The notes below the pieces were generated by a model. That model worked only from the letters and a program-made list of their open reading frames with translations, was not told the DNA's origin and did not search any database. From the NCBI RefSeq assembly GCF_000012805.1, contig NC_007484.1:1200001-1232000 (forward strand): a stretch of 32,000 nucleotides of DNA, written 5' to 3'. Below, piece by piece: positions 1 through 32,000 of this stretch (positions within the stretch are counted from its first letter, which is position 1; each line of letters starts with the position of its first letter). Origin of the DNA: Nitrosococcus oceani ATCC 19707 (GTDB taxonomy: Bacteria > Pseudomonadota > Gammaproteobacteria > Nitrosococcales > Nitrosococcaceae). A program made the position numbers and the translations under genes.

Positions 1-1
1 T

Positions 2-706
2 GAAACCGAGCAACCTGTCCCTGAGCCGATGACGGCTATCGACGCCACCAAGGTGCTCGGCTTGGACATGGGTCTCTCGCACCTGGCGATTGACTCCACT
101 GGACGAAAAGTAGCCAATCCACGCTTTATCAAGCAGGTTCAGAAAAATCTCAAGCGCAAGCAACAGTCGCTGTCACGAAAGCAAAAAGGCAGTTCCAAAC
201 GAGCAAAAGCACGCCTACTGGTCGCTAAGGCTCACGAGCGGGTCGCTGATGCCCGCAGTGACTTCCAGCATAAACTGTCCCGGCAGATCGTTGACGACAA
301 CCAAGCGGTGATCGTCGAGACGCTGAAAGTCAACAACATGATGAAGAACGCCAAGCTCGCCAAGCATATCGGCGATGCCTCTTGGCACGCCTTGATCGCC
401 AAGCTGGCATACAAGGCCAAGGAGCAGGGCAAACATCTGGTCAAGATCGACCCCTGGTTTGCCAGCTCAAAAACTTGCCATGTATGCCAGCACAAGATGG
501 ATGCCATGCCACTAAATATCCGGTCGTGGGCGTGCCCTACCTGCCACACGCGCCATGACCGCGACATCAACGCGGCGCTGAACATCCAACATCAAGGCAT
601 TTTGAAGTTGAAGGCGGAAGGGCTGTCCGTCTCTGCCCATCGAGGCTTGCGTAAATCCGGCATGCCGCCGGTGGCTGCCGTTGAAGTGGGAAGCTCCGTC
701 CGATAG
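2..706 (+). CDS. tnpB: IS200/IS605-family TnpB (OrfB) RNA-guided endonuclease. C-terminal ~235 codons only; the N-terminus lies beyond the left edge.
   Basis: The frame is open from base 2. Motifs present: RuvC-I LGLDMG, RuvC-II VIVETL, zinc finger CHVC...CPTC, RuvC-III HDRDINAALNI. Confidence 0.85.
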   Translation, partial: ETEQPVPEPMTAIDATKVLGLDMGLSHLAIDSTGRKVANPRFIKQVQKNLKRKQQSLSRKQKGSSKRAKARLLVAKAHERVADARSDFQHKLSRQIVDDNQAVIVETLKVNNMMKNAKLAKHIGDASWHALIAKLAYKAKEQGKHLVKIDPWFASSKTCHVCQHKMDAMPLNIRSWACPTCHTRHDRDINAALNIQHQGILKLKAEGLSVSAHRGLRKSGMPPVAAVEVGSSVR

Positions 707-1124
707 GGCGGAGAGCAGTCACTTAATGGTGCGTCACAACCACCGAATTAAAGGGATAGACACTCCCAAGTAAGTTAAATTAAACTGAAGCGGAGTAAAA
801 AGGGGCCGCATTGGAATTAAACCTGGATATTTAATGGCCCTCCAGCGAGAGTGCGAAACGAAGTGGCGCATCGAGCGCGAGGGCCAAGTTGCTTGCGTTT
901 TGCCATGAATTGGCGCTATGAGTTTCTCGTTGCCACAAGCGCGACCTATCCTCGGGAGGAGGAGAAGTGATGGGCGTGGAGGGTGGTACCCAACCGAGGG
1001 CCTTGCGCGCTAAGTCGTGGCCAGCCCGAGGCGCCCGTTGAAACGCGAATTTGCTAGGCTGATAAGATTTTGTAGGAACAAAATTGAAATGAGTCATGGC
1101 GAAACTCCAAAGAAAGGAATTGTA

Positions 1125-1715
1125 ATGAGAATAATAGTTTGTATAAAAATTGGTATTTTAATGCTGATTTTATCGAGCATGGGATGTGCCACTAGTGGGG
1201 GAGAAGAAAATGTTGCTAGCTCCGTGGATAGTGGCTTAGCAGCAGTTGAACAAGCAGCACAGGGGGGAAGACAAGCGATTGAATCAGGAACAACCGCCGC
1301 TAAAAATATGGAGACTGGCCAAGCTGATTTAGCGGATATTTTAGTTAACCAATTAGGTGTTTCTAACCAGCAAGCCATGGGAGGTGCTGGCGCAATTTTC
1401 CAAGAGGCCAGGACTAACATGAAGCCCCAGGATTTTACAACCCTATCTCAATCCGTGCCAGGAATGAGCGATATGCTAAAAGCGGCACCTAAAGTGTCTG
1501 GTTCGGCGCCAGGTATGGCTGGCGGCCTTTCCTCAATGATGGGTGATGCGAACAATGCATTAGGAAGCATGGCTTCCTTAGCCTCCTCATTTCAACAATT
1601 GAATCTTTCTCCTGATATGGTCAGCCAATTTGTACCCGTAGTGACGAATTACGTGAGGAATACTGGCGGGCAAGCAGTAGCTAATTTATTGCAGTCAGCC
1701 TTAGGTACGCCTTGA
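1125..1715 (+). CDS. DUF2780 (VcgC/VcgE-like) family lipoprotein
   Basis: ATG at 1125 follows AAAGAAAGGAA. Signal peptide with lipobox LSSMGC. Gly/Ala/Ser-rich body with LVNQLGVSNQQAMGGAGAIF and a C-terminal QFVPVV..Y motif, typical of DUF2780. The longer 1017 start looks spurious. Confidence 0.7.
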   Translation: MRIIVCIKIGILMLILSSMGCATSGGEENVASSVDSGLAAVEQAAQGGRQAIESGTTAAKNMETGQADLADILVNQLGVSNQQAMGGAGAIFQEARTNMKPQDFTTLSQSVPGMSDMLKAAPKVSGSAPGMAGGLSSMMGDANNALGSMASLASSFQQLNLSPDMVSQFVPVVTNYVRNTGGQAVANLLQSALGTP

Positions 1716-1747
1716 TTTCGGTAATATCGATTCAAATAAAGCGGAGA

Positions 1748-1777
1748 GGGAGAAATAGGTTTATCGCTATTTCCCCC
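1748..1777 (+). terminator. Hairpin after the DUF2780 gene; possible terminator
   Basis: GGGAGAAATAG-8 nt loop-CTATTTCCCCC pairs 10 of 11 bp, followed by TTGCTTTG. It overlaps the premature end of the intI remnant. Confidence 0.4.
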
Positions 1778-2646
1778 TTGCTTTGCCGCGTTGCAGCAAA
1801 TGTGTGGCAAAACTGTGCCGAAAGGTATGTGCAGAAACTCGCTTGGTAATACCCGCTTGTCGAACCGCAGCCTTGATCGCCTTATTGATCAGCGATTGAT
1901 CTATAGGATGGCGTCGAGTCAAACCCGACAGAGGATCTACCGATAGCGAACGGGCCGGAAACACATATTGCCAGCCCCATTCCCGTTCGGCATGAGGATA
2001 TTTTTTTGCCAGCGCATACGGCAAATACACTGCACCGAAGCCGTCGGCCAAATCCTGCTCGTGAATCGCCTTGACCTTTTCTAAAATGATTTTGCAGTAA
2101 CGGTATCATGGCCGCAGAAAGCGGGGTTACCCTGTCTTTATCGCCCTTACCAGAGCGCACGGTAGTCTGTTTATAATCGTAATCGAGATCCTGCACCCGC
2201 AACCGAACGGCCTCGCTAATCCGTAAGCCGCTGCCGTATAACAGTTTCACCACTAACTGCGCCACGCCTTCAACCCGTGGCAATACTTGCCTGATCTCGT
2301 CCAACGACAACACTACTGGCACACGCCGACTGGTTTTGGAGCGAATGGCCTCGATACGCTTGGTCAGCGGTATATCCAGAACCTGCTTGTATAAAAACAC
2401 CAACGCATTCATCGCCTGATTTTGGGTGGCAGACGCTACTTTACGTTCTGTTGCCAGATAGCATAAAAACGCTTCTATCTTGACTTCACTGTTTTCAAAC
2501 AGCGCAGCTCTTTCGTTGAGCTGGTGAAATTTGACAAACTGCTTAATCCACTCGCAATAAGAGCGCTCGGTGTGCAGTGAATAATGCTTGAGCCGCATGA
2601 TGCGGCGAACATCTTCCAGCAAGGTTGGCGATTTGGTGCTTGACAT
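1767..2646 (-). pseudogene. intI: Integron integrase (IntI-type tyrosine recombinase), frameshifted and 3'-truncated
   Basis: N-terminal frame (ORF 1882..2670) reads ERSYCEWIKQFVKFH, ALVFLY, YGSGLRISEAVRLRVQDLD, VRSGKGDKDR. The C-terminal frame (1767..~2090) carries the IntI-specific insertion [23 protein letters not shown]...DP.SG..RRH and [12 protein letters not shown]. The frames join if one A is removed from the A-run at 2083-2086. The ORF stops right after HLLQRG, so the HxxGH/catalytic Tyr region is missing. Confidence 0.9.
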
Positions 2647-2667
2647 CAAATCATTAGTGGCTATAAA
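2640..2667 (+). promoter_or_regulatory. Pc-like sigma70 promoter reading into attI and the cassettes
   Basis: TTGACA (2640-2645), 16-nt spacer, TATAAA (2662-2667). The -35 overlaps the intI start codon (2644-2646 on the minus strand). Confidence 0.5.
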
Positions 2668-2702
2668 CAATTAATGGCTATAGTGAGGCGACCTATTATT
2701 AT

Positions 2703-2847
2703 ATAGGCAAATTTGCCTGAATTGATGGCTAATATCAGGTTATCAAGGCAAATGTACATGATTTGGGTATTATCAGGGCAAAAGTGCCTGAAAAAGCCGG
2801 CAATATCAATTTATCAGGCAGATTGGCTTGATAATCAATAGTTAGAC
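2703..2847 (+). other. attI region with iterated TATCAGG(G)CAAA-type motifs and crossover core GTTAGAC
   Basis: Motifs at ~2703-2720 (palindrome AGGCAAATTTGCCT), 2741-2761, 2771-2791 and 2811-2831. GTTAGAC at 2841-2847 fits GTTRRRY. TTAGAC matches 5/6 of the complement of the attC1 R'' core. Confidence 0.6.
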
Positions 2848-2900
2848 TTGCAAGAGAACATCGCGCATCGTGATGTCGTTTTAACAACAGGAGACATGCC

Positions 2901-3203
2901 ATGGTCAAAGTAGCCTTGTTCGTTCGCCTTGAAGCGAAACCCGGAAAAGAGAAAGAGGTTGAGAACTTCCTTGTGAGCGGCCTTCCCATCGTCAATGAGG
3001 AGCCTGACACCACTGCGTGGTTTGGCATTCGCCTTGGACCAAGCACTTTCGGAATCTTTGATGCTTTCCCGGATGAAGCGGGTCGGCAGGCCCATCTCTC
3101 CGGCAAGGTCGCAGCCGAGTTGATGGCTAAGGCAGGTGAGTTGTTCTCCGAGCCCCCGTCCATCGAAAAGGTTGATGTACTTGCGGCAAAGCTACCTGGC
3201 TAG
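2901..3203 (+). CDS. ABM-domain (YgiN-like) putative monooxygenase; cassette 1
   Basis: 100 aa. VALFVRLEAKPGKE..VE.FL, TTAWFGIRLGPSTFGIFDAFPDEAGRQAHLSG and IEKVDVLAAKLP are typical of this small family. RBS AGGAGA lies upstream. Confidence 0.75.
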   Translation: MVKVALFVRLEAKPGKEKEVENFLVSGLPIVNEEPDTTAWFGIRLGPSTFGIFDAFPDEAGRQAHLSGKVAAELMAKAGELFSEPPSIEKVDVLAAKLPG

Positions 3204-3206
3204 CAA

Positions 3207-3266
3207 GCCTAACAATTCGTTCAAGCCGACGCCGCTTCGCGGCGCGGCTTAACTCAGGCGTTCGCG
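3207..3266 (+). other. attC site of cassette 1 (60 bp)
   Basis: R'' GCCTAAC, imperfect palindrome, R' G|TTCGCG at 3260. By memory it is near-identical to the aadA-type 59-base element. Confidence 0.85.
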
Positions 3267-3418
3267 CCGCTGCGCGGCGCGAATCGGGGAGTTGACTGCG
3301 CCAAACGGCTGCCCGCGCCGCTACGCGTCGCGAACAACCGTTCGACTGGCAGAACCCCCTGCATAATCAGACGCTGTGCGCCTATGTATGCAGGAGAACC
3401 CGCCCGTCAACTCCCCGA
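3261..3418 (+). repeat. ORF-less attC-only unit, long form (copy A)
   Basis: Starts at G|TTCGCG and ends at CCCCGA|TTATGC. Internal R''-like cores are CGCGAAT (3278-3284) and CGCGAAC (3329-3335). A 15-bp perfect inverted repeat joins 3282-3296 and 3406-3420. Confidence 0.85.
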
Positions 3419-3579
3419 TTATGCGCCCACACGCCCTCTAGCCTAATGTCTTGTGCGACAGAAATATTTGGATTATTACATGATAGTTTTGGCGCTTATT
3501 CACGAAAAACAATAGGTGCAAAATGACACGACTATGGCAAGATCTAAGCAGAATATTTCGTGACACGGCAACGAAGAAG

Positions 3580-4188
3580 ATGTCTAACAATATTATTAGC
3601 ATAATCATTGCCATTGCCCGAGATGAAGTTTCCGAGGATACTCTAAAGAATATTGACGAAAATGTAAAAAGGCTCATTCAGAAACATTATAATGTAGGAT
3701 TGAGATACTTAGAGGAAATGCATTCGGTTAGTAATACAGAACTACGAAAGAAATTGCTTCACGATGCAAGGCGTTCATTTTCTGAAGCCATAACTGTCGA
3801 TACTCCACTTCAATCTGCACAAGCCACTAGAATAGTTGCTGTATGCTATGATTTATTGGACGAGAAAGAGACCGCCTTCCTTCGATACGAGGAAGCATTC
3901 TTAAAGGCTATTGAATATTATAATAGACTGTTGAAACAGTTTGAGAGTAGTGGGGGGACAAGAGGAATAGACTTGCTACTCGGTTTTTCTCTCGTTGGTC
4001 AGCCAATCATGTACACTCGATGGACCTTGAGATATTTTAGGCGCAAAAAGCTAGAAGAAGAGGCTAAAAATATTAGAAGCTTTCTATATGATTTGAAATA
4101 CTTTTTAGTTGAGAGAGAAATATTTCTTCAAGCTTTATATAGCGATATTGAAAGTATACCTCCCTATTCTTGGTCAGATACAGGATAG
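3580..4188 (+). CDS. Hypothetical protein, AT-rich, predicted all-helical; cassette 2
   Basis: Long ORF 3523..4188; ATG at 3580 (MSNNIIS) preferred. I recognise no family. Codon composition differs from its neighbours. Confidence 0.55.
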   Translation: MSNNIISIIIAIARDEVSEDTLKNIDENVKRLIQKHYNVGLRYLEEMHSVSNTELRKKLLHDARRSFSEAITVDTPLQSAQATRIVAVCYDLLDEKETAFLRYEEAFLKAIEYYNRLLKQFESSGGTRGIDLLLGFSLVGQPIMYTRWTLRYFRRKKLEEEAKNIRSFLYDLKYFLVEREIFLQALYSDIESIPPYSWSDTG

Positions 4189-4239
4189 AGAGTCGGGTAC
4201 ATGATTGGAAAGTTAAACTGAGCGAGATCCTTCCAGTGC

Positions 4240-4362
4240 GCATAACCCGCGGCTGCACGCCGACGCAGGGCTTCACCGCCTTGCCTCGTTCGGGCAGCAG
4301 CGCTTACTTGCCTCGTCCAATCGTTGCGCCGCCCTGCGCGGGTGAGCCGCAATCTGTTCGCG
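4240..4362 (+). other. attC site of cassette 2 (123 bp)
   Basis: R'' GCATAAC (4240-4246) is the complement of the cassette start TTATGC (3419-3424). Arms CCCGCGGCTGCACGCC / GCGCCGCCCTGCGCGGG. R' G|TTCGCG at 4356. Confidence 0.8.
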
Positions 4363-4513
4363 CCGCTGCGCGGCGCGAATCGGGGAGTTGACTGCGCCAA
4401 ACGGCTGCCCGCGCCGCTACGCGTCGCGAACAACCGTTCGACTGGCAGAACCTCCTGCATAATCAGATGCCGCACATCCATTATCCAGGAGAACCCGCCC
4501 ATCAACTCCCCGA
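4357..4513 (+). repeat. ORF-less attC-only unit, long form (copy B)
   Basis: Same unit as copy A. Ends at CCCCGA|TTAGCT. Confidence 0.85.
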
Positions 4514-4547
4514 TTAGCTGCCAGAGAAAGGTCGGAACCAATACGTA

Positions 4548-4576
4548 TTGACGATGTCCATACATCTAGATAGAGT
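4548..4576 (+). promoter_or_regulatory. Possible brnTA promoter with adjacent 10-bp palindrome
   Basis: TTGACG, 17-nt spacer, TAGAGT, ending 6 nt before ATG 4583. Palindrome AATACGTATT at 4540-4549. Confidence 0.3.
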
Positions 4577-4582
4577 GCTTCT

Positions 4583-4876
4583 ATGGACATGACCTTTGAG
4601 CTCAATGGAACCACTTTTGTATGGGACAGTAAGAAAGCCCATTCAAATTTTGCCAAGCATGAGGTCTCGTTTGAAGCAGCAGCTACGGCGTTCTTCGATC
4701 CCTTTTTCCGGTTGGAAGACGCCAGCGACAATGATGAAGTACGAGATGCCTTAATCGGGTTTGATGGGTATCATCGGCTACTTTATGTCGTGAACATTCA
4801 AATCGAAGAGAGCGGCATTCGTATTATTTCAGCCCGAAAGGCCACTCGCGAGGAGCGGCAAAGATATGATCAATGA
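4583..4876 (+). CDS. brnT: BrnT-family (DUF497) toxin
   Basis: F.WD..KA..N..KH.VSFEEA..AF.D and IRIISARKAT..ER..Y motifs. Confidence 0.85.
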   Translation: MDMTFELNGTTFVWDSKKAHSNFAKHEVSFEAAATAFFDPFFRLEDASDNDEVRDALIGFDGYHRLLYVVNIQIEESGIRIISARKATREERQRYDQ

Positions 4877-5165
4877 ACGGATTAAAAAGCGCCTGAAAAA
4901 GGACCGCCCTATGACTTCCATTACCCTTCGTGTACCGAAGGATGTGGTTGAAGGGCTCAAGGAAATGGCTCCGGAGCTAGGGTTCGCCGGCTACCAGCCG
5001 CTTATCCGAGCCTATATCAGTGAAGGGATGCGCCGAGACGAGAAAAAGCTCTATTTCACACCAGCAAAACGTATGGCTGAAGCTCTAAAAGCTCGCGGTG
5101 TTGATCCAGCGCTTGTCGATCAGGTACTTATTGAAGCTAGTGATTCTCAGCAGGCGGTCGATTAA
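4866..5165 (+). CDS. brnA: BrnA-type (RHH/CopG-like) antitoxin
   Basis: Overlaps the brnT stop by 11 nt. Contains ITLRVPKDVVEGLKEMAPELGFAGYQPLIRAYISEG. Confidence 0.8.
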   Translation: MINERIKKRLKKDRPMTSITLRVPKDVVEGLKEMAPELGFAGYQPLIRAYISEGMRRDEKKLYFTPAKRMAEALKARGVDPALVDQVLIEASDSQQAVD

Positions 5166-5234
5166 GGAAAGTGGTGCACGCAGTGACAGGAATATGGCTC
5201 AACGCATCGTTTCTGTTAGGTTAACCGCGGTGGC

Positions 5235-5290
5235 AGCTAACAAATCGCTGTAGGCGGCGGGTCAAACGCACCTGAACTCAGGCGTTCGCG
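5235..5290 (+). other. attC site of the brnTA cassette (56 bp)
   Basis: R'' AGCTAAC is the complement of cassette start TTAGCT (4514-4519). The 3' end CTCAGGCG|TTCGCG is shared with attC1. Confidence 0.75.
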
Positions 5291-5391
5291 CCGCTACGCG
5301 TCGCGAACAACCGTTCGACTGGCAGAACCTCCTGCATAATCAGATGCCCCACATCTATTATCCAGGAGAACCCGCCCGTCAACTCCCCGAG
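5285..5391 (+). repeat. ORF-less attC-only unit, short form (copy C)
   Basis: Lacks the first ~51-bp module. Own R'' CGCGAAC at 5302-5308. Ends at CCCCGAG|TTAGGG, a canonical G|TT. Confidence 0.85.
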
Positions 5392-5400
5392 TTAGGGCTG

Positions 5401-5670
5401 TCAAAACTGATCGTAGTGACCTCCGATGGCGAAAATATAGATGTATTTATCATCGAACTTATATACGATGCGGTCTTTTCGACTAAGGCGCCGGGACCAA
5501 AGGCCGGAAAGGCTATGTTTCAACTGTTCAGGTTTTCCCATTCCTGTAGTGGGGTCACCGCGCAGCATTTCTTTTAATACGCTACGCAGCGCTTTATGTA
5601 GTTTTTTGTCGCGTTCACGAAGGTTCTCGTATGTGGTCCAGGTATTGCCTTCAAAAACCAGTGATCTCAT
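5401..5670 (-). CDS. yoeB: YoeB/Txe-family toxin
   Basis: GKPE.LKH.LSG.WSRR....DRIVY and a C-terminal GHY motif. Sits downstream of, and overlapping, yefM. Confidence 0.9.
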   Translation of the reverse strand: MRSLVFEGNTWTTYENLRERDKKLHKALRSVLKEMLRGDPTTGMGKPEQLKHSLSGLWSRRLSRKDRIVYKFDDKYIYIFAIGGHYDQF

Positions 5671-5923
5671 CCATTTCCTCGGCTGAAGGCCTGTATCCTG
5701 TTCCCTTCTCGTGGGTACGCAATGAATCCGCTATTTGCCGGATTAAGTCATTGCTCTGCAATACAAATAGTGTTTCTTGCTCACGTTCCCAATCCTCGGC
5801 GCTCAACACCACGAAATCGTCACCACCGCGGCGTGTGACCTTCAGCGGCGCATGCCTGCTAACCACTTGTTCTACCAGAGTTTTTAAATTATCTCTAAAC
5901 TTATTTACACTTACGCTATCCAT
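5651..5923 (-). CDS. yefM: Phd/YefM-family antitoxin
   Basis: N-terminal VSVNKFRDNLKTLVEQV..HAPLKVTRRGGDDFVVLSAEDWE..QETL. Overlaps yoeB by 20 nt. Confidence 0.9.
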   Translation of the reverse strand: MDSVSVNKFRDNLKTLVEQVVSRHAPLKVTRRGGDDFVVLSAEDWEREQETLFVLQSNDLIRQIADSLRTHEKGTGYRPSAEEMDEITGF

Positions 5924-5939
5924 TGGTCGATGTTCTCAG

Positions 5940-5960
5940 TTGTACGATGATCCCGTACAA
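5940..5960 (-). promoter_or_regulatory. Probable yefM-yoeB operator palindrome
   Basis: TTGTACG-7 nt-CGTACAA lies 17 nt upstream of the yefM ATG. As I recall, TGTAC-type palindromes are the known YefM-YoeB operator core in E. coli. Confidence 0.5.
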
Positions 5961-5973
5961 TATAGACAAAAAG

Positions 5974-6049
5974 CCCTAACAAGGCAAATCAACTCGGACG
6001 GGTTTCGTCGCTGCGCTCCTCAACCTGCCGGTTATTTGCAACGTTATTC
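5974..6049 (+). other. attC site of the yefM-yoeB cassette (76 bp)
   Basis: R'' CCCTAAC is the complement of cassette start TTAGGG (5392-5397). Arms GGCAAATCAAC / GGTTATTTGC. R' G|TTATTC at 6043. Confidence 0.8.
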
Positions 6050-6082
6050 ATCACAGACAAAACCTTAGATTTGGAATCCGCG

Positions 6083-7070
6083 ATGTTCGACTTACCGCCA
6101 CTCCTCCACAAGCGTGATGTCTTCGTCATCATGCCGTTCTCGACTACCAAGTCGTGCTCGGAGAATGAGTGGACTGAAATCTACGAAGACGTGTTCCAGC
6201 CTGCGATAGAAAATTGCGGTCTCCAGTGCGGTCGCGCCGAAGTTGGAACGGGAAGTCTAATCAAAAGTATCATTGAACGACTGCGTAACGCATACATCGT
6301 TTTGGCGGACATTACAGACGCGAATCCAAACGTTTTCTACGAACTTGGCGTTACGGCATTCTCTCAGCAAAAGAACTATCCTGCTGGCACAAGGAGCAAA
6401 GCACATCCCGTCGGATATTCGGGGCTATTGGTTGCTCATCTATGGAATTTCCCCGAAAAAAATCGCAACGTTCAAATCTGAATTGAGACGAATAACCGAA
6501 CAGATTGATAGCGACCCAGAAAAGAGCGACAGCCCTGTTTCCGACTACATGGAACGTGAAAACGTCGTGCTTTCACGGGATGCGCAGAGACAAAACCTTC
6601 GCAAACTGGGAGCCCTCTTCACCGAATTGACCGGAAATGCTCTCGTGGTATCAGAATTGTCCAGCAATTCCGATGCGCTCCCGTTGGTCTCCTACGGCTG
6701 TCTGGCGCTCCTGCTAGAAACGCTATACGTCGATCCCGGTCCAGAGGTTTTGAAGCGAGCATACGAACTCAGGAAATGTTTGCAGTTGATCAAACGTGGA
6801 AACTTCGGCGCGATACTGCCGGTCACAACCAAGACGTTGCAACAATTGATACTTGATGTCGAGGCTATCCGAAACAAGGTCGCGGCCGGACCGTTGGATG
6901 AACCGCCGAATCCCACGATGATGCAATGGATTCCTGGTTTCGGATTGCCAAGCGACATTCCGCTGCCTGGATCATATCTGGGCGGGGATGATGTTTACGG
7001 CTTGTGTATACAGGCAGCTGCGCCCTTGTCGGAGGATTCGAGCCCTGGAAACCAAAACAAAGATGAATAA
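6083..7070 (+). pseudogene. Two-domain protein: N-terminal nucleoside 2-deoxyribosyltransferase-like/TIR-like Rossmann domain plus an unknown C-terminal domain. Interrupted by a +1 frameshift near 6350-6356.
   Basis: Frame 1 reads DVFVIMPFS...IVLADITDANPNVFYELGV. The continuation HSLSKRTILLAQGAKHIPSDIRGYWLLIYG is in the frame of ORF 6273..7070. Removing one G around 6353 joins them. Confidence 0.6.
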
Positions 7071-7156
7071 CCATGCCGTGTGAACCGGAGCGGCCGACAA
7101 TGCGGATATTGAAATCAGAGTTTGTGGCGGCCGCCCGGTTACGACCATCGTTCGCG
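7065..7156 (+). other. attC site (92 bp)
   Basis: R'' GAATAAC (containing the stop codon) is the complement of cassette start TTATTC (6044-6049). Arms GTGTGAACCGGAGCGGCCG / CGGCCGCCCGGTTACGAC. R' G|TTCGCG at 7150. Confidence 0.8.
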
Positions 7157-7311
7157 CCGCTGCGCGGCGCGAATCGGGGAGCTGACTACGCCAAACGGCT
7201 GCCCGCGCCGCTACGCGTCGCGAACAACCATTCGACTGACGGAACCTCCTGCATCATCAGACGCCGTGCGCCTATGTATGCAGGAGAGCCCGCCGCCCGT
7301 CAACTCCCCGA
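7151..7311 (+). repeat. ORF-less attC-only unit, long form (copy D)
   Basis: Same unit. Ends at CCCCGA|TTAGGC. Confidence 0.85.
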
Positions 7312-7323
7312 TTAGGCAAAAGT

Positions 7324-8133
7324 ATGGCTGAGAAGCAGTATCAAACCATTGAGGTGTACCGAGCTGCCGCAGATGCACTCTATGCGGCCAGTGAAATGGT
7401 GCTTTTCTCATTCGCCAAACACGACTATGACACTAAGAACCTAATTATCAGGAACTTCGTTGCCCGCTCAGCCATGACGCTTAAAAGCGTTTTTTCGCTT
7501 TGGGATAACGGCGACACTCAGAATGCCTGGATTATACATAGAGCCTTGGTCGATAGAATGTTTCATTTGCACAGCCTCGGAGTGAATGACGAGTTTCACG
7601 CCTTCGAGGAGTGGTCTTTTTTCGAGCAATACAAAAGCCAAAACCGACTAAAAAGCGATGCTCTTTTCAAGGATCAGGCTGTAGGCTGGGTATATAAAGT
7701 AAGTGATGAGAAAAAGGCACGGATTAAAGCTCTGGAACAAAATAAGCCAACGTGGCGGCGCCCGAGGGCGGAGGATGTCGCTAAAGATATGGGAATGGAA
7801 TTTCTTTATAAATACGGCTATGACTATGCCTCGACCCACGTCCACCCTATGGCCAATGATGGTGAGCAAGACTTTTACACTATTACAAAGCTTCAGCCAT
7901 CGCCTAGGTTTCCCTCTCAGATCACGGTAATCTCAAACACTATTTTGACCTCTACACTTATTCTTCAGGATTCATTGAATCACAGCTCTTTTAGTTGGAG
8001 GCGAGTGTTATGGGACTTCATAGATGATGTCCGAGAGCTACTGGATAACGGTGATACCAGCTATCAGAAATCTTTCGAAAAGCTGGCCATTTTATTCAAA
8101 GAATACGATTTATGTGAGCCCAGCAATGCCTAA
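7324..8133 (+). CDS. Hypothetical helical protein, possibly DUF5677-like (weak recollection)
   Basis: 269-aa ORF starting 6 nt after the cassette's first hexamer (TTAGGC, 7312-7317). The stop codon lies inside R'' of its attC. Confidence 0.6.
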   Translation: MAEKQYQTIEVYRAAADALYAASEMVLFSFAKHDYDTKNLIIRNFVARSAMTLKSVFSLWDNGDTQNAWIIHRALVDRMFHLHSLGVNDEFHAFEEWSFFEQYKSQNRLKSDALFKDQAVGWVYKVSDEKKARIKALEQNKPTWRRPRAEDVAKDMGMEFLYKYGYDYASTHVHPMANDGEQDFYTITKLQPSPRFPSQITVISNTILTSTLILQDSLNHSSFSWRRVLWDFIDDVRELLDNGDTSYQKSFEKLAILFKEYDLCEPSNA

Positions 8134-8205
8134 CAAGACGCCGTTGGCGGACAATTTTTCCACCGCTTCGCGGCTCAAAAATTGCCGCAAAGCTCTGCGT
8201 TAGGT
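8128..8205 (+). other. attC site (78 bp)
   Basis: R'' GCCTAAC is the complement of TTAGGC (7312-7317). Arms GACAATTTTTC / CAAAAATTGCC. R' G|TTAGGT at 8199. Confidence 0.85.
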
Positions 8206-8229
8206 TTACTTATTTAAAGGGGAAGTGAT

Positions 8230-8565
8230 GTGAAAAAATCCGCCAGTTGTTTAATTGCTCTATTGGTATTTTCTTGTTGTGTTTACGCAGAGTTACAAGA
8301 AGAGAAATGGAAGACTATATTTTTAAAATATCTCCCGGAAGATAGCTCAAAGGAATCGGTTGAAATGAGAGAATATTTTAAAAAAGCCCCAGTTGAAGGT
8401 ATTTACCCTTTTGGAGCAGGTATCTGTGAAGCACTGAAAGAAGGACAGCATAAAAAGGATATTTTAGAAAAAAGTTATTACCATTTTTGGGGGGTTCCTG
8501 CGTCTGATGCTATGTACAAAGCGTCTATAGAGGTAATTTGCCCAGAATATAAAGCGCGTCGTTAG
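8230..8565 (+). CDS. Small secreted protein of unknown function
   Basis: GTG start after AAGGGGAAG. Signal peptide MKKSASCLIALLVFSCCVYA. AT-rich. Confidence 0.55.
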   Translation: MKKSASCLIALLVFSCCVYAELQEEKWKTIFLKYLPEDSSKESVEMREYFKKAPVEGIYPFGAGICEALKEGQHKKDILEKSYYHFWGVPASDAMYKASIEVICPEYKARR

Positions 8566-8588
8566 GTTTCCAATAGGAACCTTGAGCT

Positions 8589-8870
8589 GTGAGATTTGAA
8601 TGGGATTTGAGTAAGGCAGAGAATAATGAAAAGAAACATGGGGTAAGCTTCTCAGAAGCCACGACTGTGTTTGGGGATCCTTTGGAACTTACCATATCTG
8701 ATCCTGACCACTCAGAGGACGAGTACCGTTTTCTTCTTAGTATTGGCAGATCGTCGGTGGGCCGTGTTCTCATTGTCTCCTATACTGAAAGGGAAGAGAA
8801 TAGTATCCGAATCATCAGCGCAAGACGTGCTACGAAGCCAGAGCAGAAGCAATATGAGTCACAACACTGA
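8589..8870 (+). CDS. brnT: BrnT-family (DUF497) toxin, second copy
   Basis: GTG start. FEWDLSKAENNEKKHGVSFSEATTVFGDP and IRIISARRATKPEQKQY. Confidence 0.85.
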   Translation: MRFEWDLSKAENNEKKHGVSFSEATTVFGDPLELTISDPDHSEDEYRFLLSIGRSSVGRVLIVSYTEREENSIRIISARRATKPEQKQYESQH

Positions 8871-9090
8871 ATCAGATGATATGCGCCCTGAGTATGATTT
8901 CTCGGGCGGTGTTCGGGGGAAGCACTATAAGGCGTATCGAAAAGGTACGAACGTTGTCCTGCTTGATCCAGACGTTGCTGAAGTCTTCAAAAATTCCGAG
9001 TCTGTTAATCGAGCACTTCGTTTACTTATGGACTTGGGAGGCAAGGAAATTCAAAGAAACCTAACAAAGGGCTCCAGCGGACACTCGTAA
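8854..9090 (+). CDS. Putative antitoxin partnered with BrnT
   Basis: ATG at 8854 overlaps the brnT end. MRPEYDFSGGVRGKHY...VVLLDPDVAEVF.NSESVNRALR is a motif commonly seen downstream of DUF497 toxins. Confidence 0.65.
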   Translation: MSHNTESDDMRPEYDFSGGVRGKHYKAYRKGTNVVLLDPDVAEVFKNSESVNRALRLLMDLGGKEIQRNLTKGSSGHS

Positions 9091-9092
9091 AC
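9059..9092 (+). other. Truncated attC (5' half only)
   Basis: R'' ACCTAAC is the complement of cassette start TTAGGT (8200-8205). The L'' region GGGCTCCAGCGGACAC has no complementary 3' arm. It abuts an internal piece of the repeat unit. Confidence 0.55.
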
Positions 9093-9248
9093 CCGCGCCG
9101 CTATCTCCCATAGTATACGCTTCTTTTAAGCGTATACTACGCAGCAAACCTACTAACTCTGAAGAAGGAATAAACTTTCATTTGCCTAAGTCGGGGGTGC
9201 CGCTCAACTGGCAGAACCTCCTGCATCATCAGATGCCCCACATCTATA
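9093..9248 (+). repeat. Disrupted remnant of the ORF-less unit (copy E)
   Basis: CCCGCGCCGCTA (9093-9104) and CAACTGGCAGAACCTCCTGCATCATCAGATGCCCCACATCTATA (9205-9248) match the unit. About 100 unrelated bp lie between them, including the perfect hairpin AGTATACGCTT-CTTT-AAGCGTATACT. Confidence 0.6.
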
Positions 9249-9280
9249 GTGGTTAAGCAGCGTAAGATCAGCGTGTTGGC

Positions 9281-9340
9281 GTCTAATATTTCGCTGCAGC
9301 TGCGTTTGCCCTGCCAAGCACCTGAGCTCAGGCGTTATGC
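9281..9340 (+). other. attC site (60 bp) preceding the higBA cassette
   Basis: R'' GTCTAAT, L'' GCTGCAGC, 3' end CTCAGGCG|TTATGC. Same architecture and length as attC1. Confidence 0.65.
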
Positions 9341-9365
9341 AGTAAATACCAAGCTCTATTGATAA

Positions 9366-9379
9366 GCGTCACGTGACGC
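9366..9379 (+). promoter_or_regulatory. Perfect 14-bp palindrome; candidate higBA operator
   Basis: GCGTCACGTGACGC lies 16 nt upstream of the higB ATG. Confidence 0.4.
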
Positions 9380-9394
9380 GGTACAGTTTGGCTT

Positions 9395-9682
9395 ATGATT
9401 AAATCCTTCGCCGATAAGCGAACTCAAGGGCTGTACTCCATGGGCAAGTCAAAGAAGTTTCCTGCGGATGTAGCTCCGAGAGCCGCCAGAAAACTAGAAT
9501 ACGTGAATCTGGCAGAGCAGATAGAGGACTTGAAGGTGCCGCCCGGCAATCGCCTTCACCCACTTTCTGGAAATAGGCAGGGGCAGCACGCAATTTCAAT
9601 ACATAAACAGTGGCGTATCTGTTTTCGTTTTGAGGATGGCGATGCGTATGAGGTCGAAGTGTGTGACTACCACACTGAGTGA
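9395..9682 (+). CDS. higB: HigB-type (plasmid maintenance system killer, RelE/ParE superfamily) toxin
   Basis: MIKSFADKRTQGLY...LE.L......DL..PPGNRLH.LSG.R.GQHAISI..QWRICFRFEDGDAYEVEV.DYH. Confidence 0.85.
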   Translation: MIKSFADKRTQGLYSMGKSKKFPADVAPRAARKLEYVNLAEQIEDLKVPPGNRLHPLSGNRQGQHAISIHKQWRICFRFEDGDAYEVEVCDYHTE

Positions 9683-9686
9683 GGTA

Positions 9687-10011
9687 ATGACTATGGCCAT
9701 TCTTAATAATACCGGTATGCAGCGTAAGCCGACTCATCCTGGTGAAATGCTGAGAGAGGATTTCCTGCCTGACTATGGCCTGACCGTTGCAGGGCTAGCT
9801 GAATCTCTGGGTGTCTCTCGACAGTCAGTTAATGAATTATTGCGTGAGCGCCGTGCCGTCAGTCCTGAAATGGCACTTCGGCTCGCCTGTTCGTTTGTTT
9901 GGTAACTCTCCGGAATTCTGGCTGAATTCTCAGCGATCTGTTGATCTTTGGAGGGCGGCTCAGTCGGTCAAGGAAGAAGTGGCTCGGATTAAGCCGCTAC
10001 ATGTTGCATAA
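9687..10011 (+). pseudogene. higA: HigA (XRE-HTH) antitoxin with a 1-nt frameshift near 9888-9892
   Basis: Frame 1 reads PTHPGEMLREDFL...LGVSRQSVNELLRERRAVSPEMALRLA, then stops. The expected continuation RLFGNSPEFWLNSQ..VDLW is in the frame of ORF 9811..10011. Confidence 0.75.
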
Positions 10012-10083
10012 CCAGGCCATGCACCGGTGGCAAAACCGGCGCGAAGCGGAGATTTTGCCACCGGTGCATGGCAGACGTTATCC
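10006..10083 (+). other. attC site of the higBA cassette (78 bp)
   Basis: R'' GCATAAC is the complement of cassette start TTATGC (9335-9340). 20-bp arms GGCCATGCACCGGTGGCAAAA / TTTTGCCACCGGTGCATGGC. R' G|TTATCC at 10077. Confidence 0.9.
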
Positions 10084-10207
10084 ACAAAAATAGGACGATC
10101 TACCTTGCCAGTTGAAAAAACAGGGCCAGACCCCAATTGATTCAAGCTTTCTATGGACCATGCTAAATGCGCTGGTGAGCCGGCGCGAGTGAGTCGGACG
10201 GCGGGGC

Positions 10208-10489
10208 TCAGTCACCGTCTTCAGTTTCCTGAGCCAGTAGATACTTGAGCGTAAAGGCATCGTAGTCGAAATCGGTGTCGTCCGAGACCGCGGCCAGAAC
10301 CTGGGGCGCTATGCGCTCCCGCTCCTCCTCGGTCTCGAAGTCTGAGAAGTTGGCTGCGGCCGCCTCGGCAAACATTTCTTCTATCAGCCGCTTTGCCCGC
10401 GCTTCGTGGCTCTCGATATCAGTATTGGCGCCGGGAGGGATGTTTTCCTCAATCCAGGTCTCAGCCCACCTCAGGAATCGCTTGCTCAT
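10208..10489 (-). CDS. DUF768-like small acidic protein
   Basis: MSKRFLRWAETWIEENIPPG...AKRLIEEMFAEAAAANFS resembles DUF768 proteins. The ORF is open up to 10684, but that extension is AT-rich and unlike the family. Confidence 0.55.
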   Translation of the reverse strand: MSKRFLRWAETWIEENIPPGANTDIESHEARAKRLIEEMFAEAAAANFSDFETEEERERIAPQVLAAVSDDTDFDYDAFTLKYLLAQETEDGD

Positions 10490-10741
10490 GACTGCCCATC
10501 TACCTCTTGCATCATATTCGGGGCCGGTTTCCCGGACCACTGTGATCCACCCGATATTTCGGTCTAAATAAAAAAATTTTACTACATACTGATTGAATGC
10601 TTCAATAGTCGCTCGATATAGAAAGGGGTTTTTCTGGTTTACTTTCGAATCGTAAAGATCACATGACATGTGTTTGTGGTTCAATAACTTTAGTCGCTAC
10701 GCTTCCCTGCGACTATCGTCCTAAAAAACAATCTTGGCTCT

Positions 10742-10858
10742 GTGTATCGAAACATGGGCCGCATCGCCGAAGCCGAGCCGCTGCTTCGCAAGGCCGTTGA
10801 GCTAAACGAGCGCGTATTGGGTGGTAGTCACCCACAAACATTGAGCACGACTGTTAAC
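10742..10858 (+). pseudogene. Isolated TPR-repeat fragment
   Basis: The translation ..MGRIAEAEPLLRKAVELNERVLGGSHPQTLSTTVN matches the TPR_10/12 pattern. No start codon or surrounding ORF. Confidence 0.4.
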
Positions 10859-11030
10859 CCAGTCTATGGGGAGTGCTTCTTTACTTGTTTTCAGCAAGGC
10901 TTGTAGCGAACGCTCTGCACCAAGTCCGTGGGCAAGAATGACGGCATCAGCGGCGCAATCGCTCTTCGCGCCTTCATATCTAAGTGCGTATTTTCAATTA
11001 TTACGCCTGGTGTCAATTGATACGTTAGAA

Positions 11031-11103
11031 ACATAACAGGTAGATGTAGCCGGCCAATTTTCCGCTACGCCCCTTCGGGCTCGGCTGATTTACGGCGTTA
11101 GGC
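11031..11103 (+). other. attC site (73 bp)
   Basis: R'' ACATAAC, arms GCCGGCCAATTTTCCGC / GGCTCGGCTGATTTACGGC, R' G|TTAGGC at 11097. Confidence 0.7.
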
Positions 11104-11145
11104 GGCTGCAAGCTAGGGGGTAGATTTTCGAGGTATATTTTGCGA

Positions 11146-11400
11146 ATGACCAACGAATTTACAGCTATTTTCGAGTGTGATGGCGACTGGTATATCGCGT
11201 ATTGCCCTGAAATACCGGGTGCAAATGCCCAGGGTCGTACAAAGGACGAGGCTCGAGAGAGCCTTGCCGAGGCGATTTCTCTTATTCTTGCGGACCGCCG
11301 AGAGGATATGCTTCGTGGACTACCTGACGATAGAATCGGCTCGCGGAGAAGATATGCCAGGGCCTCTCTATCCCGAAAATCGGCGGGTAATTCCCCTTAA
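11146..11400 (+). CDS. HicB-like (UPF0150) antitoxin with no adjacent hicA; atypical C-terminal tail
   Basis: FTAIFECDGDWYIAYCPEIPGANAQGRTKDEARESLAEAISLILADRRED is the family signature. The last ~25 aa look out of character. Confidence 0.65.
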   Translation: MTNEFTAIFECDGDWYIAYCPEIPGANAQGRTKDEARESLAEAISLILADRREDMLRGLPDDRIGSRRRYARASLSRKSAGNSP

Positions 11401-11453
11401 TAAGGCGCTCGAACGGACGCGGTTAACAGTGAGCTGCTTTCCTTGGTGATCTA

Positions 11454-11559
11454 TCCGCGCCGCAGCGCGTGGCGAACAACCGTTCGATTGGCAGAACCTC
11501 CTGCATCATCAGATGCCGTACGTCTATTACCTAGGAGAATTCGCTAGTCAACATTCCGA
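11454..11559 (+). repeat. ORF-less attC-only unit, short form, diverged (copy F)
   Basis: TCCGCGCCGCAGCGCGTGGCGAACAACCGTTCGATTGGCAGAACC...GTCAACATTCCGA|TTATAA. The left core is mutated (A|TCCGCG). Confidence 0.7.
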
Positions 11560-11577
11560 TTATAAGCATTAACTGAT

Positions 11578-11600
11578 ATAGTACCATTGTATGGTACTAT
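11578..11600 (+). promoter_or_regulatory. Palindrome upstream of hicA; candidate operator/promoter
   Basis: ATAGTACCAT-TGT-ATGGTACTAT (10-bp arms) lies 7 nt before ATG 11607. TATAGT at 11577-11582. Confidence 0.4.
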
Positions 11601-11606
11601 TTTCGC

Positions 11607-11861
11607 ATGAAACGGAAGCACTAACGAACGTTGGAAAGGATATTTGCTCGCCCTACTAGTGGAACTATTCCCTGGTCCGATATTGAGTCACTTTTTGTGT
11701 CACTCGGCGCTGATGTGTCCGAGCGGGCAGGATCCCGAGTAGCAGTGGTTTTATTTGGCGAAGTCAAAGTTTTTCATCGTCCTCATCCTTCACCAGACAC
11801 GGATAAAGGCGCAGTTAATAGCATACGAGAATGGCTAGATTTACACGAGGTGAAACCATGA
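11607..11861 (+). pseudogene. hicA: HicA-family toxin with an in-frame TAA at codon 6
   Basis: ATG AAA CGG AAG CAC TAA CGA ACG TTG GAA... gives MKRKH*RTLERIFARP, against the family N-terminus M..K.RKTLE.IF. The rest is intact (GSRV...FHRPHP). A TTG at 11631 could allow reinitiation. Confidence 0.65.
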
Positions 11862-12190
11862 ATGTTTTAGAAGTTGACGGCTTTAAAGCAAAAATTGAGT
11901 TCGACCCTGATCTTGATCTTTTTCGGGGCGAGATACTTGGATTGAATGGCAGTGCTGATTTCTATGGGAAAAGCCCGGCAAGTTTACGAAAAGAGTTTAA
12001 AAACTCGCTAAAAGTATTTCTGGAAGTTTGTGAGGAAAAAGGTATAGAGCCCACAAAAGAATTTTCAGGTAAGTTTAACTTAAGAATTCCACCCAGATTA
12101 CACAGTGAAATTTCGGCTAAGGCGGCCGCATCGAACAAGAGTATCAATCAATGGGTGGTCGAGGTTTTGGAAGAGTCTGTAAATGAATGA
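11858..12190 (+). CDS. hicB: HicB-family antitoxin
   Basis: ATGA overlap with hicA. FKAKIEFDPDLDLFRGEILGL...SGKFNLRIPPRLHSEISAKAAASNKSINQWVVEVLE. Confidence 0.85.
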   Translation: MNVLEVDGFKAKIEFDPDLDLFRGEILGLNGSADFYGKSPASLRKEFKNSLKVFLEVCEEKGIEPTKEFSGKFNLRIPPRLHSEISAKAAASNKSINQWVVEVLEESVNE

Positions 12191-12196
12191 AAATGC

Positions 12197-12271
12197 TTAT
12201 AACAAGGGTATGCAGCCGGATCAAAATGTTCGCTGCGCTATCCTTTTGACCGTTGGTGCCGGGCGTTCACG
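12197..12271 (+). other. attC site of the hicAB cassette (75 bp)
   Basis: R'' TTATAAC is the complement of cassette start TTATAA (11560-11565). Arms GGATCAAAA / CCTTTTGACC. R' G|TTCACG at 12265. Confidence 0.8.
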
Positions 12272-12316
12272 CCCCTGCGCGGCGCGAATCGGAGAATTGA
12301 CTGTGTCAAACGTGGC
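12266..12316 (+). repeat. 5' fragment of the ORF-less unit (copy G); last recognisable array element
   Basis: TTCACGCCCCTGCGCGGCGCGAATCGGAGAATTGACTGTGTCAAACGTGGC matches the first ~50 nt of the long form, then homology stops. Confidence 0.65.
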
Positions 12317-12375
12317 CCCAGGGTTTTCTTTCTGATACAAGTAAGGTGTGTAAAATCAAGGAAAATTTAGGGTAG

Positions 12376-12700
12376 ACCAGTATAGAACTTATTCGAGATG
12401 AATGTGCTTTAGGATATACGGAAGATATCGAGTCCTACATAAAGAAGATAAGGACGACTGATTATGCATTAGTTATTGTGAGCGATCCCTTTTGCATAGT
12501 ACAAACTGGATGTTTGAAATTCATGAATTCCTAAAAGATGGAAATTACCAAGACCGGGTCCTTCCTGTCATACTCAAAGACTACGTAGATGAAGGAAAAG
12601 AAAGAAAAGGAGCAGGGATCTACGCGCCCGAAGCAGTCGCAACTTACGTTAAATTTTGGGAAGATCGGGAGGCAACCCTACGTAAACCCTTGGAGGGGAT
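12376..12700 (+). pseudogene. TIR-like domain gene remnant, 5'-truncated and frameshifted near 12483-12490
   Basis: Frame a reads ..YIKKIRTTDYALVIVSDPF. Frame b reads (S)LLHSTNWMFEIHEFLKDGNYQDRVLPVILKDY...YVKFWEDRE. Together they resemble bacterial TIR proteins of the VLVISD.YL.S.NCMFE type. Confidence 0.4.
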
Positions 12701-12738
12701 TGATATTTCAAACTTCATGCACTTTTCTCAAGGCTGCC

Positions 12739-12975
12739 TTATTTCTTCCTACGGATCGCCTCTTCCCGCTTATTTTTATATATTTCATAGTTATCTTCAA
12801 TCCTTTGCATACATTCTTGACGGGCAGATTCCGGTAATAGATTACATTCATTAAGATTGCTTTGGCGAGTTCCCTCATAAATATTTTTAGCCCCACAAGC
12901 AGGGATTAGTAACATCCCTATCCCTAGGACTAAAACTAATATAGATTTTTCTGTTGGTTGGTTGATGGGAATCAT
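12739..12975 (-). CDS. Small putative lipoprotein
   Basis: Signal peptide with LLIPAC lipobox-like motif. 78 aa. Confidence 0.45.
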   Translation of the reverse strand: MIPINQPTEKSILVLVLGIGMLLIPACGAKNIYEGTRQSNLNECNLLPESARQECMQRIEDNYEIYKNKREEAIRRKK

Positions 12976-12991
12976 TTAGGACCCCAAACAT

Positions 12992-13435
12992 TTAAAAGAT
13001 GAAAGGAATAAATTTTTTTGTTGTTGCCATATAATCTGTGTAGGTGGGAAACCGTTCCCTAAGAAGATTTTCCTCAATGCGAGATTTAGCCATTAAAACT
13101 AAAATCAAAACAGCTAGACCAAGGAAATTTAAGGGATGAGAATTATAGATAATGATGCCCAGCATCATTATAAATAGGCTGGTATACATAGGATGACGAA
13201 TGTATTTGTAAGGACCATGGATAATGAGCAAAGCATTTGGCTTGACTTCAGGATGAATATTGAAGTTGCCTAATTGATTAAAATACAGAGTCATTACTCC
13301 GCCTGCTGCTCCGATAGCCACGAGAGATAGGCTTGCCATCAGGTTTTTATCTCCTAAGCCAAAAGGTAAGCAGCATAGAATAATTGCTAAGAATTGTAAT
13401 ATGACCAGTGAATAGCCCATCAATTTAGTATTCAT
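12992..13435 (-). CDS. Isoprenylcysteine carboxyl methyltransferase (ICMT/PEMT) family membrane protein
   Basis: Multi-TM protein with HGPYKYIRHPMYTSLFIMMLG and a C-terminal EE..L...F..Y..Y motif. Confidence 0.75.
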   Translation of the reverse strand: MNTKLMGYSLVILQFLAIILCCLPFGLGDKNLMASLSLVAIGAAGGVMTLYFNQLGNFNIHPEVKPNALLIIHGPYKYIRHPMYTSLFIMMLGIIIYNSHPLNFLGLAVLILVLMAKSRIEENLLRERFPTYTDYMATTKKFIPFIF

Positions 13436-13556
13436 AATGACCTTTCAGGATAAGGAGGGTGTTCCATCGGAAAAATCATGCTGAACGGGGAAAATATAGC
13501 TTTGCAGATATAGCGTTTATTTCTGTTGTAAAGCATGAGGGTGGGTGCTGCCCATA

Positions 13557-13934
13557 TTATTCAACAGAGGGCGGGTGAATGGGATGAGTTTTAATCCTGA
13601 TGACAGAAAATAAGCCGATGGTAATGGCTAATATCCCTACTACTTTGAGCGTGGTATTTTCGATAGCAAAGATTACCGAATAGCCGCCAAAAAAGAGCAA
13701 TGAAGAAATGGCGATGATTTTAGTCCTTAAGGAAATAGTTTTGTGCTCATGCCAATTTTTGATAATAGGCCCAAAAATGGCATTTTCCAGGAGCATCTGG
13801 TGGAATTTTGGAGAGGACTTTGCAAAACATCCTGCCGCCAAGAGGAGGAAAGGGGTGGTAGGAAGCAGAGGGAGAATAGCGCCTATAATAGCAATTCCTA
13901 TAAAGAAAAAACCTATAATTCTGTAAAGCCACAT
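13557..13934 (-). CDS. ybaN: YbaN/DUF454 family inner membrane protein
   Basis: LPLLPTTPFLLLAAGCFAKSSPKFHQMLLEN..FGP.I.NW.EHK.ISLRTK signature. Confidence 0.8.
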   Translation of the reverse strand: MWLYRIIGFFFIGIAIIGAILPLLPTTPFLLLAAGCFAKSSPKFHQMLLENAIFGPIIKNWHEHKTISLRTKIIAISSLLFFGGYSVIFAIENTTLKVVGILAITIGLFSVIRIKTHPIHPPSVE

Positions 13935-14140
13935 GAGTAAAATTACCTATAAAATAAACATTTATCCCTTTATATTCTATGGGAGATGAATATTTGTTGG
14001 ACTAATTTGCGCTTCGTACCTCCTATATTAAAGAATTGTATTCGGAGAATTCACGTTTGTGAATGCCGGTGGGAGCTTGCTGCTCCAAAGTATAATTTTA
14101 CCCGATAAAGTTGTCCCTGGCCCAGGGATGAGGGGATTTG

Positions 14141-15463
14141 ATGCGCTTAACTACAGTTAACCTTTTAATTGTAATTATTTTTGCAGCACTACTCGCTCTT
14201 GTTTTGGTCGATGAATCCGAGGATGGCCAGGATGATTATTGGCGAGCTCTATCTGCCAACAAAGAAAGAAAACAACCTGTGCAACTGGGTCCTCGGCCAT
14301 TTTATCTCGTCGAGGTTATGGAAGAAAGCGAGCTCAAAAAAGTTCTTCAGGGGTGCGCAAAAGGTCCCTTCTATAAGACTGATTTTTCCATTGGCCATCG
14401 GGGCGCGCCTCTTCAATTTCCCGAGCACACCAAGGAATCATATCAAGCGGCTGCCCGCATGGGCGCCGGTATCCTGGAGTGCGATGTCACGTTCACCCAA
14501 GACAGGGAATTGGTGTGCCGCCATTCCCAATGTGACCTGCATACCACGACAAATATTCTGGCTACTGACCTGGCTGCCAAGTGTTCTGAAGCCTTTATTC
14601 CCGCTGTTCTCGGTGCCATGACCGGCAACATTATCACGCCGGCATCGGCTAAGTGTTGTACCAGCGATATTACCTTTGATGAGTTTAAGACCCTCAAGGG
14701 TAAAATGGATGCCTTCAATCCCGCCGCGACTACCCTTAAGGGGTACCTAAATGCTACCCCAAGCTGGCGTACGGAGCTGTATTCCAACAATGGCACCCTG
14801 CTCAGCCACGCAGAGAGTATTGAACTTTTCAAAATACTGGGTGTGAAATTCACTCCTGAGCTTAAAGCTCCCGCTGTGGCGATGCCCTTTGAAGGGCATT
14901 ATACCCAGGAGGACTATGCCCAGCAGTTAATTGATGAATACCGTAGGGCAGGTGTCGCGGCAAAAAACGTATATGCCCAATCCTTCCGCCTCGATGATGT
15001 GCTTTACTGGATTAACAAGGCGCCTGAGTTTGGCAAACAGGCCATATTTCTCGACGATGCCAGCTTTGCCGGCGATCTTGACCCTTCCTTGACAGCCATG
15101 GAAAATCTTGCCGCCCAAGGCGTAGAAATCATAGCTCCCCCCCTATGGGCACTGCTGGAGCTTAATAAGGATAATGAAATTGTGCCTTCGGAGTATGCTC
15201 TGAATGCTAGAGCCGCGGGTCTGAACATTATCACCTGGACACTTGAGCGTTCGGGGCCGCTAAAAGACGGTGGTGGTTGGTACTATCAGACTCTCGCCAA
15301 TGTTATTGATAATGATGGCGATATGCTGGAAGTTCTTGATATCTTGGCAAAGGACGTGGGTATCCTTGGCATTTTCTCTGACTGGCCCGCTACGGTGACC
15401 TACTATGCCAATTGTATGGGTTTAACCGGCCAGTCCGAGGAGACGGGGCGCGCAGATTCTTAG
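14141..15463 (+). CDS. Glycerophosphodiester phosphodiesterase (GDPD) family protein with N-terminal membrane anchor
   Basis: GAGGGGA RBS before ATG 14141. TM segment [34 protein letters not shown] and [21 protein letters not shown] motifs. Confidence 0.75.
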
Positions 15464-15602
15464 GATGAACGGTGGTTGCTACAAGGCCGGGCGATCCCAA
15501 GATGGGTAGAATATCATCTTAGGGTTCAGTCTACCTGCTTCCATTTGGCAGCATATTTTTAACTTATTTGCTTGGAAGCTGGCCGGTAAAAACAATTCTC
15601 AT

Positions 15603-17048
15603 TTAAATCAGCGCCATGGCCACAGCCTGAATTATACGCATCAGAGGATCGGGATAGACTCCCCACCAGATGAGCAGCAGGGTAAGAAGGGCAAGGGTTA
15701 AACTGCCCATTAAAGGCAGGGAGGAAGGAGAGGCAAGGGCTTCCTTCTCTATGGTAGGCGTTTGATACAAGGCAATGATGATGCGCAGGTAATAGAATAG
15801 GCCCAGGATGCTGCCCATGACAAACGTGAACAGAAGAAGCCACAGGGTAGCTTCGACGCCGGCGGCGAAGATATAAAATTTACCGATAAAACCCACTGTT
15901 AAGGGGATACCCGCCAAGGATAGGAGCATAAAAGTAAAGATGCCAGCCAGTCCTGGTCGGTGCCAAAACAATCCTCGGTAATCTTCCAGGTTCTCTTTTT
16001 CCTGGGTTGGTGAGGAGAGAACGGTGACCACGCCAAAGGCGCCTAAGTTCATTATAAAATAAGCCACCCAATAGAAGGTGACTGCTTCCACGCCTAGGTT
16101 TCCGCTGGCCAACAGGGCCACTAGTAAGTAGCCTAGATGAGCGATGGAAGAATAAGCCAAAATCCGCTTGATATTATTTTGCAGCAGTGCCAGTAAATTA
16201 CCGGCCAAGATGGTGGCCACGGCGATAAAGCTGAGTAGCACGATAAGAGTGTGATGCTGAGGTCCGTCTACCTGGACGAAGAGGCGTAATAACAAAGCAA
16301 ATACCGCTCCTTTGGAAACCGTGGCGAGAAAGGCGGTGACTGGCGCCGGCGCCCCTTGGTATACATCGGCGGCCCAGAGGTGAAAAGGCACCCAGGATAA
16401 CTTGAAGCCAAGGCCCGTCATTATCAAGGCGAGGCCAGCAAGAAAGAAAATTTCGGAAGAAAGTGCCCCTGTGCTGAGCAACGTACTGAGTTGTCCAAAC
16501 CCCAGGGCTCCCGTCTCAGCATAAATAAGGGCCATGCCAAACAGTAAAAGCGCGGAAGAGGCGCTGGAGAGAATCAAATATTTCACACCCGCCTCAAGGG
16601 AAAGCTGGAAGCGGCGAGGGTAGGCCAGCAAAGCAAATAGGGACACGCTTAAGATCTCAAGGCCCAAAAATAGAGAGGCAAAATGATTGCTGGCGGCCAG
16701 AATGGCCGCGCCTAGGCTCGCCAGGAGCAAGAGCACATAAAATTCTTCTGGTTGATCCACAAGTCCTTTCATATAGCCGTAAGCGAGGAGGGTTATGGCT
16801 AAAGCCGCAGTGAAGATCAGGCCCATGTAGAAGAGGGCATAGCGATCAATAATGAATAAAGGCGGCACGTGTTGAGGGGACACCGCAGCGGCGAGGGGGA
16901 TGACCGCTAGGCAGAGCACCAATGCTATCAAAGTCGCCACCATCGTTAGACGATGCTGACGGTAACCGGCCACAATTAAAGTAAGCGTTAGGGACGCTAG
17001 GGTGATAAGGATAAGAGGCAGCAATGCGGTGAAATCCAGGGAGCTCAT
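15603..17048 (-). CDS. nuoN: NADH-quinone oxidoreductase subunit N
   Basis: Last gene of the nuo operon. Polytopic Mrp-antiporter-like protein, 481 aa. Confidence 0.9.
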
Positions 17049-17066
17049 AAACCAGTCTTTAACCGC

Positions 17067-18548
17067 TTATTCCATGGTGAGTTGTTGGAGACCCTCGAGT
17101 GCGGGATGGGCCATATCGAAGACTGGTTGGGGGTAAAGTCCTAACCAAAAAAGGATGAGGATCATGGTGCCCATGGCGACCATATCCTTTGTGGAAAAAT
17201 CCGTAAAATGCCGCTGTTCCTCGGGCTCGCCATGGAGAGTTTTTTGCACGATAATCAAGGCATAGACCACCGCTAGAATTAGCCCCAAGGCGCCAGCCGC
17301 AGCGAAAGGAACGCTCGCCCGATAGGTGCCTAGCAGCACTAAAAACTCTCCCATAAAATTGCCTAGTCCAGGAAGACCCAGGGCTGCCACGGCAAAAAAT
17401 AAGCTAATGGCGGCTATTCGAGGCGCTTGGGCCCAGAGTCCACCCATACGGCGCATATTCCGGGTGTGGAGGCGTTCTTGCAATGCGCCAGCGATCATGA
17501 ACAAGGCGCCCGCAGAGATGCCGTGGGCTAGCATTTGTATGACCGCGCCTTGCAGGGCTACTGCGTTCCAGGCGAATACGCCCAGAAGTACAAAGCCCAT
17601 ATGGCTAATACTACTGTAGGCGATCAAGCGTTTAACGTCCTGCTGGGCAAAGGCCAGCACCGCTCCATAGAGGATGCCCATCACGCCCATAAGCATAGCC
17701 ACTGGGGCAAACTCAGCGGCAGCGACAGGAAATAAGGGGACCACGAAACGCAACAGCCCATAAGCGCCTGTTTTCAATAATACTCCCGCCAAAATTACGC
17801 TGCCGCCAGTAGGTGCCTGGGTATGGGCATCGGGCAGCCAGGAATGCAGCGGCACCGCGGGCAGCTTGATGGTGAAGGCGATGAAAAAGCCCAGCATGAT
17901 CCAAAAGGCCGTCTCTGGGTCTGGGGAGGCGCCTAGCAAGTCAAGGTAGCTAAAGGTCAGCTCGCCTGTGTTTTGATGATGGGTCCAGGCCAACTCCAGA
18001 ATAGCAATTAACAGCAGTAAACCGCCGCTGTGAGTAAAGATAAAAAATTTAAAGGAGGCTGGATGGCGGTGTTCGTGGCCCCAAATGGCGATGAGAAAAT
18101 ACATGGGGACCAGCATGACTTCCCAGAAGACAAAGAACAGGAATAAGTCCAGGGCCATAAAGACTCCGAGGACTCCTGCCAGAACCCATAGCAAGTTGAA
18201 ATGAAAAAATCCGATCCGGTATTTGATCTCGGTCCAGGAAGCGACCACCGCCATAAGGCCAAGAAAGCAGGTAAGGAGCGCCAAGAGCAGACTCAGTCCA
18301 TCCAGGGCCAGATGAAAGCGAACCCCAAAATGGGGTATCCAGGGCCGATCCAGGGTTATTAGCCAAGCGCCTTGCCCGTTTATCATAAAAGGATCGGGCT
18401 GCCATAGCCATAAAGCTAACAGCACGAGAAAATTGCATCCTAGTGCAAGCAGGGAAATGAACCGGGGCCAGAGGGGGTGCCAGCGCTCGGCGACCCACGC
18501 CACTAGGCCTCCGACTATTAAGATTGCAAGCAGGGCAATTAATATCAT
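17067..18548 (-). CDS. nuoM: NADH-quinone oxidoreductase subunit M
   Basis: Strong resemblance to E. coli NuoM (WEVMLVPMYFLIAIWGH, LPDAHTQAPT, IAYSSISHMGFV). ATGA overlap with nuoL. Confidence 0.95.
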   Translation of the reverse strand: MILIALLAILIVGGLVAWVAERWHPLWPRFISLLALGCNFLVLLALWLWQPDPFMINGQGAWLITLDRPWIPHFGVRFHLALDGLSLLLALLTCFLGLMAVVASWTEIKYRIGFFHFNLLWVLAGVLGVFMALDLFLFFVFWEVMLVPMYFLIAIWGHEHRHPASFKFFIFTHSGGLLLLIAILELAWTHHQNTGELTFSYLDLLGASPDPETAFWIMLGFFIAFTIKLPAVPLHSWLPDAHTQAPTGGSVILAGVLLKTGAYGLLRFVVPLFPVAAAEFAPVAMLMGVMGILYGAVLAFAQQDVKRLIAYSSISHMGFVLLGVFAWNAVALQGAVIQMLAHGISAGALFMIAGALQERLHTRNMRRMGGLWAQAPRIAAISLFFAVAALGLPGLGNFMGEFLVLLGTYRASVPFAAAGALGLILAVVYALIIVQKTLHGEPEEQRHFTDFSTKDMVAMGTMILILFWLGLYPQPVFDMAHPALEGLQQLTME

Positions 18549-20518
18549 AAGAGCACCACTATGGCGATAAGAAGGGCTGCCCCAGCGGCAACGCTCCCGG
18601 TATACCAGCGTATTTGCCCCGTCTGGGTTCGACTAAGTCCTTGGTGGCCCATTTGTGCCAGACGTGCTATTCCATGATAAAAAGTATTGATAAAATCACC
18701 TTTATTCACGCGGGCGAGCCATAGGAAAGGCCCCGCCACTGGCCAAACTGCCCCTCGAGAGAGATCATCGATAAAGTCATCGCGATTGAAGTGGGCGAAT
18801 CTCAGCAAAGGCCGCACCAGCAGTGTGCGATATAGCCTGTCAAAGCCCCAGCCGACATACCAGAAACGCCCTACTGCCAAGACCGGCGCTTTTGCTAACA
18901 GGGTCTGTCGCCAGTGGGGGTGGCGCAAGAAAAAGACATAAGCTAAGAAAACGCCTAACACAGAAATATCCGAGGCCATCAGTTGCAAACTGATCTCTAT
19001 TCCCGGATCTCCATGCCCGGCTTCTAGGGCGGGGAGGGCTGAATGCATCAGGTTAGAAAATAGGGGCTGGCCTCCGAGACTTGGCGGCAGTTCTATCCAG
19101 CCGCCCGCAAGGGAGAGCAGCGAGAGTATCAGCAAGGGAATAGCTATAAGCATGCCTGGTTTTTTGCCAACGGCTGCCTTGGGGAGGCCGAAAAAGACCA
19201 TAAACCAGGCCCTAAAGATGTAAACCGCTGTTAATAAGGCCCCCAGGAGGCCCGCCGTCCAGAGCCAGGGGCCGCCCAAGGGGGAAGACCATACCTGGGA
19301 AAGAATTAAATCCTTGCTATAGAAACCAGCGGTAATAAGGGGTAAGGAGGCCAAGGAGGCGCCGCCAATGAGAAAGCTCCAGAAGGCAATGGGGAGCTGT
19401 TTTCGCAGGCCGCCCATCTTGAAAATATTATGTTCATGATCCAGGCTGGCAATCACCACACCCGCGGTTAGGAACAGTAGAGCTTTGAAGAAGGCATGGG
19501 TCATCAAATGAAAGATAGCCGCCGACCAGGCGCCGACCCCTAAGGCTAAAAACATATAACCGATTTGACTCATGGTGGAATAGGCCAGGATACGTTTAAT
19601 GTCGGTTTGTACTAAGGCGCTACAGGCCGCTAGCAGCAGGGTTAAGGCCCCGATTACCGCCACCGCTCCGTGGACGGGGGGGGCCAGCTCGAACAGTACA
19701 TGGGTCCGGGCGATAAGATAGACTCCGGCGGTGACCATGGTAGCGGCATGAATAAGGGCGCTGACCGGGGTAGGACCGGCCATGGCGTCGGGCAGCCAGG
19801 TTTGTAGCGGCAGCTGCGCTGATTTGCCAAGCGCGCCGCCTAGCATCAAAGCGGCGGCAGCTATAGCTAAATTCGATCCCACCGGCCATGCCTGGGAAGC
19901 CCGTTCCATGAGTAGTTGGATATTGAGCGTTCCCAGATGAGTGACCAATAACAGCAGCCCTAGGGCCATAGCGGTATCCCCTATTCGGGTCACCACAAAC
20001 GCCTTGCGGGCCGCGTAGCCGTTAGCCGAGTCTTGGTACCAAAAACCAATGAGCAAGTAGCTGCACAAGCCCACCCCTTCCCAGCCTAGATAGAGGAATA
20101 ACAGATCGTCGGCCAACACCAGTATCAACATGGTGGCAACGAATAGATTCATATAGGCAAAAAAGCGCTGATAACCGGCCTCATTGGCCATGAATTCAGC
20201 GGAATAAAGATGGATTAGAAAGCTTACCCAGGTGACTACTAGAGTCATCACTAAGGAGAGGGAGTCCAAATAAAGGCCGATGCTGGGCGTAAAATTTCCG
20301 ATGGCCATCCAGGTCCATAAAATTTGCGTATAGGCATTACCTTCAGGGGGGGATTGCAGGAACGCAATGCCAAGCCCCGAGGTCAGAAGGGCGGATAATC
20401 CCACCGAGCCGACTCCGATCAAGGCACTAAGCTTTTTGGGTAACCGCCCGGAGGCGAGCATTAATAGCACGGAGCTGGCTAGGGGCAGGGTGGGGATTAA
20501 CCATAATAGCTTTAGCAT
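18545..20518 (-). CDS. nuoL: NADH-quinone oxidoreductase subunit L
   Basis: Start placed at MLKLLWLIP (20518), 4 nt after the nuoK stop. The ORF-track start at 20566 would overlap nuoK. Typical NuoL motifs and a long C-terminal extension. Confidence 0.9.
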   Translation of the reverse strand: MLKLLWLIPTLPLASSVLLMLASGRLPKKLSALIGVGSVGLSALLTSGLGIAFLQSPPEGNAYTQILWTWMAIGNFTPSIGLYLDSLSLVMTLVVTWVSFLIHLYSAEFMANEAGYQRFFAYMNLFVATMLILVLADDLLFLYLGWEGVGLCSYLLIGFWYQDSANGYAARKAFVVTRIGDTAMALGLLLLVTHLGTLNIQLLMERASQAWPVGSNLAIAAAALMLGGALGKSAQLPLQTWLPDAMAGPTPVSALIHAATMVTAGVYLIARTHVLFELAPPVHGAVAVIGALTLLLAACSALVQTDIKRILAYSTMSQIGYMFLALGVGAWSAAIFHLMTHAFFKALLFLTAGVVIASLDHEHNIFKMGGLRKQLPIAFWSFLIGGASLASLPLITAGFYSKDLILSQVWSSPLGGPWLWTAGLLGALLTAVYIFRAWFMVFFGLPKAAVGKKPGMLIAIPLLILSLLSLAGGWIELPPSLGGQPLFSNLMHSALPALEAGHGDPGIEISLQLMASDISVLGVFLAYVFFLRHPHWRQTLLAKAPVLAVGRFWYVGWGFDRLYRTLLVRPLLRFAHFNRDDFIDDLSRGAVWPVAGPFLWLARVNKGDFINTFYHGIARLAQMGHQGLSRTQTGQIRWYTGSVAAGAALLIAIVVLL

Positions 20519-20522
20519 TGTA

Positions 20523-20834
20523 TCAACCTCGCATCCTGCTAAGGCGATCGGCATCCAGGGTGCCAAAACGACGGTAAACCAGCAAAATCAACGCCAAGGC
20601 AACGGCTGCCTCTGCCGCCGCCAGAGTCAAGATAAGCATGAACATAATTTGTCCTTCCGCCTCTCCCCAACGGGCGCCCGCCACGATAAAAGCCAGTCCC
20701 GTGGCATTGAGCATAATTTCCAGGGACAGGAGCATGAAAATAAGATTGCGGCGCACCAAGACGCCTATTAGCCCTAGGATGAAGAGGGCGGCAGCCAGAT
20801 ACAGGCCATGTTCCGTGGGGATCGAGGCTAGCAT
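20523..20834 (-). CDS. nuoK: NADH-quinone oxidoreductase subunit K
   Basis: 103-aa, 3-TM protein with [15 protein letters not shown] motif. Confidence 0.95.
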
Positions 20835-21338
20835 TTATGACTCCTCCTCCGGCTCCTCGCGCCCCAGATGATAGGCTCCCACCAGGCCCGCCAGTAGTAG
20901 CATGGCTGCAAGCTCAACTGCCAATAGATAAGGACCAAACAGGGTAATACCTACTTGCTGGGGGGGGATCATTTTAGTACTGGAAAGGGCGCTGCTCTCT
21001 GCTACCAGAAGATAAACCAGTTCTATGAGCAAAACGAAGGATAAAATTCCAGGGCCTATCCACATGCTGGGGGTAAGCCAACGATTCTCCTGGGCTACTG
21101 CCTCCTCCCCGAGGTTGAGCATCATCATTACAAACACAAACAGCACCATAATGGCGCCGGCGTAGATGATGACTTCTAGAGCGGCAGCGAAGGGGGCGCC
21201 CAGGAGAAAAAAGATTAAGGCTACCGCAAGGAGGGAAACAATTAAATACAGCAGGGCATGGATGGCGTTTAAGCGGGTGATCACCATGGCGGTGGAAACA
21301 ACGGCGATAATAGCGGCGATATAGAAGGTAATTTCCAT
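20835..21338 (-). CDS. nuoJ: NADH-quinone oxidoreductase subunit J
   Basis: 167 aa. Position and membrane profile fit. Its stop abuts the nuoK ATG. Confidence 0.9.
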   Translation of the reverse strand: MEITFYIAAIIAVVSTAMVITRLNAIHALLYLIVSLLAVALIFFLLGAPFAAALEVIIYAGAIMVLFVFVMMMLNLGEEAVAQENRWLTPSMWIGPGILSFVLLIELVYLLVAESSALSSTKMIPPQQVGITLFGPYLLAVELAAMLLLAGLVGAYHLGREEPEEES

Positions 21339-21437
21339 TAGTATTATGAGTTTTTCTATGCCGGTATGGTTAAGGATAGACGGACTTGAGCCGTTTTTTA
21401 GCAGTTTTTTTCGTACCCATTAAAATTGTTTTAACCA

Positions 21438-21980
21438 CTAAGGCATTAAACTGCGGACATCCACTGGAGATTCTTCATTTTCCGCTTCTCCTTTAGTTTT
21501 GCCGCCAATAGCCATCCCCGCTACCCGGTAAAAGTTATAATCGGGGTATTTCCCCGTACCATTGATGAGCAAATCTTCTTTTTCGTATACTAAATTTGGC
21601 CGCTCGTATTCTCCCATTTCAAAATCCGGGGTGAGCTGAATGGCATAGGTGGGACAGGCTTCTTCGCAAAAACCGCAAAAAATACAGCGGGAAAAATTAA
21701 TGCGGAAAAATTCGGGATACCAGCGGCCCTGCTCGTCTTCTGTTTTCTGGAGGGCGATGCAATCCACCGGGCAGGCGACGGCGCATAAATTACAGGCAAC
21801 GCAGCGTTCCTCCCCATCCGGGTCCCGGGAGAGGATAATGCGCCCTCGCCAACGGGGTGGGATATAGGGTCTCTCCTCGGGATATTGGATCGTGGCTTTG
21901 GGCTGGAAGAGATGGAGAAACACGGTCCAGAGGCTTTTTAGTTCACTGCCTAGGGAAATATTTTTCAATGGACTCAACAT
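21438..21980 (-). CDS. nuoI: NADH-quinone oxidoreductase subunit I (2x[4Fe-4S] ferredoxin)
   Basis: Near-colinear with E. coli NuoI as I recall it ([46 protein letters not shown]). Start at MLSPLK after AAAGGAGGAA. Confidence 0.95.
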
Positions 21981-21999
21981 GGAATTCCTCCTTTGGGGA

Positions 22000-22959
22000 T
22001 TAGGTGCCGTCAAGGGCAAGCACCACCGCCCCGGTAATCACTAGATTGAGCAGCGCTAGGGGCAACATCAGCTTCCAGCCATAGGCCATGAGCTGATCGT
22101 AGCGGGGCCGGGGGAGCGCGGCCCGCAGCAAAATAAAGAAAAGCACAAAGAAAGAGAATTTGATAAAAAACCACACTAGGGGTGGTAGCCAAGGACCCTG
22201 CCAACCACCAAAGAACAGCGTCACGATCAGAGCCGAAATCAAAAGAATAGCGAGGTACTCACCGACAAAAAATAGGCCGAACTTCATTCCCGAGTACTCG
22301 GTGTGAAAGCCTGCTATCAATTCAGTTTCGGCTTCGGGGAGATCAAAGGGCAGGCGATGAGCTTCCGCGATCCCGGCAATCAGAAATACCACTAAGCCAA
22401 GAAACTGGGGAATGCAAAACCACATGTCTTGTTGAGCTGCTACGATTTCACGGAGATTAAAGGTGCCGGCCAGCATGACTACCCCCATCAGAGACAAACC
22501 CATAAAAACTTCATAGCTCAACATCTGGGCCGCCGCCCGCAGAGCCCCCATTAAGGAATACTTGTTATTGGAGGCCCAACCCCCTAATACCACGCTGTAG
22601 ACGGAAAGGGAGGACATGGCGAGGAAAAACAGCAGCCCGATATTCAGATCGATAATGCCAATATAGGGTGTAAAGGGAATCACCGCAAAGGCCAACAAAG
22701 TGGCAATGACGACCACTGTGGGCGCGAGGATAAAAACCAGTTTGTCGGCGAAAGGCGGCACCCAGTCTTCTTTGGTAAGAAGCTTGATGGCATCGGCTAC
22801 CACTTGCAGGATGCCGAAAGGGCCCACCCGGTTGGGGCCGTAGCGCTCCTGCCAGAATCCCAGCAAGCGGCGTTCGATCCAAATCAGCAAGGCCGCTAGC
22901 GTAAGCAATGTTCCCAGGATCCCGAAAATATTAAACAGCGAGGTCAGGGTAGCGTTCAT
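22000..22959 (-). CDS. nuoH: NADH-quinone oxidoreductase subunit H
   Basis: [17 protein letters not shown] and [18 protein letters not shown] motifs. ATGA overlap with nuoG. Confidence 0.95.
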
Positions 22960-25685
22960 GGCGTCCCCTTGGAAAGTTGGCCCCAGGCAGGCAAAGAGAT
23001 GATGCCCCTCAAGGTGGGAAGACCCCAGGGAATCCCTGCCGTTCCCGGGGGTAGAGCGTTTTGGTAGCGAACCGGCAGGCGGTAGATTTTTCCCCCTAGG
23101 GTGAGGTTGACTTCGTCGCCGGAGTCCAGTTTAAGTTGAGCCCCATCTTCTGGGGTAAGGGCTAGATAAGGGGCCGGGACGCGCTCGGCGATGGCTGGTG
23201 CCAGTGCGCTTAGCGCCTCACTGCCAAAAATATGATGAAGGGGTAGGACTAGCCATTGTTCCTTGCGGCGCTCAAAGGCGGAAGGAATCTGGGTAAAGTA
23301 GGCAATCTTTGCTTTTGGCCTGGGTTCAATCAAGCGGGCGCCCGGAGAACCTCCCCGCAAGGGCCCGCCCACTTCTTCCTGAAATTTGTTGACTGACTGG
23401 ATGGAATTCCAGGCGGGGGCCCAAAAATAGGGAATGGTTGCGGACGGGGGTTGCCTAGGGTATCCCTCCATGGAGAAGGAAAAGGGCGAGTCGGGATCGC
23501 TTGGCGGCCTAGGTTCATGGACATTCAAGTCAGCGGTCATGGCGGTGCGGCCGCTGTAGCGGTGGGGTTCGCGGGGGATTCGCATTCCCTGGATACGAAA
23601 TTCCGCCCCTGGCGCCGCGCGGGTGATGCTCCCCAGGGAGTTCAGAGAGTTGAGGGCGCCAGCGCAGGCGTAGGTGAGCTCATCTAGACGTTGCCAACCG
23701 CCCTCCTTGCGTCCAGCGGCAGCCATGGCTTTGCTTAGCCAGCGCCAGCTTTCCTGGATATCGTTTTCTGGAACGAACACCTGGAAGAATCGCTGGGCGC
23801 GGCCCTCGCTGCTCACCAAGGTGCCATCCGATTCGGCAAAAGTGCTAGCGGGAAGCGCGATTTCCGCTTGGGCCATAGTGTTATGATGAAGATGGTCGAT
23901 GACCACCACATGCTTTACCTGTTTCAAGAAAGTTTCCACAGCGACTTGATCGGCTTGATGGTAGAGATCGTTCTCCAGGATAATAGCCGTCTCTACCTTG
24001 CCTTCCGCCGCTGCCTTGAAGGCTTTATCCAGGCTAGCGCCGCCTAGCAAATGAGCGCCAAGGCTATTACATTCGGGCAGCGTCAAGTAGAGATAGGCGG
24101 GATGCTGCCGATGATGGTCCAAAGCCCAGGCCACATTCCCGGCTGCCTCGAGCAGCGCCTGATTTTGGCTGCTGACGCCCGAGATAATCAGGGGCCGGCG
24201 GGCTTTTTTGAGACTCTCAGCAATGGACTCCGCCAGCGCCTGCTGGGGCGGGGTGAGATCGGGCACCGCAGGTGCTTCCGGGTCTAGGCAATGGGCGACG
24301 GCAAAACCGAGCCGGGCGAGATCCGCAGGGGCTCCCCTATAGGTGTGAGTGGCAAGCTCATCTAGGTTCGTAGCGGTGGAGGTAGCCATGAATAAAGGGC
24401 TCTTTTGCTGTTGGGACGCTTCCCGAACCGACATATCCTGCCAGGGAGGAATATGAAGTTCCTCCGCAATTCCCCATGCTTTTTGCCGAACCGCCTGGCG
24501 CAGGCTCAAGGCCAGCCGCGGCGCGGTATTGAGAAGATCCTCGCCCAAGACCAAAATAGCATCGGCCTGTTCTACTTCCTGTAAGGAAGGTATCCGGGCG
24601 GGACCATTTTGTAAAATGTGAGCGGCGGTGGCGATGAGCGTCGCTTCTGGCCCGGACAGGCCAGAATAGAAGTGTTCCTCTCCCACGAGGGTACGAAGGG
24701 CAAAATTGGCCTCTAGGGAAGCCCGGGGGGAGCCAATGCCGATAATGCTCTTTGTCTCCGAAAGGAGGCGGGCCAAATATTGCAGCGCCTGTTCCTGGGC
24801 AACCGGTTCCGGCTGGAAGCCGTTCGTTTTATGCAGGCGTGGTTGCCGGAGCCGCTGCTCGCTGTTTACGAAATCACCGCCAAAACGGCCCCGATCACAG
24901 AGAAAATAGCCGTTGACCTGATGATTATAACGATTGAGGGTTCGTTTTAGCCGGCCATAACGTTCATTGGGGTTGGTATTACAGCCCAGGCTACAATGGA
25001 CGCACACCGAGGGAGCGCCCCGCAGGTCCCACTTGCGGCTGTAATGACGGCTGAAAGGTTTGTCGGTGAAAACACCGGTAGGGCATACTTCGGCCAAATT
25101 ACCACTAAACTCGTTGTCTAATATGCCGTCTTCATGGCGGCCAAAATAGACATGGTGGTGGGTATTGAACACTTGGAGATCCGTTCCGCCAGCATAGTCC
25201 TGATAAAAGCGGACGCAGCGATAGCAGGCAATGCAGCGATTCATCTCATGGTTGAGAAAGGGTCCCAGATATTGATTGGTAAAGGTTCGTTTCTTGAAAC
25301 GAAAGCGGCGGTAGGTGTGGCCCGTCAGCACGGTCATATCCTGCAAATGACATTCCCCCCCTTCCTCGCAAACAGGACAATCGTGGGGATGATTAGTCAT
25401 GAGCCATTCAATCACGCTGGCCCGGAAGGCGGTGGCTTCAGGGTCCTCGATGGAGATACGGGCGCCATCGCTAGCCGGTGTCATGCAGGACATGACCAGG
25501 CGTCCCTGGGTGTCTTGGTCGTCCTTAAATTGCTTGACGGCGCATTGCCGGCAAGCGCCCACGGAGCCCAGGGCCGGATGCCAGCAAAAATAGGGGAGAT
25601 TGAAACCCAAAGACAGACAGGTCTGGAGGAGGCTGTTTTGCTCCTCCACTTCAAACTCCTGGTTGTCGATATAGATTTTCGCCAT
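22956..25685 (-). CDS. nuoG: NADH-quinone oxidoreductase subunit G
   Basis: 909 aa. The N-terminus [19 protein letters not shown] and [18 protein letters not shown] is as in E. coli NuoG. Confidence 0.95.
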
Positions 25686-25701
25686 TGTCCCTGAGTCCTG
25701 C

Positions 25702-26991
25702 CTATTTGAACGGACAGCGTTGCTGATGGATATGCTGCTCGAAGTCAGTTTTGAAATATTTCAAGGCGCTTTGGAGAGGTTCCATGGCGCCGGGGGCATG
25801 GGCACAGAAGGTATGGCCAGGCCCCAGCAGGCGGGTGTGCATCATCAGGTATTCTAAATCCTCGGGTTGGCCTTGGCCCTGTTCGATTCCCAGTAAAATC
25901 TTCTCCACCCAAGGCAGGCCGTCCCGGCAGGGGGTGCACCAGCCGCAGGATTCTTGGGCAAAGAAGTGCTCCAGGTTGCGCACCATATCCACCGGACAGG
26001 TCCGGTCATCGAGAATAATGAGGCTGCCGGTGCCAAGCCGGCTACCGGCGGCCTGTACTGAGTCGTAGTCCATGGGGACCTCCAGGTGTTCTTCGGTGAG
26101 AAAATCCGTGGAAGCACCGCCAGGCAAGAAGCCCCGGAGTTGAAAACCGTCCTTCATGCCGCCGGCATGTTCCTCCAGAATTTCACGGATAGGTGTGCCC
26201 ATGGGCAATTCCCATGCCCCAGGATGTTTAACCCGGCCGCTGGCCCCATAAATTTTGGTACCGCCATCCTCGCTCCGGCTGAGATTTTGGTACCAGGCCG
26301 CGCCCCGAGCGATAATATGGGGAACATTGCAGAGGGTTTCCACATTGTTCACAACGGTAGGCTGGCCCCACAAACCGCTAACTTGGGGATAGGGGGGTTT
26401 GGCGCGGGGAATCGCCCGCTTGCCTTCCAGAGCATTGAGCAGGGCGGTTTCCTCCCCGCAGATGTAACGGCCAGCGCTGGTATGAAGATGAAGTTCCAAA
26501 CTAAACGTCGATCCGAGGAGATTTTTACCCAGGTAGTTCACCTGATAAGCCTCGGCGATGGCCTTTTTAAGACGTTGCGCGGCTAGCCAGTATTCCGCTC
26601 GTAAAAAAATGTAGGCTACCTCTGCCTGGATGGCATAGCTGGCTAGGATCATCCCCTCCAGTAATTGGTGGGGATCGCCTTCCATAAGCAGGCGATCCTT
26701 GAAGGTGCCCGGTTCCATTTCATCGGCATTGGCGATCAGGTATTTGGGGCGGGGCGCATCGTCTCCCCTAGGCACAAAACTCCACTTGAGGCCGGTGGGA
26801 AAGCCAGCCCCGCCCCGGCCTCGCAGGTTAGACTCTTTAACTTCTTGCAGCACTTCTTGGGGCGTTAGGGTTTTGATCGCCCGTTGGAGACCTTGATATC
26901 CTCCGGCTTGCGCGTATTGCTTGAGATCCGGCGGTTCCCGATGGGGCGTAATATTTTGAGTAAGGGGCGTGGCCATGGGTTTTCTGTTCAT
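25702..26991 (-). CDS. nuoF: NADH-quinone oxidoreductase subunit F
   Basis: GRGGAGFPTGLKW, RYICGEETALLN and ESCGWCTPCRDG motifs. Confidence 0.95.
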   Translation of the reverse strand: MNRKPMATPLTQNITPHREPPDLKQYAQAGGYQGLQRAIKTLTPQEVLQEVKESNLRGRGGAGFPTGLKWSFVPRGDDAPRPKYLIANADEMEPGTFKDRLLMEGDPHQLLEGMILASYAIQAEVAYIFLRAEYWLAAQRLKKAIAEAYQVNYLGKNLLGSTFSLELHLHTSAGRYICGEETALLNALEGKRAIPRAKPPYPQVSGLWGQPTVVNNVETLCNVPHIIARGAAWYQNLSRSEDGGTKIYGASGRVKHPGAWELPMGTPIREILEEHAGGMKDGFQLRGFLPGGASTDFLTEEHLEVPMDYDSVQAAGSRLGTGSLIILDDRTCPVDMVRNLEHFFAQESCGWCTPCRDGLPWVEKILLGIEQGQGQPEDLEYLMMHTRLLGPGHTFCAHAPGAMEPLQSALKYFKTDFEQHIHQQRCPFK

Positions 26992-27452
26992 TCATAGCCC
27001 GCCAGAATTTCACCTATCTTCTCCGAGTCCAGATCGCCATGGAGATCCTGATCCACTACCATCACTGGGGCGCGCTCGCAGGCCCCCAAGCAGCAACTGG
27101 GCAACAGGGTAAAACGGCCATCCTGGGTGGTTTCCCCCAGCCCAATCTTAAGCTCTGTTTGCAATTGTTCCCGGAGTTGCTCGTAGCCCATGATCCAACA
27201 GCTCACACTATCGCAGATTAAAATGACATGCTTGCCTACTGGCCGGCGAAAAATAAGATTGTAGAATGTGGCCGCTCCATCCAGGGATTCCACGCTCAAG
27301 CCGAGATATTCGGCAATCTCCCGGAGGCTTTCATCGGAGACCCAGCCTCGGTGGTGCTGCACGATTTTCATGGCTTCGATCCCGACGGCCTGAGCGGTGG
27401 GATAGTGGGCCCGTTCGGCATCGATTGCTTTTATTTCCTCAGTGCTGAGCAT
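26988..27452 (-). CDS. nuoE: NADH-quinone oxidoreductase subunit E
   Basis: Thioredoxin-like [2Fe-2S] subunit with C..VSC...CLGAC motifs. Overlaps the nuoF start. Confidence 0.9.
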   Translation of the reverse strand: MLSTEEIKAIDAERAHYPTAQAVGIEAMKIVQHHRGWVSDESLREIAEYLGLSVESLDGAATFYNLIFRRPVGKHVILICDSVSCWIMGYEQLREQLQTELKIGLGETTQDGRFTLLPSCCLGACERAPVMVVDQDLHGDLDSEKIGEILAGYE

Positions 27453-27479
27453 GGTGCTGTCTCCATTGAATTCGCCTTT

Positions 27480-29261
27480 TCACCGGTCTACATCCGCCAT
27501 CACAAAATCGATGCTGCCCAGGGTGGCAATCAGATCAGGTACCATCGATCCCCGGCTAATGAGGGGAATCATTTGGAGATGGGGAAAAGAAGGGGTGCGG
27601 ATGCGGACCCGATAGGGTTGCGTGTGGCCATCGCTAATCAGGTAGTAGCTATTGTTACCCTTGGTGGCTTCAATGCCCACGCAAGCTTCCCCCGCTGGAA
27701 TCACGGGCCCCCAACTCACGCTCAGGAAATGGGAGATCAGGGTTTCAATGTCGTGCATGGTGCGTTCTTTCCGTGGCGGGGTGGTCAGAGGGTGATCGGC
27801 CTTGTAGGAACCTGCCGGCATATGGTTGAGGCATTGCTCGATGATCCGCAGACTCTGGCGCATTTCCTCGATTCGTACCCAGCATCGGTCGTAACAGTCT
27901 CCGTGCTGGGCAACGGGGATGTCGAATTGGAATTGTTCATAGCCGGAGTAAGGGCGTTGTTTGCGAAAATCCCATTCCAGGCCACAGGCGCGCAGGCCCG
28001 GCCCGGTGACTCCCCATTCCATGGCCTCGGCAATCGTATAGCTTCCCACACCCTGGGTGCGTTTTTTAAGAATTCGGTTATTCATGGCAATCTTGTCGTA
28101 TTTAGCCAGGCGTGGTGGCAAATAACGCAGAAAATCCCGGATCAAATCATCCCAACCCCGGGGTAGATCTTGGGCCACACCGCCGATACGGAACCATTCG
28201 GGGTGCATTCGGCCCCCACAGATGGCTTCGATAATATCAAACACCCGTTCCCTATCCGTGAACATGTAAAAAACAGGGGAGAGCTGCCCCACGTCCTGGG
28301 CAAAAGTGCCGTAAAACACCAGATGACTAGCGATGCGAAAGAGTTCCGCCAGCATGACCCGAATGACCTTGACCCGCTCTGGGACCTGGATGCCGGCCAG
28401 CTGCTCGACGGCCAGGACATAGGGGAGGTTATTCATCACTCCCCCTAGGTAGTCGATCCGATCCGTGTAGGGAATATAGGTATGCCAGGATTGGCGCTCC
28501 CCCATTTTTTCAGCGCCCCGGTGGTGATAGCCGATATCGGGCACGGCATCGACAATTTCTTCTCCATCCAGTTGCAGGACAATTCGGAAAACTCCATGGA
28601 CGCTAGGATGGTTGGGGCCAAGGTTGAGGAACATAAAGTCGGTGCTGCCGGAGGCCCGCCGCATCCCCCAGTCTTCTGGTCTAAAACGCAGAGCTTCCTG
28701 TTCCCGCGCCTGTTTTTCCTCGGATAGGGTAAAAGGGTCTACCTCGGTTGCCCGGGCGGGGTGATCCTTGCGCAATGGGTGGCCTTGCCAGGTCGGTGGC
28801 AGGAGAATACGGCTAAGATGGGGATGGCCTTCAAAGTTGATTCCAAAAAGATCCCATACTTCTCGCTCATACCAGTTGGCGGCGGGCCAAATGGGGGTGA
28901 TGGTTGGCAAGGAGGGAGATTCTCCCTGTAAGGGCACTTTGAGGCGAAGATCCTCATTCCGGATAAAGGATAGAAGATGATAGACCAGGGTGAAATCGCT
29001 TGCTGGCTGGCCAGGCCGATGGGTTCGAACCCGCTCATCAATCGCCGTTAGGTCATAGAGCATGGGATAGGGGGGGGCCAGTTCTGCTTTGAGGTACCGT
29101 AAAATTTTAGAAACTTGTGCCTTGGTTATCCAGAAGGTGGGAACCCCATCGTGGGTTTCCTGCCGGATGAAATTTGCTTCGCCAAATTGGTGATAGAGAA
29201 TCTCCGCAATGGGAGTGAATCCGGCCATCGGCGGAGTAGGTTGCTGGAGGCTAGACCTCAT
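27480..29261 (-). CDS. nuoCD: Fused NADH-quinone oxidoreductase subunit C/D
   Basis: Colinear with the E. coli fused NuoCD (NWYERE.WDLFGI.F.GHP; [25 protein letters not shown]; DFVMADVDR). Start chosen at ATG 29261 with GGAG 5 nt upstream, overlapping the nuoB stop. The ORF is open to 29354. Confidence 0.9.
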
Positions 29262-29889
29262 CCGGGCTCCGAAATACCGTTGCCTTCTGGCGTTCAGCCC
29301 GCCTTTGATCCCGCAGGCTAGGTTTAGGCGCTCTTTCGACTCCCTGGGGACCAATAGCCCAACTTAGGGGGCGTTGTTCCTTGCCGATGGCTTCCTGAAG
29401 CAATAGCAACCCTTCCAGAAAGGCATCAGGGCGGGGGGGGCAGCCAGGTACATAAACATCCACGGGGAGGAATTTATCGACTCCTTGAACCACGCTGTAA
29501 ATATCGTACATCCCGCCGGAATTGGCGCAGGAACCCATGGAAATGACCCAGCGAGGTTCCATCATCTGTTCATAGAGGCGTTTAATCACGGGTGCCATTT
29601 TGATAAATACCGTCCCTGAAATCACCATGAGATCCGCTTCTCGGGGGGTGGCGCGGATGACCTCCGCGCCAAAGCGGGCAATATCATATTTACTGGTAAA
29701 ACTGGTGACCATTTCCACATAGCAGCAGGAAAGTCCAAAGTTATAAGGCCAGAGAGAATTTTTTCGGCCCCAGGCAACCAGATCCTGTAACTGGGCAAAT
29801 AATAAATTACGTCGGATCGCATCTTCGAAGGAACCTTTGCTTTGTTCAATGGAAGTTGCTGCTTGCGGTTTACTTAATCTCCATCTCAT
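29251..29889 (-). CDS. nuoB: NADH-quinone oxidoreductase subunit B
   Basis: [21 protein letters not shown] and GCPPRP motifs. Confidence 0.95.
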
Positions 29890-29898
29890 TAGGTTAAA

Positions 29899-30288
29899 TT
29901 ACCTGTGTTTTTTATGTTTTCTTCCCTTGGGTTGCCAATCCAGGGCGCCCACCCGCCACTCATAGATGAGGGCTACCCCCAGGATGGTAATAAAAGCCAG
30001 CGCCCCCCCATACCCTATCCAGCCTGTTTCCCGGAATGCCACTGCCCAGGCGAAAATAAAAGCCGCTTCCATATCGAAAATGACGAATAAAACAGCCACT
30101 AAATAAAATTTAGCAGGAAAACGCAGGCGGGCAAAACCTACCGTCACCACGCCGGATTCGAAAGGTTCATCCGTCGCCCTTTCCCTAGGACGCTGGCCTA
30201 AAATGTAGGAGAACCCCACTATCAGCGCGACTAATACAAGGACCATACCCGCGTAGAGAATAAAAGGCCAAAATTCAGTAAATTGCAT
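29899..30288 (-). CDS. nuoA: NADH-quinone oxidoreductase subunit A
   Basis: 129-aa, 3-TM protein with PFESG and FDMEAAF motifs. First gene of the operon. Confidence 0.9.
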   Translation of the reverse strand: MQFTEFWPFILYAGMVLVLVALIVGFSYILGQRPRERATDEPFESGVVTVGFARLRFPAKFYLVAVLFVIFDMEAAFIFAWAVAFRETGWIGYGGALAFITILGVALIYEWRVGALDWQPKGRKHKKHR

Positions 30289-30424
30289 TGTGGGTATAAA
30301 TTTTTAAAAGGCTTTCATTAAAACGTAGGTGAAGAAAGCGTTGAGTGCAAGACTGGAGACAGAACGGTTGCCATGCTTATAGATAAATATCCAAGGAAAC
30401 CAAAGGGTATTTTTAAACCTAGAA

Positions 30425-30661
30425 TTAGGTTTTTTTCTCTGCGGGGATCCCCTTCGGGTGAGTGGATAGCCATTGTTCAAATTCTTTGATGGATTGTTCA
30501 AAGAGGGGTTTATAGTTTTTTTGGGAAGCATGATGGGCCGGGCTAGCGACTGCTTTACGATAGCTATTGAGCGTTCTCTCCACCCAATTTCGAGTCGCTT
30601 CTAATCCGTCACGTTGCAGGAGTAAATTGATTCTCCCCTTTTCGGAGTTAAGTGGCTGCAT
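30425..30661 (-). CDS. Small hypothetical protein upstream of nuoA
   Basis: 78-aa ORF on the same strand as nuo. I recognise no family. Confidence 0.35.
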   Translation of the reverse strand: MQPLNSEKGRINLLLQRDGLEATRNWVERTLNSYRKAVASPAHHASQKNYKPLFEQSIKEFEQWLSTHPKGIPAEKKT

Positions 30662-31196
30662 TTTTCCTTGGAGTGCGAGTTAAAGTTATTTTATGGGAAT
30701 ATAGAAATTACAATGGATATTGTCTATGAGCATTTCCGTGTCCTTGTAATATTTGATAGATGGCCGTAACCGGTGCTTCCAGCGGGGTAGGCGCCGGCGC
30801 CAGGCAGACTTGAGTTGCTTTGTCGTCTGGGTTTGCGCCGATAATCGTGCCGCCGAGGACGGTGAATTTCGCCCCAGTTTTTTCATCAGGGTTGCCCCAT
30901 TCTGTTTTATTTAACCCTTACCCTGTGACTCTTTTCAGCGTCTTTGCCGAAGAGTCTGGTAACCGGTTTTATATGGTGTGCCGGAATCTGGTTTCCGTCG
31001 CGGCTACCGATTGAGCAGCTATTATTTAACTAGCCACGTGCAACTAGTGGCTATGGTAATCGAAAGCGATCTGAAAGCCGTGGGTGCTATATAGAAGATA
31101 GGGAAGGTCGTCAGCTCACGGATCATGACAAAGCAGCTACCGCTTAATTCCAGCACTGGGTAGCAAAGATACCTAATTAATGGGAGGTAAGGTACC

Positions 31197-31955
31197 ATGA
31201 AGATAACAGGATGTAATCTTAGCCGGCGACGGATGCTCCTTCTAACCGGGGTAACGGCCGCATCACTGGTGATGGGAAAACGTGTGAGTGGACAATCCAT
31301 GCCTAGAACCCCAACGCAAACACCGCTCAAGCGGGCAATGGTGGTAATGCCTTCCTGCGTGGTGAGACCCCAGCAAACGGAAGGGCCCTATTTCGTAGAT
31401 GAGAAGCTCAACCGTTCCGACATCCGGTTCGAGCCATCGGACCATTCGATGAAAAAAGGGGTTCCGCTGCGCTTAGTATTTCGTGTCTCCCAGCTAGAGG
31501 GGAATGTATGCACGCCCTTAAAAGGTGCAATAGTGGATGTTTGGCAATGTGACGCGCTAGGGGTTTACTCGGGTTTTCAGGATATCAACGGGTTATTCGA
31601 TACCCGGGGGAAGAAGTTTTTGCGGGGATATCAAATAACGGATGCTATTGGGAAAGCCGAGTTTGTTACTATTTATCCGGGGTGGTATCCGGGCAGGACG
31701 GTCCATATCCATTTCAAGATTCGCACCGATTCCGCTTCGCCACAGGGCCATGAGTTTACCTCGCAGCTTTACTTCCATGACTCCATCACTGATCGAGTAC
31801 ATGCGCAGGCGCCCTACGCCACGAAAGGGCGGCGTAATTCGAGCAACGAAGACGATCGCATTTTCCAGCGGGGTGGCAGCGAGCTGATACTCCCGTTAGC
31901 CAGGGAGACAGCAGGCTATGTTGGAACATTCGATATCGGACTTCAGATGACTTGA
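31197..31955 (+). CDS. Intradiol ring-cleavage dioxygenase-like protein with Tat signal
   Basis: SRRRMLLLTG twin-arginine signal. EGPYFVDEKLNRSDIR, VDVWQCDA.GVYSG, IYPGWYPGRTVHIHFKI motifs. Confidence 0.8.
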   Translation: MKITGCNLSRRRMLLLTGVTAASLVMGKRVSGQSMPRTPTQTPLKRAMVVMPSCVVRPQQTEGPYFVDEKLNRSDIRFEPSDHSMKKGVPLRLVFRVSQLEGNVCTPLKGAIVDVWQCDALGVYSGFQDINGLFDTRGKKFLRGYQITDAIGKAEFVTIYPGWYPGRTVHIHFKIRTDSASPQGHEFTSQLYFHDSITDRVHAQAPYATKGRRNSSNEDDRIFQRGGSELILPLARETAGYVGTFDIGLQMT

Positions 31956-32000
31956 AATAACTCTCCACACCTTTGCTTTCTTAAGGAAACTCCATGGCTA

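Follow-up and report, generated by a model that had tools for sequence, protein, structure and literature searches.

A gene-less, attC-only unit repeated in integron arrays of Nitrosococcus and uncultured bacteria: a probable selfish cassette

The VCR of sedentary integrons is a homogeneous, species-specific attC. In Xanthomonas, integron cassettes yield sRNA-Xcc1, a sense-strand transcript with an Rfam family, and the IS1111-attC group and group IIC-attC introns, which encode a transposase or a reverse transcriptase, insert within attC. In Vibrio arrays, highly paralogous non-coding cassettes reach up to 45 copies (V. vulnificus) and were proposed to be selfish or regulatory (Boucher et al. 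2006, PMC1382264). These cassettes combine non-coding cargo with a VCR-type attC, and their homologues are absent outside vibrios. Promoter cassettes (PMC11014356; Tansirichaiya et al. 2019, cited in PMC8876359) are so defined because experiments have shown promoters in their non-attC cargo.

Here, we describe a unit of 107–161 bp, gene-less and consisting of recombination-site DNA only, from a window of 32,000 nt, which is the whole stretch analysed, in Nitrosococcus oceani ATCC 19707 (NC_007484.1, 1,200,001–1,232,000, forward strand; GCF_000012805.1). Similar to the Vibrio non-coding cassettes (PMC1382264), the unit is ORF-less, carries its own attC, occurs in many paralogous copies per array, and is conserved between related species. 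In contrast to them, the short form has 11 nt of cargo and the long-form circle just a 3-nt hairpin loop, the conserved form includes a second attC base in inverted orientation, and members of the family occur in Nitrosococcus and in several unrelated metagenomic contexts. Like the promoter cassettes, the unit is gene-less, lies between gene cassettes, and is sometimes first; unlike them, it is essentially devoid of cargo and lacks a consensus promoter. A first-pass annotation of this DNA had regarded an amplified empty cassette as undescribed. However, amplified non-coding cassettes and the selfish hypothesis have been known from Vibrio since 2006 (PMC1382264), and the novelty lies solely in the attC-only content, the dual-attC architecture, and the spread across lineages.

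Copies, junctions, and distribution

The chromosomal integron of N. oceani contains seven copies of the unit, all on the plus strand, as the first-pass annotation had reported.

3261–3418, plus strand: copy A, long form, 158 nt (covariance-model match, 171.6 bits)
4357–4513, plus strand: copy B, long form, 157 nt (covariance-model match)
5285–5391, plus strand: copy C, short form, 107 nt; 17 nt plus a canonical attC with R'' at 5302–5308; ends GAG|TT
7151–7311, plus strand: copy D, long form, 161 nt (covariance-model match)
11454–11559, plus strand: copy F, diverged short form, 5'-truncated, behind ORF 11140–11400; ends A|TTATAA
12266–12316, plus strand: copy G, first 51 nt (5') of a long form; the last recognisable element of the array

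The region 9093–9248, previously taken for a remnant, does hold unit-derived DNA, but this is limited to about 12 nt at its start and to 9200–9247. A 20-nt core of the unit occurs six times in the window against 0.04 expected, which none of 100 shuffles equalled, and the non-array part of the window (~20 kb) contains no copy. The surrounding array comprises the following elements.

1767–2670, minus strand: pseudogene of intI, the integron integrase (Pfam and tblastn)
2700–2841, plus strand: attI region, crossover after G2841 (G|TTAGAC); 87% identity to locus L039, 18786–18930
3207–3266, plus strand: conventional 60-nt attC of cassette 1 (R'' GCCTAAC, L'' GTTCAAGC, L' GCTTAAC, R' G|TTCGCG)
4240–4362, plus strand: conventional attC (R'' GCATAAC ... 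G|TTCGCG)
5235–5290, plus strand: short attC that folds weakly (R'' AGCTAAC ... G|TTCGCG)
7065–7156, plus strand: conventional attC (R'' GAATAAC ... G|TTCGCG)
9059–9340, plus strand: aberrant 282-nt attC region holding unit fragments 9093–9104 and 9200–9247 and an AT-rich insert
12197–12271, plus strand: conventional attC (R'' TTATAAC ... G|TTCACG)

The intI pseudogene retains Phage_int_SAM_4 and a partial Phage_integrase domain (Pfam). It is frameshifted near 2080, and its C-terminus ends before the catalytic Tyr; against the intact IntI of locus L057, tblastn aligns aa 1–189 in frame -3 and aa 187–286 in frame -1. Because intI is a pseudogene, the copies in N. oceani are now frozen. An IS605-type tnpB lies at 29–706 of the window.

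Every full copy opens directly after the G of a conventional attC or attI, and the start hexamer of the next cassette then follows. In the window, the left junction is G|TTCGCG at 3260, 4356, 5284, and 7150 and G|TTCACG at 12265, in agreement with the earlier placement of the left end at the crossover of the preceding attC; copy F, fused behind ORF 11140–11400, has no G|TT junction on its left. The unit is followed by a hexamer that is reverse-complementary to the R'' of the next attC in 5/5 window copies, as also claimed before, and in 13 of 16 copies across all loci within 1.7 kb (binomial P ~3e-11). Bounded by G|TT on the left and by the following cassette's start hexamer on the right, each full copy occupies a cassette slot. 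In the long copies and in copy F, the right end is A|TT instead of G|TT, and R' is ATT rather than the canonical GTT in nearly all copies; the first-pass annotation had allowed for such ends only as [G/A]|TT. It had also overlooked a second, outer R'' in the long copies (CGCGAAT, 3278–3284), the perfect partner of A|TTCGCG. No other attC type in these arrays is homogeneous, and in its homogeneity the unit resembles the VCR.

Homologous loci were reached via spurious antisense ORFs used as search handles, and the fetched loci, ~120 kb in total, were scanned with a covariance model. This yielded 18 further copies at 9 distinct loci, from two more arrays of N. oceani, from strain AFC132, and from five or six metagenomic contexts of uncultured bacteria. 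At each locus the copies lie on one strand, in array orientation, and all are among cassettes, with none outside cassette arrays in the ~120 kb. In three integrons (L039, L057, and L058), the unit is the first cassette exactly at the attI crossover, and in L057 it adjoins an intact intI (about 327–328 aa). The same attI base G is joined to an ORF cassette in the window (G|TTAGAC) and to the unit in L039 (G|TTCGCG). Downstream neighbours include toxin-antitoxin pairs, DUF5677, LprI, DUF4917, a type I R-M operon, and PhzF.

Architecture and bottom-strand fold

The short form consists of an R box (CGCGAAC/GTTCGCG), an unpaired central spacer, an L box (GTTGAC / GTC-G-AAC) with an extrahelical G, and a terminal hairpin. 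On the bottom strand it adopts a textbook attC fold (z-score -6.7), consistent with the earlier description of 17 nt plus an attC. Similar to canonical attC sites (59-base elements and the VCR of sedentary integrons), the unit has inverted R''/R' and L''/L' cores, an inner site with an unpaired spacer and an extrahelical G, a G:T-enriched fold on the bottom strand, and a crossover adjoining TT. The description as 17 nt plus an attC does not suffice for the long form (~158 nt), the conserved and widespread one, in which the same attC is accompanied by an inverted, loop-less copy of its own stem base. In copy A, the parts are as follows.

3261–3283, plus strand: P1 hairpin, TTCGCGCCGC-TGC-GCGGCGCGAA, with the 5' arm beginning at the crossover
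3278–3296, plus strand: outer arm, with outer R'' CGCGAAT, CGGGGA, and GTTGAC
3297–3317, plus strand: loop TGC and 'anti-inner' arm GCCAAAC-GGCT-GCCCGCG, pairing on the bottom strand with 3329–3346 (helix H2)
3329–3346, plus strand: inner R'' CGCGAAC, spacer AACC, and L'' GTTCGAC, whose extra C gives the extrahelical G of the bottom strand
3347–3405, plus strand: variable terminal arm of the attC, with two tip alleles (A/D type and B/C type)
3406–3418, plus strand: L' GTCAAC, spacer TCCCCG, and junction base A (R' = A|TT...)

The outer arm (3278–3296) perfectly complements 3406–3418 plus TTCGCG and forms, together with 3297–3317, the inverted, loop-less attC copy; unlike in canonical attC sites, this perfectly complementary arm rivals the canonical one. 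Arms of one attC-base copy are predicted to pair with those of the other on the bottom strand, giving as modelled ground state a fully paired three-way junction and not a canonical attC. This state is predicted to lie 14–18 kcal/mol below the canonical attC fold, with its spacer paired and no extrahelical base in the crossover-bearing stem.

The R' hexamer and the outer R'' covary in three types (TTCGCG/CGCGAAT, TTCCCG/CGGGAAT, and TTCCTC/GAGGAAT). The internal CGCGAAC, which the first-pass annotation had taken as the R'' of the unit, matches two of the three R'-hexamer types, whereas the outer CGCGAAT covaries in all three. Across the stems, 97.5% of cells are paired, against 37–50% with the partners slid. 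At least two Watson-Crick types occur in 24 of 66 pairs (13 long copies), and double changes occur in 6 pairs, a number reached by 1 of 500 shuffles. P1 (helix 5) is paired in 97.8% of cells, and the outer-arm helix contains four pairs with compensatory changes.

The pairing is specific to one strand. The bottom strand has 118 G·T cells versus 12 A·C cells, standard pairs make up 97.5% of cells on the bottom strand versus 83.6% on the top strand, and the fold is ~10 kcal/mol more stable on the bottom strand. Singleton changes are balanced (9 G·T versus 8 A·C), which points to selection and not to mutation bias. Collectively, the asymmetry and the balanced singletons argue for purifying selection on the bottom-strand fold. 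The bias is that of attC sites, for which G:T enrichment of the bottom strand was reported by Nivina et al. 2016 (PMC5027507), although the asymmetry of the unit is ~5 times larger than the published attC average. The conventional attCs of the same window show a far weaker asymmetry.

The open frames of the unit contain no conserved start codons, and between-lineage indels shift the reading frame. Judged from the sequences, the unit has no conserved ORF.

Movement of the unit and alternative explanations

The unit is most readily understood as an ORF-less integron cassette moved by IntI, and it is probably selfish. The short-form fold, the first position at attI, and the array-only copies all agree with the free-standing cassette with its own attC that was proposed before. 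The unit would move as any other cassette does: IntI would recombine the unit's own site with the preceding attC or attI, releasing the folded bottom strand in the form of a small circle, and would re-insert this circle at the G|TT of attI or another attC, and repeated rounds would produce many copies per array. In the excised long-form circle, P1 and the outer stem would fuse into one perfect palindrome of 23–29 bp, depending on lineage, which carries the crossover A|TT, and the whole circle would then be a fully paired three-way junction. The long form may survive better as a circle or, once inserted, may resist excision. Several observations stand against this reading. The long form ends in A|TT and not in the conserved G|TT triplet, its crossover stem is predicted to have a paired spacer and no extrahelical base, and sites of this kind are poor substrates for wild-type IntI1 (PMC5027507). 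Moreover, intI is dead in N. oceani, and no presence/absence polymorphism of the unit at a single junction was seen among the near-identical strains compared.

It is unlikely, though a contender to be taken seriously, that the cassette is retained because it serves the array in a regulatory or structural role, which would be compatible with movement by IntI. It could act as a promoter for downstream cassettes, as in gene-less cassettes of Vibrio and Treponema, as a transcriptional insulator, or as a recombination 'lock', in which P1 would sequester the upstream attC's R' box and excision would be opposed by the perfect outer stem, stabilising the neighbouring cassettes. The 3' arm of P1 on the bottom strand does include that R' box, and the L box and lower stem are conserved in sequence across lineages beyond what pairing demands; the structure is, however, conserved on the bottom strand and not in a sense transcript. 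Gene-less cassettes often bear promoters that are unpredictable in silico (PMC11014356; PMC8876359), but neither sigma-70-like promoters nor intrinsic terminators were matched in any unit on either strand, and the -10-like motif ATAAT/ATAAC sits in a stem, 14–15 nt from a poor -35. Likewise, toxin-antitoxin cassettes frequently come after units, while the downstream neighbours as a whole are varied and extend to PhzF.

We consider it improbable that the copies are inert scars and that the unit itself is no recombination substrate. Such scars would have arisen as an inverted duplication in an aberrant event (a template switch at the attC hairpin or a wrong-strand IntI reaction) and spread within arrays solely through homologous recombination, gene conversion, or segmental duplication. 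In formal terms, the long form duplicates the attC base in inverted orientation, and its A|TT junction and paired spacer are non-canonical. However, the architecture is retained in lineages with diverged arms, with compensatory changes in every helix and three R' hexamers, and the strand asymmetry with balanced singletons indicates purifying selection. Copies that are 5'-truncated and fused after other attC halves are common, and at least one fusion junction falls in a shared GCGGCGCG microhomology, but the unrelated cassettes flanking the copies and the attI position in three integrons are not explained by homologous recombination.

A non-autonomous transposable element whose non-IntI enzyme targets the attC/attI crossover (a MITE, an IS200/IS605-type palindromic element, or an IS1111-attC relic) is very improbable. 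Attention to it is drawn by a 13-nt inverted repeat (TCGGGGAGTTGAC ... GTCAACTCCCCGA), hairpin-rich ends resembling those of IS200/IS605, and the tnpB in the window. Yet the left repeat lies 23 nt within the element, target-site duplications are lacking, the left flanks have nothing in common but the crossover G, with no fixed 4–5-nt target, and no copy was found outside arrays in the fetched loci. Elements that target attC are known, and like the IS1111-attC group and group IIC-attC introns, the unit occurs only at attC sites and in one orientation. Unlike them, it is ORF-less, measures 107–161 bp, and sits exactly between IntI crossover points on both sides; as in cassettes, the hexamer at its start pairs with an R'' inside the unit, and Rfam gave no match to group II introns or to any other family.

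A structured antisense RNA gene, whose RNA would account for the minus-strand G·U-rich fold in place of single-stranded DNA, is scarcely credible: many G·U-type pairs are conserved on the bottom-strand sequence, some in tandem, and the conventional attCs of the window are far less asymmetric, but no conserved promoter or terminator lies inside the unit, the flanks differ at each copy, Rfam is silent, and G:T enrichment of the bottom strand is documented for attC DNA (PMC5027507). sRNA-Xcc1, a non-coding function of integron cassettes kept across species, is to that extent a likeness, in contrast to which the unit lacks an Rfam match and folds on the non-transcribed strand.

Returning to the reading as an IntI-mobilised cassette, since the unit has neither a gene nor any recognisable promoter or terminator, we infer that it is best viewed as a selfish passenger of the integrase.

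Integron setting and copies of the unit

The window holds a chromosomal integron, in which intI on the minus strand is followed by the attI region and a plus-strand cassette array; 3' of the array lie ordinary chromosomal genes (PEMT, DUF454, GDPD, and the nuo operon). Compared with the intact IntI of the metagenomic locus L057 (327–328 aa), the window intI aligns in two frames, the shift falling near 2080, and its alignment ends at residue 286, short of the catalytic tyrosine. The window integrase is therefore dead, owing to both the frameshift and the truncation of the C-terminus ahead of the catalytic tyrosine. The N. oceani strains NS58 (contig BJWX01000003) and C-27 (JPGN01000034; strain names according to PMC6715879) are 100% and 99.98% identical to the window, respectively, and this comparison yielded no polymorphism in unit presence or absence. 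An IS605-type tnpB (OrfB_IS605 and Cas12f1-like TNB domain) at 29–706, cut by the window start, lies approximately 1 kb from the integrase, and the NS58 assembly breaks in this region.

The array itself is decaying: it contains a frameshifted-looking cassette gene (ORFs 6071–6481/6273–7070, region 6071–7070), a frameshifted-looking HigA-like antitoxin (9630–9905/9811–10011, region 9630–10011), and a TPR fragment (10742–10906). Within it lies an ORF-less, attC-only repeat (the unit), with a long form of approximately 158 nt and a short form of 107 nt.

Integron features and unit copies in the window (coordinates, strand, description)
1767–2670, minus: intI (integrase) pseudogene, Pfam Phage_int_SAM_4 and partial Phage_integrase
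about 2842 to 12316, plus: cassette array, after the attI region
3261–3418, plus: copy A, long form
4357–4513, plus: copy B, long form
5285–5391, plus: copy C, short form
7151–7311, plus: copy D, long form
9200–9247, plus: copy E, core fragment within an aberrant 282-nt attC
11454–11559, plus: copy F, diverged, 5'-truncated, fused behind an ORF
12266–12316, plus: copy G, the 5' 51 nt of the long form, closing the array

Repeat finding, alignment, and nhmmer recovered all seven copies listed in the first-pass annotation, all of them on the plus strand. The 20-nt core of the unit occurs six times in the window against 0.04 occurrences expected by chance, and nothing resembling the unit was found in the remaining 20 kb outside the array. 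Five free-standing and two embedded copies are distributed over about 16 cassette slots. In the aberrant 282-nt attC (9059–9340), an AT-rich insert lies between two unit fragments and holds a perfect hairpin, AGTATACGCTT-CTTTTA-AGCGTATACT, at about 9111–9137; this region looks like a rearranged or invaded site.

Cassette junctions and distribution

Copies A, B, C, D, and G start directly after the G of the preceding attC (G|TT). The two boundary rules proposed in the first-pass annotation both held in the window: the full copies begin at the crossover of a conventional attC, G|TTCGCG, and the hexamer 3' of each copy is reverse-complementary to the R'' of the next attC. Full copies in L027, L043, and L052 (metagenomic), L038 (strain AFC132), and L039 (another N. 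oceani array) also follow a conventional attC at G|TT, and over all loci the R'' 7-mer matching the right-end hexamer lies at most 1.7 kb downstream in 13 of 16 cases (P about 3e-11). The unit thus has the bounds of a cassette, with TT following the G of attC or attI on its left and the TTRRRY of the next cassette following its last base. The R''/R' complementarity of a circularised cassette is likewise present.

The conserved GTT crossover triplet is absent from most right ends, as 15 of the 16 copies end A|TT and only window copy C ends G|TT. Outside the window, A|TT is the right end of every copy except the short one of L038, which is followed by TAAGGA. The left-hand junctions are canonical G|TT. 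In the metagenomic locus L046, the element preceding the unit (10177–10260) itself ends ...CCCGA|TT, not G|TT, so A-terminated attC sites may be more widespread among integrons of this lineage.

The hallmark reaction of a cassette is insertion at attI. The attI region of L039 is 87% identical to that of the window, aligned up to the crossover base, and the same attI base is joined to an ORF cassette in the window (G|TTAGAC) and to the unit in L039 (G|TTCGCG). In the metagenomic loci L057 and L058, a related attI (..CAATGG|TTCCTC and ..CAATGG|TTCCCG, respectively) likewise has the unit as its first cassette, and in L057 the unit adjoins the intact 327–328 aa intI. In all, the unit stands first at three of the four attI junctions seen.

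To find relatives, several collections were searched. An exact-pattern scan of genome_contigs gave 26 loci, of which one (L022) is a true homologue and the rest are chance 20-mers; no Nitrosococcus match appeared, and N. oceani is seemingly absent from or masked in this collection. The same scan of metagenomes returned L027, which is the same array as L022, and two chance matches in coding DNA, leaving L022/L027 as the only true relative from both scans. All six matches in viral_contigs were due to chance, and neither plasmid blastn with the unit nor a protein search with its sense-frame translation returned anything. Copy B has an open antisense frame that is sometimes called as a gene; the translation of this frame was searched against protein representatives and then, as a profile, against a large protein collection. 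This search returned 15 spurious "proteins" (P0001–P0015), on whose contigs nhmmer and a covariance model located 18 further unit copies. Spurious antisense or read-through ORFs are therefore useful handles on non-coding repeats in protein databases; in the window, such a "hypothetical protein" call crosses the unit at 4164–4565 on the minus strand (e.g., NONS58_12870).

Loci with unit copies outside the window
L053 (BJWX01000006 82818–103009): four copies, third array in the NS58 assembly
L039 (DS995301 964229–984384): five copies, named N. oceani by NCBI
L038: three copies, strain AFC132
L027, L043/L044, L052, L046–L051, L057, L058: metagenomic loci

At each locus, the strong matches all lie on one strand, which is that of the cassette ORFs and attCs. 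Within 120 kb of fetched loci and the 20 kb of non-array window, no copy was found outside arrays, which to that extent agrees with the first-pass expectation that copies keep one orientation and are confined to arrays.

Several side observations concern these loci. N. oceani has at least two further arrays (L053 and L039) with no recognisable intI in the fetched DNA; L039 carries an attI-like remnant, and L053 carries an RVT_1 reverse-transcriptase cassette and a GmrSD gene. In L052, a complete type I restriction-modification operon (hsdR, hsdS, AAA_13, and hsdM; 3–6734) begins 40-odd bases past a unit ending A|TTGGAT, and the contig ends before any attC; the operon may be a giant cassette or mark where the array ends. 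A DUF433-DUF5615 (PIN-like) toxin-antitoxin cassette follows the unit in both L027 (674–1503) and L043 (9341–9951). These cassettes belong to two lineages with different start hexamers (TTCTGC and TTAGCG), and the pairing could reflect coincidence or shared ancestry.

Anatomy and folding strand

When circularised on paper, the bottom strand of copy C, the strand that IntI recombines, folds at -23.9 kcal/mol (z = -6.7). The fold comprises an R box of 7 bp (CGCGAAC/GTTCGCG), a spacer left unpaired over 7 nt on one arm and 4 nt on the other, an L box (GTTGAC / GTC-G-AAC) from which a G bulges out, and a terminal hairpin. The bulged G occupies the same position as in the adjoining 60-nt attC (GTTAAGC / GCTT-G-AAC). 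As modeled, the short form is a canonical attC. The first-pass annotation, which described the short form as 17 nt followed by an attC with no further content, is accordingly right on this form; the long form holds more, with a hairpin, P1, and an inverted copy of the stem base. Copy C looks as if a long form had undergone a deletion between its two direct CGCGCCGCT repeats, and its terminal G makes the R box formed with the inner R'' (CGCGAAC) perfect again.

In the long form, nt 1–23 constitute the perfect hairpin P1, TTCGCGCCGC-TGC-GCGGCGCGAA. The stretch after P1, TCGGGGAGTTGAC, is the exact complement of the last 13 nt of the unit, and the next 21 nt (TGC GCCAAAC GGCT GCCCGCG) complement the inner R''-spacer-L'' imperfectly. 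From these two complementarities, nt 18–57 repeat the stem base of the attC in inverted orientation and without a loop. The outer R'' (CGCGAAT) of the long form pairs perfectly with the actual R' of the long copies, which reads A|TTCGCG because these copies end in A, not G. The predicted bottom-strand fold is a three-way junction of an outer stem, a terminal arm, and a hairpin H2, in which the inner arm is paired with the anti-arm; this ground state lies 14–18 kcal/mol below "canonical attC plus the rest" and uses the outer arm, with the spacer paired and no bulge. The extrahelical base and unpaired spacer are present in the short form and in the inner arm of the long form. Sites with a paired spacer and no bulge are poor substrates for wild-type IntI1 (PMC5027507). 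Excision to a circle would fuse P1 with the outer stem into a single perfect palindrome whose 5' arm carries the crossover, with a predicted length of 23 bp in N. oceani and up to 29 bp in L057.

The pairing partners covary. The R' hexamer comes in three types, and in each the outer R'' is its perfect complement (TTCGCG/CGCGAAT, TTCCCG/CGGGAAT, and TTCCTC/GAGGAAT); the inner R'' tracks the R' change in two of the three, and TTCGCG also pairs with the inner CGCGAAC. The "spacer" part of the outer stem varies as well (CGGGGA/TCCCCG, GCGCGA/TCGCGC, GGCCGA/TCGGCC, and others). In a MAFFT alignment of nine long copies, 97.5% of cells pair, compared with 37–50% when the partners are slid, and six pairs show double changes, a number reached by 1 of 500 shuffles. 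In a covariance-model alignment of 13 long copies, which was fitted to the structure and hence leans towards it, 24 of 66 pairs have at least two Watson–Crick types.

Among the non-Watson–Crick cells, read on the bottom strand, G·T outnumbers A·C by 118 to 12, so standard pairs make up 97.5% of cells on the bottom strand and 83.6% on the top. In the nine-copy alignment, the wobble positions common to at least two copies are all G·T (14, against 0 A·C), whereas singleton changes are balanced (9 G·T and 8 A·C), which argues for selection rather than mutational bias. Folding both strands, a check suggested in the first-pass annotation, favoured the bottom strand by about 10 kcal/mol, with 6–10 G·T pairs per long copy on the bottom strand versus 0 on the top. 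Published attC sites show the same bias, averaging 1.24 versus 0.39 G:T mispairs, and their bottom-strand fold is favoured by 2.1 kcal/mol (Nivina et al. 2016, PMC5027507); the bias of the unit is several-fold stronger, and the conventional attCs of the window, in contrast, have little of it. Collectively, the strand bias and the covariation indicate that the fold is conserved on the strand that integrases recombine.

Truncated derivatives were also observed. Copies lacking the 5' part and retaining an intact 3' end are common (window copy F, two in L039, and four in L053) and immediately follow the R''-L'' half of a different attC. The join in L053 and in the fetched locus L040 falls in GCGGCGCG, which is common to P1 and to the apical stem of the 60-nt attC type, and this shared stretch suggests deletion at microhomology. 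The first attC of the window (3207–3266) seems to differ very little from the classical 60-nt aadB/aadA-type attC of class 1 integrons, and its apical stem resembles P1.

Nature and significance of the unit

The unit has its own attC, no coding ORF, and paralogous copies in the array, as a gene-less cassette family does. The junctions, anatomy, distribution, covariation, and strand bias are shown here, and we are confident that the unit is an ORF-less cassette family placed by integron integrases, whose catalysis itself we infer. Its amplification would have proceeded by excision and re-insertion, and it is probably selfish in nature.

Other readings fare less well. As regards a MITE, the unit shows no target-site duplication, its left inverted repeat is internal, starting at nt 24, and its flanks share a left-hand G and a right-hand TTxxxx but otherwise differ from copy to copy. 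For an IS200/IS605-type element (PATE), the left flanks (GGCG, TCTG, ATCG, ATTG, ATGG, CACG, and GTCG) have only the crossover G in common. As far as tested, these features rule out both a MITE and an IS200/IS605-type element. A small protein on either strand was rejected since neither start codons nor reading frames are conserved, the frame being shifted by indels from one lineage to another; the ORFs across the unit are only read-through or antisense frames, with no coding ORF above 150–210 bp. Regarding RNA or regulatory functions, Rfam gave no family at the gathering threshold and only noise in E-value mode (none at E below 0.4), and a promoter/terminator consensus scan found no site in any unit; the promoters of gene-less cassettes are not identifiable in silico (Blanco et al., PMC11014356). 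Finally, an IS1111-attC element or a group IIC-attC intron is dismissed by the length of 107–161 bp, the lack of an ORF, and the lack of an Rfam match.

A further, rather improbable reading is that the long form has specialised, as a selfish element without any protein, in parasitising integron integrases, being a cassette cut down to two inverted copies of one attC base. The excised single-stranded circle would then be a fully paired three-way junction, stable and perhaps nuclease-resistant, and would re-insert efficiently at attI. Such re-insertion would account both for the first position of the unit at most of the attI junctions seen and for its build-up in arrays. After integration, P1 and the perfect outer stem would hinder excision, producing a one-way ratchet and also locking neighbouring cassettes.

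ORF-less cassettes are well known (PMC8876359, PMC11014356). The amplified empty cassette, which the first-pass annotation had regarded as undescribed, is preceded by the highly paralogous non-coding cassette families of Vibrio arrays, proposed to be selfish or regulatory (Boucher et al. 2006, PMC1382264). No homologues of those families were reported outside vibrios, whereas the unit spans Nitrosococcus and metagenomic contexts. We did not find descriptions of a cassette with near-zero cargo, of a dual inverted attC with a three-way junction, of an ATT crossover, or of conservation across Nitrosococcus and several unrelated metagenomic contexts.

In practical terms, array annotation would count the units as ordinary attC sites or miss them. 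As repeats, they break short-read assemblies and yield spurious "hypothetical protein" calls; the contig ends of three fetched loci (L031, L038, and L040) fall inside units. We rate the unit as of moderate to good interest to integron specialists. The long form combines features disfavoured in the laboratory, namely AAT/ATT in place of AAC/GTT, a paired central spacer, no bulge in the crossover stem, and an extreme G·T bias, yet is apparently selected in nature, and it thus constitutes a natural experiment on the rules of attC structure. If the ratchet reading is true, the A|TT crossover with a paired spacer would represent a natural class of non-canonical IntI substrate. Being close to the smallest possible cassette, a recombination site alone, the unit offers a clean natural test of selfish cassette spread, the idea raised for Vibrio in 2006.

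Follow-up and report, generated by a model that had tools for sequence, protein, structure and literature searches.

The window analyzed here, a 32,000-nucleotide stretch of the genome of Nitrosococcus oceani, carries the chromosomal integron of this bacterium. Its integrase gene, intI (1767–2670, minus strand), is frameshifted and truncated in the present strain; a profile search matched its two frames to positions 1–179 and 189–277 of the 315 positions of the integron integrase profile TIGR02249, and the C-terminal part of the protein is missing. An intact IntI of 328 amino acids (P0002), 98% identical to the pseudogene, is encoded in another N. oceani assembly. About ten ordinary attC sites with G|TT crossovers lie downstream of intI in the window and share one orientation with all the copies of a repeated unit. 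The position of the unit is that of an attC site, in array orientation within a cassette array near the integrase gene and attI, the latter at about 2700–2845. The ordinary attC of cassette 1 (3207–3266, plus strand) has the R'' box GCCTAAC and a G|TT crossover at 3260|3261, as located by sequence reading and a constrained fold, and shares 94–97% identity with an attC found in more than 5000 clinical plasmids. In the assembly with the intact IntI, the first cassette is a different one and is again followed by a long copy of the unit, which we take as a sign of recent activity.

The crossover of the cassette 1 attC is followed by unit A (3261–3418; plus strand, as are all the unit features given below), a crossover-bounded long-form copy with its own TTCGCG start that consists of an elaborated attC without a gene. 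It opens with a 5' hairpin, TTCGCGCCGC-TGC-GCGGCGCGAA (3261–3283), formed by a 10-bp perfect inverted repeat (3261–3270 with 3274–3283). Module 1 (3278–3296) comprises the boxes R''1 (CGCGAAT) and L''1 (GTTGAC) around the spacer CGGGGA and is the exact reverse complement of the right arm plus TTCGCG. An inter-module segment, GCCAAACGGCTGCCCGCG (3300–3317), is a near reverse complement of the module 2 arm, and we refer to it as anti-module 2. Module 2 (3329–3346) has the canonical left arm of an attC, with R''2 (CGCGAAC), the spacer AACC, and L''2 (GTT[C]GAC). A terminal hairpin, CCTGCATA...TATGCAGG (3358–3394) provides the variable terminal structure, and the right arm (3406–3420) carries L' (GTCAAC), the spacer TCCCCG, and R' (A|TT), with the crossover between 3418 and 3419.

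The head of the unit contains two repeats, TTCGCGCCGCTGCGCGGCGCGAATCGGGGAGTTGACTG (3261–3298) and CCCGCGCCGCTACGCGTCGCGAACAACCGTTCGACTG (3312–3348), offset by 51 bp and identical at 26 of 38 positions (68%, hand count). Tandem Repeats Finder detected no tandem duplication in the head, as the repeats are too diverged. Reading the sequence confirmed the coordinates, the offset, and the A|TT bases given in an earlier note on this DNA, which had also proposed that each long unit has two alternative left arms for one right arm. This proposal was borne out. As that note had claimed, module 1 is a perfect complement of the right arm: a repeat search found 15 nt with 100% complementarity in situ (3282–3296 with 3406–3420), and in a circularized cassette CGCGAAT-CGGGGA-GTTGAC pairs over 19 bp with GTCAAC-TCCCCG-A|TTCGCG. 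Around the TGC loop, the complementarity in N. oceani reaches 23 bp. The attC-like character that the note ascribed to module 2 was likewise recovered in the fold of the short copy C, where module 2 pairs with the right arm except for the spacer and a single bulged base, which is C on the top strand and G on the bottom. On the bottom strand of this copy, GTTGAC pairs with GTC-G-AAC. Thus, the pairing of module 2 with the right arm has the extrahelical base and unpaired central spacer of the imperfect attC palindrome; the fully paired module 1 and right arm have neither.

The earlier note missed anti-module 2. Judged from its sequence, the rest of the 51-bp head beyond module 1 is a near reverse complement of module 2, with 13 of 18 pairs on the top strand and five mismatches that become G.T wobbles on the bottom strand. 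Because of this second half, the head would mask both canonical arms and not the right arm alone.

The repeat, 158 bp in its long form, is an integron cassette without a gene, and a recombination hairpin is all that it contains. Units A, B, C, D, G, and I and the copy in an unrelated contig (L001) start right after a G|TT, and the TTCGCG start of unit A complements its own CGCGAA(T/C) boxes. At the other end, unit A terminates in A|TT and the next cassette opens with TTATGCGC, which matches that cassette's own R'' box, GCGCATAAC, at 4238. More generally, the cassette that follows a unit opens with a TTxxxx motif that is an exact 7–11 nt complement of the ...AAC box opening the next attC, a match seen at nine junctions (A, B, C, D, F, H, I, L001, and L006). 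The crossovers are therefore visible as cassette junctions immediately 5' of TT. Because the units start at G|TT and the downstream cassettes are self-contained, we consider the unit an independent cassette. As in other gene-less cassettes, there are two crossover points and no conserved open reading frame: all six frames have stops or differ between copies, and protein searches with the unit translations matched nothing except a second N. oceani copy (L014). The attC parts account for the whole cassette, leaving about 11 nt of cargo. No RNA family in Rfam, which has no attC family, matched the unit at threshold. We also considered and rejected a dispersed palindromic repeat of the REP/MITE type: the inverted repeat does not reach the left end, where 21 nt of conserved head precede it, the ends are integron crossover points without target-site duplication, and all copies lie inside cassette arrays.

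Seven copies (A–G) are present in the window, and the extended set adds H, I, J, and a module 1 fragment on another N. oceani contig plus copies in two unrelated contigs, L001/L003 (L003 being identical to L001) and L006. The short form measures 107 bp and the long form 158 bp, and one array holds the cassette 5–7 times. In the window, the arm motif was counted 12 times where 2.3 occurrences would be expected, and none of 100 shuffles reached 12. Unit B (4357–4513) is a long copy with A|TT and one mismatch in the outer stem (ATCAAC); the cassette after it opens with TTAGCTGCCA, matching TGGCAGCTAAC at 5231. Unit D (7151–7311) is also long, with A|TT and one outer-stem mismatch (GCTGAC). Unit C (5285–5391) is a short copy without module 1 whose right end, CCCCGAG|TT, has one extra base. 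The remaining copies are incomplete. Copy E (9200–9247) retains only L''2 and half of the terminal hairpin; copy F (11455–11559) is 5'-truncated, with neither a G|TT on its left nor module 1 and with A|TT at its right end; and copy G (12266–12319), at the distal end of the array, is a module 1 placed directly after the last attC (G|TT at 12265|12266). Copy F was also ruled out as the native attC of the upstream cassette. With its dead intI and the fragments E, F, and G, the array of the present strain is decaying.

The earlier note had described the long form as the short form plus a duplication, which is probably backwards in the N. oceani array. In a phylogenetic tree, the short copy C nests within a clade of long copies as the sister of copy B, and the leader of the short copy J is a chimera of modules 1 and 2. 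Both copies look like deletions between the leader repeats. We also considered whether the long form originated by joining an inverted mini-cassette to one in direct orientation. This would suit the arms, since module 1 complements the right arm in reverse and the inter-module segment does the same for module 2, but the module 1 leader is in direct orientation, and we rejected a simple inverted insertion. In L001, the module 1 leader is identical to the module 2 leader of N. oceani.

Three independent lineages of the unit are known. A scan of genome contigs for the core pattern matched L001 only and did not return the N. oceani source genome itself, and a metagenome scan returned L003, L006, and four chance matches in coding sequence. 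Viral and plasmid scans for the unit gave no match, and the contigs of seven IntI relatives (77–98% identity) contained no unit outside N. oceani itself. The second N. oceani locus, L014, was reached with the unit translation as a protein query. Ascertainment is biased, because the search pattern behind the lineages was itself derived from the unit core. An apparent strong conservation of the 24-nt core was accordingly rejected as an artefact of searching with it.

The crossover base departs from the attC consensus. An A precedes the TT at 3418, 4513, 7311, and 11559 and a G at 5391, in copy C, along with the extra base. Over the extended set, 10 of 11 copies have ATT as their core triplet; copy C alone has GTT. 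The earlier note had read the T of CGCGAAT as a compensating partner of the A and had suggested tabulating the crossover base against module 1. The association holds in part: AAT and A|TT occur together, and pair, in all six copies with an intact module 1 and right arm. Strict covariation does not, as the A persists in J, F, and L006, all without an intact module 1, and the single G arose as a 1-nt insertion. Copy F, being 5'-truncated and lacking a left G|TT, was set aside as uninformative when considered as a short-form counter-example with A. The A is the ancestral crossover base of the unit family.

Canonical attCs have the R'' box RYYYAAC and the core GTTRRRY; the units have an ATT core and CGCGAAC/T as R'' box, with AAC kept in module 2. 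Although it fails the canonical triplet, the unit behaves as a crossover site. Eight different downstream cassettes adjoin the A, each with a TTxxxx start complementing its own ...AAC R'' box, so that A|TT is a crossover really used, beside at least eight different cassettes. This supports the suggestion in the earlier note that the cognate integrase tolerates A|TT. The observed junctions of the units are all with G-type cassettes. GTT has been stated to be absolutely conserved across all characterized integrons, and in IntI1 assays the identity of the first base in both partner sites was the one strict sequence requirement (Frumerie et al., 2010; PMC2811028). In the same study, ATT sites were cleaved and fully active with an ATT partner, recombination of ATT with GTT was about 300-fold less active when both R' and R'' were changed (approximately 3 × 10^-3 of wild type with IntI1), and complementarity within the folded site was required. 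The unit family is a natural exception to GTT/AAC, an ATT-type attC joined at least eight times to ordinary G-type cassettes and carrying both AAT and AAC partner arms for one right arm. It bears on how strict first-base identity is outside IntI1, on whether a T.G wobble replaces the match in strand docking, and on whether competing arms tune cassette mobility.

The predicted structures of the unit are unusually stable. For unit A, the predicted fold of the bottom strand has an energy of -60.3 kcal/mol (z = -9.3; top strand, z = -6.2), and the short copy C reaches z = -5.8, which speaks against chance. In all five intact long copies, a nested fold is the minimum-energy structure of both strands and beats the canonical attC fold by about 20–25 kcal/mol. 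This fold is a predicted three-way junction that sequesters both canonical arms, and its outer stem has no unpaired spacer and no extrahelical base. These predictions are for naked single-stranded DNA and ignore SSB, integrase, and folding kinetics. The bottom strand of the long copies is 8–12 kcal/mol more stable than the top strand. For 263 known attCs the mean strand difference is about 2 kcal/mol and is attributed to bottom-strand G.T pairs (PMC5027507).

The pairing of module 1 with the right arm is preserved in L001, where the spacers are GCGCGA/TCGCGC instead of CGGGGA/TCCCCG; these are three double compensatory changes that leave the pairing perfect and AAT/ATT in place. Across copies, 91.7% of the outer-stem cells are paired and three pairs changed on both sides, all of them from L001, a number of doubly changed pairs that is not significant in the shuffle control (97 of 500 shuffles reach it). 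The inner hairpin is present with different sequences in N. oceani, L001, and L006. Its bottom strand folds at -19.8 kcal/mol in unit A (z = -3.8) and at -25.1 kcal/mol in L001 (z = -6.7), and its top strand at -11.8 kcal/mol in L006 (z = -3.5). The L006 hairpin covaries (GTTAGAC with GTCTAAT), and that of copy I has a CG-to-TA double change. In L006, the outer stem is reduced to about 8 bp and the inner hairpin favors the top strand. Hence, bottom-strand-specific wobble pairing was rejected as a general rule for the inner hairpin, being true in N. oceani and L001 and reversed in L006.

The unit shares with canonical attCs such as attC-aadA7 and VCR its array position and orientation downstream of intI and attI, an inverse core ending in ...AAC and a core ending in ...TT, L boxes (GTT[C]GAC/GTCAAC) with a bulged bottom-strand G, an unpaired central spacer, a terminal hairpin, a bottom strand stabilized by G.T pairs, and a crossover immediately 5' of TT. 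Unlike them, its first core-triplet base is A in 10 of 11 copies, no gene is attached, and the long form has a second, perfect left arm and an anti-left-arm segment that lead to the predicted three-way junction. VCR, XCR, and PAR are species-specific repeated attCs of sedentary chromosomal integrons, one per gene cassette. Like these, the unit is a highly similar repeat of approximately 110–160 bp along one chromosomal array; in contrast, the N. oceani gene cassettes have their own heterogeneous attCs and the unit stands alone between them. Gene-less cassettes from Vibrio superintegrons (bioRxiv 10.1101/2023.11.21.568050) and an oral metagenome (PMC6557892) also have two crossovers, are non-coding, and recur in chromosomal arrays. 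However, those described carry non-coding cargo studied for promoter activity, whereas the unit is almost wholly attC, has no detected promoter-like site, and is repeated 5–7 times within one array. The multiplication of such attC-only, "empty" cassettes bears on cassette-level selfishness and on array stabilization. Engineered ATT mutants of attC-aadA7 and attI1 (Frumerie et al., 2010; PMC2811028) resemble the unit in the ATT triplet and the complementary AAT on the other arm, but the unit is natural, keeps an AAC arm as well, and has only G-type junctions. Finally, as in straight and kinked attC hairpins (Mukhortava et al., 2019; PMC6393395), competing folds of one strand would decide whether both integrase-binding boxes are presented. 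That switch consists of three spacer bases in a simple hairpin and that of the unit of a dedicated 51-nt segment with partners for both arms.

We hold it an even chance that the unit is an attC-only cassette with a canonical core and a 51-bp head that acts as an anti-attC, restraining or timing the recombinogenic fold. Module 2, the terminal hairpin, and the right arm would form the core, a canonical attC with an AAC box, an unpaired spacer, and a bulged bottom-strand G. In the putative anti-attC, module 1 would pair with the right arm, including the crossover base (AAT/ATT), and the next segment with module 2. The single-stranded long unit is predicted to adopt the three-way junction because each canonical arm finds a stronger partner in the head, which may restrain or time formation of the fold between module 2 and the right arm. 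Unwinding the bottom strand from its 5' end would expose the right arm, terminal hairpin, and module 2 first, since the head lies 3' of them on that strand. The docking logic that we infer for exchange with ordinary G|TT sites runs through the module 2 fold, where the incoming C would meet a G and only the outgoing T would make a T.G wobble. Alternative attC conformations are known to alter recombination frequency (Mukhortava et al., 2019; PMC6393395). A more speculative extension, which we think improbable, is that the dedicated 51-nt anti-attC and the A crossover base together give the unit two recombination modes. In a closed mode, the fully paired module 1 fold (AAT:ATT) would exchange efficiently only with other A-type units, a private orthogonal channel moving blocks of cassette plus unit; in an open mode, the module 2 fold (AAC, T.G wobble) would exchange with ordinary G|TT sites. 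Such a unit would be a portable, structurally switchable recombination site and a second layer of control over array rearrangement.

The long form, whose canonical fold is strongly disfavored, is paradoxically the form that spread to at least six junctions. Its spread fits just as well a reading that we consider less probable than the anti-attC but a real competitor: the cognate integrase would act directly on the fully paired stem that module 1 forms with the right arm. As such an attC variant, the unit would have its cleavage position in a matched A:T pair, its spacer paired, and no extrahelical base; the much greater stability of the bottom strand would determine which strand recombines, and module 2 and the hairpin would simply belong to a branched terminal structure. 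The cleavage-position pair is indeed complementary (AAT/ATT) in every intact long copy, complementarity within the folded site is a requirement (PMC2811028), and the 7 + 6 + 6 bp geometry fits the usual R-spacer-L spacing. The advantage of 8–12 kcal/mol of the bottom strand points the same way. Furthermore, certain attCs recombine well without extrahelical bases, and their deletion from some attCs does not abolish recombination. However, the C of an incoming G|TT site would meet an A, a combination that yields approximately 3 × 10^-3 of wild-type activity with IntI1, yet the junctions are all G-type. A VCR2 site with a paired spacer required an IntI1 mutant for efficient recombination, and module 2 retains every canonical attC feature in all copies, even those without module 1. 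The same 300-fold loss with IntI1 would speak for the idea that A|TT blocks excision and fuses the unit permanently to the downstream cassette as a 5' leader, as the earlier note had entertained. This reading fails because the units adjoin many different, self-contained cassettes: the A is followed by the eight cassettes whose TTxxxx starts match their own R'' boxes, the upstream neighbors vary as well, and the neighbors differ between two N. oceani strains. We regard it as very improbable.

The anti-attC interpretation also has to be weighed against readings in which the unit serves the neighboring cassette or nothing at all. It is doubtful, at a low probability, that the unit is a regulatory cassette acting on its neighbor as a promoter, a transcriptional insulator or terminator, or a small RNA. 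Most of the tested gene-less cassettes of Vibrio superintegrons have promoter activity (bioRxiv 10.1101/2023.11.21.568050), and a cassette lies directly behind units A, B, C, D, and F, with a same-strand open reading frame 13–105 nt downstream in four of the five. The cassette behind unit C is on the opposite strand, however, and no unit contains a sigma-70-like site, although such promoters are reported to be unpredictable in silico (bioRxiv 10.1101/2023.11.21.568050). The stems are not followed by a T-tract, no terminator was found inside the units, no Rfam family matched at threshold, and the attC parts leave only the 11 nt or so of cargo. Somewhat less doubtful, though still unlikely, is a selfish empty cassette without function, whose head arose as a by-product, by tandem duplication of the left arm, and was then homogenized to the right arm through a process such as template switching or intra-palindrome repair. 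The 68% identity of the modules at a spacing of 51 bp is consistent with this origin, the direct-repeat leaders evidently recombine (copies C and J), an attC-only cassette can spread without benefit to the host, and the array is decaying. On the other hand, the 19/19 complementarity is kept in two lineages that differ at three spacer pairs, and the second half of the head tracks module 2 in three lineages. In addition, among copies that have a module 1 and a right arm, the stems are perfect in both from the intact-IntI assembly and broken by a mutation in two of the three from the dead-intI strain, although these numbers are small.

The window contains a chromosomal integron in which intI, encoded on the minus strand at 1767–2670, is followed downstream by a cassette array on the plus strand (~2843 to ~12320), with ordinary genes and the nuo operon beyond the array. 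The intI match is split between two overlapping frames covering positions 1–179 and 189–277 of the 315 in the TIGR02249 profile, which indicates that the gene is frameshifted and without its C-terminal part. Window genes are also present on contig BJWX01000003.1 of N. oceani NS58. A comparative paper on N. oceani strains makes no mention of an integron, and no description of this array was found among the literature searched. Just past intI (29–706, plus strand) lies a TnpB fragment (OrfB_IS605 / Cas12f-like TNB); the same place in another N. oceani strain (L015, 3313–4873) has a complete IS200/IS605 pair (TnpB and Y1 transposase). Toxin-antitoxin cassettes dominate the array (4583–5165, 5401–5923, 8589–9090, 9395–9905, and 11631–12190) and include BrnT/BrnA twice, YoeB/YefM on the opposite strand, a HigB-like toxin with an HTH protein, and HicA/HicB. 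GC skew is positive along the whole plus strand (window 1–32000; 0.035 and 0.046), so the attC bottom strands would sit on the leading-strand template, the orientation reported for sedentary chromosomal integrons.

The repeat studied here (the unit) has seven copies in the window. Copies A, B, and D are of the long form, C is of the short form, E is a fragment, F is truncated at its 5′ end, and G, at the end of the array (12266–12319), consists of module 1 only. The earlier note described two alternative left arms, modules 1 (CGCGAAT) and 2 (CGCGAAC), for one right arm, and all of its listings are present in the sequence. The two modules, each 38 nt long, are offset by 51 bp and agree at 26 of 38 positions (hand count), 3282–3296 forms a perfect 15-nt inverted repeat with 3406–3420, and the base preceding the TT is A at 3418, 4513, 7311, and 11559 and G, plus one extra base, at 5391. 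Unit A also has a 10-bp hairpin at its very start. Matches to the arm motif are strongly over-represented in the window (12 versus 2.3 expected), and folding compared with shuffled sequences gave z = -9.3 for the bottom strand and z = -6.2 for the top strand of unit A, and z = -5.8 for the short copy C. In the region 9086–9256, L''2 and half of the terminal hairpin are all that remains of copy E; a leader-like CCCGCGCCGCTA lies ~95 nt upstream, at 9092, as if the unit had been rearranged or interrupted by an insertion. A look-alike (ATTCGGAGAATTCAC-GTTT-GTGAAT, 14041–14066) is found 1.7 kb past the array.

The start of each intact unit coincides precisely with the TT just after the G of an ordinary attC (3207–3260, 4240–4356, 5231–5284, 7066–7150, and 12197–12265). 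The unit opens with the six bases TTCGCG, complementary to its own CGCGAA(T/C) boxes, as expected if they are the core remnant of the unit's own cassette. The sequence after the unit opens with TTxxxx, the exact reverse complement (7–11 nt, ending in AAC) of the opening box of the next downstream attC. The cassette after unit A starts with TTATGCGC and is matched by the R'' box GCGCATAAC at 4238; the corresponding pairs are TTAGCTGCCA and TGGCAGCTAAC (5231) after unit B, TTAGGGCT and AGCCCTAAC (5972) after unit C, TTAGGCA and TGCCTAAC (8127) after unit D, and TTATAAGCAT and ATGCTTATAAC (12193) after unit F. Because these starts match R'' boxes of their own, the unit's neighbors are self-contained G-type cassettes. 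The unit thus forms a cassette in its own right, 107 or ~158 bp long, and A|TT is a genuine crossover junction. The suggestion in the earlier note that excision is blocked, fusing each unit to its downstream cassette, is contradicted by eight different self-contained neighbors.

No reading frame is conserved across the unit copies, no Rfam match to the unit was obtained, and no sigma-70-like promoter was found in it; the unit is an attC and nothing else, with ~11 nt of cargo. Gene-less cassettes are already known and most of those tested are promoters, whereas the unit is a pure attC in multiple copies. It has the position, structure, and junctions of an attC but not the canonical GTT triplet. 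The deviant triplet and the second set of arms make it an attC variant rather than an ordinary member, one that by its sequence would work like an attC.

Copies beyond the window were sought in genome and metagenome scans with the unit's core as the pattern. The genome scan matched one contig (L001), whose label as a Verrucomicrobiota MAG depends on 2.4 kb of binned sequence; L003, a contig from the metagenomes, has the identical sequence. The long unit of L001 has the same surroundings: G|TT precedes it, it ends in A|TT, and the cassette after it starts with TTCTGCT, which matches AGCAGAAC. A more diverged copy (contig L006) keeps A|TT and the right arm, and module 1 only in part; a ~57-nt tandem repeat (GTTCAGCCCCGCAAGGCGGGACTTCACATC...) occupies the end of that contig (7790–7914). 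On unrelated metagenome contigs, the 24-nt core falls inside a protein-coding motif, WQNLLHNQ (L002, 3587–3611; L004, 586–609; L005, 531–554), matches that we regard as a chance product of the pattern used. A second N. oceani contig (L014, JPFN01000005.1, assembly GCA_000740735.1), reached through a spurious ORF spanning unit B, carries long units H and I, short unit J, and a module 1 fragment. Its cassette cluster encodes GFA, SEFIR/TIR, BrnT/BrnA, SIMPL, and multicopper oxidase proteins and is probably a further part of the array in the strain that has the intact IntI. The IntI of this assembly (L015, 1061–2047; 328 aa) is 98% identical to the window pseudogene. The first cassette (DJ-1/PfpI) differs from that of the window, and its attC again precedes the head of a long unit. 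Closely related N. oceani strains thus have different arrays, and units occur in both. Contigs around seven other IntI relatives contained no unit. Remnants with module 1 only are located at the array's distal end (copy G) and after the Cu-oxidase cassette of L014 (3019–3045).

The rest of the 51-bp head, overlooked in the earlier note, nearly matches the reverse complement of the module 2 arm. By hand count, the inter-module segment matches the reverse complement of its own module 2 arm at 13 of 18 positions in N. oceani (unit A, 3300–3317; GCCAAACGGCTGCCCGCG), 16 of 19 in L001 (GTCGAACGATTGGTCCACG), and 15 of 18 in L006 (GTCTAATGTTTGGTTCGCG). Furthermore, the segment co-changes with module 2, as in L006, where the L'' box GTTAGAC lies opposite GTCTAAT; copy I has a CG-to-TA double change. 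The hairpin between the segment and module 2 is better than shuffles on at least one strand in all three lineages, the only ones found and all retrieved with a pattern taken from the unit itself. Because the head complements both arms, the long unit is predicted to form a three-way junction in which module 1 and the right arm make a perfect outer stem, the inter-module segment and module 2 make an inner hairpin, and the terminal hairpin is the third branch. In thermodynamic folds of naked DNA, which may not reflect the structure in the cell, this junction is the minimum-energy structure of both strands in five of five intact long copies and is ~20–25 kcal/mol better than the canonical fold (right arm with module 2). 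The bottom strand is 8–12 kcal/mol more stable than the top strand, a much larger difference than the ~2 kcal/mol average by which G·T pairs favor the bottom strand of attC sites generally (PMC5027507).

The link drawn in the earlier note between the crossover base and module 1 holds for all copies with intact module 1 and right arm (A, B, D, H, I, and L001), where CGCGAAT accompanies A|TT in six of six, and breaks down in J, F, and L006, which have the A without an intact module 1. The L001 spacer (GCGCGA/TCGCGC versus CGGGGA/TCCCCG) has three pairs changed on both sides and still perfect 19-bp complementarity. These double changes, which come from one independent lineage and were not significant in the shuffle control, are the best evidence that pairing of module 1 with the right arm is maintained. 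Across copies, 91.7% of the cells of this helix are paired. In a tree built from the 105 nt that the copies share, short copy C groups as the sister of long copy B within a clade of long copies, and the leader of J changes from module 1 type to module 2 type in the 5′-to-3′ direction. Each short form thus seems to have arisen by its own deletion between the two leader repeats. In copy C (CCCCGAG|TT), the G came secondarily, by insertion of 1 nt. A canonical G|TT is thereby restored opposite AAC, in agreement with the compensation proposed earlier, but in a single copy.

Integrases recombine the folded bottom strand of attC. By holding both canonical arms, the head would most likely act as an anti-attC and so restrain the recombinogenic fold or control its timing. 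A perfect hairpin is expected to favor the reverse reaction (PMC5027507), and alternative attC folds alter recombination frequency (PMC6393395). IntI1 cleaves ATT sites and recombines ATT x ATT with wild-type activity; ATT x GTT recombination falls to ~3 x 10^-3 when the attC core and inverse core are both changed, since docking requires a complement for the first base that is exchanged (PMC2811028). Exchange of the unit with ordinary G|TT sites would proceed through the module 2 fold, where the incoming C would pair with the opposite G (AAC) and only the outgoing T would form a T·G wobble on the partner. With module 1 as the partner instead, the incoming C would face an A.

In the main rival explanation, the cognate integrase may use as its substrate the stem that is fully paired and has a matched A:T pair. 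The spread of the long form would follow from this, but the exclusively G-type neighbors would not. Less likely alternatives are that the unit is regulatory, or that it is a selfish empty cassette whose head had a neutral origin by duplication and homogenization. The two-arm interpretation of the earlier note is partly supported and is extended here. The ATT sites described until now were made in the laboratory, in a study stating that GTT is conserved in all characterized integrons (PMC2811028). With the sequence of an intact cognate integrase available, the unit is a natural system in which cleavage-site identity and the structural control of attC activity could be tested.

An ordinary attC at ~9283–9340, of the same family as 5231–5290, combines a GTCTAAT R'' box (AAT, not AAC) with a normal GTT core, a single case and possibly one of decay. 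The attC of the first cassette of this marine nitrifier (3207–3266) is 94–97% identical to an attC in >5000 clinical enterobacterial plasmids; it is of the aadA type.
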